Shown: positions 1 through 64,000 of the stretch, piece by piece
Numbering within the stretch: position 1 is the first letter of the stretch
Layout of the letters: each line of letters starts with the position of its first letter
Origin: Candidatus Komeilibacteria bacterium
GTDB lineage: Bacteria > Patescibacteriota > Patescibacteriia > UBA1558
Length of the DNA: 64,000 nt
Direction: 5' to 3'
Assembly: GCA_048538275.1 (NCBI GenBank)
Contig: JBLYPW010000001.1
Coordinates: forward strand, 38,244-102,243
Program-made: the position numbers and the translations under genes
Notes under the pieces: generated by a model
What the model was told of the DNA's origin: nothing
Databases searched by the model: none
What the model saw: only the letters and a program-made list of their open reading frames with translations

Positions 1-15
1 CTTTGATTGATGAAA

Positions 16-216
16 TTATTTTGGCCATACCCGTTTGATAGCCTCAAGAATTTCTTTTTCTGAATAATGAGCGTATTCTCGGAACGCTCCTTTTTCAATG
101 AGACAAAGCAGCTTTGTCTGTAATGCCTCGGGGGTTATATTGTCCAGGCTACTATGTGCTTGGACGAAATCTTTTATGGCACCTTGTTCAACCGCTGTCA
201 CTGCTCCTACCGACAT
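16..216 (-). CDS. hypothetical small protein (66 aa)
   Basis: Six-frame ORF with no recognisable motif; stop codon at 16-18. Confidence 0.3.
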   Translation of the reverse strand: MSVGAVTAVEQGAIKDFVQAHSSLDNITPEALQTKLLCLIEKGAFREYAHYSEKEILEAIKRVWPK

Positions 217-364
217 ATCTCCTCCTTTTGACTTTTGTACTTACTCTTTTTAGATTATAGTATAAATAGAGCATAGTCAAGTGATTTTTATTATTGTGGT
301 ATTGACAATATTTATTAAATATGATATACATATATATTGACTAAATAATCTAAAATTCTTAAAT

Positions 365-1789
365 ATGGTCAAAAATAAGGTTTTTTCTTTTTTTATAGTG
401 CTTTTATTGTTATTATCTCCTATTTTAGCTAGGGCAACGGATTGGCAGATTAGCGATATAAGCATTAGCAATTTGCTTAATGGTCGAGCCACTTTACAGT
501 GGTCAACTTTTGGCATGCCTACGCGTGCAACAATTTATTATGGTTCTGATCCGGATAATTTGACTCATAGTATTGGCTATGGCAGCTTTGCTTATAGCCA
601 CACTACTTATTTAACCGGCTTGGCTGTGGATACTGATTATTATTATAAAATTTATGCTTGGTCTGCAGACGGACAAAATCAGGAAACGTTTATCCTGACT
701 TTTAATACAGATGATATGGTTGATACCGAGCGCCCAACCATTATTAGCGAAGAAATTTTGCAAGTGACTCGGGATGCCGTGGCATTGACTTGGCAAACCA
801 ACGAATTAACCAAAGCGGAAATATCTTATGGGCCCAACAGCGATGATTGGGACAAGACTAGTCGCTATAATAGTTATGATATTGATCATGATTTTATTAT
901 CACTGGATTGACTAGCTATCAGAATTATTACTTACGTATCAAAGTATACGATAAGGCCGGCAATGAGCGTTTGGGTAAATTGTGGAATTTTAATACCACC
1001 GGTAGCTATGATAGGTTGAGTGATTTGCAAATAGATAATATAGAGCCGCTTAGTTTTGACCCCAATATGATTTTTGCGGACAGCGCAATTATTGCTTGGG
1101 AGACGAATTTGGTGGCGCGTGGTTCTGTGTATTATGGCACCGAATCAGGTCATTATAATAAGAGAGTAGACGTGAATCAGGATAAAAAAGCATTGGCAGG
1201 GCGAGCTATCTTGCGGGATTTGCAACCGGGCACAGTCTATTATTATAAAATAAAAGCTTATGACAGTCTTTATAATAAACGTGTAGAAACGGTAGAGCAT
1301 ACTTTTGTTACGGTTGCTACTCAGCCTAATGAATCTGCTATTATCATTGAGGATCAACCTAGTGGATTAGTAGATGCGGACAGTGACGGCTTATTGAATG
1401 ATTATGAAAATTCCATTGGTACCAATCCATTGGTGGCTGACACTGATGGTGATGGCTATCCTGACGGTTTAGAGGTAAGCAATGGTTATAATCCCTTGGG
1501 CACTGGCCGTTGGCAAGAAAGTGCTTTTGCTTATGGCAAGCCCCGGGCGTCTCTGGCGGTTGAGCAAAACGCTGCTCAGTATTTGCGCCAGGTTTTGCAG
1601 GCTAATGCTATTAGCAAAGCTTTGCCGGCCGCTACTTGGTATCGTATGATTAACGCTTATGTCTATGGTAATTATCCGGTGGAAGCAATCGTGCAAGCGG
1701 TGCGTTGGGGTGGTAAGACAGTGCATCCTACCATTCCTTGGAGCGCTTGGCGCCATAGCTTTGATTATAATAGTTATATAGATAGATAA
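365..1789 (+). CDS. secreted protein with FN3/purple-acid-phosphatase-N-like beta-sandwich repeats and thrombospondin type-3-like Ca-binding Asp-rich repeats
   Basis: N-terminal signal peptide/TM (MVKNKVFSFFIVLLLLLSPILARA). Repeated YYYKIxAW / YYLRIKVYD / YYYKIKAYD motifs. DADSDGLLNDYE...DTDGDGYPDGLE calcium-binding-type repeats. Confidence 0.55.
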   Translation: MVKNKVFSFFIVLLLLLSPILARATDWQISDISISNLLNGRATLQWSTFGMPTRATIYYGSDPDNLTHSIGYGSFAYSHTTYLTGLAVDTDYYYKIYAWSADGQNQETFILTFNTDDMVDTERPTIISEEILQVTRDAVALTWQTNELTKAEISYGPNSDDWDKTSRYNSYDIDHDFIITGLTSYQNYYLRIKVYDKAGNERLGKLWNFNTTGSYDRLSDLQIDNIEPLSFDPNMIFADSAIIAWETNLVARGSVYYGTESGHYNKRVDVNQDKKALAGRAILRDLQPGTVYYYKIKAYDSLYNKRVETVEHTFVTVATQPNESAIIIEDQPSGLVDADSDGLLNDYENSIGTNPLVADTDGDGYPDGLEVSNGYNPLGTGRWQESAFAYGKPRASLAVEQNAAQYLRQVLQANAISKALPAATWYRMINAYVYGNYPVEAIVQAVRWGGKTVHPTIPWSAWRHSFDYNSYIDR

Positions 1790-1800
1790 TTTATATAAAC

Positions 1801-1833
1801 GGCACCGCATCGACAGATGCGGTGCTTTGTTTT
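1801..1833 (+). terminator. rho-independent terminator
   Basis: Perfect 10-bp stem gcaccgcatc/gatgcggtgc with loop gaca, followed by tttgtttt, directly after the stop of the 365-1789 gene. Confidence 0.7.
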
Positions 1834-1844
1834 ATCATGGTTTT

Positions 1845-2600
1845 ATGCAGTATAAATGGATTATCACTGTTATTATCATCCTAGCTTTAGGCGGTGGTTG
1901 GCATTATCGTCATAATTTAAACTTATGGTGGCAGCAACAACAGTTACCGCCAGCAGTTTATCGGCAGACAGGCAATGGTTTGAACAATGTAGAGGTTCAA
2001 GCCAATTTGGAATTGGCAGAGCAAGCAGAGCCAGATAATTTACCATTACAGATAAATTTAGCCGTGCCCTTTATGGTTCAAGCACCACAAGCCAATTGGT
2101 CTCTCCCTTATCAGGAGGCTTGTGAAGAGGCGGCATTGATTATGGCACATTATTATAAATTAAAAAAAGAATTAGATCCGGTATTAGCGGATCAAGAAAT
2201 TCAGAAATTGGTTGATTGGCAAAATATTCATCGTGATGATTATAAAGACACTACGATAGCAGAAACAGCCGCTATTGCTGAGGAGTATTGGGGCGACAAG
2301 GCAAAGATTATCAATCACCCGACCATAGATATGATTAAACAAGAGTTGGCGCATGGTTATCCGGTCATAGCGCCATTTTATGGCCGGGCATTAGGCAATC
2401 AGTATTATAGCGGTGACGGCCCTTTGTATCATATGCTAGTTATTAAGGGGTATTTTGATGATAAATTTATTACTAATGATCCGGGCACTAAGCGAGGGGC
2501 TGATTATGTTTATGATGCTGATATTATTATGCGAGCAATGCATGACTGGAACGGTGGTCAGGTGGAGACTGGTCAAGCGGTGATTTTTGTGTTAAAGTGA
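1845..2600 (+). CDS. membrane-anchored peptidase C39-like domain protein
   Basis: N-terminal TM helix. QEACEEAALIMAHYY (Cys region) and YHMLVIKGYFDDKFITNDPG (His region) resemble the Peptidase_C39_2/BtrH-like fold. The ORF track begins at a TTG; the first ATG is at 1845. Confidence 0.45.
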   Translation: MQYKWIITVIIILALGGGWHYRHNLNLWWQQQQLPPAVYRQTGNGLNNVEVQANLELAEQAEPDNLPLQINLAVPFMVQAPQANWSLPYQEACEEAALIMAHYYKLKKELDPVLADQEIQKLVDWQNIHRDDYKDTTIAETAAIAEEYWGDKAKIINHPTIDMIKQELAHGYPVIAPFYGRALGNQYYSGDGPLYHMLVIKGYFDDKFITNDPGTKRGADYVYDADIIMRAMHDWNGGQVETGQAVIFVLK

Positions 2601-2633
2601 TAAAAATCAGTACTTTCAAATGAAGGAGGGAAA

Positions 2634-3062
2634 ATGTCAGAAATTGTGAAAGGAGTGTTGGCTTTGGAGGTAATTGGTGAAGTTCACACCAAACATCTAC
2701 AAGTCAAGGCAATGTGTAATATTCTTTTTAGCACTAAAAATATAAAGACAGCGGTAGTGAGAAAAATATTACTGGAGGATCTTTTGTATCCTATATTGCA
2801 ATATTATATTTTTAATATTCATTCGGATCGTCTGGATCAGTTGAGAGCGGCTCAGGGTAAATTAAAATTATATTGGTTTGATAGCCTGACAAGCACAAAG
2901 CAGCTTTATGATTATTGGCGACATATTGATTTCTCCAATTATCCCGCGCTGGTAGATGTTTGGGTTGATAGGTTGTATCTTTTTTCTCGTCGTTTTGAAG
3001 ATGATATCTGGGATGAAGAATTGTTTTTACAATTTGATCACGATTTGAATGCAAAAAAATAA
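2634..3062 (+). CDS. hypothetical protein (142 aa)
   Basis: ORF preceded by a strong SD (aaggaggg) 7 nt upstream. Confidence 0.4.
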   Translation: MSEIVKGVLALEVIGEVHTKHLQVKAMCNILFSTKNIKTAVVRKILLEDLLYPILQYYIFNIHSDRLDQLRAAQGKLKLYWFDSLTSTKQLYDYWRHIDFSNYPALVDVWVDRLYLFSRRFEDDIWDEELFLQFDHDLNAKK

Positions 3063-3063
3063 A

Positions 3064-3096
3064 AGACCGTCAGTTATGACGGTCTTGTTTTTTTGT
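3064..3096. terminator. bidirectional rho-independent terminator
   Basis: Stem aagaccgtc/gacggtctt with loop agttat, T-run on the + strand and A-run on the other side. It sits between the convergent genes 2634-3062 (+) and 3074-5314 (-). Confidence 0.6.
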
Positions 3097-5314
3097 TCTT
3101 TTCTTCATAGTAACGGATTATTTTCCGTACCGATTGTTCCTCAGCGCGTGAGCTGTAATAGATGGTTTCTTCAGCAGAATCCTTATAGGCTAGTATAACC
3201 ACTTTTCCGTGATTGTGACGACCGGTTCTACCCAAGCGTTGGATATAGCGCCTGACATCACTGATCGGTTCATAAAAAACCAGAATATTAACGGCAGGAA
3301 AATCCAATCCTTCCTCACCGATAGAGGTGGCAACCAGTATTTGTATTTCTTTGTTGCGGTATTGTTCTAGGACTTGTTCCTGCTCTTTCTGCTTCATTCC
3401 GGGATCGCCATAATTGCTACTAGTGCCTGTTAGTTGGCCACAACTTACCTTGGGATGCTTCTTTTTTAGGAAGCGCATTATTTTGCGCAGACTATCACGA
3501 TATTTTACAAATATCAGCATCTGTTGCCCTTTTTCCAGGTCTTTAATCAGATCTGTAATAGCTTTCAATTTAGGATCACGCCAAGCATCGCTCCAATCAA
3601 TTTGATCATCTGCTGCCATCATGCTAGATAACTTGGGCGGGTAGTTATTAGTTGGCCAGATGTTGAAATGTACTAACCAAGAGATAATTTTCTTGATATT
3701 AGCATTTTTCATCATCAGTAGACAAGATGGTTTGGGAGCGGTTTTATATTCTACATACACTGTGAGTAAATAACCCGCTAGACGAGATACTCTTTCTTCC
3801 AGGTAGTCTAAGGCGTATTTTAGACGACATGTCAGGCTCCAAATAGTAAGCTGCTCAATGAGTGCGGCGTCGTTTTGATGTTTAGCTTGGACTTTTTTTA
3901 GCTCTACTTGCAGTGCATTACCTAGCTTTTCAAATCTATCCAGATGTATGTCTATGATTTTACCGCGATTATTAGTTTGACAATACCAGGACATGTCTTG
4001 GCGTATTAGCTGTTTGAGTTTTAGTATGCTTTTGGCTAATTCCAGCTGCAGTTTTCTTTTGATCGGTTCACGGAGCATGTCGGCAACAACGCCGAGAATA
4101 TAGTTATTTTTAGCGAAGAATCTGCGTGAGGGGCTAGGCGCTTTGTGATATTCGTAGAACTGTTTTTGCATGAAGTAGGTGAACTCGGGCATGCCGTAGT
4201 GTAAACGCTCTATGGCATTACCTAGTTTCATGGCGATTGCCCAATCTATCAGAGCAAAACCCTTTTCATGACGACTGGGTATCTGTTTTAGTATTACTTG
4301 CAGCTCTTCCATGAATTTATTGAACTGCTTGATGCGAATACCAACTACTTTGCCGGCCAGATTGCGATAAACGTAGTCTGATAAGTTTTTACCGCTTATT
4401 CTTTGTAGGCGTTTCCAGTTTTGCGTTAGCATCGTGATGAGTTGCTGTTTGTATAGCCTTTGTTGGGGTGATTGCTCTTTGTTTAAAAGGAGCAGTTTTT
4501 TAAAACGAAGGTATGTATATGGCTTTACATCAGGACTATCATAGCTTCTTACCAATACTTGGCTATCATCAATCTGTAGCTTTTTCTGTACTTCTATCAT
4601 TTTTGATAGATCGGCATCAGGACTAGCGGTTAATCCCGTGATGAGTGGAGGCTGACTGGCGGATAGGTAATGTTCAGCTATACGCGCATAGGCGTGATTA
4701 CCGCTAAGATGATGTACTTCGTCAAACACTATTAGACCGATATCCTCCGCTCTGCCCACACCACTGTTTTTTGCTAATTCTTCCAGGATTGTTTCTGCTG
4801 TAGCTACAATTATGTCATTTGTTTGCCACATTTTTGGCCTTTTCTTTTGGCTAATGCGACCAGTCAGATAAGCTGTTTTTGCTTTAGCCAAAGTTTTTGA
4901 CATTGCCATATCTTGTTGGATAGATAGTGGCTTTGTCGGAGTCAAAAATAACACCTTTTTGTTGGATTCTAAAATATGAACTGATTCCAAAATCGCAACA
5001 TAAGTTTTACCCAAACCCGTTGGCAGTATAACTAGTGAGTTATTTAGTAAAGCCTGGAGTGCGATAGCTATTATATATGGTCTAGCTTCAAAAGTGTCAT
5101 TCATCAACTGTGGGTGAAGCAAGTAGATATCTGGTGTACGCATAACGCGCGTGTGACTACTCACACCAAAGCCGGCATTTAAGATATTGCGCCACATCAC
5201 CGGCGATTTTTTTTCTTTACTCAACATTTCTTCCCGCCAAAAAATATCGGCTTGGGGATTAATGTCAAGTAAAGACATAAGATTCAGTTGCTGAGCTGTC
5301 TTTTTCTTGGACAT
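3074..5314 (-). CDS. SF2 helicase of the Hef/FANCM/RIG-I-like (DExH, TASP motif III) family, helicase-only
   Basis: Walker A PTGLGKT, motif II DEVHH, motif III GLTASP, motif VI QRLGRTGR. A large inserted domain lies between the RecA lobes. No C-terminal ERCC4 nuclease domain. Confidence 0.6.
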   Translation of the reverse strand: MSKKKTAQQLNLMSLLDINPQADIFWREEMLSKEKKSPVMWRNILNAGFGVSSHTRVMRTPDIYLLHPQLMNDTFEARPYIIAIALQALLNNSLVILPTGLGKTYVAILESVHILESNKKVLFLTPTKPLSIQQDMAMSKTLAKAKTAYLTGRISQKKRPKMWQTNDIIVATAETILEELAKNSGVGRAEDIGLIVFDEVHHLSGNHAYARIAEHYLSASQPPLITGLTASPDADLSKMIEVQKKLQIDDSQVLVRSYDSPDVKPYTYLRFKKLLLLNKEQSPQQRLYKQQLITMLTQNWKRLQRISGKNLSDYVYRNLAGKVVGIRIKQFNKFMEELQVILKQIPSRHEKGFALIDWAIAMKLGNAIERLHYGMPEFTYFMQKQFYEYHKAPSPSRRFFAKNNYILGVVADMLREPIKRKLQLELAKSILKLKQLIRQDMSWYCQTNNRGKIIDIHLDRFEKLGNALQVELKKVQAKHQNDAALIEQLTIWSLTCRLKYALDYLEERVSRLAGYLLTVYVEYKTAPKPSCLLMMKNANIKKIISWLVHFNIWPTNNYPPKLSSMMAADDQIDWSDAWRDPKLKAITDLIKDLEKGQQMLIFVKYRDSLRKIMRFLKKKHPKVSCGQLTGTSSNYGDPGMKQKEQEQVLEQYRNKEIQILVATSIGEEGLDFPAVNILVFYEPISDVRRYIQRLGRTGRHNHGKVVILAYKDSAEETIYYSSRAEEQSVRKIIRYYEEKNKKTRPS

Positions 5315-5465
5315 ATTATCCCTCCTTTTGGCGGATTGTTAAGGTTCGTATTTACTTTATCACTTTAGCTAATAGATTACTTTTTGGCAAGTGACCAAGG
5401 GAAATATAAATAAAAAACCACTCTATTAATGTGTCGGAAGTGGCTTTGGGTTATTTATGAATAAT

Positions 5466-5750
5466 TTAAGCCCTGCCCTTGAGGCGATCTTTGAGATTTT
5501 TACCGGCTTTAAATTTAGGTACAGTGACGGCAGGCATCATAATCTTTTCTTTAGGATTTAAAGGATTTACACCTTGTCTGGCTGTACGCAGGCGAGCAGA
5601 AAAAGTACCAAAACCGGTTAGGCTGACCTCATCCCCAGCCAATAATGTATTGGTAGTCGTATCGGTGAAAGCGTCAATGACTGCTTCAACTTCTTTTTTG
5701 CCGAGGCTGGTTTTCTCGGCTATGGTTTCTATTAGTTTAGCTTTATTCAT
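5466..5750 (-). CDS. hup: HU/IHF-family DNA-binding protein
   Basis: MNKAKLIETIAEKTSL...GFGTFSARLRTARQGVNP...PAVTVPKFKAGK matches the HU fold signature over its full length. Confidence 0.85.
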   Translation of the reverse strand: MNKAKLIETIAEKTSLGKKEVEAVIDAFTDTTTNTLLAGDEVSLTGFGTFSARLRTARQGVNPLNPKEKIMMPAVTVPKFKAGKNLKDRLKGRA

Positions 5751-5788
5751 GGGTATAAAGATTAACTACTTGTAGTATAGCGGTAAAT

Positions 5789-6637
5789 TCAATTGATTTC
5801 AACTAGGGCACGTAAAAGCTCAATTTTGTGGGCTTGAGCATTATTTGCATCTATTTCTAAATATATAGCGTGAGCTTCGGCTTGACCCCTTTCTGGTATT
5901 TGAAAAATTAACTTACCATTGTTAATAAAACGGTCTAAAATGATATCCTTGTCTATACCTAGGACTGATTGATAGGCGCCGGTCATACCAATGTCGGTGA
6001 TATAGGCAGTCCCATTGGGCATAATCTGAGCATCGGCGGTAGGGATGTGAGTATGAGTGCCATAAACAGCACTAGCGCGCCCGTCTAGATGCCAGCCCAT
6101 GGCTCTTTTTTCGCTACTGATCTCAGCATGAAAATCTACTATGATTATATCTGCTTGTCCACCGATTTTAGGATCGGCTAATAATTCGTCCACGGCGGTA
6201 AAAGGCGATTGGCTATTAGTTTGTCCGTCATTGCTTTTAGGGTCAATAGCTTTAATATTTACATCTCCTAAAAGGTTTATCACCAACAATTGTTTATCTC
6301 TTATGGTATGGAAGCAATAGCCATCACCTGGTTTGGTTAGAGGATTATTGTGAGGTGTGATTAAGTGAATGTCTGGCATTTTTCCCAAGGTGTGTGTGTC
6401 AGCATTGCGCCAGCTGTGGTTACCACCGGTCATTATATTGATACCAAGATCATGCATCTCTTGTATTGTTTTGGCAGTCACACCGCGACCATGAGCTAAG
6501 TTTTCAACATTAGCGATCCATAAATCAGGCTGGTATTTTTTTTCCCAGATGGGCATAATTTGAGCAACGGCGCGTCGGCCAATTTTACCCATAATATCCC
6601 CCCAAGCAATAATTTTTATAACATTGTTTTTAGGCAT
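5789..6637 (-). CDS. ymdB: YmdB-like metallophosphoesterase (2',3'-cyclic-nucleotide phosphodiesterase family)
   Basis: IAWGDIMGKIGRRAV...LWIANVENLAHGRG...GGNHSW motifs. It sits immediately downstream of rny, as in the Firmicutes rny-ymdB operon. Confidence 0.7.
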   Translation of the reverse strand: MPKNNVIKIIAWGDIMGKIGRRAVAQIMPIWEKKYQPDLWIANVENLAHGRGVTAKTIQEMHDLGINIMTGGNHSWRNADTHTLGKMPDIHLITPHNNPLTKPGDGYCFHTIRDKQLLVINLLGDVNIKAIDPKSNDGQTNSQSPFTAVDELLADPKIGGQADIIIVDFHAEISSEKRAMGWHLDGRASAVYGTHTHIPTADAQIMPNGTAYITDIGMTGAYQSVLGIDKDIILDRFINNGKLIFQIPERGQAEAHAIYLEIDANNAQAHKIELLRALVEIN

Positions 6638-6642
6638 GATGT

Positions 6643-8169
6643 TTAGCGGGCATACTCAATAACACGGGTTTCCCGAATAATATTTACTTTTATTTCTCCT
6701 GGGTATTTTAACTCTTGTTCAATTTTATCGGCAATATTGCGCGCCAATTTGGTAGCGGTGTAGTCATCTATTTCTTTGGGGTTCACAAATACTCTAATCT
6801 CACGACCGGCTTGAATAGCATAAGTATGGTCAACGCCGTCAAAACTATTAGCTACCGCTTCTAGTTCGTCTAGACGTTGGACATAATTTTCATAGGAATC
6901 TTTACGTGCACCGGGGCGGGCACCAGAAATAGCATCGGCTACTTTACAGATTATACCTTCTAAAGTTTTGGGGGCGTCTTCATGATGAGCAATGCAGAGA
7001 TAAGCCACTTCTTCGGGTAAGCCGAATTTTTTCAATATGTCATAGCCGATTTGCGGGTGACCGCCCTGGATTTCTTGATCTACCGCCTTGCCGATGTCGT
7101 GTAGCAAGCCACCTTTTTTACAAACAGCTACATTGGCATTTAATTCTTCTGCCAGTATAGTAGAAAGTTTGGCCACTTCTATAGCATGTAATAGTTGGTT
7201 TTGGCCATAACTAGTGCGGTATTTGAGGCGCCCGAGTAGCATCACTAGCTTAGGATCTAAGCCGGTGATACCCAGTTCGTATAGAGTATCTTCGCCTGCT
7301 TTTTTAATATCCAAAGCTAATTCTTTTTTAGCCTCTTCTACTACTGTTTCTATTCTGCCGGGGTGAATACGGCCATCGCTAATTAATTTATCTAAAGCTC
7401 GTTTAGCTAAATGGCGACGAATGGGATTGAAGCCTGATACCAAGATGCTTTCCGGGGTATCGTCAATAATTATCTCAACACCGGTTAATTGTTCTATGGC
7501 TTTAATATTGCGCCCTTCACGGCCAATAATACGTCCCTTCATTTCGTCAGAAGGTAGGTTCACAACCGTGGTTGTGGTTTCTATGGCATGGGAGTGGGAA
7601 ATTCTTTGAATAGCTGTGCCAATCAGTTCTTTAGCTCTATTTTCTAGATCTTCTGTGGACATGGCTTGTAGTTTGTGGATACGACCCAGTAAATCGTTTT
7701 TGATTTTTTCTTCAGTATTATTGATCAATATTTCCTGCGCCTGTTCTTGGCTCAATTGGCCAATTTGTTCTAGCTTTTCCATTTGTCTGGCTTTGACTTG
7801 CTCTATTTCTTTTTTGAGTGCTTCCACCTGTTTAGCTTTATCATAAAGTTTTTGTTGACGATTTTCTAGGTCCATTAACTTTTGATCAAACAAGCCTTCA
7901 CGTTTTTCCAAGCGCTGTTGGAGATGATTAATCTCTTTGCGTCTTTCCTCAGCCTCATTATTAGCTTTATCTAAGACTTTGATGGATTTGTCACTTGCTT
8001 CCAGCAGGATTTGTTTTTGTTTGGTTTTGGCTTCAGTGATGATATCTTCGGCTTTGCGTTCGGCTGAATCAATAGATCGGAAGCCTACATATTTACGGAT
8101 AAGATAGCCAATGCTAAAACCCGCTAGAGCGATTACCACTAGGGCTATTATCCAAAAAACTGTTGTCAT
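6643..8169 (-). CDS. rny: ribonuclease Y
   Basis: N-terminal TM helix, long coiled-coil, KH domain (IIGREGRNIKAIEQLTGVEIIIDD) and HD domain (HDIGKA...AHHEDAP). Confidence 0.85.
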   Translation of the reverse strand: MTTVFWIIALVVIALAGFSIGYLIRKYVGFRSIDSAERKAEDIITEAKTKQKQILLEASDKSIKVLDKANNEAEERRKEINHLQQRLEKREGLFDQKLMDLENRQQKLYDKAKQVEALKKEIEQVKARQMEKLEQIGQLSQEQAQEILINNTEEKIKNDLLGRIHKLQAMSTEDLENRAKELIGTAIQRISHSHAIETTTTVVNLPSDEMKGRIIGREGRNIKAIEQLTGVEIIIDDTPESILVSGFNPIRRHLAKRALDKLISDGRIHPGRIETVVEEAKKELALDIKKAGEDTLYELGITGLDPKLVMLLGRLKYRTSYGQNQLLHAIEVAKLSTILAEELNANVAVCKKGGLLHDIGKAVDQEIQGGHPQIGYDILKKFGLPEEVAYLCIAHHEDAPKTLEGIICKVADAISGARPGARKDSYENYVQRLDELEAVANSFDGVDHTYAIQAGREIRVFVNPKEIDDYTATKLARNIADKIEQELKYPGEIKVNIIRETRVIEYAR

Positions 8170-8436
8170 ATTAGTGCCTTTCTAGACTGGCTAAAAAGGG
8201 ATCTGACAGATAAAAGTAGAGACAAAAATCATTACCACCTTTATGTGGTGGACTTTAGTTTAATTTGATAATTTGTCTGTTTATGAAGGTTTATAGTAGT
8301 TGAAGTTAATTTGTTTCTGGCAAAAGAATCAATGCTGACCATAAACTAATATTGATTGTCAGTCCTTTTTCCCGGTTTTATTTATTTAAGAAGTGATTCA
8401 AGCATAACATAAAGATCTTATAAAATCAAGTAAATA

Positions 8437-8461
8437 AAATCCCCCAATTTTGGGGGATTTG
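8437..8461 (-). terminator. putative rho-independent terminator downstream of clpP
   Basis: Hairpin aaatccccca/tgggggattt with loop attt, flanked by A/T runs. It lies 3' of clpP on the minus strand. Confidence 0.45.
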
Positions 8462-8513
8462 TTCATTGAGGAGGTGCTAGGCTGTAGGGTGGATGGTATT
8501 ATGGGATATTTTA

Positions 8514-9089
8514 TTATTTGATGATTTTATCTACCAGACCATATTTAATAGCTTCTTCGGCAGACATAAAGTAGTCGCGATCGGTATCTTTTTCTATTTT
8601 TTTAATTGATTGTCCGGTGTGATTGGCTAAGATATGATTCATTCTTTCTTTTATTTTGAGAATGTGTTCGGCTCGTATTTTTATATCGGTAGCTTGTCCT
8701 TCAGCACCGCCCATTACTTGATGTAGCATTACTTCGGCATTAGGCAAAATAAATCTCTTGCCCTTTTTGCCGGCGGCTAACAGTACGGCAGCCATGGAGC
8801 TGGAACTGCCAATACAAATAGTTGAGACTGGTGCTTTAGCGTATTGCATGGTGTCATAAATAGCTAGGCCAGCGGTGACTGAGCCACCCGGAGAATTGAT
8901 ATAAAGCTTTATGTCTTGTTTATTATCTTGGCTGTCTAAGAATAGTATTTGGGCAATAATAGCATTAGCGACGTCGTCGTTTATAGCCGTTCCCAAGAAA
9001 ATAATTCTTTCTTTCAATAGACGAGAATAAATATCATAAGCTCTTTCGCCAAAGTTAGATTTTTCTATCACGGTAGGTATTAAATGCAT
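8514..9089 (-). CDS. clpP: ATP-dependent Clp protease proteolytic subunit
   Basis: Full-length ClpP similarity ([23 protein letters not shown]...[18 protein letters not shown]...). A Ser/His/Asp triad region is present. Confidence 0.9.
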
Positions 9090-9208
9090 AAGTTTATTGG
9101 TTTAATAGTCAAGTTGTTTTAATAATAGCTGATTTATGAGTAAAAGTAAAAGGTTGTCATAAGGCTTTATTGTAGCATCAAAGCATTTATAATGTTTTCA
9201 ATTTTTAT

Positions 9209-10174
9209 TTATATTAGATTGATATTATCTCCATTTTGTTGAATTTTTCCAGAAATGACAAAGCCGGAGGCTTTTTGATGTCCGCCGCCGCCCAGAGCCT
9301 TGGCTAGAGCAGCTACGTTTATATGATCGTGTATAGTGCGCAAACTGCCCTTGATATAGCCGTCCGGCGTTTCTGTTAGCAACATGATTAGATTAACATC
9401 TTCCATACTTTGTAGAAAGTTTATAATGCCCGTTGTGTCATTATCATCTAATCCTAATTCTATAAAATCAGTATGCAGAATAAAGGTATAAATAGCCCCA
9501 AAGCGAGGATTGAAACGAATCCTTTCCAAGGCGCGACCCCATAATTGTAAGGCGGCTTCGGATTTGGTACGCCAATTTTGTTTTAATACCTGAGAATAAT
9601 GCCCACCAAATTTTAGTAGACTGGCTACCGTTTCTAAGGTGTCTGCGCTGGTGGCAGCATTAGTTAAGAAGCCGGTATCGGTGACAATGCCATTCAATAA
9701 GCAAGTTGCTAGCCGACTATTAATAGGGGCGTGCCAATGTCTAGCTAAATTATATAGCACCTCGCAAGTTGATGAGGCTTTTGTATCAATATAGTTTAGA
9801 TCGCCATAAGCATCATTGGTAACATGGTGATCAATATTAATCAGCGTGAAGTTTTTAGGTTTGCCCATCAATAGTTTATCAATACCAGCGTATTGTAAAG
9901 ATCCAGAATCTGTAACAATAACAATATCGTGATTTTTTTTCCAAATATTTTTATCTTGAGTAATGCGTTGGCTATGAGGTAAATAGTCAAAATTATCCGG
10001 TACCTTTGTTAAACAAAAAGCGTCGGCTGCTATGCCCCAATTTTGTAAAATTTCTAATAATGCCGTAGTAGCGCCGGTAGTGTCGCCATCTGGATTTTTG
10101 TGCGCCACAATCAAAACATTGCGCGCGTTGCGTAATCGTTTTTGAATATGGTATTGTTGGTCCAGATTGGCCAT
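9209..10174 (-). CDS. nrnA: DHH/DHHA1-family phosphoesterase (NrnA-like nanoRNase/pAp phosphatase)
   Basis: DHH motif NIDHHVTN, DHHA1 GGGGHQKASGF, and an N-terminal HKNPDGDTTGA motif. Confidence 0.7.
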   Translation of the reverse strand: MANLDQQYHIQKRLRNARNVLIVAHKNPDGDTTGATTALLEILQNWGIAADAFCLTKVPDNFDYLPHSQRITQDKNIWKKNHDIVIVTDSGSLQYAGIDKLLMGKPKNFTLINIDHHVTNDAYGDLNYIDTKASSTCEVLYNLARHWHAPINSRLATCLLNGIVTDTGFLTNAATSADTLETVASLLKFGGHYSQVLKQNWRTKSEAALQLWGRALERIRFNPRFGAIYTFILHTDFIELGLDDNDTTGIINFLQSMEDVNLIMLLTETPDGYIKGSLRTIHDHINVAALAKALGGGGHQKASGFVISGKIQQNGDNINLI

Positions 10175-10284
10175 GCGCAATTTGAGTTAATTTAATACAC
10201 TATATTAACACACAACATTTGTCAATGTCAGGCCATAAATAAAAAAACCATCCGGAGAAAAGGCAGGGGGCGGTTTTGTTCATT

Positions 10285-10608
10285 TTATTGGGCTAGCTCT
10301 CTTTCTATGCGTCTATTTTTCAATTCAGTGTCATCCAGATGCCAACGTAATTTTGGTATTTTTCTCAGTCTGACCGATTGTTTGAGCAGATGTTGAATAT
10401 GTCTGGTTTGATTGTTTAATTTTTTTAACACTGCCTTACCGCGATTTATGGGCAGAACGCTAATAGCAATGTCGGCCCAGCTGAGATCGGGAGATACCGA
10501 AACTTTTATAATAGTGGCTAAGCTATTGGCCGGCCACTCCACATCACGTACAAAAATTTCGTTTATATGCTGTTGCAATAGTGTATTTAATTGTTCTATG
10601 CGCGCCAT
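10285..10608 (-). CDS. rbfA: ribosome-binding factor A
   Basis: Size and sequence pattern of RbfA; it sits immediately downstream of infB in the classical order. Confidence 0.75.
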   Translation of the reverse strand: MARIEQLNTLLQQHINEIFVRDVEWPANSLATIIKVSVSPDLSWADIAISVLPINRGKAVLKKLNNQTRHIQHLLKQSVRLRKIPKLRWHLDDTELKNRRIERELAQ

Positions 10609-10609
10609 G

Positions 10610-12592
10610 TTATTCGGTTTTTTCTTGATAGACTTCCAGTATATCGCCTACCTGTATATGAGGGCGACCTTGATAGGTAATACCACATTGCTGCCCAGCT
10701 ATTACTTCATTGACGATTTCTTTATTGGCTTGTAGTTCATTTAATTTACCAAAGTCTATAGTTTCATCGCCGCGGGTAATCTTGACAGTTGTATTAGCTA
10801 TGACCTTGCCTTTAGTAACTTCGCCGCCCACGATCATGCTGTGTTTGTCTGTTTTAAAGATGGCCAAGACTTTAATTTCTCCCAATTCAACTCGCATGGT
10901 TTCTTGAGCTTTTATTTTGTCTAGTTCTGCCGCCACATCATCTAGCAAGTTATAAATGATATCATATTGATGAATAATTATTTTATTATCTAGCGCTAGT
11001 TGTTCGGCAGATTTTACTGGTTTAGTATGAAAGCTGATAAGCATAGCCTTACTACTGACGGCCTCTAAAATATCGACATCAGTAATATAGCCCAGGCCTT
11101 TTTTTATAATTTTTACTTGTGCCTTCTCGGTATTTAATTTGTTTAGAGCTTCTAAGATGGCCTCTTGTGAACCCACTACATCTGTTTTTAGTATAATGGG
11201 CAGAGTAGGAATAGAATCTTCCTCGCCGTCTTCCTGCCCGCTAACGGTTTGGCTATTATTGCTTTGTGGTTTCTTTTTGTTGGCTTTTTGTTTTTGTTTG
11301 AGTAATTTAGCGTCATTGATCACTTCCAATACATCGCCTACTACCGGAGCATCTTTTAAGCCGAGAATTTTTACTGGCTTGGCCGGCGGTACGCTTTGGA
11401 CGTCTTTACCATATTCATCCTTAATAGCTTTGATTTTACCAATTACAGAGCCCACTACGACATTGTCGCCGACGTGCAAGGTACCGGTTTGTACCAATAC
11501 GGTAGCTACTGGCCCTTCGTTTTTATCTTTATGGGCTTCAATGATAGTGCCGGCCGCCTCTCCAGAGGAGTCGGCTGTAAGTTCTTCCATATCTGCTACC
11601 AATAGTACCATTTCCAGCAATTCCTTGAGGCCGGTTTTGTTTTTGGCAGAAATGGGCGCGCAAATAGTTTTTCCGCCCCAATCTTCTGGTACCAAATTTA
11701 TTTCTGATAATTCTTTTTTAACTCTTTCTATATCAGCAGCGTCTTTATCAATTTTATTGATAGCAATAATAAAGGGTAAATTTTCTTTTTGACAAAGAGT
11801 AATAACTTCAATAGTTTGTGGTTGCAAACCGTCATCCGCAGCTACTACGATAATGGCGACGTCAGCGATTTTACTGCCGCGGGAACGCATGGCTTTGAAG
11901 GCTTCGTGTCCAGGTGTGTCTAGAAAAGTTATTAAACGATTGTCTAGCTCCACTTGATAGGCGCCAATGTGTTGAGTAATGCCGCCAGATTCCTGGTCAA
12001 TGACATTAGCCGTGCGCAAGGCGTCTAATAATCTAGTTTTGCCATGGTCAACATGCCCCATAACAATAACAACCGGCGGTTTAGTTTCTTTACCGTGTCT
12101 TTGTTGTACAATTTCTTTTAATTTAGCTTCTTGTTGGTCTGATTGGGCAGCGGCCAACTCTTCGTCGCTTAGCCTTTCTACCTTTACTCCCAAGTCTTCG
12201 CCTAAAATACTGGCAGTATCAAAATCAATTGCTTGATTTAGAGTGGCCATAATGCCATTTTGCATTAATTCTACCATTAATTTATTGACGGGAATTTCTA
12301 ATCGTTCTGCAAATTCTCTTACCACAATGGTGTCAGGAATATGAATTGTTCTTTCCAATTTTTTATCATCTTTTTCTTTGTCGGCATCCAGCCGAACTTC
12401 TGTGACTTTAGCTGCTTCTTCCGCCATTTTATTTTTACGTTTGTACTCGCTCCAAGCAGCGATAATTTTATCTACTAATTTATCGTTTACTTTAATAGCT
12501 TTTTTACCAATATCAAAACCAAGCTCCGGTAGTTTTTCCAAGAGCTCATTTGTTGGTACTTTCAGACGTCTGGCTAATTCAGTTACATTCAT
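10610..12592 (-). CDS. infB: translation initiation factor IF-2
   Basis: GTPase motifs GHVDHGKT and DTPGHEAF, NKID, and the IF-2 C-terminal domains. Confidence 0.9.
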   Translation of the reverse strand: MNVTELARRLKVPTNELLEKLPELGFDIGKKAIKVNDKLVDKIIAAWSEYKRKNKMAEEAAKVTEVRLDADKEKDDKKLERTIHIPDTIVVREFAERLEIPVNKLMVELMQNGIMATLNQAIDFDTASILGEDLGVKVERLSDEELAAAQSDQQEAKLKEIVQQRHGKETKPPVVIVMGHVDHGKTRLLDALRTANVIDQESGGITQHIGAYQVELDNRLITFLDTPGHEAFKAMRSRGSKIADVAIIVVAADDGLQPQTIEVITLCQKENLPFIIAINKIDKDAADIERVKKELSEINLVPEDWGGKTICAPISAKNKTGLKELLEMVLLVADMEELTADSSGEAAGTIIEAHKDKNEGPVATVLVQTGTLHVGDNVVVGSVIGKIKAIKDEYGKDVQSVPPAKPVKILGLKDAPVVGDVLEVINDAKLLKQKQKANKKKPQSNNSQTVSGQEDGEEDSIPTLPIILKTDVVGSQEAILEALNKLNTEKAQVKIIKKGLGYITDVDILEAVSSKAMLISFHTKPVKSAEQLALDNKIIIHQYDIIYNLLDDVAAELDKIKAQETMRVELGEIKVLAIFKTDKHSMIVGGEVTKGKVIANTTVKITRGDETIDFGKLNELQANKEIVNEVIAGQQCGITYQGRPHIQVGDILEVYQEKTE

Positions 12593-12737
12593 AAAAATTA
12601 ATGGGTGTTATTTTGCTAGATAAAAGTGTATAGCTTATTAAGCAATGTATCAAATTTACCCTAAAATATTAGTTTTGTCAATAAATCTAAATATTGTTAT
12701 AATTTAGTCACTAAGTTACTTTAAATAAAATAAAAAA

Positions 12738-13772
12738 ATGAATAAACTATTTAATGCCGCTATTGATGCACAAGCATCAGATTTACATTTAATAGCCGGA
12801 TCGCAGCCTTTTATTAGAATTGATGGGGTTTTGCAGCCACTACCTAATTCATCTCCACTTGCGGCGGCAAAGTTGAAAGAGATGGTTTTTGCTTTGTTAA
12901 CAGTTGAACAAAAGAAGAGGCTGGAAGAAGAGAAAGATTTGGATTTTTCTCACGAAACTTCAAATGGGGATCGCTTGCGTATCAATGTGCATTGGGAAAA
13001 GGGGAATATTGGTCTGGTGGCGCGTGTTATACCTGGCGATGTTCCGACTATGGAAGAACTGGCTATGCCAGCAAAATTGTATGAAGTGGTGCGGGAACAG
13101 CAAGGGCTTATTTTATTGACTGGCCCTACTGGTTCTGGCAAGACCACCTCCATGGCAGCGATGATAGATTTAATTAACCATGAGCGAGCCTCACATATTA
13201 TTACTTTGGAAGACCCGATTGAATATATTCACGAACCAGACAAGAGTATTATTATTCAGCGAGAGTTGGGTGAAGATATGTTGTCTTTTCAAGCCGGCCT
13301 AAAACACGCTTTACGACAAGACCCAAATGTTATTATGGTGGGAGAGATGCGCGATTTGGATACTATAGCAGCTACTCTTACATTGGCGGAGACTGGTCAT
13401 TTGGTGATGGCTACTTTGCACACGCATGACGCTGCGCAGACGGTAGATAGAATAGTGGATGTTTTTCCACCCCATCAGCAAAACCAGATTAGACTGCAAC
13501 TTTCTTTTACTTTGAAAGCGGTTTTATCACAACATTTATTACCAGCTAAAGAAGGTGGTCGTATTGCCGCGCGCGAGCTTATGATTAGTACGCCAGCTAT
13601 TGCTAATATTATTCGGGAAAATAAAATCGCACAATTAAAAAATGCTATTCAGACTTCTTCTGATTATGGTATGTTTACCGTAGAACAGGACGTTAAACGT
13701 TTGATAGAAGACGGCAAATTGGACGAGTCTATCGCTGATAATTATTTAGCGGCCTTGCCTGACACTGATTAG
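12738..13772 (+). CDS. pilT: type IV pilus retraction ATPase PilT/PilU family
   Basis: Walker A LILLTGPTGSGKTTS, GEMRD motif and His box of the PilT-family secretion ATPases. Confidence 0.8.
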   Translation: MNKLFNAAIDAQASDLHLIAGSQPFIRIDGVLQPLPNSSPLAAAKLKEMVFALLTVEQKKRLEEEKDLDFSHETSNGDRLRINVHWEKGNIGLVARVIPGDVPTMEELAMPAKLYEVVREQQGLILLTGPTGSGKTTSMAAMIDLINHERASHIITLEDPIEYIHEPDKSIIIQRELGEDMLSFQAGLKHALRQDPNVIMVGEMRDLDTIAATLTLAETGHLVMATLHTHDAAQTVDRIVDVFPPHQQNQIRLQLSFTLKAVLSQHLLPAKEGGRIAARELMISTPAIANIIRENKIAQLKNAIQTSSDYGMFTVEQDVKRLIEDGKLDESIADNYLAALPDTD

Positions 13773-13899
13773 CTTATGTTTGAAGATCCAGTAAAATTGG
13801 CAACATTTTTAGTGGTAACCACATTATTGTTTTATGCGGTGGTTTTTAGTTTGCGCGGCTTGCCAATTTGATAAAATTATAGTACATTATGTTGGCTTT

Positions 13900-13976
13900 T
13901 TATTATCCTGCTCCCGTAGCTCAACTGGATAGAGTGTCTGGCTTCGGACCAGAAGGTTGTAGGTTCGAATCCTGCC
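13900..13976 (+). tRNA. tRNA-Arg (anticodon TCG)
   Basis: Hand-folded cloverleaf: acceptor GCTCCCG/CGGGAGC, anticodon stem TCTGG/CCAGA with loop CTTCGGA, T-arm GGTTCGAATCC, and an encoded CCA. Confidence 0.85.
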
Positions 13977-14441
13977 GGGAGCACCACCACGTCATAACTT
14001 GCTTCCGCTGTTTCATGCCCCTGAACAAGTCAGGGTCATTCCACTGCTCATCAAGTTATTCCTTGATGCTCATTGCTTAACTCCTCGACAAGCTCGGAGC
14101 CCAAGCAATGCGCATGGCACTCACTTTTCAACTTGCTTCCGCTTACCCACTTTATTTGAGTCTTTAATTTATAAAACAGAATCTATTTTAAGACTCTGTT
14201 TTTTTGAAAGAAAACGTCGCCTAACGTTTCGGCATATCTGATGTCCGCTTTGCGGATATGGATGGAGGCTTTTGTATAAAAGCCGTAACCAGATATGCCG
14301 TGTTATATGATGTACATGTTTTCCTTTTGATTTGCGATAGCAAATCGCTCTTAAAAAAGAATCTGATTTTGTTTTTCCGTTTTGGGCGAAGGGCAGAGGG
14401 GAATTAAAGGGGTGAATGCCCGAGCCCAAAACACCTTACAA

Positions 14442-16046
14442 TTAATTTGAGCTAAATCCTTTTGTATTTGCTGCTTCAAGCGCGCTAAATATAATTTGCA
14501 TGTCTGATTCAAATTGTTCTTGCGTGATATTTCCAGCAACTTCTTTTGCGTATTCTACTTTTTGACTATTTTCTATTTCATCTTTAGATTTTTTATATTC
14601 ATTTGGATAATATTCCTCAAGTGATTCAACTGCTAATTCAAAAATTTGCCCGTTTGTAAATAAATATGGATAGCCAGCTTTAAATTGGTCATATTTTGTT
14701 TGTTGTTCGCTGTTAGGTTTGTCTATTAGAACAACTGCTTTGTCTTTATATATTGGGTTGTCCGATCCAGCTAGTGGAACAAATAATTTATGAACAGCTA
14801 ATAAACTTGGTTCTTGCTCGTCAATATCTCCACCAGCAAATATTATTTTAATTCCTTTATATTTTGTTGAGTAAAAACGCTTAATAACGATGTTAATAAA
14901 CTCAAATTCACTTTTTCCCTCGACTATTATAAAATTTCTAGGTAAGAGTAAGTCAGACGGACTACCACCCAATAGATCAAAGATTACATCAATTTTTTCT
15001 GCATCACTTACTTCTGTTATTTGGGTAATTTTATTTAATTTTTCAACCTTATGAATTTTTTGACAGTCATGATTCTCTACCACTAAAACAGACGAATGCG
15101 TGTTAATGAATACTTGGTCTGTATCGCAAATATCAAGTAAAGCTTTTTTTAAAGCTCTTTGAGCAGAGGGGTGCAGATGTAATTCTGCCTCATCAATTAA
15201 AAAGAGAAATGTGCCACCGCCACTTTGTTCTTTTCTATAATCTGCAAAAGCTTGAATAATAGATAGCATTATCGCCCTTTGCATTCCGTCGCCTTTATCT
15301 TCAGCTTTTGTTTCAATCCCGTCATCCACGGTTGTGTCAAAGCTTTTTAAAAGATCATTGAAATTTGGCGGATTTACTCCAAACTTAACTTTTGTGCCAT
15401 CTGGAAATTGTTTTTGAAGATAAACCTCAACTTTCGTACCCAGTTTATCAAGCTCTTTTCTAACTTCTGACGAATCGCTATCAAATAATTTTGAAAATTG
15501 AGTTTTAAAATCAATGTAATCTTGTGAATTGTCAATAATAGCGGTTAAAACTCCGGATAACATTGTTCCTATGGGATTCTTGTCTTTGTATTTTGAAACA
15601 TCATCAAGGCGTATCTTTGTATTCACATATTCTAATTTCGGTAAAAATTCATTTATTGCAGTATCTAATCCTGACGGATTACCTTTGTCTTCAGCACCAA
15701 CAAGATATTTTCTTTTATGATCTACGCTAGTTTTTAATACAGAAAAGTTAGTATTGCCGCCAAGCATTGTTCTAATTTTAGTTTTATTTGCATCAGTTGT
15801 TAGTTTTTCAATATCAGATTCAATCACATCTTCAAAAAAAATTTCTACGGAAATTTTATTTGATTCTTCTTTATTGAAATGTTCATCTGCTTTGGATGAT
15901 TTCGAAGTATAAAACCAATCTATTGATTCAAAAAAATTTGTTTTACCATGATTGTTCTGACCGACAAAAACTGAAAATTTATTCGGCAAAACTTCAACCT
16001 CTTGAATTGAACGGTAATTTTTTACAATAATTTTTGATATTCTCAT
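14442..16046 (-). CDS. OLD-family ATP-dependent endonuclease (ABC-type ATPase + Toprim)
   Basis: N-terminal AAA_15/ABC ATPase (VFVGQNNHGKTNF Walker A; LFLIDEAELHLHP Walker B/D-loop). C-terminal OLD-type Toprim (IIVEGKSE ... GGDID). Confidence 0.7.
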   Translation of the reverse strand: MRISKIIVKNYRSIQEVEVLPNKFSVFVGQNNHGKTNFFESIDWFYTSKSSKADEHFNKEESNKISVEIFFEDVIESDIEKLTTDANKTKIRTMLGGNTNFSVLKTSVDHKRKYLVGAEDKGNPSGLDTAINEFLPKLEYVNTKIRLDDVSKYKDKNPIGTMLSGVLTAIIDNSQDYIDFKTQFSKLFDSDSSEVRKELDKLGTKVEVYLQKQFPDGTKVKFGVNPPNFNDLLKSFDTTVDDGIETKAEDKGDGMQRAIMLSIIQAFADYRKEQSGGGTFLFLIDEAELHLHPSAQRALKKALLDICDTDQVFINTHSSVLVVENHDCQKIHKVEKLNKITQITEVSDAEKIDVIFDLLGGSPSDLLLPRNFIIVEGKSEFEFINIVIKRFYSTKYKGIKIIFAGGDIDEQEPSLLAVHKLFVPLAGSDNPIYKDKAVVLIDKPNSEQQTKYDQFKAGYPYLFTNGQIFELAVESLEEYYPNEYKKSKDEIENSQKVEYAKEVAGNITQEQFESDMQIIFSALEAANTKGFSSN

Positions 16047-16052
16047 ATTGAA

Positions 16053-16880
16053 TTAATAACCCAAGGCAAGCTGATCAAGCATATCGGGTCCCTTTTCTCG
16101 ACCGACTTCCTGATAAATCTCAAGGACTTGCTCATATGTTCCGGCTCCACCCACCAAATCCCAAAATTCTTTACCAAGTAAAACCTCGTCTTCCAAATCC
16201 ATGTAATTCACAACGAAACTATGCTTATATGTTGCTTTATTTACACCATAGGGGTTATAGGCAGTGGCGTAATATGCTTTTGCTTTTGGATATTGTTTGT
16301 AAGTTATCCCGTGAATTTGTAGCAACCGTCCTGTTGCCTCTAAACATTGTCCTTTATTCGGTTTTGGGCTTTTTATCTCAATAAAAAGTTCCGTGCCGTC
16401 TTTTTTGACAATATATAAATCAGCAATGCTGGTTCTATCTGCACTTTTCCCATCTCCAGCAATTTTAATAATTTCTTCGACAAATTCAGGATAACTTGAT
16501 TTCATTCCACCTGTGCCAATTTTGCTTGTGATTTCTTCAATTCGTTTTATAGCCTTAAGTGAGATTTGACCAGTAACACGATGTCCTCGCTCTGCGTGTT
16601 TGTGATTATCAAGTGCGATAAGACGAGCACACTCTTCAAATGTCGTGCCAAGTTTTGTAGAAAATGACCTTTCAAATTCCGTTATCGTTAGTAGTCCGTC
16701 TGGCAATAAGGATTCGTGGAACGGTTTTAAATCGCCTTTCTTTGATTCTTGGCGCAATGGCCTTAGTTGCTTAGGGTCAAAACCGTTGTCAGTTTTCTCT
16801 TCTACCATTCCTTGAATAAATCCTTCAAGGTAACCTTTAATTAATTGTCTGGTGTTTTTTGTAATCATATTTTTTGCCAA
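16053..16880 (-). CDS. putative type II restriction endonuclease (PD-(D/E)xK fold)
   Basis: ADLYIV...ELFIEIKSPK fits the PD...(D/E)xK catalytic motif. Its 3' end overlaps the start of the adjacent DNA MTase by 16 bp, implying an operon. Confidence 0.5.
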   Translation of the reverse strand: MAKNMITKNTRQLIKGYLEGFIQGMVEEKTDNGFDPKQLRPLRQESKKGDLKPFHESLLPDGLLTITEFERSFSTKLGTTFEECARLIALDNHKHAERGHRVTGQISLKAIKRIEEITSKIGTGGMKSSYPEFVEEIIKIAGDGKSADRTSIADLYIVKKDGTELFIEIKSPKPNKGQCLEATGRLLQIHGITYKQYPKAKAYYATAYNPYGVNKATYKHSFVVNYMDLEDEVLLGKEFWDLVGGAGTYEQVLEIYQEVGREKGPDMLDQLALGY

Positions 16881-18058
16881 ATTAAAATACTTTCATAAAA
16901 TGCGCCATTGCGCCGTCCTGTACGACGATTAACATGGCGTTCAACCCTCCCGATTGATTTAAACCCAACATCTGAGGGATTATATAAATTATGTTTATCG
17001 TTAACAACGATAGCCATAATTCCGTTTTTAGTCATATAATTGCGTGTGTGCAATAATACATCATTTATACCTTTTATATATTCTTTTTTTGCATCTTCTG
17101 AAGATCCTCTTTTTGCTGGTCCAATTTCTCTGGTTTCGTTATTTTTTAACCCAAGTAATTCATAAGCGTATTTATGCTGATCATGATAATCAATTAAACC
17201 AATGTAAGGTGGTGATGTAAAAACCATATCAATATCTTTCGGCAAGATTACTGTTCGTGAGTCATCATGAAATATTTTGACATCTGCTTTAGTTCTAATT
17301 TTGTTAAATTCTTTTACTCGTTGTAGAGCATCAATAGAATAGCGACTTAAAAATTTATAAGCTTCTTGAACAGGCGTACAAACTCTTCTATGTTTAAAGC
17401 ATTTATATGGTGTTTTCTGTGGTTTTTTAGGGAAGTCTAAATCATAATGCGTAACTAATCGAGCTGAACGTGCCGAGCGAGAAAGAATGATTTTTAATAA
17501 ATCTTGATATTCATAGTCTTTTATCAAACGCAAGTAGCAAAGAAGTTCTTTTTTTGTCCTATCTGCAAACCAGTCGTTAATATATTCATTTTTTGTAGCG
17601 AAAAGTTTATTAACTTTTTCATCATTTAAAAAATCTTTTTCGTATTTCGACATTCGTTTTAAGATATCACGAATTTCCTTATCTAAAAGTTCAATATCAT
17701 ATTTATCAGTTTTAACCTTAGAAAGCAGGGTGTTAAAAACAGAAATATCTGTGCCGATTGAATCAATTCCTAGTGCATTTGCTTCAACAAGTGTTGTTCC
17801 TGACCCACAAAAAGGATCATAAACTAGTTTGGGATTGAATTTACGCAAAAAAATTTCTGCCATTTGAGGAATAAATTTTCCCATGTATGGATGAAGTCGA
17901 TGAACGTGCTTTGTTCGCGCTATTTCCGGTAAATCATTTTCCCGCCAATTTAAATTAAGTGTTTCTAAATCTGTATCAAAATTAATGCTTGAAAAATTGG
18001 TCAACGGAGTTTGTTGATATTGTTTAGCGATTTTTTGAGCTACTTTATTATCGTACAT
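16865..18058 (-). CDS. DNA amino-methyltransferase (N6-adenine or N4-cytosine), alpha-type motif order
   Basis: Motif I DPFCGSGTT near the N-terminus and motif IV TSPPY about 200 aa later (N6_N4_Mtase family). The SPPY variant hints at m4C but does not prove it. Confidence 0.7.
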   Translation of the reverse strand: MYDNKVAQKIAKQYQQTPLTNFSSINFDTDLETLNLNWRENDLPEIARTKHVHRLHPYMGKFIPQMAEIFLRKFNPKLVYDPFCGSGTTLVEANALGIDSIGTDISVFNTLLSKVKTDKYDIELLDKEIRDILKRMSKYEKDFLNDEKVNKLFATKNEYINDWFADRTKKELLCYLRLIKDYEYQDLLKIILSRSARSARLVTHYDLDFPKKPQKTPYKCFKHRRVCTPVQEAYKFLSRYSIDALQRVKEFNKIRTKADVKIFHDDSRTVILPKDIDMVFTSPPYIGLIDYHDQHKYAYELLGLKNNETREIGPAKRGSSEDAKKEYIKGINDVLLHTRNYMTKNGIMAIVVNDKHNLYNPSDVGFKSIGRVERHVNRRTGRRNGAFYESILIWQKI

Positions 18059-18231
18059 ATTTTATTGCCTGAGTAAATGTATTAGTATTGTACTTCATTT
18101 CCCCTTATAAATAAATCGTTTTCGTAGCGGAGCGGAGAAAACACCTTATTCCCCTCTATAATTAAAGAAAAAGAAATTTGAAAATTTTTTAAAACAATTG
18201 GGCGTTAGCCCAAAAAAGAAAAGGAATATTT

Positions 18232-18333
18232 CATATAACATCAGGGATATACGAAGTTTTTCTGGAGCGGAGCGGAAGAAATTTGGGAAATTTGCGAGCC
18301 GAGCAAATTTCCTCATAAGCCCTGTTATACGAG
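18232..18333. repeat. GC-rich long imperfect palindromic element, copy 1
   Basis: catataacatcagggatatacgaag ... cctcataagccctgttatacgag, with internal ggaaatttgc/gcaaatttcc arms. Related to the copy at 19409-19495. Confidence 0.5.
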
Positions 18334-18397
18334 GGTGAGCGTAACGAAGTGGAGCGAAAGCGCAGCGTCCCCTTGCGTATGACGCAGGAGCCAGCCG

Positions 18398-19333
18398 TTA
18401 TCTTTTACACACAGCAAGAGCATAAGTATCTTTAGAATCAGAATATATTTTCACACTAGAAAAGAACTTCTCAAGTATTTTTTTAAACTCGGGTTTGGTA
18501 TATTTATAGGATATTGCAGTAATTATAACATCTCCTTTTTTAAAATTTAAAGTTCTTCCGAGATGTTTAATCGTTTTGTCTTTTTTCAAAATATACAATT
18601 CTTCAATCCTAGAATTGACAAAACGAACATCATAAGCAATATCATGTTTTGTTAAACCTAATTGTTGTGGTATCTGAACAAGCCAATTATTAATTATGGT
18701 GTCTTTGTATTCTTCTGTCCAATCTTCATGACCATTTGTTAGACCATTACCAATCAGAAGAATATCATCTTTGTTCATGCTTGTTTTTATTCCATGCAAT
18801 ATGTCCTCTCTGTCAAAATTCCCCAAGGTATTGCCCAATAACATCATAAAATGAGTTTCAAAGCCAGTCTCTCTAAAAAGAGGAGTAATATTATTAAGAT
18901 TTTCAAAGTCGGAAATATTCCAACGAAATTCCAAAACTTCTCCGACTTTCATTTTACGAATAGTTTTGGCGGCTTTTGAAACCATGTAAGAACTAATATC
19001 AATAGGGCAATACCTGATTTTCATGTGCTTTGCTAATTCATGAATAAACAGAGAGGCTTTTTGTCCGTCGCCACAACCTAAATCAATGATATTGCATGAA
19101 CTTTTTGGTAAAGCATGAACAAAATCTTTCATATTTTGTTTTATCAAAGACACCTCTTTCTCAATAATGGATTTCTTGTATCCCTCAGTCTTACTTAAAT
19201 CAAGAAAACCCTGGGCTTGTTTAGGAGTCAGATACCACAACTTAGAATCTGCAACATCCCAAACCCGAGTTTTTCCCTCGAGTTTATATCCTCTTTTGAG
19301 AAGTTCTTTGAAAATTAAATCATTGATTTGCAT
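18398..19333 (-). CDS. EgtD-like (Methyltransf_33) SAM-dependent small-molecule methyltransferase
   Basis: IIDLGCGDGQKASLF (motif I), LGNTLGNF, DDILLIGNGL and the C-terminal YALAVCKR parallel EgtD's LVELGSGTSEK / LGSTIGNL / GDSLLLGTDL / LSLAVR. The annotated ORF start at 19417 runs into the repeat element; the in-frame ATG at 19333 (MQINDL...) is more plausible. Confidence 0.5.
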   Translation of the reverse strand: MQINDLIFKELLKRGYKLEGKTRVWDVADSKLWYLTPKQAQGFLDLSKTEGYKKSIIEKEVSLIKQNMKDFVHALPKSSCNIIDLGCGDGQKASLFIHELAKHMKIRYCPIDISSYMVSKAAKTIRKMKVGEVLEFRWNISDFENLNNITPLFRETGFETHFMMLLGNTLGNFDREDILHGIKTSMNKDDILLIGNGLTNGHEDWTEEYKDTIINNWLVQIPQQLGLTKHDIAYDVRFVNSRIEELYILKKDKTIKHLGRTLNFKKGDVIITAISYKYTKPEFKKILEKFFSSVKIYSDSKDTYALAVCKR

Positions 19334-19408
19334 AATAAGTGAAAATATATTCTTTATAATATAAATCTTGCGATTGAATTTATTTAGGCTGGCTCCGAGT
19401 AATATGTC

Positions 19409-19495
19409 GTATAACATCAGGATTATGAGAAGTTCGCGAAGCGAATTTGGGTGGAGAAGTCTGCAAGACTTCGTAACCTCATAATCCTTGTTATA
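19409..19495. repeat. GC-rich long imperfect palindromic element, copy 2
   Basis: cgtataacatcaggattatgagaagttcgcgaagcgaa ... cctcataatccttgttatat; the outer arms are mutually complementary. Homologous to 18232-18333. Confidence 0.5.
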
Positions 19496-19615
19496 TTCCC
19501 CGTAGGGCTGAAATTTAGTGCAACGTCCCGAAGGGAAATTTCAGAGTCGTCGTGTCTATCTAAAAAATTTGAATTGCCGCCGCCTTTTTTGTTTCTTTTT
19601 TTCTAAAAAAGAAAA

Positions 19616-20980
19616 TTAGGGTGCGAGTTTTTTTGTTTTAAAAATTTTATCATAAAAAATAATCATTAATATTCCTAAAGGAGAAGTTATACCAAAGGTA
19701 CTTTCTTTCAAAAAAGGAAATAAAACTAATAGTAGGATTGTTGGTATTAGAATTGAATAAAAACTTGCGTTTGAAGTAGTTTTTTTAGAATAAATTCCTG
19801 CAATAATTGGCGGAACAAAAATTAAAGCAAGATAAGTAACAAGTAATGATAAGGTAATAATATTTGGTATTAAAAATGCAAATAAAAAACCAATTGTTCC
19901 AAATGTTGCTGTTATAAGTCTAGCATACAGCATTTTCTTTTTTGAATCGAGTTTACTTTTATCAAATAATCCTCTGTAAATAATCGCCGAACCACCAACT
20001 AATAAACTATCAATTGAGGACATAATAACAGCCAGAATTGAAGCAAAGCCAATCCCAACAAGAGAAGGAGGTAAAATTTTATCCATTAGTAAAAATATTG
20101 CAAATTCTTGTTTGATTCCTGAAAGTAAAACTGATGAAACCAGTCCTAAAAATAAAACAATAAATCCTAACAGAATTACAAATGGAATAGAAAGATAAAA
20201 AGAGTTTTTGGCAGTTTTTTCATTGTCAGCGGAGAAAATCCTTTGCCAATGAGTTGTATTTCCAAGATATATAAATCCACTTAAAACAATAACGCCTATC
20301 ATCCAACCAATACCCCCAAACCCAAAAGGATTTAGGTGTCCTTGAGGAACATTGGATAATAAATTTGAAATTCCTCCAACTTCTGAATAACCAATAAAAG
20401 CTAATATTAAAAAAACTATTAAGATAATCCAAAATTGGATAAAATCTGTAATTATATCAATTTTTAAACCGCCAATTGTAGTATATAGAATAACAACAAC
20501 AGCTGATAAAATTAAAGCGAGTTCATATTCTAATCCAACTAAAACAGAAGCCAAAGAAGCAATAGCTATTGCTTGAACTCCTATCCAAATAGTGAGTAAG
20601 AATATTTGTAGGATTCCTGTTAAAATTTTATTTCTTCTATCAAATCTCTTAGCGAAAAAATCTACAATTGTGTGAGCATCATATTCATCACCTATAGTTT
20701 TTATTTTTTTAGCCATAATACCCAGAATTATCATTCCTGCAACAAATGAGATAGGCAACGCTAAACCATAGGAAATTCCTGAATTATAAACTTCTGAGAC
20801 TATGGCAACAACTCCCCCAGCTCCAACAATTGTAGCAACAGTGGAAAAAGTCATAAGCCATAAACTTGTTTTTTTGTTATTCAAAAAATAAGCATTTAAC
20901 GATTCTTTTCTTGAGAAATACCATGCAACTCCAAACATTAATGCAAGATAAACAAATAAGATTATTAGTGTTGTATTCAT
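19616..20980 (-). CDS. sodium:solute symporter (SSF) family transporter
   Basis: Multi-TM protein with the SSF N-terminal signature (...NAYFLNNKKTSLWLMTFSTVATIVGAGGVVA...). Composition is extremely AT-rich compared with its neighbours. Confidence 0.65.
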   Translation of the reverse strand: MNTTLIILFVYLALMFGVAWYFSRKESLNAYFLNNKKTSLWLMTFSTVATIVGAGGVVAIVSEVYNSGISYGLALPISFVAGMIILGIMAKKIKTIGDEYDAHTIVDFFAKRFDRRNKILTGILQIFLLTIWIGVQAIAIASLASVLVGLEYELALILSAVVVILYTTIGGLKIDIITDFIQFWIILIVFLILAFIGYSEVGGISNLLSNVPQGHLNPFGFGGIGWMIGVIVLSGFIYLGNTTHWQRIFSADNEKTAKNSFYLSIPFVILLGFIVLFLGLVSSVLLSGIKQEFAIFLLMDKILPPSLVGIGFASILAVIMSSIDSLLVGGSAIIYRGLFDKSKLDSKKKMLYARLITATFGTIGFLFAFLIPNIITLSLLVTYLALIFVPPIIAGIYSKKTTSNASFYSILIPTILLLVLFPFLKESTFGITSPLGILMIIFYDKIFKTKKLAP

Positions 20981-21288
20981 ATTATAAATTTAAAGAATAA
21001 ATGTATTTATTAAATTTTCTAAAAACTCGCACCCTTTTTATTATATCCTTTGCGATAGCAAAGACAAATTGTGCGAAGCACTAAGGCGGCAATTCAAAAT
21101 ATTAATTTTCACGACGATTGAATATAACTGGTTATTATACGAACTAATGATCGGATAATGTACTAAATTGGTATATTATAGTAACTAATCCTTGGTTTTG
21201 GTAGCATTAAATTACACCCAGATTATAACCTGCTGGATGGAATCGCGCAATTTAGCTAGCCAGTCATCAATGTTCCTATAATGATGAG

Positions 21289-22131
21289 TTATTTAGTTTT
21301 CTTAATATAAAAATCACGGGAGAGTTTTTTTGTCAGCCGTTCGGCTTTGTCGGGATTTTTACTAATGGACAATCTGTTTTTTCCTTGGAGTTGAATAATG
21401 TTTTGTAGTTGTTTTTTATTGTCAGCTGTAAGCTGAGTGGTAGTTTGAAAAAAAGTATCTATTGTTTTGCTAATATTTTTATCCAGCCATACTTCAATCA
21501 GATAATCTTGGATTATGTTGCAATAGTAATTGTCTCCTTTTTTTAATACATTGGCGTTAATATTGTACTGTACATTTTTGTCAGCAAATGCATGGCGCAT
21601 GGCTTTGTCTAGAACATAATCTTTGGCAATGGTAATCAGTATCTGGCGGCCTTGTTGGCGAGCGGTTTGTAATAGTTTTTGTTCTGATTCTGATCGGGCA
21701 TAAGTAAACCACTCGTGTGGATTGTAGACAAAAACAGGCGCGCTATTTTTGGTAGCAAGCATTAAGCTGTGCAGAGCATGTGACCAAAAAATATCTAGCA
21801 AACGTAAATTTTTAAAATAATAGGTAATCTTATCGCCCGGTTTTAGATTGAGAAAATTGCCTGGATCATTTTCTGGGGTAGAGTAGTGAAATTTAGCCAG
21901 GTTAAACCACTCAGCTTGCTCTTTTAACCAATGGAGGTTGAGAGAGAACGATTTTCCGTGTTGCACAATTTTTTCTTCTTCCTTAAGCTGGCGCAAAGTT
22001 TTATATAGTCCTTGTTTGGTGGTGTCAGGGCGATTTTTTTGTATTGCTTGAAGTAATTTTTGCCCGGTTAAAGCTTTATTTTGTAATGCCTTTATAACTA
22101 ATTCTTGAATTGATGGATTATGAGTTGTCAT
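21289..22131 (-). CDS. hypothetical protein (280 aa)
   Basis: ORF only; no recognisable motif. Confidence 0.35.
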   Translation of the reverse strand: MTTHNPSIQELVIKALQNKALTGQKLLQAIQKNRPDTTKQGLYKTLRQLKEEEKIVQHGKSFSLNLHWLKEQAEWFNLAKFHYSTPENDPGNFLNLKPGDKITYYFKNLRLLDIFWSHALHSLMLATKNSAPVFVYNPHEWFTYARSESEQKLLQTARQQGRQILITIAKDYVLDKAMRHAFADKNVQYNINANVLKKGDNYYCNIIQDYLIEVWLDKNISKTIDTFFQTTTQLTADNKKQLQNIIQLQGKNRLSISKNPDKAERLTKKLSRDFYIKKTK

Positions 22132-22271
22132 ATTTTGAGGTTATCATAAAATAACTATTTTGTAAACTATTAGTTTACTTTTATATGTAAATTACACTAT
22201 TTATTGTTAATTTTGAGTTTTTGTATAATAATCAGACATTAGTTATTTAATAATCAAATAGGAGGTCCAAA

Positions 22272-22799
22272 ATGACTATTTTACAATGGCTAAAGAAAAA
22301 GTTCGTGGCACTGAGAAAGTGGCTTGTCACTCCTAATCCATTAGGACATTTAGCGGTATTATTTTTTGTTTTAATGCTATGGTTATTGCGCCTGGCAGCA
22401 GTGGGAGGTTATATTCCTGCATCTTATGCTGATTTTGTCTTGATTGATCCAGACATGACCAGATTGGATTATTATATTGGAACGCCTGCTTTGTTTTCCA
22501 TGTTATTTGCCTTGTGCTTCTTTTGCACCCTATTAATAATCTGGTTTATAAGTATTTTTGTGCTAGTGGGTGCTATTTATGGTTGTGGAGAGTATGTTGT
22601 ATTGACTAAAAAGCACATAATGGGTGTGGCGAGCATGTTTTTGCGAAGCACCCCAGAACAATTAGAATCGTTTAAGGAGCGTGGTTACCATCCCCAGTTG
22701 TTGACTTACAGAAATATGGTACGTTGGTTACTAGGCGGTATTTTCATCGGGTGGTGGCGGCATTTGGGTCAAAAGCTCAAGTTGCGTTCGTTGGTCTGA
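22272..22799 (+). CDS. hypothetical membrane protein
   Basis: Multiple hydrophobic helices; SD ggaggt 6 nt upstream of the ATG. Confidence 0.4.
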   Translation: MTILQWLKKKFVALRKWLVTPNPLGHLAVLFFVLMLWLLRLAAVGGYIPASYADFVLIDPDMTRLDYYIGTPALFSMLFALCFFCTLLIIWFISIFVLVGAIYGCGEYVVLTKKHIMGVASMFLRSTPEQLESFKERGYHPQLLTYRNMVRWLLGGIFIGWWRHLGQKLKLRSLV

Positions 22800-22833
22800 T
22801 CAACAAGCAACAAAAGTTAGAGGGAGGTATAGG

Positions 22834-23421
22834 ATGGACAATTTTGCCGGTTTTCTTCTGGTATTGATAGTAATTATAAATGTGTATGTAAGAATGAGTG
22901 CCTTGTATCGTGGCGTGAAGGATATTGATGAGACAGAAAGAAAAAAATGGGTAGCCATGGACGAGACACAAAGAAAGCAAAAAGCAAGAAGTGATTGGCG
23001 GGGTGCATGGCAAGCATATTTGGGTGGTATTATGGCTGCTGAATTAGTTGCATCCATCACGGTTATTGTATTATTAGTCAAACCGCACAGTGCCTTTGTT
23101 AGCATTCTTCTGCCTCGGCTCACTGTACCAACAGTTTTGTTTGTCGCTCTCGTTCCTTGGCTGGCAATGCGCTGGAATAGTACTGCCAAGCGAGCAAAGC
23201 AATATCAGGTTTATGGCGGTGATGGTATGATTGGCACCATTGATAGTATCATGTTGATGATCCTGCTTGGTTGTAGTTTTTTGCTCTTTCCAATTTTGCG
23301 CTATAATTGGTTGTTGGCTATTTATATAGCCACAAACTTCATCTCTATGATGAAAGCGTGGCAAAAGCATAAGCAGATACTAGTTCTGGATAAAGCCGAA
23401 GAGTCGCCGGCAGAAACTTAG
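22834..23421 (+). CDS. hypothetical membrane protein
   Basis: ORF with several TM helices. The antisense ORFs overlapping it are ignored. Confidence 0.4.
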
Positions 23422-23536
23422 ACTATTCCCTGCTGCAAATTATCCAGTTCGTCCACTGAAGCAATTGCATATAATGCGATTGATTCGGGGGCGGGCTGGT
23501 TTTTTTTTAGATAAAGTGGTATTTTATAAACATCAT

Positions 23537-24571
23537 ATGGAAGAAAAAGAAGAAAAAAATAGAGTGGTTTCCGGATTATCGCAAGGCAGCGATAAGGTTT
23601 TGGATTTGACTTTGCGGCCGCAAACACTAGATGAATTTATTGGTCAGGATAAGATTAAAGAAAGTTTGACTATTTTTATGGCAGCGGCGCAACAACGCAA
23701 AGAACCGATTGAGCATGTGCTCTTGTATGGCGCGCCGGGGCTGGGCAAGACCACTTTGGCGCATATTATTGCCCGATACATGGGGGTGAATATTAAAGTT
23801 ACTTCCGGGCCGGCGGTGGAAAAGGCCGGTGACTTAGCGGCTATTCTGACCAATTTGGAAGAGGGTGATATTTTGTTTATTGATGAAATTCATCGTTTGA
23901 ATAAATTGATTGAAGAAGTGCTTTATCCAGCTATGGAAGACTATGCCCTGGATATCATTATCGGCAAGGGACCATCGGCGCGAACCTTGCGGCTGGATTT
24001 ACCTAAGTTTACTATTTTGGGAGCTACCACTCGTTATAATTTATTGTCTTCACCCCTACGGGACCGTTTTGGCTCTACTTTTCATTTGCATTATTATGAG
24101 CCGGATAATATTGAAGCTATTATCAGGCGTTCGGCCGGTATCCTACAAGTAGAGATTGATGCGGCGGCCTCCCAACTTATTGCTTCGCGGGCTCGTTTGA
24201 CTCCACGGGTAGCTAATCGTTTATTGAAGCGAGTGCGTGATTATGCGCAAGTCAAAGCCGATGGTAAAATTACGGCTGACTTAGCGGAAAAAGCTTTGAC
24301 TATGTTAGAAATAGACAAGGCCGGTTTGGACGCCATTGACCGACGCATTATGCAGGCGATCATAGAAAAGTTCAACGGTGGTCCGGTAGGGGTAAACGCT
24401 ATCGCAGCAGCTACTAATGAAGAAGTGGGCACCGTAGAAGAAATATACGAGCCTTATCTGATGCAGCTGGGTCTACTGCAGCGCACGCCACGAGGCCGGG
24501 TGGTGACTGCTTTGGGATATAAACATTTGGATTTGGATCCGCCCGTAGATTTGCAGCAAAAGTTGATGTAA
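23537..24571 (+). CDS. ruvB: Holliday junction branch-migration ATPase RuvB
   Basis: [12 protein letters not shown], Walker [16 protein letters not shown], and a winged-helix C-terminus. The start is placed at the internal ATG (MEEKEE...) of the longer track ORF. Confidence 0.9.
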
Positions 24572-24620
24572 AATTATTAGCAACAAAAAACAGCTCTGTC
24601 TAGAGTCTGTTTTTTTATGA

Positions 24621-25586
24621 TTAACCGCGTGCTAGCAAGAAAATAATATAGCCAAGATAAATAAATACCAGGGCGAAGCCTTGCCAGCGTTCCAATTCTC
24701 TTTTTTTACCAATTGCCAAGAAAACAAACAGTACTACTGATAGACCAATTAAATAAACAATATCAAGCCATAATAAATTGGGTACACGTAATGGTTGTAT
24801 GATACTAGCAATACCGAGAATTAATAAAATATTAAAAATATTAGAGCCGACAATATTGCCAATCGCCATGTCCAAGTTGCGCTTGAAGGCAGCTACTAAA
24901 GAAGTTACTAATTCGGGTAAAGAAGTGCCTATCGCAATAATGGTGGCGGAAATAACAAATTCACTAAGACCAAAAACATGGGCGATAGCTACGGCGCCAT
25001 TGACCACCCACTGGCCACCATAGTAAAGACCAATCAGTCCTATTATTATCATGAGAGCTATTTTGGCATTATTGTGGGTGATATCCGTTTCATCATCTAG
25101 GTGCATACGCCGGTGGCGCACAAAAACTCCGACCGTATAAGCGACGAACAATACAAAGAAAATTAGTAAAATGATACCATCTACTCTATTTATGCTAGAG
25201 TTGAGGACATTATTGAAAAAACTATCGCTGCTGATTAGCAATAAAATCAAAGCCGCCACCATGCTATAAGGTATTTCACGCCAGATAGTAGAGTGCCGCA
25301 CTGACAGGGGATAAACTATGGCGGTAAATCCTAGCACTAAGGCAATATTGGAAATATTACTACCAATCACAGTGCCTAGGCCAATGTCGCTGGAACCACG
25401 CAGGACAGCTAAAATGTTTACGATTAATTCTGGTAAAGAAGTGCCAAAAGAAATAATGGTTAAGCCGATGATGATGTCGGGAATGTGTAATTTTTTTGCC
25501 AAGGAAGAAGCGCCGTCCACTAGCAAATCCGCTCCCTTGATCAGGAAAATAAAGCCGATAATAAATAATATATAAGTAAGAGTCAT
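24621..25586 (-). CDS. Ca2+/cation antiporter (CaCA, YrbG-like)
   Basis: Two alpha-repeat GTSLPEL motifs (GTSLPELIVNILA / GTSLPELVTSLVA) in an ~10-TM protein. Confidence 0.75.
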   Translation of the reverse strand: MTLTYILFIIGFIFLIKGADLLVDGASSLAKKLHIPDIIIGLTIISFGTSLPELIVNILAVLRGSSDIGLGTVIGSNISNIALVLGFTAIVYPLSVRHSTIWREIPYSMVAALILLLISSDSFFNNVLNSSINRVDGIILLIFFVLFVAYTVGVFVRHRRMHLDDETDITHNNAKIALMIIIGLIGLYYGGQWVVNGAVAIAHVFGLSEFVISATIIAIGTSLPELVTSLVAAFKRNLDMAIGNIVGSNIFNILLILGIASIIQPLRVPNLLWLDIVYLIGLSVVLFVFLAIGKKRELERWQGFALVFIYLGYIIFLLARG

Positions 25587-25981
25587 TATTCTGTTTTGAG
25601 CGTGCCAATAAAGAAATTTTTTAGATTTTCGCGAGCACGATCAGAATGTGGCGTGCCTGAGCCCATTGGTCTGGTTTCAAACAACTCGGTAGCATCTTTA
25701 CCGCAGCCTTGTAGAATGGCTTGGCCACCGGGATGGCGCGATATAAAGGAAGTAATCTCATAGACACTGCCCTGAATAGCCAGCCAACAATCCTTAGCCG
25801 TATTATGTTGTGCCACGTCGGTCAGGCTAAATTCTGGCGCTATGGTAGCAGGCGTGGTATTGTTGGTGTTTGATTTGATAGTATTGCTGTTGTTTGAAGT
25901 GGCTGTATTGCCACAGGCGCTAAGTAGTAGCATAATAGCTAGTAAAGCCACCAAGCCCTTTAAATTATTAAAATTTTTCAT
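25586..25981 (-). CDS. lipoprotein with cytochrome b5-like heme/steroid-binding domain
   Basis: Lipobox LLLSACGN. The segment HNTAKDCWLAIQGSVYEITSFISRHPGG fits the cyt-b5 family motif. Confidence 0.55.
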   Translation of the reverse strand: MKNFNNLKGLVALLAIMLLLSACGNTATSNNSNTIKSNTNNTTPATIAPEFSLTDVAQHNTAKDCWLAIQGSVYEITSFISRHPGGQAILQGCGKDATELFETRPMGSGTPHSDRARENLKNFFIGTLKTE

Positions 25982-26263
25982 AAAAATAATAAATAGTTCG
26001 TTAGGTTATATAATTGCCAAATATATATAATTATAACTAATAGTCTTGTTTTAGTATAGTTTTTATCCCATGATAAACAAATATACAGTTTCAATTTAGA
26101 TAAATAGGCTTATTGGCGAAAGACTTGCGTTATGATAAAATAGTATTGTCTCTAGTTTGTTTGTGTTCATTGATAGATTGTCGTAAAACTCCTAGCACTA
26201 GGAGATACTAATAGTTATATGGTTTTTTATTATCTTTTTTTGGCTAGTATCCAAAATAAAAAA

Positions 26264-26272
26264 TGATATAAT
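26264..26272 (+). promoter_or_regulatory. extended -10 promoter element (TGaTATAAT) upstream of the RT operon
   Basis: tgatataat at 26264-26272 in an A/T-rich UP-like context. The predicted TSS is just before the IR-flanked CATGCC-repeat leader. Confidence 0.4.
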
Positions 26273-26280
26273 TTTAATGC

Positions 26281-26361
26281 TTAATAACGCAATCCGTGCC
26301 ACGCCATGACATGCCATACTGCGTATGCCATGCCCTACCATGCCACACATTACGTTATTAA
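26281..26361 (+). ncRNA. candidate structured 5' leader/ncRNA of the RT operon: 13-bp inverted repeats flanking a CATGCC repeat core
   Basis: ttaataacgcaat (26281-26293) is the reverse complement of attacgttattaa (26349-26361) with one mismatch. Between them lies ccgtgccacgccatgacatgccatactgcgtatgccatgccctaccatgccac, carrying four (C)CATGCC repeats. It ends 54 nt before the RT start. Confidence 0.35.
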
Positions 26362-26414
26362 CCATTTCATTCACAATTGGCCGCTAGGCGCAATTGTCTT
26401 ACGACAATTTATCT

Positions 26415-27617
26415 ATGAAAGACCCGATTTATGAAGAGATAGTTTCCACCACAAATTTAGCTGAGGCTTATTTTGAGATAGGTGAGAAATTTATATTGGA
26501 AGGGAAGTCTGGTTATAGCGGTTTGGATGGTTTGCAGATACAAGAATTTGATACTAATTTAGAAAAGAATTTACAAGAAATTCGTGCAGATTTGATAACA
26601 TTGGCACCGCTCATGCCTTTAAATTGCAGCCAAATTCCTAAAAAAAATGGAAAACTGCGAGATATATATATTTTATCTTTGCATGATAGGATCAAATCTC
26701 AGGCAATAATCAGAGTGCTAGAACCATTATTAGAAAAGGTTTATTCACCTTTTCTTTTTTCGTATAGGTCTACGCACCCTACACATCTAGCGGCTCGTTC
26801 AGCAGTGCGCCGTTATCATCGGTATTTTGGGAAAGATTATATTTTATTGACGGATGTTGAGAAATATTTTGATAATATTGATAAAAAAATTATCATTAAT
26901 AAATTAGAGAAATTTGGCTTGCAGTCAGCTACCTTGAGTTTAATTCAATTGTTTCTGGATCAGAAGATTTTAAGGAATAATAAGTTGCTTTCGTTAGATA
27001 GAGGCTTAATGCAAGGCGTTCCTTTGGCGGTGTCATTAGCTAATTTCTATCTCAATGAAATTGATTGGTTAATTGGCAAAAAAGTGTCTTTTTATAGGCG
27101 AGTTAGTGATGATATTTTAATTATGGATAAAAGCGAGCATAAAGTTCTGGAAATTTATGATTTGTTACAGATTGAGTTAGATAAATTGGGTCTAAATATG
27201 CACCCGACAAAAACCAAATTAATGAAAAATAGCGAATTGTTTGAGTATTTAGGGTATTTATTTCATAATAATAAAGTGGCCATCGCTACTCGGAGCCAAG
27301 AAAAGTTAATTGCCAAGTTGGAAGCAGAACTACATTATTATCCCATTGCGCTAGACAAAAAAATTGAACGATTAAGGCAAAAAATATTTACCGGCGCAGA
27401 TTCTATTTCAGCTTACCTGCAAAATACTATTCGTCATTATAGGTTTGTAGATGATTATGATCAGATAAAGGAAGTTTCAGAGAAAATTTATCATATATTA
27501 ACTAGGTATTTTTTTAAAACTTATACGGCGCGTCATCGTCGGCGGACAAAAAATATTTGTCGTGATTTGGGCATGCCATCATTTTATAAGATGTTCGTAA
27601 AATATCATCATGAATAA
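26415..27617 (+). CDS. stand-alone reverse transcriptase (group-II/retron-like RT motifs, no maturase/endonuclease domains)
   Basis: RT motifs read off the translation: IPKKNGKLRDIYILS (motifs 1/2), SYRSTHPTHLA, LLTDVEKYFDNIDKKII (motif 3), RGLMQGVPLAVSLANFYLNEID (motif 4, QGxxxS..LaN type) and FYRRVSDDILIM (motif 5, catalytic xSDD). The track ORF begins at a TTG; the first ATG is at 26415. Confidence 0.75.
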   Translation: MKDPIYEEIVSTTNLAEAYFEIGEKFILEGKSGYSGLDGLQIQEFDTNLEKNLQEIRADLITLAPLMPLNCSQIPKKNGKLRDIYILSLHDRIKSQAIIRVLEPLLEKVYSPFLFSYRSTHPTHLAARSAVRRYHRYFGKDYILLTDVEKYFDNIDKKIIINKLEKFGLQSATLSLIQLFLDQKILRNNKLLSLDRGLMQGVPLAVSLANFYLNEIDWLIGKKVSFYRRVSDDILIMDKSEHKVLEIYDLLQIELDKLGLNMHPTKTKLMKNSELFEYLGYLFHNNKVAIATRSQEKLIAKLEAELHYYPIALDKKIERLRQKIFTGADSISAYLQNTIRHYRFVDDYDQIKEVSEKIYHILTRYFFKTYTARHRRRTKNICRDLGMPSFYKMFVKYHHE

Positions 27618-29310
27618 TTTACATAACATCGTGAACTTATATACTAAAAGACAAAAGCAAAAACAGGACTTTGGTTATTTTGGTTGGCAAAATTATCACC
27701 GGGAGTATTTGTTGGGTTTTTGGAAGGCGCAAAAGCAACAAATTCTTAGAGTCGGGTGGTTAAGTTTGGCGGCTATTGTTATAGAAGTGACAATTTTTTT
27801 TCTGGCCCGGGTGGTCATTAGAAATTTATCATTGCAATTGAGCATTATAAGCCTATGGTATGTGGCGGCGTTTTTGGTAGTGGCGGTGATAATTTATTTA
27901 TTACTTAGTTATTTCAGTATTTTTTATCAAAAGAGACTTTTGGTTGATTTATTAAATGATTTAAGAAAGTTATGGTTTAAGATTGTTTTACGACGACCAA
28001 TATTGGCGTCGGATAGAGAGGAAAAAGATAATGCGATTGCCAAAGTATCTTATCATTTTTCTTTGCTAAGCATGGGTTTTAATAGTGCCTTAGTGGGAAC
28101 GTGGCAAGCTATTTTAATTGTCATGGTGTTGTTATTATTATCCGCTTTTGTTAGCTGGACAATGTTTATATGGAGTATAATAATTATTATTTTTGCTGTA
28201 ATTTTTGCTATCGTCGCTTATAAAATAGCTTTTATTTATGTGAGTAGAGAGCAGACATTTTATACTCAGATTATCAAACATATGTTGAAAGTTTTTTATG
28301 ACTTGGAAAATCATCAGCTACATAACCGCGAGGCAATGGCTTTGCAGAGGTTGAATAAGTTGGTAGAGCTTGATAGTTGGTTTCGGGTGCGTAGAGATAT
28401 TTGGATGAAATTTGGCGCTGATATATTATTTGTTTTGATATTGTTGGGCGGGGCAATTTTGTATATTGTTCAGCTTTATTGGCCACATATTTTTAGGCAG
28501 GAAGCGGCCAGTTTATTTTTATATGGTGTTATAGCAACGTATAGCGTGCGTTTATTTTATCTGAGTTTGCGGGCTGGTCTTTTTTATGTGCCATTGCGTT
28601 TGGGTTTGTGGTTGTCAATACCAGAAAAAAAGCCGGCAAAAATAAGAATTGTAGAAGAAATAAAAAAAATATGTTTTCGTTCGGATAAGTTTAGGTTATT
28701 TGATGAGGATAAATATTTTTGCAATCAGTTTTGTTTTCAACAAGGTCAAAGCTATTTAATCGTTGATAAAAATAGAGACCGTTTGGATGCCTTGGCACGG
28801 ATTTTTGCTGGCATGGCCTTGTCTAGGGCCAAGCCATGGATTTTGTCGGTTAATGGGCAACGTTATTTATATAAGGATTATTTTAAATATCACACACCAA
28901 ATTATTTGATTTCCGCGAACTGGCGATTTCAGGGCACGGTGGGAGATTTTTTATTACCTCAGGCAGAAGATAGTATTTCGCCTAGTGCAGTGACAAAGAT
29001 ATATGAACAATTGGCGCCATATAATGCGTGGCATTTTTTGTTTAAAAAAAACAAGGTCTTGGCTCAAAAAATAGATTTTGTTGCTTCTTCTATTGAGCAA
29101 AGAGCTTTATTACAAATTGCCTACGCCATCATTCACCAAGTGAATTTTGTTATTATTGATAGTAGTTTGGTTGATTTGCAAGGCAAGCAATTTGTAGCGG
29201 CGATACGATTGTTGCGACAGAAAGTAGCCAAATGTATTATTATAATATTATCAACGGCTGATAACGCCATTTTAGATTATGAAGAAAAGTTCTCACTTAA
29301 AGAAAAATAG
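27610..29310 (+). CDS. ABC exporter-like half-transporter (TMD+NBD) with a catalytically degenerate NBD
   Basis: Six N-terminal TM helices, then an NBD-like region that is colinear with ABC domains. Walker A is replaced (LIVDKNRDRLDAL instead of GxSGSGKST). The signature is degenerate (ASSIEQRALLQIAYAI vs LSGGQRQR). Walker B/catalytic Glu is lost (VIIDSSL vs LLDEATS). The start overlaps the RT stop by 8 nt. Confidence 0.55.
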   Translation: MNNLHNIVNLYTKRQKQKQDFGYFGWQNYHREYLLGFWKAQKQQILRVGWLSLAAIVIEVTIFFLARVVIRNLSLQLSIISLWYVAAFLVVAVIIYLLLSYFSIFYQKRLLVDLLNDLRKLWFKIVLRRPILASDREEKDNAIAKVSYHFSLLSMGFNSALVGTWQAILIVMVLLLLSAFVSWTMFIWSIIIIIFAVIFAIVAYKIAFIYVSREQTFYTQIIKHMLKVFYDLENHQLHNREAMALQRLNKLVELDSWFRVRRDIWMKFGADILFVLILLGGAILYIVQLYWPHIFRQEAASLFLYGVIATYSVRLFYLSLRAGLFYVPLRLGLWLSIPEKKPAKIRIVEEIKKICFRSDKFRLFDEDKYFCNQFCFQQGQSYLIVDKNRDRLDALARIFAGMALSRAKPWILSVNGQRYLYKDYFKYHTPNYLISANWRFQGTVGDFLLPQAEDSISPSAVTKIYEQLAPYNAWHFLFKKNKVLAQKIDFVASSIEQRALLQIAYAIIHQVNFVIIDSSLVDLQGKQFVAAIRLLRQKVAKCIIIILSTADNAILDYEEKFSLKEK

Positions 29311-30775
29311 TTTTTTATTGTCTAGGCAAAAGAAAATTCTGGTAAAGAAATTATTTTTTGTAATTATTATTTTAGCCTGCATTATTTATATTTTACATTT
29401 GGTAGGAAATAGGGCATGGCCTTGGTTAAATGATAAAAATTATAATCCATTGATCACTAAGCGCATTAATGCGCCAATAGATTTCAATATTTTTTTCAAT
29501 GATGTGGTGGGAGACGATGTTTTGTCTAGTAGGATTATAGCTGCTATTGATAGCGCCAGATCATCTATCAAAATAGCTATGTTTGCTCTTACCTCGCCAC
29601 AAATAATCAGCGCCCTGGATAGAGCTGATAAACGCGGCGTGATTATAAAATTAGTCTATGACGAAAGCAATCGCAACCGTTATGCTGTGGCGCTGGGTAA
29701 ATTTTTTGATACTGGCATGGCTAGAGGCGCAGGAGTGGATAATCCTAAGCATAATATTGGTTATTATATGCATCATAAGTTCATTATTATTGATGAAGGG
29801 TTTGATGATGAACAATTGATTACGGGCAGTTTGAATTGGACTGATTGGCAACAACAGTATGATCCTAGTTATTTTATTATTACCAGGCGGCCAGAGATTA
29901 TCAATATTTACAATCAAGAGTTTATGCGTCTTTGGCGTGGGCAATCGGGTGTGGCCAAATTGCGAGATAATGATTATCAGCCATGGATTGGCGAGTTTAA
30001 GTATAATAATGCGACATTGGAATTGTGGTGGGGGCCAGGATTCAAAGAAAATTCTTATCGTCAAAGATTATTGGATCTTATCACTGCCGCCACGCAAAGT
30101 ATTGAAGTAGCAATTTGGCAACTGACCGATCGTGATATCGCGCAAGCACTTTTGGTCCAAGCTACGAAAGGGGTTTCGGTAGCCATCGTGACTGATGATT
30201 ATACTTTATGGTCACGAGATAGTGCATTTCCTTATTTGATTAAGCAAAAGGAGCAATTAGGCTTAGATAATTTAATAATAGCAAGTGATAGTTGGCGCTC
30301 AGTTGATCTTGATAATATTTATAAAATAGTTGGCAGGGATTTCTTTAATTCTTATTTTCATCGTCATGGTGCGCTGATAGACAATAAAATTTTAGCGCTT
30401 GGAACAGCTAATTGGTCATATAGAGGGTTCTGGAGTAATGATGAGTCTGGTTTGGTGACGGATGATTTTGATATGATTCAGGCTTGGCAGCAATCGTGGG
30501 ATTATCACTATCATAGTTTACAGGCACAAGAGCTACATTTTTTTAAAAACGAACAAGTTTTAACTTTGGGTGATAAATTTGATCAATTTTATGGAAAAAA
30601 TTTATTAGCAATTTGTGAGCTGAGCGGTGACTCGGTGAAGCCCTTGATCTTGAGTCAGACCATTTTAGCTGATTTAAATCAAAAAATTATGTTGAAGGGA
30701 GATTGTCCAAATGTGGTGCAGGTGTTTATTTATGATGACAATAATAAATTATTGGGTGCTGGTCGAGCCAATTAA
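29279..30775 (+). CDS. membrane-anchored phospholipase D (HKD) superfamily protein, two HKD-like motifs
   Basis: A single N-terminal TM helix. HKD motif 1 is HHKFIIIDEG...GSLNWT. The second motif, HRHGALIDNKILALGTANWS, is degenerate with K replaced by H. The start overlaps the preceding gene by 32 nt. Confidence 0.6.
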   Translation: MKKSSHLKKNSFLLSRQKKILVKKLFFVIIILACIIYILHLVGNRAWPWLNDKNYNPLITKRINAPIDFNIFFNDVVGDDVLSSRIIAAIDSARSSIKIAMFALTSPQIISALDRADKRGVIIKLVYDESNRNRYAVALGKFFDTGMARGAGVDNPKHNIGYYMHHKFIIIDEGFDDEQLITGSLNWTDWQQQYDPSYFIITRRPEIINIYNQEFMRLWRGQSGVAKLRDNDYQPWIGEFKYNNATLELWWGPGFKENSYRQRLLDLITAATQSIEVAIWQLTDRDIAQALLVQATKGVSVAIVTDDYTLWSRDSAFPYLIKQKEQLGLDNLIIASDSWRSVDLDNIYKIVGRDFFNSYFHRHGALIDNKILALGTANWSYRGFWSNDESGLVTDDFDMIQAWQQSWDYHYHSLQAQELHFFKNEQVLTLGDKFDQFYGKNLLAICELSGDSVKPLILSQTILADLNQKIMLKGDCPNVVQVFIYDDNNKLLGAGRAN

Positions 30776-30839
30776 TAATCAAGTTTTTTGCCAAATGTTC
30801 AAAATTGTATATAATGCCCTTGTTTAAGAATAAAATAAT

Positions 30840-31421
30840 ATGAAAAAAGCAAAATTATTATTACATGCCTGTTGCGCGCCGTGTTCCATTTATGTGGTAC
30901 AAAAATTGGCGCAGGATTATAATTTGACTATATATTATTATAATCCCAACATACATCCGGCTGGTGAATATCAAAAACGGTTACAAGAGATTATTCAATG
31001 GTCAAAAAAGGAAGGCATTGCTTTGCAAGAGGCGGATTATCGTCCGCAGGATTGGATTCAGACAATGCAGGGTCATGAATGGGATAAGGAGGGCGGCGAG
31101 CGTTGCGCTATGTGTTATGATTATCGGTTGCGACAGACGGCAGAATTTGCATCTGTTCATAATTTTCCAATATTTTCCACTACCTTAACCATTAGTCCTC
31201 ATAAAAAAGCGTCTGTTATTAATCCGATCGGACAAAAATTGGCCGAAGAATATGGTATAGATTTTTTGGCGGCTGATTGGAAAAAACAAGATGGTTTTAA
31301 AATTGCTTGTCAGCTAAGTCGCGAGGCCGGTTTTTATCGGCAAGATTATTGCGGTTGTATCTATTCTTATCGTGATAGATTATTAAAAGATAAAGCTAAA
31401 TATGAAGCTGCAGGAGTTTGA
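30840..31421 (+). CDS. queH: epoxyqueuosine reductase QueH (DUF208)
   Basis: N-terminal LLLHACCAPCS Cys cluster, a C-terminal CGC motif, and the expected size. Confidence 0.75.
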   Translation: MKKAKLLLHACCAPCSIYVVQKLAQDYNLTIYYYNPNIHPAGEYQKRLQEIIQWSKKEGIALQEADYRPQDWIQTMQGHEWDKEGGERCAMCYDYRLRQTAEFASVHNFPIFSTTLTISPHKKASVINPIGQKLAEEYGIDFLAADWKKQDGFKIACQLSREAGFYRQDYCGCIYSYRDRLLKDKAKYEAAGV

Positions 31422-32430
31422 TTATCATTTACCAGTGGAGCTGATAGCTCAGACGCCGGCGGATAAGCGTGATCATTCACGTTTATTAGTTTATAGTGCT
31501 GGACAGATTGAACATAGAAACTTTTTCAATCTCTCGGATTATTTACAAGCCGGCGACGTTTTAGTATTGAATGATAGCAAAGTATTTCCGGCGCGGCTAC
31601 TGGGTCGGCGGCAAGGTACAGGCGGTAAAGTGGAAATATTTTTATTACAAAACAAGGACCATGGCCAGTGGGAGTGTTTAGTAGGCCATGCCCGTGCTCA
31701 AGTTGGCTTGGTAGTGGATTTTGAATGTGGCTTGCATGCTACTTTACAAGCCAAGTTGGCAGATAGCTGGCTAGTACAATTTAATAAAGAGGCTGAGGAG
31801 TTAATGGAGATTATCAATAAAATTGGTGAAACTCCCTTGCCGCCTTATATTAAGACCATGGACGGTCCGCAGGTGCGCCAGCGCTATCAGACAGTATATG
31901 CTCAGCCAGTCGGCTCAGTAGCCGCGCCGACCGCTGGTTTTCATTTTACGTCAGAATTATTAAATAAATTAAAGAAACAAAACGTACAAATTGAATATGT
32001 AACTTTGCATGTTGGTTTAGGAACTTTTGCGCCGGTAAAAACAGATAGGATTGAAGATCATCAAATGCACTCGGAGTATTATGAAGTAGCTGATGAAACT
32101 TGGCATAGTATACAAAAAGCTAAAAAAGAAAATAGAAGAATTATAGCGGTGGGCACGACCGCTACTAGGGTTTTAGAATCAGTGGCTAGTTCTAATAAAC
32201 TTTCTGGCTGGACAGATATATTTATTTATCCCGGTTATAAATATAAAATAGTGGACTCATTAATAACAAACTTTCATTTACCAAAATCCACCTTATTAAT
32301 GTTAGTATCTGCTTTGTTGGATAATAGGGGGAGTGTTGATGGTATTGTTGAATTAAAAAGAATTTATCAGGAAGCTATAAATAATCATTATAGATTTTAT
32401 AGTTTTGGGGATGCAATGTTGATAATTTGA
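31402..32430 (+). CDS. queA: S-adenosylmethionine:tRNA ribosyltransferase-isomerase
   Basis: MKLQEFDYHLPVELIAQTPA... and the conserved C-terminus ...[11 protein letters not shown]. It overlaps the queH stop by 20 nt. Confidence 0.85.
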   Translation: MKLQEFDYHLPVELIAQTPADKRDHSRLLVYSAGQIEHRNFFNLSDYLQAGDVLVLNDSKVFPARLLGRRQGTGGKVEIFLLQNKDHGQWECLVGHARAQVGLVVDFECGLHATLQAKLADSWLVQFNKEAEELMEIINKIGETPLPPYIKTMDGPQVRQRYQTVYAQPVGSVAAPTAGFHFTSELLNKLKKQNVQIEYVTLHVGLGTFAPVKTDRIEDHQMHSEYYEVADETWHSIQKAKKENRRIIAVGTTATRVLESVASSNKLSGWTDIFIYPGYKYKIVDSLITNFHLPKSTLLMLVSALLDNRGSVDGIVELKRIYQEAINNHYRFYSFGDAMLII

Positions 32431-32455
32431 CTTTTACTCCAAAATATGGTACAAT
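32427..32455 (+). promoter_or_regulatory. sigma70-like promoter for the 642-aa DGR target gene
   Basis: -35 TTGACT (32427-32432), a 17-nt spacer, and -10 TACAAT (32450-32455) preceded by TG (extended -10). It sits 27 nt upstream of the ATG at 32483. Confidence 0.55.
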
Positions 32456-32482
32456 GACATTATTAATAATAACTACAAACAT

Positions 32483-34411
32483 ATGAGCATGGAAAACCCA
32501 GGCTGGCTAAAAAATAAATATAATGATTTACATAGCTCTAAAGAGGTAAAAGCTGCAGTTCGTAGTGAAGAAGCACAAACAGGTGAAAAACTATCTCAAA
32601 ACCCAGAAAAGCAGATTCAAAGCTATTTAGATCGTTTAGAAAAGCTAGTCCTTGATCCAGATAAGAAGCAATCAAGGAAGATGATGGGTAAAGAACAAAG
32701 ACCAAGAGCAGTATCTTTACTACGTGAAATGGTAATGAATGAATATATTCGTCCCAATAAAGAAAAACTAGCAGAAGGAGCAGCCCGTGTAGAAGAAAGA
32801 GCAGCTAGGAATTTAGGAATGGATATTGAATATGGAGAAGAACAATTAGAACAAAGAGGAGAAATAGCTATAGAAGATTTAGAAAAATCACTAGATAATT
32901 GGATTTCTTATCTTTCAGATGCTAATGAACCATATCCAACTTGGTTTAGATATTATGCTTTTAGAAATATATTAAAGCTAGGAGATTATGATAAAGACAA
33001 AAAAGAGTTTACCAAGAGAACTAAAGGTAGTACTAAACTATTCCCCGAAATAGATAGGGGAGCCTTAGCATATATACAGCAAAATATAGAAGCTTCTAAA
33101 GATCCTAAAATACTTGCCAAGCTTCAAGAAGCACAAAAACAAGCAGCTAATGGTGATGTTCCAGAAGATCAGCTTATCACCAAAGAAAAGGTACAAAACT
33201 TTTCTAATCTTTCCTTTGCTAAGCAATATGCAGAAGGAATATCTAAAAATGGTGAAATAACCCCAGAGCTTAGAGCCATAACAGAAGGTAAATGGGTTAA
33301 GTATCAACAAGGTACAGAACCAACAGCTCTTTGGTCATCTCTACAAAACAAAGGCACAGCTTGGTGTACAAAAGGTTTTGCTACAGCCAAAACTCAACTT
33401 GAAGGTGGAGATTTTTATGTATATTACACATTAGATAAAAAAGGCAGTCCTACTATTCCTAGAATAGCTATAAGAATGCAAGGAGAGAATGTAGGAGAAG
33501 CCAGAGGAGTAGAAGACAGTGATCAGAATATGGAAGGTAATATGATAGCTATTGCCGAAGAAAAGCTAAGTACACTTCCAGGAGCTGAAAGCTATAAAGA
33601 AAAAACAGCTGACATGAAAATGCTTACTAGTATATATAACAGACATAAGCAAGGAGAAGAACTTATAAAAGAAGACCTTATCTTTTTATATGAAATAGAT
33701 AAACCTATTCAAGGCTTTGGTTATAAAAAAGATCCGAGAATAGAAGAAATACGAGACAAAAGAGATGTAACCAAAGATGCATCAATTGTATTTGAATGCA
33801 CTCCAGATCAAATAGCTAAAAATATTAATGAAGTAAATGAAAATACAGTAGCATATATAGGGCAATGGAATATACCAGCTTTTCAAGTAATTAAAAACCA
33901 TCCCAATATTATTTACTTTTATGAATCTTTCCCAGATAAAAAGATATTCATGCAAACTCTAGAAACAGATCCTAGTATAGATTCACCTGATACAGCCAAA
34001 CAGTCTCTTAAAGATAAGAACATCTATCTTTCAGATTGGGGAAAGGATATTTTAGAAAAAACAGAGTTTAGTAAAGAAAAACAAGAATATGATTTAGTGA
34101 GATTTACAGTAGAGCAATTAGGATTTCCAAATGGTGCTACTACTGATGAAATATATAATAAAGCTCAAGAGCTCGGACTTGAATTATGTCCAGCTGAAAT
34201 TGGACCTCAATTAAGATTACAAAGTACTAGTAAGGAATGGATGCTTATTGCTATGAAACAGATTATAGACCGTGATGGCGCTCCGAAGCTGTTCGATCTG
34301 AATGATTATGGTGTTCAGCTGGCACTGGTCAGCAACGATGCAGGGTCTGACGACAGGTGGGATTCGGACGGTAGGTTTGTGTTTCATTACCGCCCCAGTA
34401 GCAAAGCGTAG
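32483..34411 (+). CDS. hypothetical 642-aa protein whose C-terminal ~44 aa form a DGR variable region (putative DGR target)
   Basis: ORF with purine-rich composition distinct from its neighbours. The last 132 nt (34261-34392) match a downstream non-coding copy, with mismatches only at positions where that copy has A. Confidence 0.6.
   Translation: MSMENPGWLKNKYNDLHSSKEVKAAVRSEEAQTGEKLSQNPEKQIQSYLDRLEKLVLDPDKKQSRKMMGKEQRPRAVSLLREMVMNEYIRPNKEKLAEGAARVEERAARNLGMDIEYGEEQLEQRGEIAIEDLEKSLDNWISYLSDANEPYPTWFRYYAFRNILKLGDYDKDKKEFTKRTKGSTKLFPEIDRGALAYIQQNIEASKDPKILAKLQEAQKQAANGDVPEDQLITKEKVQNFSNLSFAKQYAEGISKNGEITPELRAITEGKWVKYQQGTEPTALWSSLQNKGTAWCTKGFATAKTQLEGGDFYVYYTLDKKGSPTIPRIAIRMQGENVGEARGVEDSDQNMEGNMIAIAEEKLSTLPGAESYKEKTADMKMLTSIYNRHKQGEELIKEDLIFLYEIDKPIQGFGYKKDPRIEEIRDKRDVTKDASIVFECTPDQIAKNINEVNENTVAYIGQWNIPAFQVIKNHPNIIYFYESFPDKKIFMQTLETDPSIDSPDTAKQSLKDKNIYLSDWGKDILEKTEFSKEKQEYDLVRFTVEQLGFPNGATTDEIYNKAQELGLELCPAEIGPQLRLQSTSKEWMLIAMKQIIDRDGAPKLFDLNDYGVQLALVSNDAGSDDRWDSDGRFVFHYRPSSKA
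34261..34392 (+). repeat. DGR variable repeat (VR) at the 3' end of the 642-aa gene
   Basis: Aligns over 132 nt to 34846-34977. All 18 mismatches are non-A here versus A in the other copy. A GC-rich imperfect hairpin follows (ccccagtagcaaagc / gtagcttgctacgggg). Confidence 0.8.
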
Positions 34412-34496
34412 CTTGCTACGGGGCAAGCAAGTTAGAAACTTAGAAATTTTGCCTGCCTGCCGAAGCTTCGGCGTAGGCAGGATCCTTTGTTTTTTT

Positions 34497-34598
34497 AATT
34501 CTTTGATTTCTTTGATGCTTTGATACTTTGCCTGCCCCGTAGGGAGGAACGACCGTACGGGGACCCTTTGATTTCTTTGACGCTTTGATACTTTGAGT
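34497..34598 (+). repeat. two copies of a ~32-bp unit built from CTTTGAT(T) iterons, each followed by a GC-rich hairpin
   Basis: ctttgatttctttgatgctttgatactttg (34497-34526) and ctttgatttctttgacgctttgatactttg (34566-34595). Adjacent hairpins: cctgcctgccgaagc/gcttcggcgtaggcagg and ccccgtaggg...ccgtacgggg. Confidence 0.5.
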
Positions 34599-34845
34599 CG
34601 CTACATTTTTTTGGTATAATTAATTTAGTTTGGTCTATCAGGTGGTCATGGCTTTCTGAAACCTTTCTAACGAACATAAATCGAGAATGTAAGCGGTTAA
34701 GATTTCTTGCAGAGTGATTTGTGTATCGTTTCCAAAAGAAATTAACTTGGTGTGCATTGCTGGAGGATTTTAGATCCCAAATAAAATACAGTCCATAGTC
34801 TTTTTAATAAATTACTTGGACAGTGATATAGATGGCACTGCACAT

Positions 34846-34977
34846 ATTATAGACCGTAATGGCGATCCGAAACTGTTCAATCTGAATGATAATGGTGATC
34901 AGCTGGAACTGAACAGCAACAATGCAAGGTCTGACAACAGGTGGAATTCGAACAATAGGTTTGTGTTTCATTACCGC
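34846..34977 (+). repeat. DGR template repeat (TR), non-coding
   Basis: A copy of the VR with A at all 18 variable positions (many AAT/AAC codons). No in-frame start codon upstream; a TAG stop lies in frame at 34771-34773. A hairpin ccgtag(ctactatagt)ctacgg follows. Confidence 0.8.
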
Positions 34978-35184
34978 TAGTCATTTCTTTTCCGTAGCTA
35001 CTATAGTCTACGGTTTTTCTTTTCTGGATTTTTTAGACTGTTTTTCCAGCCGCCAAACATTTTGCCAATCTCATTAAATTTTAAGGATATTGTTTCATAT
35101 TGCTTATTAGAAATAATTTTAGCTTCCCAGGATATGTGTATTAAAAATTTAAGAGTATCTAAGATTAAAATGCATTTAGAAATT

Positions 35185-35310
35185 TTATCTGCTTTTTTAG
35201 AAAATAAAGACAGTAATGATGGAATTCTAGAATTAAAAAAAATTTATCAAGAGGCGATTGAACAACAATATAGATTCTATAGCTTTGGTGACGCGATGTT
35301 GATTTTATAG
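35185..35310 (+). pseudogene. duplicated, diverged 3'-terminal fragment of queA (last ~41 codons)
   Basis: Encodes [41 protein letters not shown], matching the queA C-terminus [41 protein letters not shown]. By eye the nucleotide identity is about 78%. There is no upstream queA body. Confidence 0.7.
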
Positions 35311-35428
35311 TAGGAGTTGACACTTTTCATAATATATGGTAGTTTAATATATTAAGAACAACAGTGTTCTTTTATAACCGTAGTCAGTCTTTTGGTAGAC
35401 AGACTGCACAAAAACAAAGGAGTTTGTC

Positions 35429-36097
35429 ATGACAGAAAGAAATGTCACAGACGAGCAATGTTTAAAAATCAGACGACAAACAGACGATCTTGTTCGTCGA
35501 GTTGAGCAAGGAAACCTTCCTTATGATCAAGTAAGAAATTATTTGCAATATTTGATTGAGGGTAAGAGATTAAAGGTTATGAAGTCCTTTTGGATAGAAA
35601 AAGATGGTATCATCCATTTCTCTGTCACTTCAGATGGCACAACTGGTCCTGAACGGATCAAACGCCTTGAAGACAAAGGTTTTTGCATCAGTGATTTTGC
35701 CAAACGGTTATTAAATTCTTCAGAGTTTAAGCCCACCAATGGCATAACTGCTGAAGTTGCTGTTCTCAAAGGTGATCTTTTTTCAGATGGTGACCGCATC
35801 ACTAAAAAGATCAGAGCTTATGCTAAGAAGCAAAAGTTTACCATTCCTAATGCAGAAATCGCTTGTCTTATTCGTGAACAATTCACAGATGAAGATATTA
35901 AGGTAATGGGACTAAGTTGGATTATTGCTATGCACGAACCCATCAAGGATTCTGACGGTGATCCGAGCTTGCTCAGTACGCTTCGTGAAGGCGATGGCCA
36001 TTGGCTGGATGCCTATTGGGATGAGCCTGACGGTAGGTGGAATTATAACTGTGGTTTTGGTTTTGCCTTTGTTCAGTCGCAAGTATCTAGTACTTAG
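35429..36097 (+). CDS. hypothetical protein sharing the C-terminal ~40-aa module of the DGR target
   Basis: The C-terminus DSDGDPSLLSTLREGDGHWLDAYWDEPDGRWNYNCGFGFAF aligns with the VR/TR-encoded DRDGAPKLFDLNDYG...SDDRWDSDGRFVF. The shared pattern is DxDGxP.L..L...G...L......D.RW.....F.F. Confidence 0.45.
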   Translation: MTERNVTDEQCLKIRRQTDDLVRRVEQGNLPYDQVRNYLQYLIEGKRLKVMKSFWIEKDGIIHFSVTSDGTTGPERIKRLEDKGFCISDFAKRLLNSSEFKPTNGITAEVAVLKGDLFSDGDRITKKIRAYAKKQKFTIPNAEIACLIREQFTDEDIKVMGLSWIIAMHEPIKDSDGDPSLLSTLREGDGHWLDAYWDEPDGRWNYNCGFGFAFVQSQVSST

Positions 36098-36177
36098 TGC
36101 TTAGACACTTTGTACTAAAAATAACCCCTTACTTTCAAAGAAAGTGAGGAGTTTTAAAATTGTTAATATATACAAAA

Positions 36178-36215
36178 ACACACCCATGCCAGGTGTGTGT
36201 TTTTGTTTTTCTTTT
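36178..36215 (+). terminator. rho-independent terminator
   Basis: Stem acacacc/ggtgtgt with loop catgcca, followed by ttttgtttttctttttgtttttt. Confidence 0.65.
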
Positions 36216-36399
36216 TGTTTTTTGAATAACTAACGGTTTTTGGCCCTCGTCAGTAGAAGCAAAAAGAAAGCTAGTCCCTTTTTATGGTACAACCCCTAAA
36301 ATTTTGCGAGGAAAGTCCCCGATGCTTGGGTTGTTCCGAGTCAAGCTCGGTTTTTATCACGTGAAACGTGATGATATGCTAAAGAACTTTTATATAAAT

Positions 36400-36783
36400 T
36401 TATTTATCTGTTCCATTCAGAGCCACCGTTCTTTTGTCCATAACTTGTTCTTGACCATCGGTTTGTTTTTCTTCGGTTGGAGTTGGGATTAGATCGTTTA
36501 TTCCTAAATAGCCATTACTGATATTTGCTTGAGTATTATAATAATAGGGATTATCTATGCTATTGGCAGTAGAAGGACTTAGAACAGTATTATAATCATT
36601 ATTGTCAGTTAAAGCAGTTTCTGCTAGGCTAAGCATTTTGGCAGCAGCTATTATTAAAATAAGAGAAAAAAGAAAATTAAAAAACACGCTCTGCAACGAG
36701 TGTGATCGTTTTTTGTGATGATTAGATTGGTTAGTCGGTCTATTGATCCGACTATAAACAGCAGTGTTACTAACAACGCGCAT
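36400..36783 (-). CDS. hypothetical small membrane-anchored protein
   Basis: ORF with a single TM (FFNFLFSLILIIAAAKMLSLA) and an N/Y/T-rich extracytoplasmic tail. Confidence 0.3.
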   Translation of the reverse strand: MRVVSNTAVYSRINRPTNQSNHHKKRSHSLQSVFFNFLFSLILIIAAAKMLSLAETALTDNNDYNTVLSPSTANSIDNPYYYNTQANISNGYLGINDLIPTPTEEKQTDGQEQVMDKRTVALNGTDK

Positions 36784-36865
36784 TTTTTTTGATTTTTTGT
36801 TTTTTATTTTGGGAGATTTTTTTAACCTCTACTAGTAGTTTAGCACACTTTTTTACAAAAGTCAA

Positions 36866-37142
36866 CCCCGTTAGAGGTTTAGAGGGTTTTTTAACCTATT
36901 TTTACTATAATTTTGCTTAGGTTTTGTGTTTAGTGGTTTTTGTTGCCATATATTATATATGGTGTAGGAAAATGTATTTATAGACCCAAACCTCTAACGA
37001 GGCAGACCCCGTTAGAGGTTTAGAGGGTTTTTTAACCTATTTTTACTATAATTTTGCTTAGGTTTTGTGTTTAGTGGTTTATGTTGCCATATATTATATA
37101 TGGTGTAGGAAAATGTATTTATAGACTAAACTTCTCATGAGG
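36866..37142 (+). mobile_element. tandem pair of ~136-bp MITE-like elements with 15-bp terminal inverted repeats
   Basis: Unit A is 36866-37002 and unit B is 37007-37142, separated by 4 bp (caga). The two differ at only a few positions. Each starts with ccccgttagaggttt and ends with aaacctctaacgagg (degenerate to aaacttctcatgagg in B), which is its reverse complement (14/15). Each has an internal TATAAT-like box. Confidence 0.55.
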
Positions 37143-37169
37143 TAGGTTTACCGGGCCGGTGGGGAACGG

Positions 37170-37198
37170 AAAAAAAACCCACCGCTTTCGCCGGTGGG
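37170..37198 (-). terminator. rho-independent terminator (minus strand)
   Basis: Stem cccaccg/cggtggg with a 7-nt loop, followed on the minus strand by T8 (the plus strand shows aaaaaaaa before the stem). Confidence 0.65.
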
Positions 37199-37551
37199 TT
37201 ATATAATAAAGGTTTATAATTGTGGTACTTATGAAAGACTATCCCAAATAAGTTTGGGACTCCAGGGGGTTAGCCTGGAACGCCAGATATGGATCACCTC
37301 CCTCCCTTAATGCTACGCAGCTCAACAGCATTGGCGTAGTTGATTTGGCAATCACGATTGACTGGCATTTCTTCTCCTTTCATTGTTTTGCTAGCGCAGT
37401 TGTGAGCTAGCTCAATTTGACTTTTTCTACTTAGTTGGTGATTATTGCGATAATCACTATCTTTATGAGCCAATAATCCCTCCCTTGTTTGAGTTTAAAG
37501 TACCTATTAATATTATTATAAACTATTCACTTTTTGCCAAGTGGAAAAAAA

Positions 37552-38613
37552 TTATACACTAAAGCGGAAATGGCAGACATCACCGTCTTGCATAACATAA
37601 TCCTTGCCTTCTAATCGCAGCAAGCCTTTATCTTTGGCACCGTTTTCACCGTTACAATCAACAAAATCCTGCCAATTGATAACTTCTGCGCGGATAAACC
37701 CTTTGGCAAAATCAGTATGAATAACGCCGGCGGCTTCAGGTGCGGTGGCGCCTTGTTTGACTGTCCAGGCACGGGACTCTTTCGGTCCTGATGTAAAAAA
37801 AGTTAATAAGTTGAGCAATTTGTAGCTGGATATTATTAATTTATCCAGCCCGGTTGCATTGACGCCTGCAGCTTGTAAATATTCTTTCACTTCATCATCG
37901 GGCAGATCGGCCAAATCAGCTTCCAGTCGAGCACAAATATTAAGAGAATTATCAGTTTCTGGAACGCTGCCCAGCTCTTTTTCATCTACATTATTAATAT
38001 ACAGTAATGGTTTGAGCGTGAGCAAGGATAATTCTTTAATGCTGGCCAATTCTTCTTTAGTAAGGTCTAAAATACGAGCCGGTCGTCCTTCCGATAAAAC
38101 AGTTTGTATTTTTTCAGTAACGGTTATACTGGTTAATAATTTTTTATCACTATTGCCTTTAGCTTGATTTTTAAGAGCAGCTAACCTTTTTTCTACGGTG
38201 GCTAAGTCGGCTAAAGCTAGCTCAGTGTCAATCACAGCCTTGTCGTCTTCTGGAGCGATTTTATTGTTGACGTGAATAATATTATTGTCTTCAAAATGAC
38301 GTACCACTTCTATGATAGCATCCACTTCACGAATGTGTGATAAAAATTTATTGCCCAACCCCTCACCTTTATTGGCTCCCGCCACTAGACCAGCAATGTC
38401 CACAAACTCAATAGTGGTGGGTAGGGTTTTTTCTGAATTAGAAACGTAACTAAGTTGTTGCAGTCTTTCATCGGGCACCTCTACTACGCCGACATTAGGG
38501 TCAATGGTGCAGAAGGGATAATTTTCCGCGGCTACTTGTTTTTTGGTGAGAGCTTGAAAAAGGGTTGATTTGCCGACATTGGGCAAGCCGACGATTCCGA
38601 TTTGTAAGGCCAT
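37552..38613 (-). CDS. ychF: ribosome-binding ATPase YchF (Obg-family GTPase)
   Basis: MALQIGIVGLPNVGKSTLFQALT..., a C-terminal TGS domain and the expected size. Confidence 0.9.
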   Translation of the reverse strand: MALQIGIVGLPNVGKSTLFQALTKKQVAAENYPFCTIDPNVGVVEVPDERLQQLSYVSNSEKTLPTTIEFVDIAGLVAGANKGEGLGNKFLSHIREVDAIIEVVRHFEDNNIIHVNNKIAPEDDKAVIDTELALADLATVEKRLAALKNQAKGNSDKKLLTSITVTEKIQTVLSEGRPARILDLTKEELASIKELSLLTLKPLLYINNVDEKELGSVPETDNSLNICARLEADLADLPDDEVKEYLQAAGVNATGLDKLIISSYKLLNLLTFFTSGPKESRAWTVKQGATAPEAAGVIHTDFAKGFIRAEVINWQDFVDCNGENGAKDKGLLRLEGKDYVMQDGDVCHFRFSV

Positions 38614-38734
38614 AATTGATTATATATTTGATAACAAGGCTAAGTTTATTATATTTATTCGTAAATGTCTAGGCGAGCTACTTGACAAAATGTAATTAAA
38701 CAAGTAATTTAAAAACAAATAGGAGGGAAGCACC

Positions 38735-39064
38735 ATGACAACTTTAGCTCAGCAAAGTGTTATCAGCTATTGTGGCCCAGTTTTGGGAAAAGGCGTAAAC
38801 ACGAAAAAAGTTTATCGTGTTCGCGTTCCCCAGCATTTATTTGATGATTTTTATGATTTTATCAGGGCGAAATGGTCTGGTAAAAAATTTCAATCTGGAG
38901 TTTGGGAAAATGATGGGGAGAACAATGATAATGTCTTTTGTTGGTGTAGTCGGTCAGAGGGTCTTTTTGCCCTGGTTATACCCATTGGTCAGGAGAGTAA
39001 ATTTTATAAGCAGTTGATTGAATTTCAACAAGACACCGGCGTTGTTTTGGATTTCAGTTCATAA
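38735..39064 (+). CDS. hypothetical protein (109 aa)
   Basis: ORF with SD aggaggg upstream. Confidence 0.35.
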   Translation: MTTLAQQSVISYCGPVLGKGVNTKKVYRVRVPQHLFDDFYDFIRAKWSGKKFQSGVWENDGENNDNVFCWCSRSEGLFALVIPIGQESKFYKQLIEFQQDTGVVLDFSS

Positions 39065-39190
39065 GGTTTTGTTCTTATTTATCCGCCATTGACTTGCAGC
39101 GAGAAGCTGGGGTCATTGGCGGATTTTTTTATGGAATTTTAATATGTTAAAATTGCTTGTCTGGTCAAGATGCTTTATAATCATATTACT

Positions 39191-39592
39191 ATGGGACAGA
39201 AAATACTACTTACTATAATATTATTACCTATTTTAGAATTAGCCGTTTTGATTAAGGTTGGTCAGTATATAGAAGTGTGGAATACCATTGCTTTGGTGGT
39301 GATTACTGCTGTGATTGGTTTGTCTTTATTGCAGTGGCAGGGCTTGCAAGTGTGGTATGATATGAGCGCACAATGGCAGCAAGGCAAAGAACCTTCTGAC
39401 ATACTATTAAACGCCGGCTTAATTTTATTGGGAGGTATTTTATTATTAGTACCGGGTTTTATTACTGATTTAATTGGTTTGCTATTACTATGGCCTGTCA
39501 CTCGTCCTTTATTTAAAGAATGGATCATAAAGCGTTGGTGGCCGCGACGAAGGCAGCCGGCTGATGTGATAGAAATAAAAGTTATTAAGTAA
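39191..39592 (+). CDS. fxsA: FxsA-family cytoplasmic membrane protein
   Basis: Two N-terminal TM helices, a conserved LLLVPGFITDLIGLLLL segment, and a basic C-terminus. Confidence 0.55.
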   Translation: MGQKILLTIILLPILELAVLIKVGQYIEVWNTIALVVITAVIGLSLLQWQGLQVWYDMSAQWQQGKEPSDILLNAGLILLGGILLLVPGFITDLIGLLLLWPVTRPLFKEWIIKRWWPRRRQPADVIEIKVIK

Positions 39593-39605
39593 ATAAAATA
39601 ATATT

Positions 39606-40187
39606 ATGATGAAGAAAAATTTTTTAGCGAACATAAGTAAAGATTTGCGTGCTTATCAAAAGGAACGCAATGCTATATTTGGTAAATCTCGTCAGATTTT
39701 GCAGGCAGCTAAAGAGTCAATTTTTGCTACTCATCGGCAAGATTATAAAAAGGCAGCTGACTTTTTGAAAAAAGCGGAAATTATTTTGAAAGAATTATCT
39801 AAAAATTATGACAAGGCCAATCGTCTGCGTTTTGAAGGGTCTTATAAAGCGGCGCTGGAAGAATATGTAGAAGCCAAGTTTTTTTATATGGTGATGACCG
39901 GCAAGCAATTGGGACCGATTGCGATTGGTAGCATCGGACCGGAAGAATATATTGGCGGTTTAGCTGATTTGACGGGTGAGTTGGTGCGGCAGGCGGTTTT
40001 GCAAACTATTGCTGAAAATTATGACCGAATTCAGCCTTGGCGTGACTTAGCTGAAGAGATTGTTGGTTTTATGACTAAATTATATCTCACCGGTTCATCG
40101 CGGCAGAAGTTTGATGAATCTAAGCGCAACCTTAAGCGTTTAGAAAAGATTCTTTATGACATTAAATTGCGTCCCAGTGACGATTAA
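39606..40187 (+). CDS. translin-family protein
   Basis: All-helical, about 190 aa. EEYIGGLADLTGELVR and the C-terminal RQKFDESKRNLKRLEKILYDIKLR parallel the translin EDYLSGVLILASELSR / RKRYDGLKYDVKKVEEVVYDLSIR blocks. Confidence 0.5.
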   Translation: MMKKNFLANISKDLRAYQKERNAIFGKSRQILQAAKESIFATHRQDYKKAADFLKKAEIILKELSKNYDKANRLRFEGSYKAALEEYVEAKFFYMVMTGKQLGPIAIGSIGPEEYIGGLADLTGELVRQAVLQTIAENYDRIQPWRDLAEEIVGFMTKLYLTGSSRQKFDESKRNLKRLEKILYDIKLRPSDD

Positions 40188-40199
40188 GATAGTTTTGGT

Positions 40200-42251
40200 A
40201 TGAAGGTTTACAAAATTCCTCAATCAGCTGGTCGCAGGAAGCCTGTTGATTGGCGAGCAGAGCTTAATGATTCTCAATATGAAGTGGTGACCACGGCCGA
40301 TGGGCCGTGTTTAGTACTAGCTGGCGCCGGTAGCGGCAAAACTAGAACCATTGTATATCGAGTGGCTTATTTGTTATCTCAGGGAGTTGCGCCTGAGAAT
40401 ATTTTATTGTTAACCTTTACCAATAAAGCAGCGCGCGAGATGATCAACCGTGTAACCGAATTATGCGGTCAATATCCCCAGGGTTTATGGGCCGGCACTT
40501 TTCATCATATTGCCAATCGTATATTGCGTCAGCACGCCAAGGCCATCGGTTTCAATAATAAGTTTAATATATTAGATAGTGGTGATTCTAAAGATTTATT
40601 AAAAATGTGTATCAAGGATCAGGGCATTGATCCACGACAACGACGATTTCCTTCCCCGGCGGTTATACAAAATATTATTAGTTATAAAACCAATGCTCAG
40701 CAACCCTTAGCCAAGGTAGTCACTGACAAACATCCACAGTGGGAAAGTCTGATCAAGGACATTGACCGACTGGCCAAAACTTATACTGATAAAAAACAAA
40801 ATAATCAGGTGATGGATTTTGATGATTTATTGTGGCATTGGTATAGGCTTTTGGAAGAACATCCTACTGTCAAAGACAAATTAGCGCAACAATTTTTATA
40901 TATACTGGTAGATGAATATCAGGATACCAATTATTTACAGGCTAAAATCGTGCAACAGTTGGCTAGTCGCCATAAAAATATTTTGGTGGTTGGTGATGAT
41001 GCGCAAAGCATTTATTCGTTTCGGGCCGCTGACATTGGCAATATATTACAATTTCCTAAATTATTTCCTGATAGCAAAACTTTTAAATTAGAAACAAATT
41101 ATCGTTCCACGCCGGAGATTTTAGCGGTGGCTAATGATGTTATAATGAATAATCCTGAGCAATATACAAAAAAACTACGCGCCGTATTACCTTCTCAGGA
41201 TAAGCCACAGATAATTCCTTGCAATTCGGCCCGTCAGGAGGCGGAGTTTATTGCCAGCATGATTTTGCAGCTTAGGGACGAGGGTGTGGATTTGCCTCGT
41301 ATTGCTGTTTTATTTAGAGCTTCGCATCACTCTCAAACTTTAGAAATGGAATTAAATAGACGAGATATTCCATATGATTATCGTGGAGGCATTCGTTTTT
41401 TTGAACGGGCGCATATTAAGGATGCGGTATCTTTTTTGAAGATTATTAATAATCCGGCTGATGAGATTAGCTGGTGGCGAGTGTTAAATATGCAAGTAGG
41501 CGTGGGCACAGCAACAGCAGAAAAGATAGTTACCCTGATTAGAAATGGTCAAAGCTCTGATTTAAAACAAGTTTTAACTTTGCCGATAAGTGATTTATTA
41601 TCTTCTAGGGCAAAAGACGGCTGGAATAATTTATTACAGATTTTGCAGACTATTATAAAAGAGCAAGATAAGGGTGTGGCAAATTTGATTCGTGCCATTA
41701 TTGAGTCTGATTATCAAAGTTATTTGGAGTTACAGTATCCTGATTGGAGTGAACGCTTGAGTGATATAGAGCAATTAGCTGAATTTTCAACAACCTATGA
41801 TGACCTCACTAGTTTTTTGGCGGAAGTTACCTTGCAGGAAAATTTTGCTTTGCAACAAGAGACCGATGATAAGGATGATAAGGAAAGGATGATCCTCTCC
41901 ACCATTCATCAGGCAAAGGGCCTGGAATGGCACACAGTATTTATTATCAATACGGTAGACGGAGCTTTTCCCAATAGTCGTGCCCTGATTGAGCCCAATG
42001 GAATGTCAGAGGAACGGCGTTTATTTTATGTGGCGGCTACGCGTGCACAGCGCCAGTTATTTTTTACTTACCCAATGATTGGTGGGTTTAGCGGTGAACT
42101 AAATCAACCCTCTATTTTTTTGGGAGAAATTGATCCAGCTAAGCTTGAAAAGGCCAGGGTAGAGAATGATTATAGTGGCGGGGAAATGGTGATTGAAGTG
42201 GATGAAGAGGGGAATCGCCGGGGTATTTTGCCGGATATAGATAGTCTATAG
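40200..42251 (+). CDS. uvrD: UvrD/PcrA-family ATP-dependent DNA helicase
   Basis: Walker A AGAGSGKT, motif II VDEYQDTN, and a conserved C-terminal domain (FYVAATRAQ). Confidence 0.85.
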   Translation: MKVYKIPQSAGRRKPVDWRAELNDSQYEVVTTADGPCLVLAGAGSGKTRTIVYRVAYLLSQGVAPENILLLTFTNKAAREMINRVTELCGQYPQGLWAGTFHHIANRILRQHAKAIGFNNKFNILDSGDSKDLLKMCIKDQGIDPRQRRFPSPAVIQNIISYKTNAQQPLAKVVTDKHPQWESLIKDIDRLAKTYTDKKQNNQVMDFDDLLWHWYRLLEEHPTVKDKLAQQFLYILVDEYQDTNYLQAKIVQQLASRHKNILVVGDDAQSIYSFRAADIGNILQFPKLFPDSKTFKLETNYRSTPEILAVANDVIMNNPEQYTKKLRAVLPSQDKPQIIPCNSARQEAEFIASMILQLRDEGVDLPRIAVLFRASHHSQTLEMELNRRDIPYDYRGGIRFFERAHIKDAVSFLKIINNPADEISWWRVLNMQVGVGTATAEKIVTLIRNGQSSDLKQVLTLPISDLLSSRAKDGWNNLLQILQTIIKEQDKGVANLIRAIIESDYQSYLELQYPDWSERLSDIEQLAEFSTTYDDLTSFLAEVTLQENFALQQETDDKDDKERMILSTIHQAKGLEWHTVFIINTVDGAFPNSRALIEPNGMSEERRLFYVAATRAQRQLFFTYPMIGGFSGELNQPSIFLGEIDPAKLEKARVENDYSGGEMVIEVDEEGNRRGILPDIDSL

Positions 42252-42315
42252 GACTGGCTTTAAGAAAAGTCGTAAATATGCTAAAATGGAGGGGTAAATA
42301 ATTAATTTTTTTCCT

Positions 42316-43173
42316 ATGCATAAAGCAGGTTTTGTATCCACTACAATACTACTGATAATATTTATTGTCATAGTAGCAGTAATAGGTGGTTTTATTTATT
42401 TAGACAGTACGGGCCAATTGAGCTTTGGTTCTGGAAATAATGACAATATTGACAATCAGGCAGTGCCTGATAATGATCCAGAAGCAGGCTCTGATCAGCC
42501 GCAGATTAATTTTATTCCTTATCAAAGTACGGATAATCTGTTTACTTTACAGATACCAGAGAATTGGAGCGGAGAAGAGAGGAATGGCGCTATTTTATTC
42601 TACAGTTATGATATAGCGCAGGTGCAGCCAGAGCAAAGAATTAAGGTGGAGATCACACGTCAGGCCAACCCTGATTTATTAACAGCTACGGAGTGGCTTA
42701 GTGAAAAAAACGTAGAGGTGACTAACGCCGAACAACAGCCGGCTACTTTTGGTCAAGTGCAAGGAGTGGCCTTGATACAAGATAATACAGATACTAACCC
42801 CGGGGATTTGAATGTGACAATGTATATTCCTGTCAATGAAGAAATGATCGTTGTTAATGCCAATAGTTATGGACAAATTCGCGACGCTGCCGTGCAATAT
42901 TATAATGCTATTTTCAACAGTTGGCAGTGGCATGATGATATTACTTCTCCCAGCCTAATTAGTGCTGATGCGGGAGCTGAGGATGCCGCGTTGACAGAAG
43001 AAAATGTACCGGCTGATGCGATTGAAGATGCTAATACTGTTAATGATAATGATGATGTAGTGGCAGATGATTCTGGTGATATAAATGATAGTCAGCCAGA
43101 TGTGAATACTGATGAAGCGGTTGATAATTCGGTTGATGATACCGCAATGCCAGACGACCAGCCTCTGCCATAA
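42316..43173 (+). CDS. hypothetical membrane-anchored protein with acidic D/N-rich C-terminal tail
   Basis: N-terminal TM followed by a low-complexity acidic tail. Confidence 0.35.
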   Translation: MHKAGFVSTTILLIIFIVIVAVIGGFIYLDSTGQLSFGSGNNDNIDNQAVPDNDPEAGSDQPQINFIPYQSTDNLFTLQIPENWSGEERNGAILFYSYDIAQVQPEQRIKVEITRQANPDLLTATEWLSEKNVEVTNAEQQPATFGQVQGVALIQDNTDTNPGDLNVTMYIPVNEEMIVVNANSYGQIRDAAVQYYNAIFNSWQWHDDITSPSLISADAGAEDAALTEENVPADAIEDANTVNDNDDVVADDSGDINDSQPDVNTDEAVDNSVDDTAMPDDQPLP

Positions 43174-43199
43174 TAAGTAAATAAGGAAAGAGATTATTT

Positions 43200-43976
43200 A
43201 TGTCAGATAAAATTGTTTTGGACTTGGAAACTAAAAAAAGTTTTGACGAAGTGGGCGGTCAGCAGAACGCCCACTTATTGGAGATATCTGTTGTTGGAGT
43301 TTATTCTTATGAGCGTGATCAGTATCATGCTTTTAAGGAGAGTGAATTTTCAGAATTGGAAAATTGGTTAAAAAAAGCCGATTTAGTCATCGGTTTTAAT
43401 AGTAAAAAGTTTGATTTTGCCGTATTGCAGCCTTATTTCCGTTGGAATTTAAGTAAATTACCTCATTTGGATATTTTGGAAGAAGTGGTTCATGCTTTGG
43501 GTCATAGATTAAAATTAGAATCAGTCGCTACCAGTACTTTGGGTGAAGGAAAGTCCGGTAGCGGTTTGGATGCTATTTGGTATTATAAAAATAAAGAATG
43601 GGAAAAATTAATTAAATACTGTTTGGATGACGTGCGCGTGACAAAAGAAGTTTATGAATACGGCCAAGCTCATGGCAATTTATGGTATGAAAATTCTGGT
43701 CAGCATACGCCTATTCCCGTGCGCTGGGGCCAAGAACCAAGCGCGCGAACATTATTGACAGAGGCGATGAAGTTTGGCAAGCAAATAAAGATAGATTATT
43801 TAGGTAGGGGCGGTCAAGCCAGGCAACAATTGGTAGTGGATGCCAAGGATTTAACTGATACACATTTGATTGGTTTTAATCATGCCGCTCATAAAGATGA
43901 GCAACTGGCTATTGAAAGAATTTTTTCGGTTGAAATTCAGGGGCAAGCTACTTCTTTTCAGACTTCATTATTTTAA
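43200..43976 (+). CDS. DEDD-type 3'-5' exonuclease-like protein
   Basis: Exo motifs LDLET (I), GFNSKKFDFAVL (II) and YCLDDV (III). Confidence 0.45.
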   Translation: MSDKIVLDLETKKSFDEVGGQQNAHLLEISVVGVYSYERDQYHAFKESEFSELENWLKKADLVIGFNSKKFDFAVLQPYFRWNLSKLPHLDILEEVVHALGHRLKLESVATSTLGEGKSGSGLDAIWYYKNKEWEKLIKYCLDDVRVTKEVYEYGQAHGNLWYENSGQHTPIPVRWGQEPSARTLLTEAMKFGKQIKIDYLGRGGQARQQLVVDAKDLTDTHLIGFNHAAHKDEQLAIERIFSVEIQGQATSFQTSLF

Positions 43977-44424
43977 ATAATATAGAAAGTAGTTTGTATT
44001 CCATTAGCATATTAGTTTTTTATTTTATTATGAACTACTTGCGGACAGATAAGGTGGTGACCATGAAGTATGCCGACTAGTCATGTTTTTTTGTCCAATT
44101 GACGTGAATTATAATTAGCAAGTTGTATTTGAGGATTATTTGTTGTAGAGGGTAGTAGTGAAGACAAAAAAAGTTTAGCAGCAGACACTTGCCGATAATA
44201 TTGATTTGACTGATAGCTAGCGTTTGTCCAATGATTTTTTCGGATTGGGTTTTGGATATAATGCATAATCAGCATCAAGCTATAAATAATGATCGGGTTA
44301 ATCATTGTAGTTATTTCTGCACCGGTGAGGCTCATTATTTTGTAGAGCTTGATCTTGCGGGGGGGGGTATTCAAGTGTAGTAAAATGGAGGTTCATATAA
44401 CTACTGTTGGTTCAGCGGTTTTTT

Positions 44425-44462
44425 TGTATAAAAAAAGAGCCTCTCGTATTTGGAGAGACTCT
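44425..44462 (-). terminator. rho-independent terminator for the 44479-44988 gene
   Basis: Stem agagcctctc/gagagactct with loop gtatttg, and a T-run on the minus strand. Confidence 0.6.
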
Positions 44463-44478
44463 GAAAATTGAAGTTTTT

Positions 44479-44988
44479 TTACAAATTTGCTACGGCGTCC
44501 GTAGCAACCGCCTTATACCAAGTATATTGGTATAAGGAAGGCGCATACTTGAGCACAACTGCTGGGTGTTCAAATATGCTGTTGATGGCCTTGACCTTGG
44601 CCGTCTCTTCATACCATGTGCAGCACCGTAGTACTGGTGCTGCGAAGAACAACTCTTCAGCTGACAGATTTTGAGCAGCGAGTTTTATCACTTCATTAGT
44701 GATGACCCCTGCAGCTGTCAGCTTTTGGTACGTGTCTTTTGTCAACACATACCTTACGTCTAGACGACGTGGAATCACGTCATCGTAGACGAAGTCTTTG
44801 AAATTATCGTTGTTGGTTACCAAACCAACAACCGTAAACGGCTCGTCAGTAGCCATTTGTCGGAAGATTGATTTTGCCGCAGCCATGTTATTCTGCTCGA
44901 TAGCAGTATGCAGTTGAGTCAGACTATCTTGTGCAGATAAGCTCACCTGCACTGTGAGGCTTAAAAAAACAACAAGTACTTTTTTCAT
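44479..44988 (-). CDS. hypothetical secreted protein (signal peptide)
   Basis: MKKVLVVFLSLTVQVSLSAQ signal peptide; no known domain recognised. Confidence 0.4.
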   Translation of the reverse strand: MKKVLVVFLSLTVQVSLSAQDSLTQLHTAIEQNNMAAAKSIFRQMATDEPFTVVGLVTNNDNFKDFVYDDVIPRRLDVRYVLTKDTYQKLTAAGVITNEVIKLAAQNLSAEELFFAAPVLRCCTWYEETAKVKAINSIFEHPAVVLKYAPSLYQYTWYKAVATDAVANL

Positions 44989-45093
44989 TTTTTACCCCTT
45001 TCAGGTATATTTTTAAATAACAATAATCTACTATATCATATATATATTAGATTGTCAAGAGTGTATAAGATTGTAATCCAAAAAAAGCTAATA

Positions 45094-45942
45094 TTAGCTA
45101 TTTTTATTTAGTAGTCTTTGTGTTAGATAAACACAATTTTGTAGTAGCATAGCAATGGTCATGGGGCCTACACCGCCGGGCACCGGAGTGATATAAGAAC
45201 ACTTATCTACTACGTCATCATAGTCAACATCGCCTACTATTTTTTTACCGGGCAAGCGATTGGTACCTACGTCAATGATAATGACGTCTTTTTTTATATT
45301 GTCAGCTGTAATGAGCCATGGTTGACCAACGGCTACTATTAATACATCGGCCTTTTTTGTTTTAGTTTGCCAGTCTGGTTCAGATAAATGAGTGTGCGTG
45401 GCTTGCAACTTTTGGTTATGAAAAAATTTCTCCAATCCTTCAGCAAATTCATCGCTATTGGCTAGGATACAAATTTGTTTTGTGGCAAGATTTTCCTTGG
45501 TGTCAGCCAAAAGTAGCTGGATGCCACGCGTGAGTCCAGGTAAAAAATCGCTTTCACCCGCTAAATAAGATTTGATATTGTCTGGATGAAAGCCATCTAC
45601 GTCTTTTTTTGGATCAATGGCTTGAATAATGGCAGTTTCGTCTAAATGTTTGGGTAGAGGAAGTTGTACTAGTATAGCCTGAATTTCATTGTCTTGATTG
45701 AGCCACTGGATGGCTTCTATAATTTCTGTTTGGCTGCTATCTCCGGGAAAGCGATAAACGTGAAAATCTATACCGACCTTATGACAAGCCCTGCCTTTTA
45801 GTTTTACATAAAGTTTGGAGGCGGCATTGTCGCCAATTAGTAAAACCGCCAAGCCAATGCGCAGGTTTTCTTTTTTTATAGTATTGCCGACTGATTCAAT
45901 GATTGTATCGGCTAGCTTTTTTCCATCTATTATTTTACTCAT
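45094..45942 (-). CDS. folD: bifunctional methylenetetrahydrofolate dehydrogenase/cyclohydrolase
   Basis: Full-length FolD pattern (GRACHKVG..., [12 protein letters not shown]). It overlaps glyA by 4 nt. Confidence 0.9.
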
Positions 45943-47219
45943 ATAATTTGGTCAGGATAAAGCGGGAAGCGAGTGGCCATATTTACCACTTTGTCTTTGA
46001 TTATTTGCAAGGTTTTTTGATCTTGGCTGTTTTTAAGTATAGTGACAATCCATTCACCCAGCTCGGTGATATCTTTTTCCTGCAAGCCGCGAGTGGTGAG
46101 AGCAGCAGTGCCTAAACGTAGTCCCGAAGGATCAGTTGGTTTGCGTTTATCAAATGGTATCATATTTTTGTTGGTGTAAATGCCGACAGCATCCAGAGCG
46201 GTTTCAGCCACCTTACCGGAGATATTTAGATTAGTTAAGTTTAGTAGTAACAAATGATTGTCAGTGCCGCCCGATACCATATTGATATTATTGGCTTGGA
46301 ATATTTTTTCTAGAGCTTTGGCATTGGCTAGTATTTGTTTTTGGTAGGTGATAAAGTTTGGCTGCAAAGCTTCCTGAAAGGCTACGGCTTTGGCGGCGAT
46401 TATGTGTTCTAAGGGACCACCTTGCATACCAGGGAAAACTGCACTGTCTATTTTCTGGGCTAGATTTTTTTTATCTTGCGGGTGAAGGCGATCATCTCGT
46501 TTACTTAAAATCATAGCGCCGCGTGGTCCTCGCAAGGTTTTATGTGTAGTAGTGGTGACTATATCGGCGTGTGGTATGGGATCTGGATGTAGTTGGGCGG
46601 CTATTAAACCGGCGATATGAGCCATATCTACCATAAAATAAGCCTCAATTTCATCAGCGATAGTGCGGAAAGCGGCAAAATCAATCAGACGTGGATAGGC
46701 AGAGGCGCCGGCGAGGATTAATTTAGGTTTATGCTGTTTGGCTAGTGTTTTTATTTCAGCCAAGTCAATTTGTTCGTTGTCACGGCTGACCCCATAATGT
46801 ATGACATTATAAAATTTGCCGGAGAAATTTACCGGATGACCGTGAGTGAGATGACCGCCGGCGCTTAAATCCATGGCTAAAATAGTGTCGCCCGGTTGAA
46901 GAATGGCAAAATATGCTTCCATATTAGCTTGACTACCGGCATGGGGCTGGACATTGGCGTGCTCGGCGCCAAATAATTGGCAGGCCCGTTCAATAGCCAA
47001 CTTTTCTATTTGGTCAATAAATTCATTACCACCATAATAGCGTTTGCCTGGATAACCCTCGGCATATTTATTGGTCAGAGGCGTTCCCATGGCTTCTAGT
47101 ACCGCTGGGGAAACAAAGTTTTCTGAGGCTATCATTTCCAACCCCCGGCGTTGACGGTTGGTTTCTTGATTTATAAATTGGTAAATTTGCGGATCGCTAT
47201 TTTTTAAGCTCTTGTTCAT
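45939..47219 (-). CDS. glyA: serine hydroxymethyltransferase
   Basis: [15 protein letters not shown], the PLP site ...[11 protein letters not shown]..., and the expected size. Confidence 0.9.
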
Positions 47220-47510
47220 ATTTTTTAATTTAAGATGAAAATAAAAAACCTTAACTGTATATAGTCTATAGCAAAATAGACCTCGTGTTAAGGCTGGCGA
47301 GTGCGTATATTATTAATTGAATTCTAGAGCAAGATAAATCATTCCTTTATTTATAGCATAAATCTATTAGCTAGTTTACCTTTATTTCACGATTAGTCAA
47401 GGTGTATTTATATACTTCAATTCTATGCCAAATCTTAATTATTTTTTGGGGTTGACATATGTATATAAATATGTTAGCCTGTAGTGAACGTTCATTATAA
47501 GGAGGACAGC

Positions 47511-47867
47511 ATGAAGAAAGTTTTGATATTTGTGGGAGATGAAAAATCTCTCCAGATCTATACTCAGTTAATAGCTGAGTTGGGTTATGAACCTGTTCCG
47601 GTAGTGCATGAAAAAAATGTATTGCCCACGGTTCAAAGCCAGGCAGTGGACGCCATAATCATTCGTAATTCAGCGGGTATCGCTGTTCACGGATTTGATT
47701 TGGCGGTGTTGGCCAAAAAGCGCCAGCCACATGCTGTGATAATAGTTGAATCGCAGGGCGAGGCAGATGTCCAGCGGTTATCTGAACACGGTTTTCTGCA
47801 TTGGCAGACTCCGCAGAAGATAATAGAAATTGAAGATCTGCTGGTCGCCTTGGCTGAACCAGCGTAA
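47511..47867 (+). CDS. receiver-like (CheY-fold) domain protein, possibly a pseudo-receiver
   Basis: MKKVLIFVGDE...DAIIIRN pattern of a REC domain, but the canonical phospho-acceptor context is unclear. Start taken at the internal ATG. Confidence 0.3.
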   Translation: MKKVLIFVGDEKSLQIYTQLIAELGYEPVPVVHEKNVLPTVQSQAVDAIIIRNSAGIAVHGFDLAVLAKKRQPHAVIIVESQGEADVQRLSEHGFLHWQTPQKIIEIEDLLVALAEPA

Positions 47868-47977
47868 TCAAACAGTAAAAAAGCCATCTCCAACGAGGTG
47901 GCTTTTCTTATTGACTAATATAGATAGGGGTGATAAATTGAGAGTGCTTTTTTATATAAAATACAGGAGGGAATATA

Positions 47978-48355
47978 ATGAAAGTGATGCGAGTGTTGAT
48001 TTTATCCGATTATCTTCCGTGTAATCGTTACTGGGTTGATCGGATATTAGCCAATTTGCCGCGACCACCTTTTCAACCGCTTTATAGTAATAATATTGAT
48101 TCGGTGCGAAAATGGTTAGCAGAGGATCCTGCTCAGTTTCAAGCTGTGCTCATCAACCCCGACCAAGGCCAATGGCCTACAGGAGTTAATTGGGCGGTAG
48201 AATTGTCTAGGTTGGTCAATCCGGATTTAATCTGGCTGGTCAGTCAACGGAATTTTCAAACACATGAGTTACAACCATCACAGGGAGCGGGGTTTCATTG
48301 TAAAACCCTTACTCAAGGTTGGTCGGAATTGAGACAATTATTAGATTCGGGATAA
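47978..48355 (+). CDS. hypothetical protein, distant paralog of the receiver-like protein
   Basis: MRVLILSDY...AVLINPD has similar topology to 47511-47867. Confidence 0.25.
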   Translation: MKVMRVLILSDYLPCNRYWVDRILANLPRPPFQPLYSNNIDSVRKWLAEDPAQFQAVLINPDQGQWPTGVNWAVELSRLVNPDLIWLVSQRNFQTHELQPSQGAGFHCKTLTQGWSELRQLLDSG

Positions 48356-48406
48356 AACACGAAGTAAATCAATAAGTTAGTCCGCTTGAGCCAAAGGCAG
48401 GGCGGA

Positions 48407-50020
48407 CTATTTTTTTATTGTTTTTAGCATATAGGTATCTTTTAGCTGATAGCCTATTTTGCGATAATATTCTCTGACGCCAATACCAGCGATAACTGCC
48501 ATTGTTTCATAACCATGCTGACGAGCAATATCTTCAGCGACGTTCATTAATTTTCTTCCCAAGCCACGATGTTGAACGTGAGGGCGGCTGACAGCATCAT
48601 CCATAGTTTCATCATACACTGGTTGCATTTGGCCGTAAACGTGCAGCTCTCTTATAAGGGCGGCTTTTTTTAAAACAGAAAAGACAATATTGGCAGCTGG
48701 CGTGTTAAATCGTAGGCGCACAAAACCATAGATGATTTTTTTATCAGGTGATGTATAACTGATGAAATATTCTTTACCTTGGGAAGCAGAATATTTGTTA
48801 ATATTTAATTTTGCTTTATTAATATTGCTTTTTCTACCTCGTGCCTCGCGACAACGAATACATTGACATTCTTTACCCTCGGTTTTTAATCTGTCTTGCA
48901 AGAGTTGACGTAAATTAGTGATACTATTACCGGCACTAATGCTAGTTTTGGGAATATCCCTGACTAGACGATTAATTCGTATCCAGGGTGGTGTCAGTAA
49001 TTTTACTTTGATTAATAAATCGGCTAATTGTTTTACGCTATAGGGTTTGTATTTGCCTTGTTTCCACCAGCCATATAGTTGAGCGTGCGGATTAACTACG
49101 CAGGGATATATTTTTATTTGGTCGGGAGATAGTTGGCCACTATTATAAACATATTTAAACATTGCTAAATCTTTGGCAGGCGTGCTACCTGGCAAGTCCG
49201 GCATATAGTGATGATCAACTTTTAGGCCGGCTTCTTTTAGTAAACGGGTAGCTTGAATAGCATTAGCTAGGCTATCGCCTCTTTGGATATAGCTTAAGAT
49301 TTTATCATCTGTATGTTGGACTCCTAGTTGTACACGAGTACATCCTAGCTCGCGTAAGCGTTTTATTTCTTTTCTATCAATATGATCAGGACGAGTTTCC
49401 ATGGTCAGGCCGATGATGCGATAGCGCGTAGTTTCATTGATTTTTTGTTCAGCAGCTAAACCTTTGTAGGGTCGTTTTGTTTTATTATAATTATTGGCCG
49501 CTTGAAACAGACGACCGACAAACCAAGTTTGATAACGCGCGGGATATGCCGACCAAGTTCCTCCCAGGATTAATATTTCTATTTTATCAACTTGGTGACC
49601 ATTGTTCTCAAGGGCTTGGATGCGGGCTTGTACTTGGCGATAGGGGTCAAATAAATTGCGCACTGCTCTTTGCGCCGCCGGTTCATTGGAAAGATAACTT
49701 TTTGGCATATCTGGTTCGCTGGGGCAATAGACGCATTGACCGGGACAGGGCCATGGTTTGGTTAGTACCGTGATAACGCTAACACCGGAAAGGGTGCGTG
49801 TTGGTCTTTTTATTAGCCATTTTTCTAGATTAGGAGAGGCCTTTATTTTTTTCTGTTTTACTAATTGACGGTAGTGAGAAAGTAAAGTAGCATTAGAGGG
49901 TGGTGCTAGTTTAATGTTTTTGCTGAATTTTTTTTTGGCGCGCATAAAGTCAGCCAGGTTTTGCGGTTGGCTTGCAATAATATCAATAATAAGTTGTTGG
50001 ATAACCTTTGATGAAGTCAT
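48407..50020 (-). CDS. Elp3-like radical-SAM/GNAT acetyltransferase (tRNA U34 modification family)
   Basis: Radical-SAM CxxxCxxC (CPGQCVYC) in the N-terminal half. C-terminal GNAT fold (HRGLGRKLMNVAEDIARQHGYETMAVIAGIGVREYYRKIGY). Confidence 0.65.
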   Translation of the reverse strand: MTSSKVIQQLIIDIIASQPQNLADFMRAKKKFSKNIKLAPPSNATLLSHYRQLVKQKKIKASPNLEKWLIKRPTRTLSGVSVITVLTKPWPCPGQCVYCPSEPDMPKSYLSNEPAAQRAVRNLFDPYRQVQARIQALENNGHQVDKIEILILGGTWSAYPARYQTWFVGRLFQAANNYNKTKRPYKGLAAEQKINETTRYRIIGLTMETRPDHIDRKEIKRLRELGCTRVQLGVQHTDDKILSYIQRGDSLANAIQATRLLKEAGLKVDHHYMPDLPGSTPAKDLAMFKYVYNSGQLSPDQIKIYPCVVNPHAQLYGWWKQGKYKPYSVKQLADLLIKVKLLTPPWIRINRLVRDIPKTSISAGNSITNLRQLLQDRLKTEGKECQCIRCREARGRKSNINKAKLNINKYSASQGKEYFISYTSPDKKIIYGFVRLRFNTPAANIVFSVLKKAALIRELHVYGQMQPVYDETMDDAVSRPHVQHRGLGRKLMNVAEDIARQHGYETMAVIAGIGVREYYRKIGYQLKDTYMLKTIKK

Positions 50021-50706
50021 TTCAAGTTCAAAAAATATTAAAAGACGTGCAAGATAGCTATGTTGATATGGCGGATGATTTTGTTATTAGCCGTCCTTAT
50101 CCTTGGCGCATTATGACTTATTTAGCGCAATGGATAAAACCCGGTCAGCGTGTTTTAGATTGGGGTTGTGGACACGGGCGTTTTTATCAAGCGATTGCCG
50201 ATAAGCAAGTGGATTATTGGGGGTTTGATAATTGTAAGCCATTGCTGGAAAAAGCTCAAGCACAATATCCCAACGCTCATTGGTGCGCTGAGGAGAAAAA
50301 TATTCCTAACCAGTTTGATATTATCGTGGCTTTAGCCTCATGGCAGCACCTGCCTAGCAGACATTTGCGCTATGAATATTTAAGACGTTGGGAAGAGCAA
50401 TTAACCTCCGGTGGATATTTATTATTGACTAGTTGGAATTTAGGGTCGCGACGGTATTGGCGACAATGGTTGAAGAATAATCTTGTTAATTGGTTACGAG
50501 GCTGGGAATGGAATGATATGCAGGTACCTTGGCGGGCAGGCGGCAAAGTTCTTTGGCGTTATTATCATTATATTACTAAGCGCGAATTGTCTGGCTATAT
50601 AGAAAAAATGTCTTTTAGTATAGAGTTGTTGGATTATTTTAAGCAGGACAAAAAGTCAGATTGGCAACGGGGAGAAAACTTGGTTTTAGTGGCTAAAAAG
50701 CTATAA
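50008..50706 (+). CDS. class I SAM-dependent methyltransferase
   Basis: Motif I VLDWGCGHGRF. Confidence 0.55.
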   Translation: MMKSFQVQKILKDVQDSYVDMADDFVISRPYPWRIMTYLAQWIKPGQRVLDWGCGHGRFYQAIADKQVDYWGFDNCKPLLEKAQAQYPNAHWCAEEKNIPNQFDIIVALASWQHLPSRHLRYEYLRRWEEQLTSGGYLLLTSWNLGSRRYWRQWLKNNLVNWLRGWEWNDMQVPWRAGGKVLWRYYHYITKRELSGYIEKMSFSIELLDYFKQDKKSDWQRGENLVLVAKKL

Positions 50707-50742
50707 TTTTGTTACAATAAAGAAAATTATTGAATATAAAAT

Positions 50743-51846
50743 ATGTCCAAATTCAAACTGTTTAGTTTAATTTTAGGAGGAGTATTTTTATTTTCCTTGC
50801 CTATTGCTGCTTGGGCAGCTGGTAATTTTTATTTAGCGCCGGATGATAATTATTATGCTAATTTATATCATATTGGTGGTGAGGTGGATATTGCCGGCAT
50901 AGTGGCAGGCGATGTTATGGTGGTAGCGGATAAGATTGTTGTTAGTGGAGAAATTAAAGGTGATTTATTAGCCGTGGCCAGCGATATTGATATTAGTGGC
51001 ATAATAAATGGTAATGTCAGGATTTTAGCGCAAACAGCTAGTGTGAATGCTGATATCAAAAGAGCAGCTACGCTAGCTGGGGGGCAAATATTTGTCAATG
51101 ATAAAACTACTGTTGGTGCAACGGTTATAGTAGCGGCTCAGCAAGTGGAAATGCGCGGGGAGATAGCTGGCAACTTGGATGGTTGGGCCGATCGGTTATT
51201 TTTGACTGGGAGTGTTACTCACACTAATTTGCGTGTAGCACAATTACAGTTATCGGACACTGCTAAGGTGAAAGGCAATTTAAATTATATTTCTAATCAA
51301 TCAGCGCAGGTAGCAGATGGTGCTCAGATCGGCGGTGGCACCTATCAGAAGTTAAGGTCGGTTGAGTGGCAATCTTTATCTAGCGCACAGTGGTGGTGGC
51401 GCCGTCTGTGGCAATGGTTGTCGTGGTTTTTAGTTGGTTTGTTATTATTTTGGCCGAGCCGACATTGGTCGGCTAAGCTTTGGTCGCGGGCAGAAGGTAA
51501 TTGGTGGCCCACTTTATTACGAGGTGCTTTATTCTTTTTTGTCATACCCATCGCTATAGCTTTACTTTTATTATCTATTATTGGCGCGCCATTGGCATTA
51601 TTGTTATTGGGAGCTTATTTGGCCTTATTATATTTGAGTCGCTTGGTAGCGGCTTGGTGGCTGGGCAAGCTGGTAGTGAGGCGGTGGAAAGTAAAATGGG
51701 AATGGCCTTGGATATATGCTTTGGGGCTTGTGTTGTATATTATATTAGTCAATTTACCTTGGCTGGGAGGATTGTTTAGCAGTTTATCAATCTGGTTGGT
51801 ATGGGGCAGTATTTGGCAGTGGTTTAGAAAACGTAAAATAAATTAA
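50743..51846 (+). CDS. bactofilin-like (polymer-forming beta-helical repeat) domain fused to a C-terminal multi-TM region
   Basis: Signal/TM, then repeated G[ED][IV]xGD[LV] beta-helix units (GEVDIAGIVAGDVMVVADKIVVSGEIKGDLLAVASDIDISG...), then W-rich TM helices. Confidence 0.4.
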   Translation: MSKFKLFSLILGGVFLFSLPIAAWAAGNFYLAPDDNYYANLYHIGGEVDIAGIVAGDVMVVADKIVVSGEIKGDLLAVASDIDISGIINGNVRILAQTASVNADIKRAATLAGGQIFVNDKTTVGATVIVAAQQVEMRGEIAGNLDGWADRLFLTGSVTHTNLRVAQLQLSDTAKVKGNLNYISNQSAQVADGAQIGGGTYQKLRSVEWQSLSSAQWWWRRLWQWLSWFLVGLLLFWPSRHWSAKLWSRAEGNWWPTLLRGALFFFVIPIAIALLLLSIIGAPLALLLLGAYLALLYLSRLVAAWWLGKLVVRRWKVKWEWPWIYALGLVLYIILVNLPWLGGLFSSLSIWLVWGSIWQWFRKRKIN

Positions 51847-51849
51847 TTT

Positions 51850-53208
51850 ATGGCCGGTATTTTTAAAGCTTATGATGTGCGAGGTGTTTATCCAACAGAA
51901 ATAAATGAGGATTGGTGTTATCGTTTGGGTAGAATTTATGGTGCTTGGCTTTATGACAATAGCTCAGATAAAGAGCCGATTGATTTGGTTGTTGGACGAG
52001 ATATGCGTGTATCATCACCGGCCTTGGCGGAGAATTTAATTCAAGGATTAGTAGAAGCAGGTATTATTGTTTATGATGGTGGCTTGTTGAGCACGCCCAG
52101 TTTTTATTGGTCGGTGGCCAAATATAAACATGCTGGCGGCTTGCAAGTCTCCGCTTCGCATAATCCTAAAGAATATAATGGTATAAAATTTGTTGGCCCC
52201 AAAGCTAGCCCTATTGGTTATGACACTGGTTTGGCTGAGTTAGAAAGGTTGATGGAGGATGTAGATTTTCCGGAGAAAAGAGCTGGCGGAGAGATAAAAG
52301 AATTGCCCCCGGTTTTGCAAGATGAAGTAGCAGAAGTTATTAGTCGTTATGACATTCACAGTCTAAGACCGTTGAAAATTATTGCCGATACAGCTAATGG
52401 CATGGGGGCTCAGTATTTACAAGCTTTATTAACTCATTTGCCCGTTACTTTGGTGAAAATGAATTTTGCTTTTGATGGTACTTTTCCAGTCCATCAGGCG
52501 GATCCTTTTCAGCCAGAAAATACGGCAGATTTACGACGGGCAGTGGTAGCAGAGAAAGCTGATTTAGGTATTGCCACGGATGGTGATGGTGACCGGATAT
52601 TTTTTATTGACAATAAAGGAGAGTTGATTGATCCTGCTATTGTACGGGGAATTTTGGCTAAAGCTGTTTTAGCGCGTGAGCCAGGAGCAGTGATTGGTTA
52701 TGATATTCGCCCCGGACGAATTACCTTGGATATGATTAGGCAGTATGGTGGTAAACCATTATTAACAAAAGTCGGACATTCTTTGATTAAGGCAGAGGCA
52801 ATTGCGGCCGACGCGGCTTTTGCCGGTGAATCTTCTGGTCATTTTTTTTATCGTCGCCCCTTTGGTTTTTTTGAGCGGCCTATGGATGTGATTATGGATT
52901 TTTGGCAAGAATTAACTCTCAGTGGTAAAACAGTCGCTAAATTTATCCAACCCCTGCGCAAATATTATCATTCTGGTGAGATTAATTTTACTGTTGTAGA
53001 TAGCGCAACAAAATTAAACGAATTGGCTAAGTATTTTTTCGATTCTCAGCAAAGCGATCTTGATGGTTTGAGTATAGTTTATCCAGACTGGTGGGCTAAT
53101 ATTCGTGCCAGCAATACAGAGCCAAAGTTAAGATTGAATGTGGAGGCCAAAACAGCCGCTATCCTTAAGAAGCAGACTAAATTATTGAGTGATTTGATTA
53201 GCGCTTAA
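51850..53208 (+). CDS. phosphoglucomutase/phosphomannomutase-family phosphohexomutase
   Basis: Active-site SASHNP, metal-binding DGDGDR, and a sugar-binding loop. Confidence 0.8.
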   Translation: MAGIFKAYDVRGVYPTEINEDWCYRLGRIYGAWLYDNSSDKEPIDLVVGRDMRVSSPALAENLIQGLVEAGIIVYDGGLLSTPSFYWSVAKYKHAGGLQVSASHNPKEYNGIKFVGPKASPIGYDTGLAELERLMEDVDFPEKRAGGEIKELPPVLQDEVAEVISRYDIHSLRPLKIIADTANGMGAQYLQALLTHLPVTLVKMNFAFDGTFPVHQADPFQPENTADLRRAVVAEKADLGIATDGDGDRIFFIDNKGELIDPAIVRGILAKAVLAREPGAVIGYDIRPGRITLDMIRQYGGKPLLTKVGHSLIKAEAIAADAAFAGESSGHFFYRRPFGFFERPMDVIMDFWQELTLSGKTVAKFIQPLRKYYHSGEINFTVVDSATKLNELAKYFFDSQQSDLDGLSIVYPDWWANIRASNTEPKLRLNVEAKTAAILKKQTKLLSDLISA

Positions 53209-53266
53209 GGCTATTGATGTAAATAAAAAACGCCGCCAGCAGAGGCGGTGTTTTTGATAAGAAAAA

Positions 53267-54262
53267 TTATAATAAACCAAACTTTTTCTTAAATTTAACC
53301 ATATTGTCCTGTGCTATCTTATTGGCTTGCTTTGCTCCGCGTTCCAAAATTTTATCTACTTTACTTTTATTTTTCTCCCAGTAAGCAATTTTTTTCTGTA
53401 TCGGTTCTAGGTTTTTTATAATAGCCTCTGCCAGATCATTTTTTAGCTCTGCATATTTGATAGTGCCTTGTTGGTATTGTTTTTCGTATTTATTAACCGC
53501 CGTGGCATTGGCAAATAATCCTAGTAGTTCAAACAAGTTGTGTACGCCCAGAGATTTTTTTCCCGCTATTATTGGACCGGTATCGGTAACAGCCCGACTA
53601 ATTTTTTGTTTAATAATTTCCGGCTTGTCGCGTAAAGCGATATAGTTTTTAGAACCCCGTGATTTACTCATTTTTTTATCTGGCTCAGTCAGAGACATAA
53701 TGCGCGCTCCGGAAGTTAATAAGGGTTTAACGGGTGCAAATGTTTTGCCTAGTTGATTATTAAACTTGCGAGCAATAACATTGGTCAGCTCTATATGTTG
53801 TAATTGGTCATCGCCTACCGGCACTACGGCAGCTTCGTAAAGTAAGATGTCAGCTGCCATCAGCGCAGGGTAGGTAAGTAAGCCGGCATTAATATTCTGC
53901 TTGTTTTGTCTGGCTTTGTCTTTATATTGTGTCATACGCTCTAACTCACTGACCGGTATGAGCGTATTAAATAACCAAGCAAGCTCAGTGTGAGCCGGTA
54001 CTTGTGATTGAACGAAGAAAATCGCGCATTTTGGATCCAAACCAATTGCCAGTAAATCAATAGCTGTCTGACGTATTTTATTGCGAAACTCTTTAGGATC
54101 TTGTGCTATGGTCAAAGCATGCAAGTCTACGATGCAATAGATGGCTTGGTATTTATCTTGCAAGGCTACCCAGTTTTTGAGCGCCCCTAAGTAGTTGCCG
54201 ATGTGTATTTCGCCAGTCGGCTGTATGCCAGAAAATAAAGTTGTATTTTTAGTTTTCGTCAT
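53267..54262 (-). CDS. trpS: tryptophan--tRNA ligase
   Basis: Class I HIGH (TGEIHIGN) and KMSKS motifs, about 330 aa. Confidence 0.9.
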   Translation of the reverse strand: MTKTKNTTLFSGIQPTGEIHIGNYLGALKNWVALQDKYQAIYCIVDLHALTIAQDPKEFRNKIRQTAIDLLAIGLDPKCAIFFVQSQVPAHTELAWLFNTLIPVSELERMTQYKDKARQNKQNINAGLLTYPALMAADILLYEAAVVPVGDDQLQHIELTNVIARKFNNQLGKTFAPVKPLLTSGARIMSLTEPDKKMSKSRGSKNYIALRDKPEIIKQKISRAVTDTGPIIAGKKSLGVHNLFELLGLFANATAVNKYEKQYQQGTIKYAELKNDLAEAIIKNLEPIQKKIAYWEKNKSKVDKILERGAKQANKIAQDNMVKFKKKFGLL

Positions 54263-54369
54263 GTTTTTATTTTAGCATAAAATAGCCATTAAAGATATCA
54301 ACAATAAGCGAACAAAATACAAATTTGTTGTTTAACGTTTTGTATCTTGTCGCCTATTGTTTGGTGAGA

Positions 54370-56124
54370 TTAAACTTCAATTATCACCGGTAATATCATT
54401 GGCCGGCGTTTGGTTTTTTGGTAGAGGAACTGTCCAATTTCATTGCGGATTTTATCTTTTAGGTACATGTCATTGGCCATTTGCTTAGGATTATTGTCTT
54501 TGAGAATAGTTTTAAGTTTTGAGCGAGTTTGTTCTACCAGTTTTTTATTTTCTTTCATGTAGATAAAGCCACGAGAAATAATATCGGGAGATTGGTTCAA
54601 GTCGCCTGTCTTGGCATTAATGGTGGCAATCACTACCAACATGCCGTCCTCAGACATCACTTGGCGATCGCGCAAGACTACATTGGAAATATCGCCGACG
54701 CCTAAGCCATCAACGAAAACATAGTCAGAAGGTACGTGTTGATTGGTTAACTTACCTCCCAATTTAGTGAATTCCATAACCTGTCCATTGTCAGCTATAA
54801 AGATGTTTTTATCATTGATGCCGGTTTCGCGAGCATATTGAGCGTGCATATGCAGGAAAGAATGATTACCTTCAATCGGTATGAAGTATTGGGGGCGGAT
54901 TAGATTGAGTAATAGTTTCAAGTCTTCTTTACGGGCGTGGCCACCAGCGTGAATGTCCATCATTTGATAGTGGATAACATTTGCTCCTTGGCGATAAAGA
55001 GAGTCTTTTAGTCTTTGCACAGAACGTTCATTGCCAGGAATTACAGATGAGGAAAAGACAAAAGTATCTCCTTTGGCAATGCGAATGGTGCGGTGTTCAC
55101 GATTGGCAATACGCATCAATACCGCATTGTCTTCTCCTTGGGCGCCGGTGCAGAGAACTACGATTTGGTCATCACGATAGTCTTTTAGTTGTTTTTCTGA
55201 AATCAATGTTCCTTTTTTAGTTTGTAGATAGCCTAATTCTTTAGCAATTTCTACATTGGATTTCATACTAAAACCCTGGATCAGTATTTTTTTATTAAAA
55301 CGTTCGGCTGCCCAAATAATTTGTTGGACACGCCCCAATAATGAAGCAAAAGTACCGATGATCAAGCGTCCAGTAGCATTGCGAATGATATCATCTAGAT
55401 TCCGCTGAATTTCATTTTCTGACAGTTGGTGGCCGCTATGTGGTGCGTTGGTGGAATCTGACATCAAGGCCAATACTTTTTTATCTGCTAGTTTGGCAAT
55501 TTTATTTATTTCTACTGGAGTATCACCACTAGCATCTAGATCTATTTTGAAGTCACCGGTGTGAACAATTATACCTAATGGTGTATGAACAACCACCCCC
55601 ATTGAAGTGGGTATGTTATGAGAGACACCAAAAAATTCTATTTCAAAAATACCGAGCTTTAACTTGTCATCGGTGTTAACTGATTTAGAGTTTAGTGGTG
55701 GAGCGCCAGTAAAGTCTTGTTGGCGTTTTTCAATTATCTTGAGTGATAGGTCGGAGCTAAATATCGGAGGATTGCCCAGCTTACTCATCAAGTGAGGTAT
55801 ACCACCAATATGGTCATAGTGAGCATGGGTAATAATTACGCCACGAATATTTTTTTCTTTTCCTTTCAGGTAGTCGGTATTGGGAATGATATAATCAATA
55901 CCTGGCATATCCTCTTCGGGAAACTGCAATCCCATGTCAACAATTATTATGTCTTGACCATATTCTAATACAGTCATATTGCGTCCGACCTCTTCATTAC
56001 CGCCCAGGACTATCACGCGTAGTTTATTGGCGCCAATAGCTCCCGGTCGGTGTGTCGGCTGAGACGTGGCATAGGTTTGACCTCGTCTTTTAGGATGGGG
56101 ACGATTTTTTCTTTCTGTCATCAT
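54370..56124 (-). CDS. rnj: ribonuclease J (metallo-beta-lactamase/beta-CASP)
   Basis: HAHYDHIGG motif, beta-CASP region and the RNase J C-terminal domain. Confidence 0.85.
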   Translation of the reverse strand: MMTERKNRPHPKRRGQTYATSQPTHRPGAIGANKLRVIVLGGNEEVGRNMTVLEYGQDIIIVDMGLQFPEEDMPGIDYIIPNTDYLKGKEKNIRGVIITHAHYDHIGGIPHLMSKLGNPPIFSSDLSLKIIEKRQQDFTGAPPLNSKSVNTDDKLKLGIFEIEFFGVSHNIPTSMGVVVHTPLGIIVHTGDFKIDLDASGDTPVEINKIAKLADKKVLALMSDSTNAPHSGHQLSENEIQRNLDDIIRNATGRLIIGTFASLLGRVQQIIWAAERFNKKILIQGFSMKSNVEIAKELGYLQTKKGTLISEKQLKDYRDDQIVVLCTGAQGEDNAVLMRIANREHRTIRIAKGDTFVFSSSVIPGNERSVQRLKDSLYRQGANVIHYQMMDIHAGGHARKEDLKLLLNLIRPQYFIPIEGNHSFLHMHAQYARETGINDKNIFIADNGQVMEFTKLGGKLTNQHVPSDYVFVDGLGVGDISNVVLRDRQVMSEDGMLVVIATINAKTGDLNQSPDIISRGFIYMKENKKLVEQTRSKLKTILKDNNPKQMANDMYLKDKIRNEIGQFLYQKTKRRPMILPVIIEV

Positions 56125-56289
56125 TTAGATTAATTTAGTTAATGATTAATTAATTTATGAACAAATGACGACACCTGATCTGAGTAGGGTGATCAGATTT
56201 ATAGGCCGGTTTGTTCAATTATTTTTCTTTAGTAAAGAAAGTATAAATATACTGGTTGGCTTCTTGGAGTGGTAGCTTATAATATAGTT

Positions 56290-56376
56290 TGGTGCCAGAG
56301 GCGGGAGTCGAACCCGCACAGCCTTGCGGCCACACGGCCCTGAACCGTGCGTGTCTACCAGTTTCACCACTCTGGC
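56290..56376 (-). tRNA. tRNA-Leu (anticodon CAG), long variable arm
   Basis: Reverse complement folds as: acceptor GCCAGAG/CTCTGGC, 3-bp D-stem, anticodon stem CACGG/CCGTG with loop TTCAGGG, variable arm stem GCC/GGC with GCAA tetraloop, T-arm GGTTCGACTCC, and an encoded CCA. Confidence 0.85.
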
Positions 56377-56419
56377 TTTGCTAAAAAAGTCAGCGACTTT
56401 ATTGTATGATTGGAGTTAT

Positions 56420-58249
56420 TTACCAGCTAAACTGTCTCTTGGTTTTTATATACCACTTGGTAATATTATTAAAACGATCTGCTGGGGAAATAATATTGGC
56501 CGTATCTATGCCTTTTATTTTATCGCTAACTGGATATAGATAGACAGGATTGTATAAAAATATAGCTGGGGCATTATCCGTTAATATAGTTTGAAACTCT
56601 ATGAGTTTCTCTGTGCGGATTTGCTCATTAGCGGTACTACGCGCCTGCTCTAGCAAATCATCAACGCCGCGATGTCCCCATATGCTTAAGTTTACTCCGG
56701 GGCTTATATTTTGGGAGGAATGCCAGAAAGGATAAGGATCAGATTTTATTAATTGACCGAATAATAAAGCTTCATAATCACGAGGTTCAATAACATCGCT
56801 TCTAATTTTATCTTTGGAAACTATTTTGATATTAGTTTTTACACCTATAGCTTCCCAACCATCCTTTATGATATTAGCCGCTTTCTCATATTCTGGGTTT
56901 TCAACAGTGGTAATGGTAAATGTTAGTTCAGTATCATTTTTTTGGCGATATTGGGTATTGGTTGTCTTTAGCCAGCCGGTTTTGTCTAGCAAGGCGCTGG
57001 CTTGATCAGGATCATAATTATATGTGGTCAATTTGTCGGTATAGCCGGTATAGCCTGGCAATATAGGTCCATTAATGATTTGCCCTTCGCTATTGAGTGA
57101 ATCAGAGAGAATTTTTTGTTTATTAATGGCATGGGCCAGTCCTTGACGTAGGGCTTTGTCTTTAAGTAAGTTATTTTTAGTAGTATTAAAAAAAATAGCT
57201 GTATATTGGGGTAGGCTCAGTTGGTGAAAAATTAAGTCTGTGTTTTTGTCTAGTTCTGAGCGGTATTCTTTTGGTAAAAGACTCAATCCTTCTACATTAT
57301 TGTTTTTGAGCGCTTGTGTTCCAGTATTATAATCGCCATAAAATTTGAAAGTGATTTGATTGAGATAAGGTAAGGAGTCAAAGTAGTTGTTATTGCGCAC
57401 CAATACTATGGTTCTAATATTGCCATTTTTATCTTTGGTTAAAGAACTAAATAGGAAGGGTCCGGTACCGATTGGTTTTTTGTTTAGTTCTACTAAAGTA
57501 ATATTGGCGCTGGGCACTGATAACCATAAGTGTTCTGGTAAAATGCCCACAGTCAAGCTGCTTAGAAAGTTCGCTGAGGGCTCTTGCAGTAAAAATTTTA
57601 TAGTATGGTCATCTATTTTTTCTACTTGTACATTGGCTAATGATAGACGTAGGGGGCTTTGCCATTGGGGATCTTGGATACTAGCTATGGTAAAGATTAT
57701 GTCATCAGCGGTTAGCGGTTGTCCGTCGTGCCAGAAAATATTTTTTTTGAGAGTGAAATTATATTCTTTTTGATCAGGGCTAACTTGTAGACTTTCCGCT
57801 AATTCAAGTTGTAAACTGCCTTGTTGGTCATATTTTAGCAAGCCATTAAATAGTAGTTTACTTAGATCACGATCTACATCATTGTATTGGGCGAGAATAG
57901 GATTGATAAAGTTTGGAGCGCCGATCAAACCTTCAATATAATCACCGCCGGCCCGTGGCACTATTTTGCTGTGTTGCCAATAAAATTGGCCTAGCAAACC
58001 AACTATTGCTATAACAATTACAATCACTGCTCCGCGGAAAAGATTTCTTTCCCAGGGGTTTAATATTTTGATGAGATGTTTTAGTTGTTGCCAAGTAGGC
58101 CAACGATTATTGTGTAAGTTAGATATGGATTTTCTATCTAAATCAGCAAAAACGACTTCTTCTGATTGATTTTTGTTCCATTGAGACACGGTGGCACGTG
58201 TTTTGTTGACCAATGTTTTGGCAAGATTGGCTAGTTTTTTGTTTGACAC
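56420..58249 (-). CDS. ABC transporter substrate-binding protein, family 5 (Opp/Dpp-like), membrane-anchored
   Basis: N-terminal TM anchor, then the SBP_bac_5 pattern (LLKYDQQGSLQLELAESL..., FWHDGQPLTADDIIFT). Confidence 0.7.
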   Translation of the reverse strand: MSNKKLANLAKTLVNKTRATVSQWNKNQSEEVVFADLDRKSISNLHNNRWPTWQQLKHLIKILNPWERNLFRGAVIVIVIAIVGLLGQFYWQHSKIVPRAGGDYIEGLIGAPNFINPILAQYNDVDRDLSKLLFNGLLKYDQQGSLQLELAESLQVSPDQKEYNFTLKKNIFWHDGQPLTADDIIFTIASIQDPQWQSPLRLSLANVQVEKIDDHTIKFLLQEPSANFLSSLTVGILPEHLWLSVPSANITLVELNKKPIGTGPFLFSSLTKDKNGNIRTIVLVRNNNYFDSLPYLNQITFKFYGDYNTGTQALKNNNVEGLSLLPKEYRSELDKNTDLIFHQLSLPQYTAIFFNTTKNNLLKDKALRQGLAHAINKQKILSDSLNSEGQIINGPILPGYTGYTDKLTTYNYDPDQASALLDKTGWLKTTNTQYRQKNDTELTFTITTVENPEYEKAANIIKDGWEAIGVKTNIKIVSKDKIRSDVIEPRDYEALLFGQLIKSDPYPFWHSSQNISPGVNLSIWGHRGVDDLLEQARSTANEQIRTEKLIEFQTILTDNAPAIFLYNPVYLYPVSDKIKGIDTANIISPADRFNNITKWYIKTKRQFSW

Positions 58250-58292
58250 AAAAAATAGATTATTGCTTATGAAGCATATATAAGCGAAGGCC

Positions 58293-58511
58293 TTAGTTGA
58301 TAAAAAGATCAGCTAAGGTAAGTCCTAAGAAAAGTATAGCTAAGATTATAGTAGTGTAGTAGATGGTCTTTTCCGCACCTCTTTTTGTCCGATAAACTGT
58401 GCTTTCACCACCAAAAGCAGAGCCTAGGCCCGCTCCTTTGTTTTGCATAATAATTGTTACTATTAGTAGTACAGCAACAATAGCTTGGATGATTTGAATG
58501 ATTTTTTCCAT
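58293..58511 (-). CDS. secG: preprotein translocase subunit SecG
   Basis: MEKIIQIIQAIVAVLLIVTIIMQNKGAGLGSAFGG...; two TM helices. Start taken at the internal ATG. Confidence 0.7.
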   Translation of the reverse strand: MEKIIQIIQAIVAVLLIVTIIMQNKGAGLGSAFGGESTVYRTKRGAEKTIYYTTIILAILFLGLTLADLFIN

Positions 58512-58597
58512 AGTTTTTTCAATAGAATGATAACAGATTAGCATATAACAAGCAAGGTGTCAACCCGACTTACTTCGCTTTATTACAATGTCAGAGA

Positions 58598-60280
58598 TTA
58601 TTTGCAAGAGTCAATAATCAAGTGGGCTTTGGCAGAGCCTATCAATTTGATTAAATCTTCTTTTTTGGCTTGATTTATTTCTTGCCAGGAAGAATAATTT
58701 TGTTTAAGGCGTTTTTTAGTGATAGGGCCAATTCCTTTTATATTATCTAAGCGAGAGGCGAGAGATGTGCTCCTGTGAGTTTGGCGATAATAGTTGATAG
58801 CAAAACGGTGTGCTTCATCACGCATGCGCTGCATAAGAAAAAAGGCCGGTGTATTGAAAGGCAGTTTAATAATTGTTTTGCTATTTATATAAATTTTTTC
58901 TTCTCGCTTAGCTAAAGCAACTATTTTGTATTTTTTGCTGATCGGTAATTTTTGTATTGCGCTCCACTGTGTCGGCCCGCCATCTAATACTATGAGATCT
59001 GGTTGGGGCCAGTCTTGATGTTGCCAGCGTCGCGCCAGCATTTCTTGCATCATGCGTGGATCATCGCTACTGCTTATAGTTTTGATGCGAAAACGTTTGT
59101 AATGGTGTGGCGCCGCCTTACCATCTATAAAGACTATCATACTGCCAACCGCAAAGCGGCCTTGGATATTGGAAATGTCATATGTTTCTATACGTTGAGG
59201 AGTATTGTTTAATTGTAAGGCTTTTTGTAGTTGGTCTAGGGCTGGTACGCGATTATCTGTTTGTTTAGCCCAGGGAGCTTTATTTTTGCGCGCCAGATCA
59301 GCCGCATTATTTATGCCCAGCTGAATCAGTCGTTGTCTGGCGCCGCGTTGTGGAACCAGAATGGGAGCAATAAATTCTCCTTTTAAAGGATATTGGCAAA
59401 TGATTATAGCTGGGCGGTCACTGCTTTTTTCATAATAACTCTGGATGAATTGAGTGAGCATGTCGTCGCTGCTTAGTGCGGGCCGCCTATTGAAATTGAA
59501 TAGTTGTTGCTCCCATAGTTTGCCTTGGCGCAATTTAAAAAGATTGACATATATTTTATCTTCTTGTTCATAAAGAGAAAAAATATCTTCTGCTCGGGTT
59601 TGGCGAGTTATTATATTTTGTTTTATATGTAAATGTTCTATGGCTTGCAATTGATCACGATAATGAGCGGCTAATTCATAATTATGAGCAGCCGCGCTTT
59701 TTTTCATACGGATGCTTAATTCTTTTGTTACAGCACTGGTTTTGCCTTGCAGAAAGTTTTTTATATTTTGACCGATTGTTTTGTATTGGGCGGGGGAGAA
59801 ATCAATCAGCTTATAATCACCTATTTTTTTCAGCCAGATTTTTTCAACTAGCCGTACGATATGACGAGCCGCACCGGCGGAAGTATAGGGACCAAAATAA
59901 TGGCGGTTTTTATCTGGTTGGAACTGACGAGTGACTGCAATCATTGGTTCATCAGTTTTTAGATCGAGTAAAATATAAACAAAGCGTTTATCATCTTTCA
60001 GATCAATATTATAAGGTGGCTGGTGTTTACGAATTTGCGTGCGTTCTAGTAGAAGAGCCTCGGTTTCATTAGTGACAATAGTATAAGTTATACGTTTAAC
60101 TTGTTTTATCATTTGCTGCTTAGCTGGTGTAAGCTCGCTGCTATTTTGGAAATAAGAACGCACCCGTTGGCGTAAATTTTTTGCCTTACCTATATATAAT
60201 AATTTATTTTGATCAGAAAAAAACCTGTAAACGCCAGGTTTGGCAGGTAGTTGTTGTAAAATTTTCTTTATTTTATCCAT
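58598..60280 (-). CDS. uvrC: excinuclease ABC subunit C
   Basis: N-terminal GIY-YIG (PGVYRF...LLYIGKAKNLRQR), a UvrBC-interaction region and a C-terminal RNaseH-like/HhH endonuclease domain. Confidence 0.9.
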   Translation of the reverse strand: MDKIKKILQQLPAKPGVYRFFSDQNKLLYIGKAKNLRQRVRSYFQNSSELTPAKQQMIKQVKRITYTIVTNETEALLLERTQIRKHQPPYNIDLKDDKRFVYILLDLKTDEPMIAVTRQFQPDKNRHYFGPYTSAGAARHIVRLVEKIWLKKIGDYKLIDFSPAQYKTIGQNIKNFLQGKTSAVTKELSIRMKKSAAAHNYELAAHYRDQLQAIEHLHIKQNIITRQTRAEDIFSLYEQEDKIYVNLFKLRQGKLWEQQLFNFNRRPALSSDDMLTQFIQSYYEKSSDRPAIIICQYPLKGEFIAPILVPQRGARQRLIQLGINNAADLARKNKAPWAKQTDNRVPALDQLQKALQLNNTPQRIETYDISNIQGRFAVGSMIVFIDGKAAPHHYKRFRIKTISSSDDPRMMQEMLARRWQHQDWPQPDLIVLDGGPTQWSAIQKLPISKKYKIVALAKREEKIYINSKTIIKLPFNTPAFFLMQRMRDEAHRFAINYYRQTHRSTSLASRLDNIKGIGPITKKRLKQNYSSWQEINQAKKEDLIKLIGSAKAHLIIDSCK

Positions 60281-60416
60281 AATAATTATAAGTATATGGC
60301 AAGCTTAGTTCTTAGGCAATATTGTGCGCATTTGACATAAACTATAAAATATGGTTAGATGATGAGAAGTCCAGATCATTAATAATATAATAAACAGATA
60401 AGAAGCGAGGTGGTTT

Positions 60417-61136
60417 ATGCGTCAAGATAAGTCAAGCAGATTTTTTTCCTGGGTTAAACCCCAGTTAATAGTGAAGGGAGAACATCATTTTGCTGGAGCG
60501 CCATTTGCTTTTTCAGTTCATCATCAATTGCATCAGACGCGATTGAATGTGGATTTTTGTCAAAACAACAAAGGTGGACGCAAGATCAGGCTCAATATTG
60601 AGCAGCAGCGGTGGTTGAAAATGACATTTGCTAACAAAACTTTATCTTATGGATTGCAGCTGGAAGAAAGAGCGATTATTGAAAATAAAACCCGTTTGAT
60701 CGCCGCCGCTAATGGCGAAAGTCTACGCCCGGTGATTATTCCCCAACGCAATAATCCAGCAGAAATTTATCGGGTATTGTTTCATTTTCCGGCTAATCAT
60801 CCGGCCGCTGTAGTTGAGGTAAATGATACATCGTTTTGTTTGCGGCGCGTGTGGATTGATCAGGATGGAAATTTATTTAGTCAGTCCTTGGTACCGTGGC
60901 ATAGGCTGAAGCAGGAAAATGTTGTTGATAGGATTGCTATCGGCAATTATTTACGTCAGCATGTCTTTGATGAGTTAGTGGAACAAACTGATTTCCTGAC
61001 CATGATTACGGCAGGTTTATTAGCTTGGCAACACGGACCAACCCGTATGAGGCCGTATTATGCGGCACCAGAACATTTGTTGGTATATCCAACGGTTGAA
61101 AACATGTTGACTGTGCATAGCATGGTTGGCATTTAA
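60417..61136 (+). CDS. hypothetical protein (239 aa)
   Basis: ORF only. Confidence 0.35.
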   Translation: MRQDKSSRFFSWVKPQLIVKGEHHFAGAPFAFSVHHQLHQTRLNVDFCQNNKGGRKIRLNIEQQRWLKMTFANKTLSYGLQLEERAIIENKTRLIAAANGESLRPVIIPQRNNPAEIYRVLFHFPANHPAAVVEVNDTSFCLRRVWIDQDGNLFSQSLVPWHRLKQENVVDRIAIGNYLRQHVFDELVEQTDFLTMITAGLLAWQHGPTRMRPYYAAPEHLLVYPTVENMLTVHSMVGI

Positions 61137-61374
61137 CCTTTTAGGAGGAAATATGGAATTGATTATTGTTGTGACAGGATTGTTTCTGTTTTTAATCGGC
61201 GTCCTATGGCTAGATGCTTTTCGGCGCAAACAAGCATCACGTTCAGGCGCCAGTCGTAGTAAAGTGAAAAATTTTATTTATCGGCTAGCCTGTTTGATTG
61301 GGCCTCGACCGGTTGTCGGCAATGACGGTATGTCTCGTAGACAACGTCGGAAACTAAAGAAAAGATATCCTTAA
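61126..61374 (+). CDS. hypothetical small membrane protein
   Basis: Single TM, basic C-terminus, SD aggagg upstream. Confidence 0.3.
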   Translation: MAFNLLGGNMELIIVVTGLFLFLIGVLWLDAFRRKQASRSGASRSKVKNFIYRLACLIGPRPVVGNDGMSRRQRRKLKKRYP

Positions 61375-61431
61375 AGTTTTATTGATACATTTTACGGGAT
61401 AAATTATACAAATAATTGAAGGAGGGTATAA

Positions 61432-61707
61432 ATGGAACGAGAAGTTGCGGTTTTGACCGACGATCAAATTCTTGGAACCATTAAAGGTATTCTGGAGAAA
61501 CAGTTTAACATTGACCCAGACAAGGTGACATTGCAGGTTAATTTGATCAAGGACTTACCTTTGGATTCATTGGATGTGGTAGAGTTTGCCGCAGAGGTTG
61601 AGGAGGTCTTTGCGATAGAACTGCATCCCGATGATCAAGATCAGTTGGAGCTTGAGAATCCAACTATTCGGGAAACAGTAAATTTGGTGAAAAAATACAC
61701 CAATTAA
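61432..61707 (+). CDS. acpP: acyl carrier protein-like
   Basis: Phosphopantetheine attachment motif DLPLDSLDVVEF, about 90 aa, acidic. Confidence 0.65.
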   Translation: MEREVAVLTDDQILGTIKGILEKQFNIDPDKVTLQVNLIKDLPLDSLDVVEFAAEVEEVFAIELHPDDQDQLELENPTIRETVNLVKKYTN

Positions 61708-61722
61708 AAAAATACACCAATT

Positions 61723-61752
61723 GAGGGGTTGCAAAGCAACCTCTCTTTTTTT
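61723..61752 (+). terminator. rho-independent terminator after acpP
   Basis: Stem gaggggttgc/gcaacctctc (one mismatch) with loop aaa, then a T7 run. Confidence 0.65.
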
Positions 61753-61827
61753 AGTTCTTAACCTTGAAGGTTGAGATGTTGAAATTGTATTAAATAGCTA
61801 ATATTAGGTAATTTATGGTTTTTAACC

Positions 61828-61856
61828 TTGACAAATTAGTGAATATGATGTATAGT
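61828..61856 (+). promoter_or_regulatory. near-consensus sigma70 promoter
   Basis: -35 TTGACA (61828-61833), a 17-nt spacer, -10 TATAGT (61851-61856). It drives a ~240-nt leader before the 62100 gene. Confidence 0.55.
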
Positions 61857-62099
61857 ACTTTATTACCTTGAAAATTTAGCTGTCTGCCCAGGAGAGAGTT
61901 AATTGTCTTTTAGACTGGTTTGCACCTGTCCCTGACGGCGATAATTCTGATAAGAGTAATCCGGCTTACATTTTTTATGTTTGATTCTGGATCATTCCTA
62001 TCAATTTATCATTGAGCTGAAGTTGGCTATTATAGCTGACCACTCAGCTTTTAACTCTCTTGTTGGCAGACAACTAATTAATAAAAAAAGGAGTTCATC

Positions 62100-62735
62100 A
62101 TGAACTTATGGATTTGTCAGGTGGTATTGATAATTGATCGGGTCATTCCCGAGATTGTCAACCACAAGATGGTCAAGATTGTTAATAAGGGTAAAAGAAA
62201 TTTTACCCAGATTATCATGGATGTTGCCGAGAATGGTGACATCTCAAATCCATTGAGTGTTGAGCTTAATGGAAAGTTGAGGATTAAGCTTTTGTCCAAG
62301 ACTTGGACGGCTGGGCGGAATGGTTTTCATTATGCACAGAATGTCTGTGACTTGCATGGCCGCAAGTTACAGCCTTTGCATGCGAATGGCAATTTTGCCA
62401 TTTTCTCTTATGAGAAGGCGGCTATTGTCCAGGCCTGTTGTGAAACAGGCAGCTTCCGGATAGTCACTTTACGGCTGGATGGCAATTGCCTGAAAGCTGA
62501 TGAGGTGATGCCCTGGACAGAGCAGTTTGGATCCATGATTCCCGAGGGGAGTCGGGAGAATTGGTTGAGGAATTATGGACTCAAGGCAGCTGGCAAAAGC
62601 CAGTATACTGCGGCTGCCCTGGATGCTTACGCGCTGGCAAAAGCTGCGGCAACGGAGCAGATTCCACCTCGTCCGAGCTTTTTCCTCACCCGTGAGGAAG
62701 TCAAAGCACGTCGCGCAGAGAAATCCACGGCGTGA
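62100..62735 (+). CDS. hypothetical protein, compositionally GC-richer than its surroundings
   Basis: ORF with strong SD (aaaggag) and no recognised domain. GC is visibly higher (~50%) than in the neighbouring genes. Confidence 0.4.
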   Translation: MNLWICQVVLIIDRVIPEIVNHKMVKIVNKGKRNFTQIIMDVAENGDISNPLSVELNGKLRIKLLSKTWTAGRNGFHYAQNVCDLHGRKLQPLHANGNFAIFSYEKAAIVQACCETGSFRIVTLRLDGNCLKADEVMPWTEQFGSMIPEGSRENWLRNYGLKAAGKSQYTAAALDAYALAKAAATEQIPPRPSFFLTREEVKARRAEKSTA

Positions 62736-62943
62736 TTTTGACATCACAACCATTTATCCCGGCATGAAAAGGAGGGTTCATCATGACCTGACAATGCAAT
62801 TTATTCAAAATTGGGAAAAAAGGGCAACATTAATGTTGCCCTTTTTATTTTGATTTCACTATGGAAAGACTAAAAGGTTGATCTCTTGACACAGCATGAT
62901 TTTGGTAGTATGCTATACGCTGATTTATATATTTTAGGTTTTT

Positions 62944-64000
62944 ATGCCTAGCAAATCTACAAAAAATAAAACTATAAAGCCCAAAGCTTTGTCTGCCAAT
63001 CATATTGTGGTGCGTGGTGCTCGGGTGCACAACTTAAAAAATATTGACGTAGAAATTCCTCGCGATAAACTAGTTGTGATTACCGGTTTGTCAGGATCAG
63101 GAAAGTCTTCTTTGGCTTTTGATACTATTTATGCTGAAGGCCAACGTCGTTATGTAGAATCACTGTCTGCTTATGCTAGGCAGTTTTTAGGTTTGATGGA
63201 TAAACCCGATGTTGATCAGATAGAAGGTTTATCACCAGCCATTTCTATTGATCAGCGCACGGCTTCTCATAATCCTCGTTCTACTGTTGGTACGGTCACG
63301 GAAGTTTATGATTACCTCCGTCTATTATATGCACGTATTGGTAAGCCGCATTGCCCGTCTTGTGGCGATCCGGTGCAGCAACAGACTATTCCTCAGATTT
63401 TAGAACAAATTAATAAATTACCTTCAGGCACGGCTATTTTATTATTAGCGCCAATAATACGGGATCAAAAAGGTGAACACCGCAATGTAGTACAAGAAGT
63501 GGAGCGAGCCGGTTATGCCCGTATGCGTATTGATGGCATTATGCAAACTACGGCGGAAGCGGCCGAGTTAAATTTAGAAAAGAATAAAAAGCACAATATT
63601 GAAATGGTAGTTGATCGTATTAATGTGGAAGCAAAACAGCGTGATCGCTTGGCAGATTCAGTAGAGAAAGCTTTGGATTTGGGTGATGGATTATTAATAG
63701 TGCATGATTCTGACCAAGAAGAGGATGTGGTTTTTTCTCAGCATTTTGCATGCCCCAAATGTAATGTAAATTTACCACCGATTGAACCACGTAATTTTTC
63801 TTTCAATAGCCCGCATGGTGCATGTAGCGCTTGTACCGGTTTGGGAACAAAGCTGGAAGTGGATCCGGAATTGATTATACCCAATAAGCGTTTGACTTTG
63901 GCGCAAGGCGCTATCCGTCCTTGGTCACGCACCACGGCCAATCAGACTTGGTATTTTAAAATATTGGAAGCCGCTACTAAAGCACATAAGTTTTCTGTAA
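62944..64000 (+). CDS. uvrA: excinuclease ABC subunit A (N-terminal part, runs off the window)
   Basis: Walker [15 protein letters not shown], ...[14 protein letters not shown]..., and a zinc-finger Cys pair (CPKCN). It has no stop codon within the window. Confidence 0.9.

Follow-up and report, generated by a model that had tools for sequence, protein, structure and literature searches.

A probable integron-type gene-cassette array, integrase-less within a 64-kb window, on a Patescibacteria chromosome

A cluster of attC sites without an integrase is termed a CALIN in the IntegronFinder definitions (PMC9024848). The archaeal elements were found mostly as CALINs in MAGs, with IntIs carrying the additional domain that the recombinases described below lack, and their bacterial partners belong to Proteobacteria, Spirochaetota and other phyla, not to Patescibacteria (Ghaly et al., 2022, PMC9668308). 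Defence systems are also carried as cassettes by sedentary chromosomal integrons, regarded as anti-phage biobanks (bioRxiv 10.1101/2024.07.02.601686). In Acinetobacter plasmids, double-stranded sites of alternating orientation delimit the pdif modules, without hairpins, unlike the sites studied here. XerCD integrates the CTX phage through a hairpin that one strand forms from two inverted dif-like sites. The searchable literature yielded no account of integron-like arrays in CPR bacteria.

The stretch analysed here, hereafter the window, is 64 kb long, and its block 14219-21146 is probably an integron-type gene-cassette array on a Patescibacteria chromosome, integrase-less within these 64 kb and CALIN-like. 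As in chromosomal integrons and CALINs, unrelated small gene units follow each other on the same strand; unlike in these, the host is a CPR bacterium. From their sequence, we read three cassettes, carrying a transporter, a methyltransferase and a methyltransferase-restriction-OLD (M-R-OLD) unit. The order on the minus strand is attI-like site, transporter, attC-like c, Methyltransf_33 gene, attC-like b, M-R-OLD unit and attC-like a. The minus-strand gene calls of the original prediction were confirmed, and its word "cassette" proved right more literally than was meant. The first gene encodes a 454-aa sodium:solute symporter family transporter (SSF, 19616-20980, Pfam 1e-32) and the second a 311-aa Methyltransf_33-family SAM methyltransferase (Mt33, 18398-19333, Pfam 4e-30), whose real start is 19333, giving the length of all homologues, and not 19417. 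This protein had been called EgtD-like; the family assignment stands, but the EgtD equivalog identity was rejected (94 bits vs an NCBIfam cut-off of 291). Further upstream on the minus strand, a 280-aa ORF without family match (21289-22131, GC 0.356) stands where relatives place the divergent recombinase gene, and its membership of the array is uncertain.

Each gene block closes with an imperfect hairpin of 88-98 nt with ATAAC...GTTA ends. The three hairpins lie on the gene strand, 68-134 nt behind the final stop codon of their unit. They have a common sequence, and their folding is far superior to that of shuffled sequences. A covariance model (R1) was built from them and one site of the related locus L155, and then refined (R2). 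Site a (14219-14308, minus strand), at the 3' end of the M-R-OLD cassette, has the boxes R'' ATATAAC (14308-14302) and R' GTTAGGC (14225-14219) and scores 94 bits with R1 (E 1e-22) and 81 bits with R2, with a DNA fold z of -6.6. Site b (18233-18330, minus strand; R'' GTATAAC, R' GTTATAT), which closes the methyltransferase cassette, is the most degenerate of the three (R1 57 bits, E 1e-12; R2 61 bits). Site c (19409-19496, minus strand; R'' ATATAAC, R' GTTATAC) closes the SSF cassette (R1 102 bits, E 7e-25; fold z -5.3) and overlaps the upstream methyltransferase ATG, which is spurious. Nothing beyond these three was found by R1 in the window (next best E 0.03). Patescibacteria PilT control loci totalling 1.9 Mb gave R1 a single match, the L155 copy, and R2 had zero matches in 1.3 Mb of them. 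Of the cells in a 14-site alignment, 91% are paired, and compensatory changes affect 17 of 27 pairs; slid controls reach 33-50%. The AAC and GTT triplets are invariant. Integron and CALIN units likewise end in an imperfect palindrome whose core boxes contain AAC and GTT and whose tip varies; the length of the window sites and the mutual similarity of sites of one lineage are further likenesses. On the other hand, the sites here differ by a conserved interior motif, CCACCCAAAT, by an asymmetric bulge of 1 vs 3-4 nt between R and L stems and, in some relatives, by lengths of 136-236 nt.

Arrays in relatives, fetched via OLD homologues and scored with R1 and R2, are likewise intergenic and on one strand, with nine sites in L187, four in L186 and one in L183. 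Six arrays start beside a tyrosine recombinase gene of about 280 aa. In four of these loci (L155, L183, L184 and L187), the homologous recombinases are encoded divergently at the array head, with mutual identities of 45-51%; two others (L205 and L208) were picked by recombinase similarity alone, and in both, attC matches occur just past the first divergent cassettes. An attI-like (dif-like) site lies 55-85 nt from the recombinase start codon. At the proximal end of the window array, the attI-like site at 21122-21146 (minus strand; TAGTTCGTATAATAACCA/GTTATAT) aligns with these recombinase-near sites. A divergent tyrosine recombinase with an adjacent primary site is how integrons begin, and the related arrays carry genes typical of integrons (glyoxalase, GNAT, NUDIX, toxin-antitoxin and defence genes). 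Against the array reading, the 64 kb contain no recombinase gene in any of the six frames, 13987-14441 included, the terminal site of L183 lacks the GTT of R', and neither a circle nor an empty site nor any other product of recombination was seen.

These recombinases also lend themselves to an explanation that we consider possible but doubtful, namely an IMEX-like, Xer/dif-based array, in which the enzyme is the single housekeeping Xer, the attI-like site is the chromosomal dif and the insertions exploit Xer, the donor being two dif-like half-sites in inverted orientation that fold together, as in CTX phage. The two readings overlap in mechanism. The recombinases fall under the TIGR02249 cut-off (236 vs 265 bits) yet pass the XerA-type NCBIfam model NF040815, and have 13 residues where the integron integrase VchIntIA has the 56 of the IntI-specific additional domain. 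Their family, with more than 7,900 matches, is near-ubiquitous in Patescibacteria and may be the housekeeping Xer, which counts against the array reading as does the missing domain. In addition, the attI-like site has a right arm, TTATGTGAAAT, that agrees at 10 of 11 bases with what we take to be the E. coli dif arm for XerD, TTATGTTAAAT, and its 11 + spacer + 11 layout recurs in the 3' half of each attC taken together with the flank behind it. As with IMEXs, insertions pile up at one primary site. However, the best match among solved structures is VchIntIA (1e-50), ahead of XerA (2e-45), and the left and right arms form a poor palindrome. In the window as in L155, L205 and L208, no terminus-type plus-to-minus GC-skew switch occurs at the sites, a weak argument given short flanks and confounding by gene orientation. 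Finally, up to nine small cassettes devoid of replication or phage functions beside a recombinase gene, unlike IMEXs, follow the integron pattern.

Breakpoints of homology coincide with GTT. From the attI-like ...TA/GTTA on, L183 matches L184 at 99% identity, while their recombinases are only 46% identical. Similarly, the window is 92% identical to a Woesearchaeota contig (L162) from ATCCYGATG/GTTATAC on, over the methyltransferase DNA. One cassette is thus common with a DPANN archaeon, in line with the cassette-associated sequence common to Bacteria and Archaea, DPANN lineages included (PMC9668308), except that the archaeal copy keeps only partial sites. Site family, structure and covariation, strand and position rules, clustering, recombinase adjacency and breakpoints are all direct observations. 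They bear on another, rather improbable explanation, in which the hairpins are REP/MITE-like repeats or terminator or mRNA-stabilising elements riding with acquired genes, and the island came together in an unrelated way, for instance through homologous recombination at a variable hotspot. The hairpins do lie just 3' of genes, as terminators do, and the PilT-RuvB interval varies among relatives. At the same hotspot, L114 carries an M-R-OLD-like trio (its methyltransferase 77% identical to that of the window) flanked by inverted repeats of about 350 bp and without R2-type sites. Moreover, close methyltransferase homologues (87-89%) occur elsewhere without such hairpins, which also speaks against the array. 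Yet AAC and GTT stay invariant although the stems covary, strand is strictly constant within arrays, and a recombinase stands at the array start in six loci, including two of two picked independently. The location of the breakpoints at GTT and the single copy in the control DNA likewise argue against mobile repeats or terminators.

The third cassette of the array starts with a conserved leader (18059-18232, minus strand; GAAATATTCC...GGGC hairpin...GGGGAATAAGGTG-GTTTTC(loop)GAAAAC-GATTTATTT). Next come an amino-DNA methyltransferase (16865-18058; N6_N4_Mtase, motif I DPFCGSGTT, then motif IV TSPPY) and a TdeIII-family type II restriction endonuclease (16053-16880; Pfam RE_TdeIII 1e-61), whose likely ATG at 16868 forms an ATGA overlap with the methyltransferase stop codon. 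The last gene encodes a 534-aa OLD-family ABC-ATPase/Toprim nuclease (14442-16046; Pfam AAA_15 1e-30) with PDB matches to GajA and Ts-OLD; among PADLOC models, "Old" ranks first (2e-62). A conserved 3' hairpin (14379-14432, minus strand; TTTTGGGC...CACCCC..CCCCTCTGCCC...AAAA) immediately follows its stop codon and precedes site a. In L155, L183 and L186, the same hairpin stands behind the gene that ends the first cassette, although these genes are unrelated. A near-identical leader lies behind the attI-like site in five genomes (L183, L184, L186, L155 and L205), before differing cargo genes, and behind attC b in the window. Unlike in integrons and CALINs, the leader and 3' hairpin of the first slot frame exchangeable defence cargo. 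As in integron-borne defence systems, a restriction-modification and nuclease unit forms one cassette, but this one is large (4.0 kb, three genes) and the frame is kept while the restriction-modification module is swapped (TdeIII-type here, HaeIII-type in L183, Eco47II-type in L187). The N-terminal ABC-type ATPase (AAA_15) and C-terminal Toprim are those of P2 Old (class 1), GajA of Gabija, the retron Eco8 effector and AriA/AriB of PARIS; unlike in these systems, there is no adjacent UvrD-like GajB, reverse transcriptase or separate AriB, and a type II restriction-modification pair stands in tight or overlapping linkage with the gene instead. In every context examined, OLD stands beside a methylation-based system, restriction-modification or BREX. 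The conserved leader, together with the apparent AT-rich promoter-like region upstream of the Mt33 gene, weighs against the array reading, as the units are then not simple promoterless cassettes.

The original prediction of horizontal acquisition has good support. OLD shares 88-92% identity with proteins of genomes whose IF2 is only 44% identical, methyltransferase DNA is shared with the archaeal contig, and the PilT-RuvB gap is 9.7 kb vs 2.3 kb in the closest genome (PilT 71%). The predicted AT-rich shift was recovered: OLD, MTase, Mt33 and SSF genes have GC 0.29-0.32 and GC3 0.16-0.27, against 0.40+-0.03 and 0.36+-0.05 in the remaining window genes, with a smaller deviation for the endonuclease (0.385) and the 280-aa ORF. 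Other low-GC stretches of the window lie at 26-30.7 kb and 32.4-34.4 kb. What did not hold is the picture of a classical tRNA-targeted island, with a decayed integrase, insertion in the 3' end of tRNA-Arg and a 14-nt repeat as att scar; it is most improbable and already contradicted. The tRNA-Arg(TCG) is present at 13910-13986 (plus strand), a flanking landmark outside the array only 232 nt from its end, and the tRNA-Lys(CTT) that accompanies it after PilT in many Patescibacteria is missing. The repeat AACTTGCTTCCGCT is also non-random, with exactly two copies (13996-14009 and 14130-14143) vs 0.02 chance matches expected. However, these are not tRNA sequence, and both sit on one side of the island, inside 150 nt, instead of bracketing it. 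The window contains no second copy of the tRNA 3' end, integrase similarity is zero and the hairpin-bounded internal units are left unexplained. The 450-bp stretch between the tRNA and OLD (13987-14441) is indeed GC-richer (0.42; 0.48 at 13987-14160) with only short ORFs, but is not a gene remnant. It contains terminal site a, the conserved 3' hairpin, a terminator-like hairpin (14173-14202; AAAACAGAATCT...AGACTCTGTTTT, T/A runs on both sides) and a GC-rich structured spacer (13994-14143) with both repeat copies, borne on small hairpins. This spacer, comprising a 67-nt imperfect hairpin with ATAAC...GTTAT ends (13994-14060) and two small hairpins with ACAAG(T/C) loops, fails to match the attC covariance model and is possibly a decayed site or an ORF-less cassette.

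Judging from the sequences, recombination of the sites would be carried out by a recombinase of the neighbouring type via a folded single strand. A cassette would be a gene unit, promoter-containing or promoter-less, closing in an imperfect palindrome that, when single-stranded, would form a hairpin with an R box (ATAAC/GTTAT), an asymmetric bulge, an L stem of 11-12 bp and a two-hairpin variable tip. The enzyme, in relatives presumably the XerA/IntI-like protein of about 280 aa encoded divergently near the attI-like site, would join the folded site to the attI-like site or another attC, with exchange at the conserved GTT or beside it. New cassettes would enter at the recombinase-proximal end, and the M-R-OLD unit would then be the oldest resident and SSF the newest. 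Since the recombinase is absent from the window, further movement would need the enzyme in trans. The host of this probable array is an ultra-small Patescibacteria (CPR) genome.

Five minus-strand genes are annotated downstream of tRNA-Arg(TCG), which ARAGORN and Rfam both place at 13910-13986 on the plus strand, and they carry the defence and cassette functions that had been predicted for this block: an OLD-family ATPase/nuclease (14442-16046), a TdeIII-family restriction endonuclease (REase; 16053-16880), an amino-DNA methyltransferase (MTase; 16865-18058), a Methyltransf_33 methyltransferase (start at 19333) and an SSF symporter (19616-20980). The predicted AT-rich shift was also recovered, the OLD, MTase, Methyltransf_33 and SSF genes having a GC content of 0.29-0.32 and a GC3 of 0.16-0.27, against 0.40±0.03 and 0.36±0.05, respectively, in the remainder of the window. 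The REase (Pfam RE_TdeIII, 1e-61; PADLOC REase_II, 8e-68) and a cognate-type MTase (PADLOC MTase_II, 2e-89) are adjacent in one operon and their ORFs overlap, as in type II restriction-modification (R-M) systems. The OLD protein (PADLOC Old, 2e-62; AAA_15; PDB matches to GajA and Ts-OLD) is predicted to consist of an ABC-type ATPase followed by a Toprim domain, the ATPase-Toprim model PDLC02914 spanning residues 275-525. No partner known from Gabija (GajB helicase), retron Eco8 (reverse transcriptase and ncRNA) or PARIS (AriB) adjoins the OLD gene, its neighbours being the REase gene and an attC-like site, and the protein scored 54 bits against the NCBIfam retron Eco8 effector model, below the cut-off of 250. 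A sigma-70 promoter scan of the island gave matches no better than chance. The methyltransferase gene of the original prediction is present, with its start corrected to 19333 to give 311 aa as in all homologues, but it is no equivalog of EgtD (L-histidine N-alpha-methyltransferase), its score against TIGR03438 being 94 bits, below the cut-off of 291. Ergothioneine pathway genes were not found in the neighbourhoods of Methyltransf_33 genes of this type, which stand alone in many unrelated contexts of CPR-like bacteria and DPANN archaea.

Three attC-like hairpins were identified on the minus strand of the island, namely site a after the OLD gene (14219-14308; ssDNA fold z-score -6.6), site b after the methyltransferase gene (18233-18330; -2.2) and site c after the SSF gene (19409-19496; -5.3). 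In gene orientation, the 5' half of each site comprises ATATAAC, an A, a stem arm of 11-12 nt and about 50 nt with two small hairpins, and the 3' half comprises the complementary stem arm, GAT or AAAC, and GTTAT/GTTAGGC. Compared with integron boxes, sites a-c agree with R'' (RYYYAAC) at 6 of 7 positions and with R' (GTTRRRY) at 6-7 of 7, and the AAC and GTT triplets showed no variation in 13 of 13 aligned sites. The bulge between the R and L stems is conserved and asymmetric, with a single nucleotide on the 5' side against 3-4 nt on the 3' side, and is a possible counterpart of the extrahelical bases of canonical attC. Sites a-c have the imperfect inverted repeat, the R and L boxes, the variable loop and the hairpin folding of attC sites. 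Where two same-strand sites are enough for a cluster, three were found on the minus strand, each 68-134 nt past a stop codon, and they are spaced by 1.2 and 4.0 kb from start to start.

A fourth homologous copy was found in locus L155 of another genome, after an unrelated methylase-specificity fusion gene, and a first covariance model (R1) was trained on these four sites. Over the entire window R1 detected the three island copies only (E from 7e-25 to 1e-12, the next best match being at 0.03), and in 1.9 Mb of Patescibacteria loci containing PilT it detected the L155 copy only. Because R1 matches are so few, this hairpin family is not a genome-wide repeat. A refined model (R2), built on 14 sites, again gave three sites in the window and had no match in the control loci (1.3 Mb). 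In the alignment of these 14 sites, which was fitted to the model so that pairing is somewhat inflated, pairing holds in 91% of cells, and compensatory changes are seen in 17 of 27 pairs. With the columns slid by 1-3 positions as a control, pairing is 33-50%, and these controls together with the independent folds indicate that the structure of the sites is real. Rfam matched the tRNA alone, both at gathering thresholds over the full window and at E ≤ 10 in 13700-14600, a segment covering only site a; the standard attC covariance model of IntegronFinder is not part of Rfam, and the sites were assigned by the models described here.

The OLD proteins form a tight family (534-540 aa, more than 120 clusters, 68-92% identity), and the contexts of three close homologues were fetched, none of which had contributed to R1. 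In L183 and L184, a tyrosine recombinase is divergent from genes for an R.HaeIII-type REase, an m5C MTase and OLD (92% identity). In L187 and L188, a long series of small genes unrelated to one another comes after the recombinase, on the opposite strand, and includes glyoxalase, GNAT, pyrophosphatase, NUDIX and antitoxin-like genes as well as a unit made of a 249-aa ORF, OLD (81%), an R.Eco47II-type REase and an m5C MTase. In L186, whose genome shares only 44% identity in IF2 with the window, the unit contains a TdeIII-family REase, HNH, Bro-N, an MTase fragment and OLD (88%). R1 matches were obtained in all three contexts, intergenic and on the gene strand, and R2 gave nine sites in L187, four in L186 and one in L183. 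The more distant OLD homologues (68-76%; L190, L195) are without such sites. Most comparisons in this analysis are with MAG contigs, and the genome under study was seen over 64 kb.

Homology breakpoints delimit the putative mobile units. L183 and L184 are 99% identical over 4.1 kb, beginning in AAGTTSGTATATAASTA|GTTA, and left of this breakpoint the sequences differ, the recombinases being only 46% identical; therefore, one cassette appears in two different platforms. The methyltransferase unit of the window (18377-19423) is 92% identical at the DNA level to a Woesearchaeota contig (L162), the identity beginning at ATCCYGATG|GTTATAC. The neighbours on this contig are unmistakably archaeal (aEF-1beta, aS21, L10P), the arrangement is found in two assemblies, and the archaeal copy retains a CATAACAGCG... 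half-site at the position where site b begins. Among methyltransferase homologues with 87-96% identity, the expected hairpins are only partial in this archaeal contig and none were found in L164, L167 and L177. From these breakpoints, the limits of the cassettes were placed at ~21127-19415 for SSF (1.7 kb), ~19414-18239 for the methyltransferase (1.2 kb) and ~18238-14225 for the MTase-REase-OLD unit (4.0 kb).

A complete integron would require an adjacent intI gene, and neither a tyrosine-recombinase motif nor tblastn similarity was detected in the 64-kb window. The decayed integrase suspected in 13987-14441 was likewise rejected, this stretch having no recombinase motifs and no similarity to three array-associated recombinases. 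The recombinases heading the arrays in L155, L183 and L187 share 45-51% identity with one another, and the 1.9-Mb control set contains only two further, weak relatives. As an independent test, homologues of the L183 recombinase were searched for and two on long contigs (L205 and L208) were chosen blind to their neighbours. R2 sites were found directly behind the first cassette(s) in both, on the divergent strand, after a caspase-helicase gene in L205 (E 6e-16) and after genes of 160 and 150 aa in L208 (E 1e-9 and 1e-6). In all, six arrays start at such a recombinase. An attI-like site, AAGTTNNNATATANNTA|GTTAKNTGAAAT, is conserved in L155, L183, L184, L187, L205 and L208, where the recombinase start is 55-85 nt away; it is also found without a recombinase in L186 and in the window, at 21146-21122, upstream of the SSF gene. 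In integrons the crossover in attI is at G|TT; judging from the homology breakpoints, it would here lie at or next to the GTT.

The best solved relative of the recombinase is the integron integrase VchIntIA (2A3V, 1e-50), ahead of XerA (2e-45) and XerD. The additional domain specific to IntI (around patch III) is missing, residues 188-200 of the L183 protein (13 aa) corresponding to residues 185-240 of VchIntIA (56 aa), and the score against the integron-integrase model TIGR02249 was 236 bits, below the cut-off of 265. The protein passes the XerA-type model NF040815 (231 bits, cut-off 220), which NCBI names “site-specific tyrosine recombinase/integron integrase”; this recombinase family is very large. 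Hence, capture based on Xer and dif, as in CTX-type IMEXs, has to be regarded as a serious variant, given the XerA-type profile of the recombinase and a probable resemblance between the XerD arm of dif in E. coli and the right-hand arm of the attI-like site. At a dif or terminus location a switch in GC skew might be seen, and no plus-to-minus switch was observed at the sites, with flanks too short for this to weigh much.

The defence cargo of the arrays follows a recurrent design. OLD is linked to a type II R-M module by a 6-nt gap in the window and by overlapping genes in L183 and L187, and these modules are non-homologous (TdeIII-type in the window, HaeIII-type in L183, Eco47II-type in L187). 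OLD, a leader and a 3' hairpin are kept while the R-M module changes, and the distant homologue in L190 also adjoins R-M genes. Such linkage suggests that this OLD lineage would be a functional partner of methylation-based defence. In L195-L204, an OLD homologue (68%) closes a BREX operon (PglX-like, a 776-aa protein, BrxL), with a large serine recombinase behind it, an arrangement repeated on many contigs. In six genomes (window 18059-18232; L183 7900-8056; L184 766-921; L186 7020-7199; L155 4500-4650; L205 9790-9925), the first cassette, which carries defence genes, starts with the conserved leader (~170 nt). The leader includes GGGGTATAAGGTG, a GTTTTY[loop]RAAAAC hairpin with a different loop in L155, and GATTTATTT, and may serve as a promoter or in regulation. 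The cargo behind it varies between MTase-REase-OLD, R-M with OLD, a LexA-like gene with a methylase, and a caspase-helicase. It follows the attI-like site in L183, L184, L186, L155 and L205 and follows site b in the window (18232-18059), as would result from later cassettes inserting at the primary site. A conserved hairpin, TTTTGGGC-ATTCACCCCT..CCCCTCT-GCCCAAAA, immediately follows the stop codon that ends the cassette's last gene, whichever gene this is (window 14379-14432; L155 ~775-830; L183 ~11690-11740; L186 ~11630-11660). In L155 (3244-4440), a LexA-like S24 peptidase/repressor is encoded upstream of the methylase-specificity fusion gene within the first cassette, the one beside the recombinase, which also carries an HNH endonuclease on the opposite strand.

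Targeting of the island to the tRNA was not borne out, as no integrase lies beside the tRNA and no direct repeat of the tRNA 3' end is present at the far boundary. Relatives of its PilT place the window in a Patescibacteria genome. In the closest species representative, a Candidatus Komeilibacteria MAG (L002), PilT, IF2 and RuvB are 71, 68 and 72% identical to those of the window, and the distance from IF2-PilT to RuvB is 2.3 kb, versus 9.7 kb in the window, with different content in between. The closest PilT is 71% identical in GTDB and 69% in metagenomes, an exact PilT being found on one 1.5-kb contig only. Across Patescibacteria (L002-L161), PilT commonly has tRNA-Arg(TCG) and then tRNA-Lys(CTT) behind it; several genomes carry 0.2-2.4 kb of inserted DNA between the two tRNAs or beyond them, and in other genomes the tRNA pair is inverted. 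No tRNA-Lys is present in the window, and a decayed or intron-split tRNA-Lys behind tRNA-Arg was rejected, the window having no similarity to the tRNA-Lys of relatives. In a Buchananbacteria genome (L029/L113, 12151-13527) with a PilT only 55% identical, an SSF transporter 70% identical to that of the window adjoins the two tRNAs downstream of PilT, with no attC-like sites there.

Between site a and the tRNA lie a terminator-like hairpin (14173-14202) and two GC-rich hairpins with ACAAG(T/C) loops, resembling those of L114. The short direct repeat noticed earlier is genuine, a 14-nt exact sequence with two occurrences against 0.02 expected. A 67-nt imperfect hairpin with ATAAC...GTTAT ends is also present (13994-14060), its 14-nt arm being repeated 134 nt away; this region gave no match to R1 or R2 and could represent either a decayed site or a cassette without an ORF. 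The ACAAG(T/C)-loop hairpins (window 14019-14037 and 14084-14102; L114 11141-11166 and 11967-11992) lie near the PilT/tRNA hotspot and may belong to a REP-like repeat family. L114 also contains inverted repeats of ~350 bp (11727-12075 and 16281-16633; 84-100% identical), including a perfect 42-nt palindrome, which enclose genes for a C-protein, an MTase, a TdeIII-type REase and a divergent OLD-like protein (709 aa), right after PilT-tRNA-Arg-tRNA-Lys. Its MTase is 77% identical to that of the window, its REase only 27%.

About 5 kb from the island, a low-GC block (26285-30775) may be a retron/DRT-type defence locus. It opens with a nearly perfect hairpin of 73 nt (26285-26357), whose DNA fold has an energy of -31.5 kcal/mol (z -9.6); a short distance downstream of this hairpin lies a reverse transcriptase (26415-27617; RVT_1, 3e-28; PADLOC RT and DRT UG26/UG17 models), which is followed by an overlapping 566-aa ORF without family match and a PLD-like, DrmC-like nuclease. 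Elsewhere in the window (34258-34977 and 36865-37126), there are two copies of a 136-nt repeat, 584 nt apart and 88% identical, and the copies of a 121-nt tandem pair are 99% identical; both repeat pairs lie in an ORF-poor, low-GC stretch.

Taken together, the island is probably best explained as an integron-like cassette array lacking an integrase in a CPR genome. Integrons have been described mainly in Proteobacteria and lately also in Archaea. The searchable literature yielded no description of integrons in the Candidate Phyla Radiation, of this family of attC-like sites, or of integron-like arrays with recombinases lacking the IntI domain. Clusters of attC sites without integrase (CALINs; PMC9024848), cross-domain sharing of cassettes (PMC9668308) and defence genes as integron cassettes (bioRxiv 10.1101/2024.07.02.601686) were already known. 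A wider and more tentative reading, to which we give somewhat less than even weight, is an integron-like capture system across the CPR, in which a short Xer/IntI-like recombinase without the IntI domain would act on attC-type hairpins made up of dif-like half-sites, as a living intermediate between Xer/dif and canonical integrons, keeping defence cassettes (R-M with OLD, and others) in a first slot that is conserved, and exchanging cassettes with DPANN archaea.

The additional domain is held to be defining and necessary for integron integrases. Since it is missing from the recombinases that head these arrays, functional arrays would widen the definition of integron integrases, and would bear on the idea that integrons originated from Xer-type recombinases. 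Besides, a conserved OLD repeatedly paired with swappable R-M modules in a fixed cassette frame suggests a testable OLD and R-M partnership. If true, such arrays would provide tiny episymbiotic genomes with a concrete route to gain and shuffle defence and transport genes, and with a route for cross-domain gene trade with co-occurring DPANN archaea.

Follow-up and report, generated by a model that had tools for sequence, protein, structure and literature searches.

Two identical copies of the 14-mer TTTGCGATAGCAAA lie near the ends of an island in a Candidatus Komeilibacteria genome and are probably copies of one structural mini-hairpin of cassette ends that carries a C-GNNA-G loop on the bottom strand. 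The island consists of three integron-type cassettes on the minus strand, the cargo of which comprises an SSF symporter, an EgtD-like methyltransferase and R-M genes together with an OLD ATPase. One 14-mer belongs to the leader of the first (SSF) cassette and the other to the 3' tail of the last (R-M/OLD) cassette; their position on both sides of the island is simply a result of the order in which the cassettes are arranged. On the level of sequence, comparison with related loci demonstrates the cassette membership of both copies, the cassette junctions and the covariation of the hairpin.

The first base of each cassette directly follows the G of a GTTRRRY box, and an imperfect attC-like hairpin of its own closes the cassette. 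The three hairpins between the gene blocks are alike in structure and divergent in sequence, with RYYYAAC/GTTRRRY ends, and no fourth copy is present in the window, i.e., the whole 64-kb stretch of DNA that was analysed.

13910..13986, plus strand: tRNA-Arg(TCG), a core-genome landmark at the distal array end
13987..14218, no strand: hairpin-rich spacer from the tRNA-Arg 3' end to attC-like site A
14219..14308, minus strand: attC-like site A (plus strand GCCTAAC...GTTATAT; z -6.6/-7.2; 101 bits)
14225..18238, minus strand: cassette X with three genes, conserved start and end modules and attC-like site A
14442-16046, minus strand: cassette X gene for an OLD-family AAA_15 ATPase
16053-16880, minus strand: cassette X gene for a TdeIII-like restriction endonuclease
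16865-18058, minus strand: cassette X gene for an N6/N4 DNA methylase
18233..18330, minus strand: attC-like site B (plus strand ATATAAC...GTTATAC; 68 bits)
18239..19414, minus strand: cassette Y with a gene for an EgtD-like (Methyltransf_33) methyltransferase (18398-19417) and attC-like site B
19409..19496, minus strand: attC-like site C (plus strand GTATAAC...GTTATAT; z -5.9; 94 bits)
19415..21127, minus strand: cassette Z with leader, sodium:solute symporter gene (19616-20980; Pfam SSF), 3' module and attC-like site C
21115..21140, no strand: array-start site tgaATATAACtgGTTATTATAC, a short R''/R' palindrome lacking L boxes

The sequence-only reading had proposed a foreign island bounded by site-specific recombination sites, and both statements are confirmed: G+C content across the five ORFs between the copies is 0.30-0.34 over most of the island (0.376 at 16001-17000) vs. 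about 0.36-0.43 in the flanks, and the boxes of attC-like hairpins lie at the junctions. Crossover at the array-start site falls between 21128 and 21127, and equivalent short sites are present at the array starts of loci L155, L172 and L239. Cassette 5' ends are complementary to the R'' box of the respective cassette, and the two co-vary (TTATATG/CATATAA in the window, TTAGCTG/CAGCTAA in L236). Site A is homologous to the site behind the OLD gene in L236, while homologues of site C, the apex of which holds the mini-hairpins TTCGC-GAA-GCGAA and GAAGTCT-GCA-AGACTTC, follow SSF in L175, L167 and L172. The start module of cassette X has homologues in L155, L172 and L236, its end module in these three loci and in L239. 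In cassette Y the listed ATG straddles the cassette junction.

The SSF cassette was found in five unrelated genomic contexts with protein identities of 86-97%. In the five contexts compared homology begins exactly at (G/A)TTATATTC, placing the 5' junction at 21127, and in four of the five it stops past the hairpin between G and TT (...CCTGAYG-TT), placing the 3' junction at 19415. Each of the five loci L167-L171, which cover two other contexts of the cassette, has a single exact copy of the 14-mer at an unchanged offset, which shows by comparison of sequences that this copy, site 2, travels with the SSF cassette. It had been suggested to check whether the motif coincides with island boundaries elsewhere; no bracketing pair is present in L167-L171. 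The leader of L175 differs at the loop only (TATC to TTTC, bottom strand GAAA), whereas in the L172 leader (86%) the palindrome is broken without compensation.

14329..14346, plus strand: site 1 mini-hairpin GATTTGC-GATA-GCAAATC in the 3' non-coding tail of cassette X (14-mer at 14331-14344)
18198..18213, plus strand: mini-hairpin TTGGGC-GTTA-GCCCAA in the start module of cassette X, in a slot that mirrors site 1
21040..21067, minus strand: sigma-70-like promoter match TTGTCT-16-TATAAT, a consensus match, the 16-nt spacer of which is filled by site 2
21048..21063, plus strand: site 2 mini-hairpin CTTTGC-GATA-GCAAAG in the 5' leader of the SSF cassette (14-mer at 21049-21062)

Exact search of the window recovered these two copies of the 14-mer on the plus strand as direct repeats of each other, and no third copy was detected even with two mismatches allowed, in agreement with the earlier observation that the motif occurs nowhere else. 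The earlier coordinates were also right, but the motif falls short of a perfect palindrome, with two mismatches to its reverse complement, TTTGCTATCGCAAA, and it constitutes a 5-7-bp inverted repeat around the asymmetric, non-palindromic 4-nt centre GATA. The island is bracketed roughly rather than almost exactly, as had been stated, the copies lying 106 and 65 nt inside the array because the junctions defined by comparison are 14225 and 21127. Site 1 is 23 nt from the R'' box of site A; site 2 lies in a leader of 146 nt, where 65 nt separate it from the cassette junction, and is located 68-81 nt ahead of the SSF ATG. Predicted DNA folds (-6.5 kcal/mol for site 1, -5.3 kcal/mol for site 2; z about -2.6 to -2.7) are weak by nearest-neighbour energy.

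The structural reading is supported by the slot of site 1. In L236/L237, which harbour a 92%-identical OLD cassette, this slot reads GTTTTCT-TATC-AGAAAAC vs. GATTTGC-TATC-GCAAATC in the window, so that the stems differ by three compensated pair swaps and none uncompensated around an unchanged loop; this and the SSF leaders are the unbiased covariation comparisons, the sequences of the pooled set having been picked for being hairpins. The mirror slot reads TTGGGC-TATC-GCCCAA in L236 and TTGGGC-TTC-GCCCAA in L172, with the loop TAAC (top strand) in the window. Perfect hairpins with C-G(N)NA-G loops number six on the plus strand of the window vs. 1.1±1.0 in simulations, and four of them fall into the approximately 1.4 kb of non-coding DNA of the island. 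Across eight arrays, G..A-loop hairpins are found 36 times on the bottom and 11 times on the top strand. The bottom-strand loops are GATA, GAAA, GTTA and GAA, mostly with a C.G closing pair. Sites 1 and 2 share GC-GATA-GC with the L236 start module, L175 has GC-GAAA-GC, and L172 and attC-like site C have GC-GAA-GC, the triloop cases leaving the strand unidentified because the other strand reads UUCG. Hirao and colleagues reportedly described extra-stable DNA mini-hairpins, d(GCGAAGC) and d(GCGAAAGC). The cassette hairpins resemble these in their G..A type, mostly C.G-closed bottom-strand loops, but one homologue, the L236 tail hairpin, is closed by T.A, and the stability of the GATA variant is putative.

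The mini-hairpin may be part of an extended palindromic recombination region of the cassettes; it would form once the bottom strand becomes single-stranded and might assist correct folding of the neighbouring attC-like site, thereby influencing recombination. When the circular junction of cassette X is modelled, one long stem is predicted from which site 1 protrudes as a side hairpin (-59.6 kcal/mol). At site 2, a hairpin in the spacer of the SSF promoter-like match could in addition alter expression. The hairpin appears dispensable or lineage-specific because it is missing from the homologous cassette tails of L155, L172 and L239 and broken in the L172 leader. Structure alone leaves the exact 14/14 identity of the copies, which lie in otherwise non-homologous modules, unexplained.

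Such identity in two unrelated contexts is expected of a sequence-specific binding site, and operators of a shared regulator had been among the earlier candidates. That a dimeric protein binds TTTGC-N4-GCAAA at both sites and represses the SSF promoter at site 2 is unlikely; the idea keeps some plausibility because site 2 sits in a promoter-like spacer. The match concerned, directly upstream of SSF, is the best one (10/12, the sole match of this score in a spacer directly upstream of a gene), and both hexamers as well as the palindrome are kept in L167, L169 and L175, the hexamers being degraded in L172. A neighbouring 280-aa ORF has an N-terminus that looks winged-helix-like by eye. However, homologues of this ORF occur in core contexts without SSF, and the island itself encodes no regulator. 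The arm swaps of L236, with stem and loop kept, fit a nucleic-acid hairpin and not a conserved half-site, and site 1 has neither an in-register promoter-like match nor a downstream gene. Furthermore, TTTGC-N4-GCAAA is not enriched in the window and is absent from 166 other Patescibacteria loci, and the motif is also missing upstream of the L029 SSF homologue.

It is rather improbable that the copies are unrelated small palindromes without function, identical by chance in AT-rich, hairpin-rich cassette spacers. Repeated 14-mers are common: 39 maximal direct repeat pairs of at least 14 nt occur in the window, as do 58 inverted 14-mer pairs (a per-14-mer count, in which longer repeats appear more than once), and the earlier argument that two chance occurrences are very unlikely was wrong as stated. 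The absence or decay of the motif in L155, L172 and L239 is likewise compatible with chance, and the half-site ATTTGC/GCAAAT already exists in the tail module of L155 and L172, so that local inverted duplication could have produced site 1. On the other hand, a direct 14-mer common to the two non-coding flanks of the ORF block (14309-14441 and 20981-21288) arose in 3 of 3000 Markov-1 simulations (p ~0.001 in a test framed post hoc), in agreement with the earlier view that the motif is non-random and located in end regions. Both copies are hairpins with an identical loop on the identical strand relative to cassette direction, and the compensated L236 stem and the strand-biased excess of C-GNNA-G hairpins argue for constraint.

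A recombination role had been proposed as well; in such a reading the 14-mers would be the attL/attR core from integration of the whole 6.7-kb island or a target-site duplication. Direct repeats bracketing all five ORFs and an adjoining tRNA-Arg gene speak for it, but it is contradicted by the cassette junctions, which are the ATAAC/GTTAT boxes of attC-like hairpins and lie outside both 14-mers (site A, part of cassette X, beyond site 1; the SSF junction 65 nt beyond site 2), by the occurrence of the motif inside two different cassettes and singly in L167-L171, by a repeat that is not part of the tRNA and by the lack of integrase or transposase genes in the island or window, and is highly improbable. 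An intrinsic terminator or stabilising hairpin of cassette transcripts is hardly credible either: site 1 does fall within the 3' UTR of the OLD operon and the mirror hairpin (18198-18213) did register as terminator-like, but the terminator scan flagged neither copy, no T-run follows either of them on either strand, transcription is predicted to start downstream of site 2, and the sense-strand loops UAUC, UUUC and UAAC differ from the known stable RNA tetraloops.

With the 14-mers read as structural mini-hairpins, the closest known systems are integron gene cassettes, attC sites and CALIN arrays (IntegronFinder, PMC4889954, PMC9024848; archaeal integrons, PMC9668308). Shared features are promoter-poor gene units, each closed by an imperfect inverted repeat (88-98 nt) that bears RYYYAAC/GTTRRRY boxes, a junction between G and TT, complementarity of the first cassette bases to the R'' box of the same cassette, cargo of unrelated kinds (a transporter, a methyltransferase, and R-M and OLD defence genes) and recurrence of one cassette in different arrays and positions. 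As in integrons, arrays of relatives diverge from a tyrosine recombinase with a simple site beside it. These recombinases (273-281 aa) are, however, XerA-like and lack the IntI-specific additional domain, start-end complementarity runs 30-140 nt past the R boxes, and extra C-GNNA-G mini-hairpins flank the sites. Because no recombinase, integrase or transposase is encoded in the island or elsewhere in the window, the array resembles a CALIN, i.e., a cluster of attC sites lacking an integrase.

The XerA-like recombinases beside related arrays also recall Xer/dif-based mobile modules. These include the pdif modules of Acinetobacter plasmids, IMEX elements and the folded attP(+) of CTX phage. Some junctions are dif-like, with 8-11-bp inverted arms and a 6-bp centre (ATAA-N6-TTAT; in L169 GGGGAATATAA-CAAGGA-TTATATTCAAT), and each hairpin corresponds to paired inverted dif-like half-structures with a bulge, as in attP(+). 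The likeness is one of sequence, and there are differences: one arm has a spacing of 6 nt but the other of 8-9 nt, ATAAC and GTTAT are a mere 2-4 nt apart at array-start sites, and the cassettes are directly oriented instead of alternating. Classical tRNA-linked islands share low-G+C foreign DNA by a tRNA gene and a direct repeat near each end; here, the repeats lie off the junctions, are not tRNA-derived and come without an integrase, and the island is assembled from cassettes that move independently of one another.

At the distal end, relatives share the order PilT, tRNA-Arg, tRNA-Lys, followed by variable genes. The spacer between tRNA-Arg and site A probably represents degenerate cassette or attC remnants, as judged by eye. 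It contains a direct repeat, AACTTGCTTCCGCT, at 13996 and 14130, and a terminator-like hairpin at 14173-14205.

The 14-mer TTTGCGATAGCAAA occurs twice in the window, at 14331-14344 (site 1) and 21049-21062 (site 2), both on the + strand, and in agreement with the sequence-only reading no third copy was found within the 64 kb, even when up to two mismatches were allowed. The copies are directly oriented, with the extended forms GATTTGC-GATA-GCAAATC (7-bp arms) and CTTTGC-GATA-GCAAAG (6-bp arms) around an asymmetric GATA centre. The earlier description as a perfect palindrome has to be corrected, as TTTGCGATAGCAAA differs from its own reverse complement at two positions. Nor is a repeated 14-mer very unlikely by chance, as had been stated: the window holds 39 maximal direct pairs of at least 14 nt and 58 inverted 14-mer pairs. 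When two spacers were simulated that matched 14309-14441 and 20981-21288 in composition, they had a 14-mer in common in 3 of 3000 trials. The unusual aspect of the 14-mer is its location, not its repetition. As single-stranded DNA, the energy model gives folds of -6.5 (site 1) and -5.3 kcal/mol (site 2), with z about -2.6. The general motif TTTGC-N4-GCAAA and near matches to it are not enriched across the window, none of 166 Patescibacteria loci, taken around PilT or around homologues of a 280-aa ORF located right of the island, contains the motif, and matches in IMG/VR (59 for the 16-mer, one for the 18-mer) stem from unrelated, mostly coding contexts at about chance level.

The low-G+C island carrying both copies is flanked on the left by genes for RNase Y, YmdB, ClpP, DHH, RbfA, IF-2 and PilT and on the right by RuvB, a Na/Ca exchanger and cytochrome b5, all syntenic with a second Komeilibacteria genome, L002, which has about 2.3 kb in place of the 9.7 kb of the window. 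Other Patescibacteria likewise contain variable genes after PilT, tRNA-Arg and tRNA-Lys, among them a 69.5% homologue of the sodium:solute symporter (SSF) in one relative and a 77% methylase homologue in another. No empty site was found in a close relative; PilT scans of GTDB genomes and JGI metagenomes peaked at 71% and 69% identity, respectively, and exact-protein look-ups with window proteins for close relatives yielded nothing useful.

Features of the island and its left border (cassette spans based on comparative junctions)
13910-14218: tRNA-Arg(TCG) and the 230 nt past it, immediately left of the island
14219-14308 (90 nt): attC-like site A, ending cassette X
14225-18238, minus strand: cassette X (R-M/OLD), last in the array
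18233-18330 (98 nt): attC-like site B, ending cassette Y
18239-19414, minus strand: cassette Y (methyltransferase)
19409-19496 (88 nt): attC-like site C, ending cassette Z
19415-21127, minus strand: cassette Z (SSF), first in the array
Between the 14-mer copies, minus strand: five low-G+C genes, for an OLD-family AAA_15 ATPase, a TdeIII-like restriction enzyme, an N6/N4 DNA methylase, an EgtD-like methyltransferase and the SSF symporter

An Rfam search of the window returned the tRNA as its sole match. This tRNA-Arg(TCG) is solitary; relatives carry a neighbouring tRNA-Lys(CTT). In the 230 nt past it, AACTTGCTTCCGCT occurs twice as a direct repeat and there are several hairpins; these may be cassette sites that have decayed. 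On the right, the 280-aa ORF was considered as a regulator or island component, having an N-terminus that looks winged-helix-like by eye and weak matches to LacI effector domains. It is a core gene: its homologues are found next to divergent small membrane ORFs, in unrelated core surroundings, and as they are not linked to SSF the ORF was dropped as an island component. A 17-bp near-perfect palindrome, GTAAACTATTAGTTTAC (22162-22178), in the divergent spacer between this ORF and a 175-aa membrane ORF is a candidate autoregulatory operator.

The gene blocks of the island are separated by sites A, B and C. Integron attC sites are imperfect inverted repeats of about 57-141 nt in which structure, not sequence, is conserved, with an R'' box (RYYYAAC) and an R' box (GTTRRRY). 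The three sites conform to this description, their end boxes reading GCCTAAC, ATATAAC and GTATAAC on one side and GTTATAT and GTTATAC on the other. They adopt a common two-stem fold with divergent sequences, compensatory changes occurring at 11 of 36 pairs. Folded on the bottom strand, attC sites carry extrahelical bases and an unpaired central spacer. A bulge of 2-3 nt in one arm separates the R and L stems in all three sites of the island, a geometry that differs from canonical attC; strands were assigned from gene order and loop type. A covariance model (R1) built from sites A, B and C recovers these three and no further copy in the window, and it also detects homologous sites in four comparison loci from other genomes (L155, L167, L172 and L175).

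The limits of the SSF cassette could be fixed by comparison. DNA alignments of five independent contexts begin exactly at (G/A)TTATATTCAATCG, with unrelated sequence upstream, which places the 5' junction at (G/A)|TTATATTC in all five; at the 3' side, four contexts are alignable past the hairpin to ...CCTGAYG|TT and diverge afterwards. Integron cassettes are joined at G|TT of R' and therefore have the same ends across arrays, as is found here, and the coordinates of all three cassettes follow from these comparisons. Moreover, the first bases of an integron cassette complement its own attC R'' box. The same pairing is present in the SSF cassette (TTATATTC/GAATATAA), and it co-varies between cassette X (TTATATG/CATATAA) and its counterpart in L236 (TTAGCTG/CAGCTAA). 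The island is a cassette array, organised in the manner of integron cassettes. A literature search on integrons or CALINs (attC clusters without integrase) in Patescibacteria/CPR retrieved nothing specific among the papers covered.

The cassettes also have inverted ends: in cassette X, the tail recurs in inverted form as the start module (about 65% identity), and the SSF cassette ends are inverted repeats (19490-19632 vs. 21128-21021), in which site 2 aligns with another small palindrome at the opposite end. A transposon with terminal inverted repeats (a MITE with cargo) was considered as an explanation of these ends. It is less economical than one long palindromic recombination site that integration has split, and there is neither a transposase nor a target-site duplication. 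The first ATG of the EgtD-like methyltransferase gene (19415-19417) spans a cassette junction, its G being that of the R' box, so that either the start codon would be supplied in part by the site of the preceding cassette or the true start lies downstream.

Site 2 is located 65 nt within the SSF cassette, in its 146-nt leader. There it takes up the spacer of TTGTCT-16-TATAAT, the promoter-like match that ranks best under a consensus model. The 14-mer is present singly and at the same offset in the SSF leaders of L167-L171; in L175 (90% homologue) only the loop is changed (TATC to TTTC), and L172 (86% homologue) has decayed versions of the palindrome and of both promoter hexamers. Site 1 lies 23 nt from site A; the 3' tail of cassette X that contains it is a conserved module, also found behind other cargo in L155, L172, L236 and L239. 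In L236/L237, encoding an OLD protein of 92% identity, the slot reads GTTTTCT-TATC-AGAAAAC vs. GATTTGC-TATC-GCAAATC, i.e., three pairs are exchanged, every one of them compensated, with the same loop, and in L155, L172 and L239 it holds the half-site GCAAAT alone. The mirror position in the start module of cassette X is occupied by TTGGGC-TAAC-GCCCAA, with the loop TATC in L236 and TTC in L172. The two copies thus belong to two cassettes that are mobile independently of each other and do not mark junctions; they bracket the island because their host cassettes are the first and the last. As this case shows, cassette order can leave a direct repeat at either end of an island as a by-product.

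The interpretation with the best support takes the motif for a hairpin of nucleic acid and not for a protein half-site; it draws on the L236 stem with its compensated pairs, the change confined to the loop in L175, the mirror hairpins and a strand bias. Read on the bottom strand of the cassettes (the + strand of the window), the loops have the sequences GATA, GTTA, GAA and GAAA, and a C.G pair closes most of them. Two pieces of background offer leads here: GC-GAA-GC and GC-GAAA-GC belong to the classic extra-stable DNA mini-hairpins, and attC sites recombine through their bottom strand. Perfect hairpins with G..A loops and C.G closure number six in the window vs. 1.1±1.0 in simulations, four of the six falling within the approximately 1.4 kb of non-coding DNA in the island. 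Across eight arrays, G..A-loop hairpins were counted 36 times on the bottom and 11 times on the top strand, the assignment of triloops being ambiguous because TTCG on the opposite strand is also a stable loop. A pooled covariation count is biased, as its sequences were chosen by hand. When the circular junction of cassette X is modelled, the bottom strand forms one long stem (-59.6 kcal/mol) with the attC-like core in the centre and site 1 as a side hairpin. The motif would fold in single-stranded DNA and may then assist or insulate folding of the neighbouring recombination site. The identity of 14 nt in two otherwise unrelated modules may go back to a small module of common descent, to short-patch conversion or to one protein that binds both.

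That the 14-mer is instead an operator of a shared regulator we regard as unlikely: operators of transcription factors are characterized by a half-site conserved in orthologous regions, a promoter position and a cognate regulator, whereas here site 2 alone lies within a promoter-like match, the arms are swapped in L236 and broken in L172, and the island contains no regulator gene. The proposal of att-like or recombination sites is contradicted by the position of the copies 106 and 65 nt inside the array, since attL and attR would be direct repeats exactly at the core/island junctions accompanied by an island integrase, which the window lacks; in L167-L171, moreover, the motif is single and does not form a bracketing pair. 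An intrinsic terminator, for which a G+C-rich hairpin with a T-run behind it would be expected, was rejected because neither copy is followed by a T-run, and neither was flagged by a terminator scan.

With regard to the enzyme, the whole window is devoid of tyrosine recombinase genes. A recombinase of 273-281 aa is adjacent to and divergent from the array in L155, L169 and L236 and is located 5.5 kb away in L167, the four proteins sharing 35-51% mutual identity. These recombinases are closest to archaeal XerA structures, their alignment with VchIntIA stops at about residue 228, and the score against the integron-integrase model TIGR02249 (235.9 bits) is below its cutoff of 265, while the cutoff for XerA_Arch is passed. 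Integrons have IntI with its IntI-specific additional domain, thought to be needed by integron integrases to read folded attC sites, beside the array; such a protein is neither present in the window nor among the recombinases of related arrays. A Xer/dif module (pdif module, IMEX) has a Xer-type recombinase acting on a 28-bp site with two 11-bp inverted arms and a 6-bp centre, of which the junctions of L169 and one arm per hairpin give good examples; the other hairpin arms differ from it by having 8-9 nt and the array-start sites by having 2-4 nt between arms. The array of L169 (7702-17365) comprises about nine cassettes adjoining a 273-aa XerA-like recombinase, with SSF, isochorismatase, SET, epimerase, APH, UbiE methyltransferase, EamA and GNAT as cargo. 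Its junctions show a dif-like core, e.g., CCTCATTTAA|CAGGGC|TTAAATGAAAT, and its SSF cassette has lost most of the hairpin.

We tentatively propose, while considering it somewhat less than an even prospect, that Patescibacteria possess an integron-like platform for gene capture run by short XerA-like recombinases without the IntI-specific domain. Its site would be a long multi-hairpin palindrome consisting of an attC-like core, inverted start and end modules and bottom-strand C-GNNA-G mini-hairpins, represented here by the 14-mer, and its cassettes would circulate at 86-97% protein identity among distant Patescibacteria. If a XerA-like recombinase runs the system, the integron principle would extend to episymbiotic, genome-reduced bacteria, and a natural test case would be at hand for a simple Xer-type enzyme acting on hairpin substrates. 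The 14-mer alone is a minor structural element; its pursuit revealed precisely bounded mobile cassettes in a Patescibacteria genome, which carry transporter, methyltransferase and R-M plus OLD defence genes and recur in other Patescibacteria.

Homologues of the SSF protein with 86-97% identity are encoded on other Patescibacteria contigs. For the symporter gene (19616-20980), homologues of 65-70% are annotated in DPANN archaea (Woesearchaeota, Nanohaloarchaea, Nanoarchaeota) and across Patescibacteria, a distribution that suggests cross-domain exchange among episymbionts. The gene for the OLD-family AAA_15 ATPase is 88-92% identical between genomes and overlap-fused with differing R-M partners, namely a TdeIII-like enzyme and an N6/N4 methylase in the window (14442-18058), a HaeIII-like enzyme and a C5 methylase in L236 (5057-8605) and a HinfI-like enzyme with HNH and Bro-N domains in L239 (4200-8605). 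This looks like a constant OLD module combined with swappable R-M systems in one cassette frame. In L114, a small HTH_XRE controller-like ORF (12217-12417) precedes the 77%-identical methylase homologue and is without counterpart in the R-M cassette of the window.

Elsewhere in the window, a second low-G+C block (26394-30775) encodes a reverse transcriptase resembling those of group II introns or defence RTs, a 566-aa protein that matches no family and a PLD-like protein of two domains whose matches include DrmC-like ones, and is possibly a defence island. Non-coding DNA at 36865-37126 contains a tandem duplication of about 141 bp, visible as exact repeats, 75 and 45 nt long, whose copies are spaced by 141 nt. 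The perfect hairpin with a 13-bp stem at 62817-62846, AAAAAGGGCAACA-TTAA-TGTTGCCCTTTTT, has A/T runs on either side and is probably a bidirectional terminator.

Follow-up and report, generated by a model that had tools for sequence, protein, structure and literature searches.

Sedentary chromosomal integrons and CALINs (attC clusters without an integrase), including the archaeal ones (Ghaly et al. 2022, PMC9668308), are arrays of cassettes in the same orientation, mostly with a single ORF each and with a palindromic site after each ORF. The recombination sites are similar within a lineage, and restriction-modification systems, methyltransferases and membrane proteins are common cargo. The strand antisense to the ORFs is favoured for folding, the crossover is at G|TT (AA|C on the folding strand) and canonical attC bottom strands have a longer spacer on the 5' side than on the 3' side. 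According to published work, the recombination of single-stranded sites is linked to the acquisition of the I2 helix, the additional domain specific to IntI (PMC4792948, PMC7790495), and this domain is considered necessary for single-strand attC recombination (PMC7790495). In integrons, the integrase gene and the first cassette are divergent.

The Vibrio cholerae repeats (VCRs) are long, highly similar attC sites that follow each cassette of the superintegron; they are found in one genus only and belong to the canonical IntIA. Recombination without an IntI domain is also known: an Xer recombinase that lacks this domain can recombine the folded single-stranded hairpin of the CTX phage attP. Small gene modules between recombination sites exist as pdif modules in Acinetobacter, with sites of 28 bp in alternating orientation (PMC7399989).

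We analysed a 64-kb stretch of a Candidatus Komeilibacteria (CPR/Patescibacteria) chromosome (the window). The region between 14.2 and 21.1 kb quite probably contains three gene cassettes of integron type that form an array on the minus strand (Table 1). Its attC-like hairpin sites start on the same strand at 14217, 18231 and 19407, separated by 3.9 and 1.1 kb, where an array is defined as at least two sites less than 4 kb apart. No integrase is encoded within the 64 kb and the array is therefore called CALIN-like. As an integron-type cassette array it is a variant of systems that are already known: the single orientation, the mostly single ORFs with a palindromic site after each, the kinds of cargo, the folding strand, the G|TT crossover, the longer 5' spacer and the similarity of sites within a lineage recur here, and the divergent integrase gene is matched in relatives of the array. 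The identities that the sequence-only reading had given to two of the genes, an EgtD-like methyltransferase and a sodium:solute symporter (SSF), are upheld by Pfam. The region has a low GC content and adjoins a tRNA gene.

Table 1. Features of the cassette array (positions within the window)
Feature	Position	Strand	Remarks
Hairpin site E0 (attC-like)	14217-14310	+ (folding, bottom strand)	distal array end; covariance model R1 30.9 bits, E=1e-4
Cassette 3	14225-18238	-	three-gene defence cassette between E0 and E1; cargo by Pfam matches
AAA_15 ATPase gene	14442-16046	-	cassette 3; Pfam
TdeIII-type restriction endonuclease gene	16053-16880	-	cassette 3; Pfam
N6/N4 DNA methylase gene	16865-18058	-	cassette 3; Pfam
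Hairpin site E1 (attC-like)	18231-18332	+	belongs to methyltransferase cassette; R1 83.5 bits
Cassette 2	18239-19414	-	cargo: EgtD-like methyltransferase
Accessory hairpin module ('module 2') of E1	18333-18376	+	GGG...GCGCAGCGT...CCCC type, between hairpin site and trailer arm
Trailer arm (P0), methyltransferase cassette	18378-18528	+	holds GGAGCCAGCC (18387-18396) and perfect 15-mer AGAATATATTTTCAC (18440-18454); enters last ~130 nt of gene
EgtD-like SAM-dependent methyltransferase gene	18398-19333	-	Pfam Methyltransf_33, E=2.9e-30
Leader arm (P0), methyltransferase cassette	19242-19404	+	holds GGCTGGCTCC (19387-19396) and GTGAAAATATATTCT (19339-19353)
Hairpin site E2 (attC-like)	19407-19498	+	belongs to SSF cassette; R1 85.6 bits
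Cassette 1	19415-21127	-	cargo: sodium:solute symporter (SSF)
Accessory hairpin module ('module 2') of E2	19499-19545	+	CCCGTAGGG-CTGAAATTT...AAATTTCAG type
Trailer arm (P0), SSF cassette	19547-19691	+	holds GGGTGCGAGTTTTT (19619-19632), TTTGAATTGCCGCC and TCGTCGTG; overlaps last ~25 codons
Sodium:solute symporter gene	19616-20980	-	Pfam SSF, E=1.2e-32
Leader arm (P0), SSF cassette	20983-21117	+	holds AAAAACTCGCACCC (21021-21034)
dif-like simple site	21118-21145	-	proximal array end; gene strand reads AGTTCGTATAA-TAACCAG-TTATATTCAAT; from sequence

The GC-rich palindromic elements of about 90 bp that had been described on both sides of the methyltransferase gene are real and mutually homologous (E1 and E2). 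They belong to a family of imperfect palindromes of 84-126 nt, one at each cassette end, with a common plan. Each opens with an R box RTATAAC and closes with an R box GTTATAY; between these come, in order, the asymmetric spacer, a variable stem that covaries and two mini-hairpins in a three-way junction. E2 folds as DNA with -20.7 kcal/mol (z=-5.75), the variable stem of E1 has several mismatches and the site looks degraded, and E0 (TCGCCTAACGTTTCGGCATATCTGATG...) is close in sequence to the array members of locus L016. On the gene strand, the palindrome is preceded by one or two small accessory hairpins. The module of E1 has mini-hairpins with GNA triloops on the + strand, and GGG-type modules like this one have a CCC partner in 9 of 10 cases; the same class of flank follows elements in five other loci (L004, L009, L011, L016 and L008), and the E2-type module is found after elements of L001, L015, L007, L032 and L034.

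A scan of 185,579 genomes with a 21-base pattern returned 20 loci, 16 of them homologous, and same-strand arrays of the family are present in Patescibacteria, Woesearchaeota, Iainarchaeum, Methanosarcinales and Atribacteria. Within arrays, same-strand copies are 0.1-1.4 kb apart and number eight in L007, nine in L008 and six in L016; the window has three. When 18 and then 49 copies were aligned, 95% of the cells were paired and 22 of the 28 pairs had compensatory changes, values that none of 500 shuffles reached. Like VCRs, these are long and highly similar repeats after each cassette, but the family spans bacterial and archaeal phyla.

The likeness to attC extends to the boxes: six of the seven positions of each box fit the consensus RYYYAAC...GTTRRRY, the length is within the range of attC sites (~57-141 nt), and the same R boxes are known from a published attC of Hadarchaeota (GTATAAC...GTTATAC). 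Unlike the sites of integrons and CALINs, however, the family sites have no extrahelical L-box base and their central spacer is mostly paired; they do have a bulge of 2 nt (TC), and their spacer is asymmetric (6 nt facing 4 nt). What is a variable terminal structure in attC is here the conserved three-way junction with GNA-triloop mini-hairpins, and the accessory hairpin and a leader of 70-150 nt with complementarity to its own trailer are additional. A small covariance model made from six archaeal attC sites in the literature did not detect the family sites: E2 scored only 5.6 bits, even when filters were off.

Computational data identify the strand antisense to the genes as the folding one, as in integron attC. 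On this strand, G.T/T.G pairs outnumber A.C/C.A pairs by 86:15 (48:15 without the one conserved pair, p=4e-5), and GNA triloops are found in 75/203 cases, compared with 3/203 on the other strand. The AAC at the crossover is invariant on the folding strand of the aligned copies, and AAC of attC bottom strands is described in the same way (PMC4792948). In 18 of 23 cassettes, the longest ORF is antisense to the strand that folds.

The sequence-only reading had proposed that two single-gene cassettes are each bounded by a perfect inverted repeat of 10 or 14 bp and may be mobilisable. The second part is borne out; the boundaries are different ones. The predicted crossovers, read as AA|C on the + strand, are at 14224|14225 (in E0), 18238|18239, 19414|19415 and 21127|21128 (G|TT of the dif-like site, in + strand numbering), and it is these positions, inside or at the recombination sites, that are the cassette ends, with the short repeats internal to each cassette. 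The SSF cassette, consisting of leader, gene, trailer and hairpin site, has the same end points in each of four unrelated contexts, namely the window, L032, L034 and L037: the shared sequence sets in precisely at G|TTATATTCAATCGTCGTG, or at A|TTATATTC in the case of L037, beyond which the upstream sequences are unrelated. The leader is kept from this position on in all three other loci, E2 has stayed together with the cassette in L032 and L037, and SSF cassettes elsewhere in Patescibacteria contexts are 96-97% identical. The methyltransferase cassette was found in two contexts, one of them a Woesearchaeota genome with ribosomal-protein genes adjacent; a Woesearchaeota MAG encodes a 95% identical protein. 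The methyltransferase cassette of L021 matches the window from GTTATAC on, leader included. More distant homologues in L023 and L029 have neither the site nor the repeats. Both the organisation in arrays and, in several contexts, the exact cassette ends are shown by these data.

No recombinase of any kind, tyrosine recombinases included, is encoded in the 64-kb window, so activity there is predicted at most and the array may be a fossil. The remark of the sequence-only reading that an integrase is absent holds for the window, but not for its relatives: in L034, the same SSF cassette directly adjoins a divergent tyrosine recombinase, and a recombinase gene adjoins related arrays in at least nine further loci. 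Tyrosine recombinases divergent from the cassettes are found for example in L003, L012 and L006 as well as in L034, and L020 has a gene fragment. When metagenomes were scanned with these recombinases, seven element matches resulted, all on the expected strand and on the upstream side of the recombinase; they were in 6 of the 15 loci of greatest similarity and in none of the other 65. The linked recombinases have 259-308 amino acids and score best as XerA-type (NF040815, 202-249 bits), resembling the enzymes of XerA/dif and XerCD/dif systems in length and score. They differ from integron integrases in lacking the IntI-specific domain: TIGR02249 matches in two stretches that skip profile positions ~180-238 and remains below the cut-off. 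The recombinase arm of the family sites, of about 11 nt, is likewise dif-like rather than integron-like.

Related arrays with a recombinase have dif-like simple sites beside the recombinase gene (L003, L012), with ...ATAA-N5-7-TTAT... arms close to those of the archaeal dif site. The site at 21118-21145 resembles these, and also the dif site of Pyrococcus abyssi (ATTGGATATAA-TCGGCC-TTATATCTAAA; PMC2958812), and may be an attI-like or a secondary insertion site. A simple site is atypical for the proximal end of an array; the window has no arrangement of an attI beside an integrase.

The arms of the short inverted repeats are where the sequence-only reading had placed them, and the 14-bp arm does overlap the last SSF codons, but the perfect SSF repeat has 15 nt rather than 14 (19618-19632 and 21021-21035). 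Neither GGAGCCAGCC nor GGGTGCGAGTTTTT has a further exact match in the 64 kb. Chance does not account for the short repeats, since each forms the core of a far longer, imperfect inverted repeat: the SSF flank 19546-19632 aligns to the reverse complement of 21021-21118 with a score of 62 (shuffles 21.2 +/- 3.1, maximum 38) and the methyltransferase flanks (18377-18454 and 19339-19405) with a score of 36 (shuffles 17.0 +/- 3.3, maximum 29.5). Over ~70-150 nt, the leader of a cassette is complementary to that cassette's trailer and to the 3' end of its ORF; the 10- and 14-bp repeats are the best conserved parts of this pairing. The arms start ~3 nt past the upstream site and end 40-65 nt short of the cassette's own site. 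This pairing is general in the family and specific to the cassette: among 22 alternatives, the matched pair of leader and trailer ranks first in 16 of 22 cassettes (Mann-Whitney p=5e-9). Cassette 3 also has rank 1 of 22, yet its complementarity is weak (29 vs 21 +/- 2.5). Copies of the SSF and methyltransferase cassettes elsewhere keep the leader/trailer pairing, with the exception of L037. In the methyltransferase gene, complementarity within the coding sequence rests on synonymous codons and is present in the cassette forms only.

For the mechanism, which the sequence-only reading had given as unknown, the data favour site-specific recombination of the integron type, acting on hairpin sites that fold. 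We infer the following course. The strand antisense to the genes would fold as single-stranded DNA, and a tyrosine recombinase supplied in trans would cut the R box at 5'-AA|C-3', to which G|TT corresponds on the gene strand. The partner for strand exchange could be another hairpin site or the dif-like double-stranded site beside a recombinase gene, and the cassette would be excised or inserted as a circle. With a leader that begins ~3 nt after the upstream crossover and a trailer arm that stops just before the accessory hairpin, both arms would abut the hairpin site in the circular cassette and extend the hairpin into one long closing stem. Pairing of the arms while the cassette is still integrated, in single-stranded form, would place the crossover points on either side next to each other. 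Predicted folds of the circular junctions have -133 and -95 kcal/mol, compared with -90 and -71 kcal/mol in the integrated context.

Such a reading overlaps with one in which a housekeeping Xer-like ('Cand'/XerA) recombinase moves genes between dif-like sites without a dedicated platform, as modelled on IMEX, the CTX attP and pdif; what separates the two is whether the array has a recombinase of its own. The XerA-type scores and missing IntI insertion of the array-linked recombinases would suit it, as would the cassette 5' ends, an 11-nt arm TTATAYNNNAT that resembles a dif arm, and the likeness of the simple sites of the window, L003 and L012 to P. abyssi dif; a 'Cand' subgroup of Xer-like recombinases confined to candidate phyla is described in the literature. 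However, a recombinase gene beside and divergent from the arrays, with fixed polarity in about ten loci, is the layout of a platform and not of a housekeeping xer, and archaeal dif sites are reported not to adjoin xerA. In addition, cassettes carry their own sites, which are hairpins of 84-126 nt in one orientation and not alternating 28-bp (11-6-11) sites, with 21118-21145 as the single dif-like site, and the array is not at a skew maximum. Modules without a dedicated recombinase are improbable. An RNA function, with palindromes and repeats as terminators or as processing or stabilising stems that frame each messenger, is far less probable still. In its favour, every ORF is followed by a hairpin, pairing of leader and trailer within a transcript is conceivable and one leader mismatch in L021 would be a G.U pair on the gene strand. 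Against it, the bias in wobble pairs and GNA triloops is towards the antisense strand, no Rfam family matches even at E up to 10, cassettes end precisely at G|TT in four contexts and recombinase genes are alongside the arrays.

Inverted repeats on both sides of each gene, in a region of low GC beside a tRNA gene, could also suggest transposon- or MITE-like passengers with terminal inverted repeats, or chance matches, but this is scarcely credible. The sequence-only reading had asked whether the repeats resemble attC or MITE termini; attC-like hairpin sites do lie at cassette ends, but the repeats themselves are unique to each cassette and form no repeat family, there are no target-site duplications at the ends and no transposase domain in the window, the mobile unit ends at the hairpin sites beyond the repeats, and the shuffle controls exclude chance. 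It is somewhat unlikely, too, that the leader/trailer repeats have no function and are by-products of replication slippage or of a template switch at the hairpin, or traces of cassette making that have not yet decayed. In its leader, a cassette repeats the 3' end of its own gene inversely, and this 3' end is ancestral coding sequence shared with homologues outside cassettes; L037 has lost the trailer arm and retained the gene, and the arms are imperfect, with ~76% Watson-Crick pairs. Against this, pairing is found in 16 of the 22 cassettes, in distant hosts and with a fixed geometry, it persists among copies of 95-97% identity, the methyltransferase pairing is upheld by synonymous codons that are unusual in this AT-rich gene (CGG, CCC), and wobble pairs in the closing stem show a modest bias towards the folding strand (98:62).

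We consider it possible, and put it forward tentatively, that CPR bacteria and DPANN and other archaea share a separate integron-like lineage, with a short Xer/XerA-like recombinase without I2 that acts on folded bottom-strand hairpins with dif-like arms and has a dif-like site by its own gene, and in which the trailer and ORF end of every cassette recur, as an inverse copy, in its long leader. If true, this lineage would be a living intermediate between Xer/dif and integrons or an independent invention, and the leader/trailer architecture would be a mark of cassette building or excision. The findings bear on the origin of IntI/attC from Xer-type recombinases and on how cassettes are made: a leader that copies its own 3' end inversely, reaching into the coding sequence by way of synonymous codons, is a structural clue to the origin or excision of cassettes. 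Because attC-like hairpins with folding signatures on the antisense strand, exact G|TT ends, dif-like arms and linked recombinases without I2 come together here, the necessity of I2 for hairpin recombination is now directly testable. Current annotation tools probably miss such arrays or record them as mere clusters without an integrase, and cassettes that are 95-97% identical across Patescibacteria and Woesearchaeota point to gene exchange between domains among ultra-small symbionts.

Copies of the symporter and methyltransferase cassettes in other genomes define where the mobile unit ends (L numbers denote related loci from other genomes or metagenomes). The symporter is 96-97% identical in other Patescibacteria. 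In the window, L032, L034 and L037, homology starts at G|TTATATTCAATCGTCGTG (A|TTATATTC in L037) and spans the leader (5' flank of the cassette on the gene strand), the gene, the trailer (3' flank) and the accessory hairpin (a small hairpin between trailer arm and palindrome), continuing into the palindrome, the hairpin recombination site; the DNA upstream of the crossover G is unrelated in all four contexts. A 95% identical methyltransferase is present in a Woesearchaeota MAG (L021), between a hypothetical gene and the genes for ribosomal proteins L1/L10: its similarity to the window begins at GTTATAC, takes in the previously noted repeat GGAGCCAGCC and, downstream, CGGCTGACTCCTGCGTCATAC is kept before the two sequences diverge. 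Thus, the mobile unit consists of the gene plus a palindrome, and its end point is the G|TT of the R box (RTATAAC / GTTATAY). The canonical integron crossover is G|TT, 5'-AA|C-3' on the bottom strand (PMC4792948). The sequence-only reading had proposed two cassettes framed by perfect inverted repeats of 10 and 14 bp; the cassettes stand, but these repeats are not their boundaries. Its gene identities, an EgtD-like methyltransferase and an SSF symporter, were borne out. Methyltransferase homologues with 87-88% identity in L023 and L029 lie among housekeeping genes and have neither the element nor flanking repeats.

The symporter cassette has decayed differently at L034 and L037. At L034 (~7480-7520) the palindrome is reduced to R'' and a few bases, fused to TTATATTCAAT; at L037 (~7300-7390), the only diverged copy of the SSF cassette, a deletion has removed the trailer arm and most of the accessory hairpin, so that the ORF is lengthened to 461 aa.

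Features of the array in the window and of related loci
Feature	Location	Details
Cassette with restriction-modification genes and ATPase	14225-18238	
Methyltransferase cassette	18239-19414	RNA-parameter fold: circular junction -95 kcal/mol, integrated context -71 kcal/mol
Symporter cassette	19415-21127	RNA-parameter fold: circular junction -133 kcal/mol, integrated context -90 kcal/mol
EgtD-like methyltransferase gene	18398-19333 (-)	
SSF symporter gene	19616-20980 (-)	
Hairpin sites E0, E1, E2 (window)	14217-14310, 18231-18332, 19407-19498	3 copies, one strand
Hairpin sites, L007	Methanosarcinales contig	8 copies, one strand
Hairpin sites, L008	same Methanosarcinales contig as L007	9 copies, one strand
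Hairpin sites, L016	Peribacteria contig	6 copies, one strand
SSF flanks	19546-19632 vs 21021-21118	alignment score 62; shuffled controls 21 +/- 3
Methyltransferase flanks	18377-18454 vs 19339-19405	alignment score 36; shuffled controls 17 +/- 3
Perfect 15-mer pair	18440-18454 / 19339-19353	first arm in the 3' end of the methyltransferase gene, second flanking its start
Complementary coding ends of methyltransferase	18485-18504 and 19253-19272	14 perfect bases
Simple site	21145-21118	gene strand AGTTCGTATAA-TAACCAG-TTATATTCAAT; right end of array
Simple inverted-arm sites	L003 ~1237-1266; L012 ~5395-5425	

The palindromes belong to a family of hairpin elements with a conserved, branched structure. 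E1 and E2 have their ends in common (TATAACATCAGG...CCYTGTTATA) and both fold well as DNA (E2: -20.7 kcal/mol, z = -5.75). A pattern scan with one genome per species returned 20 loci, of which 16 were clearly homologous along the whole element; these are from Patescibacteria, Peribacteria, Magasanikbacteria, Dojkabacteria, Woesearchaeota, Iainarchaeum, Methanosarcinales, Atribacteria and Thermodesulfobacteriota. According to the alignment, the element has a 7-bp outer helix (TATAACA/TGTTATA), a 2-nt bulge, AGG/CCT, a variable helix and a three-way junction with two hairpins. Compensatory changes were present at 13/28 pairs of the first alignment; among 49 covariance-model matches, 95% of cells were paired and 22/28 pairs had double changes, and neither shuffles nor slid registers of this alignment came near these pairing values. 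The covariance model had replaced a first attC-like scan (AAC...GTT plus arm pairing) that recovered E2 and missed E0 and E1. Rfam, at gathering and permissive thresholds, returned only tRNA and chance matches, so CCTGATG was not taken to be hammerhead-like. A stand-in attC covariance model, built from just six published archaeal attCs that are GC-rich, detected none of the sites, and the sequence family was not found in the available supplements of Ghaly et al. (PMC9668308).

Several biases indicate the strand that folds. If this is taken to be the one antisense to the genes, the count of G.T pairs to A.C mismatches is 86:15, or 48:15 (p = 4e-5) when one conserved wobble pair is left out; the underlying alignment was fitted to the model, which may have inflated the wobble count to some extent. 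The triloop count is independent of the alignment: of the triloops closed by at least 3 bp, GNA (GCA, GAA, GTA) accounts for 75/203 on the antisense strand and 3/203 on the gene strand, while its share of triloops in the window at large is about 6%. GNA triloops, such as in d(GCGAAGC), form exceptionally stable DNA mini-hairpins. The invariant AAC is on the same antisense strand. These strand biases argue against a role in messenger RNA; wobble, loop and AAC biases all agree with integron attC sites, where the bottom strand is the folded substrate. Read from the bulge position, the + strand could be taken for the attC 'top' strand; this was ruled out by the ORF orientation in the arrays and by published archaeal attCs. 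The sequences thus indicate that the + strand is the bottom strand, with a spacer asymmetry of the same polarity as on the canonical attC bottom strand.

In arrays, copies of the element are spaced by 0.1-1.4 kb. The longest ORF between two elements is on the strand opposite to the elements in 18/23 cases and, therefore, on the gene strand each ORF is followed by one element, which is the layout of integron cassettes. In the window, the minus strand carries every gene from 14442 to 22131 and the array stretch, flanked by tRNA-Arg (13910-13986) and ruvB (23465-24571), has a GC of 0.30-0.36, below that of its surroundings. It encodes an AAA_15 ATPase, the TdeIII restriction enzyme and its methylase, the EgtD-like methyltransferase, the symporter and one ORF without family. 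A Candidatus Komeilibacteria MAG has an annotated protein 100% identical to the symporter, which makes a CPR bacterium the probable source of the window; an exact-sequence look-up of the methyltransferase and symporter matched no record.

The four short repeat arms lie exactly where the sequence-only reading had placed them and have no other exact match within the 64-kb window, and each pair forms the core of a longer, imperfect inverted repeat; the methyltransferase has an additional perfect 15-mer pair. On the gene strand, the leader opens each cassette about 3 nt past the upstream crossover and is complementary to the trailer of the same cassette; between the end of the trailer arm and the palindrome of that cassette 40-65 nt remain, which hold one or two small hairpins. 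Across 22 cassettes from six loci, the own trailer was the best partner of the leader in 16/22, compared with the 21 other trailers, and the mean pairing score was 40.6 for own and 23.8 for other trailers (p = 5e-9). With a length of 70-150 nt, the arms often extend into the ORF at both ends. Both cassette copies of the methyltransferase have a 5' coding end that is complementary to the 3' coding end (AAACTCGGGTTTGG), whereas in two non-cassette homologues the same residues are encoded by coding ends that are not complementary; the difference consists of synonymous codons, including CGG and CCC, which are unusual in this AT-rich gene. As the two cassette copies are closely related, they amount to a single lineage.

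When the ends of a cassette are joined, as they would be in an excised circle, the predicted folding energy falls (RNA parameters). In the minimum-energy fold of the symporter junction, the pairs that form around the palindrome are exactly those of the 14-mer and of the GGCGGCAATTC and TCGTCGTG words. The complementarity of leader and trailer and the folds of the circular junctions therefore suggest that the short repeats are two halves of a closing stem split by recombination. In a classical cassette the first six bases pair with its own R'' box; the closing stem follows the same logic but is much longer. It could stabilise the folded site in the circle and, in single-stranded integrated DNA, might draw a cassette's two crossover points close to each other. 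Alternatively, the complementarity could be a scar of cassette formation, a possible reading since L037 has lost one arm yet kept its gene.

The right-hand end of the symporter cassette is marked by the simple site and not by a full palindrome. Similar simple sites are found between the recombinase gene and the first cassette at L003 (TTTGGATATAA-ACCAG-TTATATGTAAT) and L012. All three resemble the dif site of Pyrococcus abyssi, ATTGGATATAA-TCGGCC-TTATATCTAAA (PMC2958812); the L003 arms match the P. abyssi arms at 10/11 and 9/11 positions, although L003 comes from a Patescibacteria MAG. The 5' ends of cassettes generally read TTATAYNNNAT, which is an 11-nt Xer-type arm and not a 7-nt core. That the simple site is the chromosome's dif was set aside, because genes diverge at this point and the cumulative GC skew is at its minimum rather than its maximum. 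Gene orientation changes from minus to plus at 22131/22272, the skew minimum is near 21 kb, right beside the array, and this combination at ~21000-22300 is an origin-like, not a terminus-like, signature.

Three ORFs beside the array, 21289-22131 (-), 22272-22799 (+) and 22834-23421 (+), have no Pfam or NCBIfam family; the latter two resemble small membrane proteins. The ORF at 21289-22131 has just faint matches to LacI/periplasmic-binding-like models and, with neither leader/trailer pairing nor hairpin site, was rejected as a fourth cassette. A direct repeat of 14 bp, AACTTGCTTCCGCT, lies immediately 3' of tRNA-Arg, in the interval between this gene and the last hairpin site, with its copies at 13996-14009 and 14130-14143 and ~120 bp between them; an integrative element may have left it as an att-like scar. 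Other repeats in the window are a near-perfect tandem duplication at 36865-37126 (99% identical, 141-nt period, apparently non-coding) and a 136-nt pair at 34258-34393 / 34842-34977 (88% identical, 584 bp apart).

The sequence-only reading had reported no integrase, and the window indeed has no tyrosine recombinase, but this absence is local: a recombinase is encoded at L003, L012 and L006, a gene fragment is left at L020, and at L034 a 273-aa recombinase is divergent from the symporter cassette, 300 bp away, with further small ORFs beyond the cassette. The best NCBIfam match of these recombinases is NF040815, 'XerA-type tyrosine recombinase/integron integrase' (202-249 bits; cut-off 220). With TIGR02249, the integron-integrase model, their scores fall short of the cut-off, and the match is in two pieces with the middle of the model skipped. 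In an alignment with IntI1 and XerD, they lack the ~45-residue IntI-specific insertion and share the C-terminal SPLD motif with IntI1; as the IntI1 and XerD sequences may be inexact, this alignment backs the NCBIfam result but does not replace it. The four recombinases were used as queries against metagenomes and matched 80 loci (L039-L118). The element model matched just six of these, all among the 15 most similar, and 7/7 element matches were upstream of the recombinase on the predicted strand. Several lower-ranked matches, for example L065, L106 and L114, need ~900-970 nt for the same query residues; these longer recombinases probably carry the IntI-type insertion, and no element of the family was found near them.

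The array works like an integron cassette array: it has the operational features of a CALIN, an array without integrase in the sense of IntegronFinder, and is alike in function and layout, while several defining features of canonical attC and IntI are missing. CALINs are known from Bacteria and Archaea, with cargo similar to that of the window (PMC9668308). The R boxes of the element are those of a published Hadarchaeota attC. Unlike canonical attCs, the element has no L-box extrahelical base, its spacer is paired and its branched interior is conserved; the array further differs from canonical cassettes by the accessory hairpin and the long self-complementary cassette ends, and the array family from canonical integrons by its dif-like arms. 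The recombinases linked to related arrays are without the IntI-specific domain, which is regarded as the innovation that enabled single-strand recombination (PMC7790495). A 'Cand' group of Xer-like recombinases is restricted to candidate phyla and assumed to act in dimer resolution. A literature search of limited coverage, which does not prove novelty, found no description, for CPR or DPANN organisms, of comparable integron-like arrays or of ones with recombinases like these. We give slightly less than even credence to the possibility that these arrays represent a separate Xer-like integron lineage, common to CPR bacteria and DPANN archaea, with a cassette closing stem built in.
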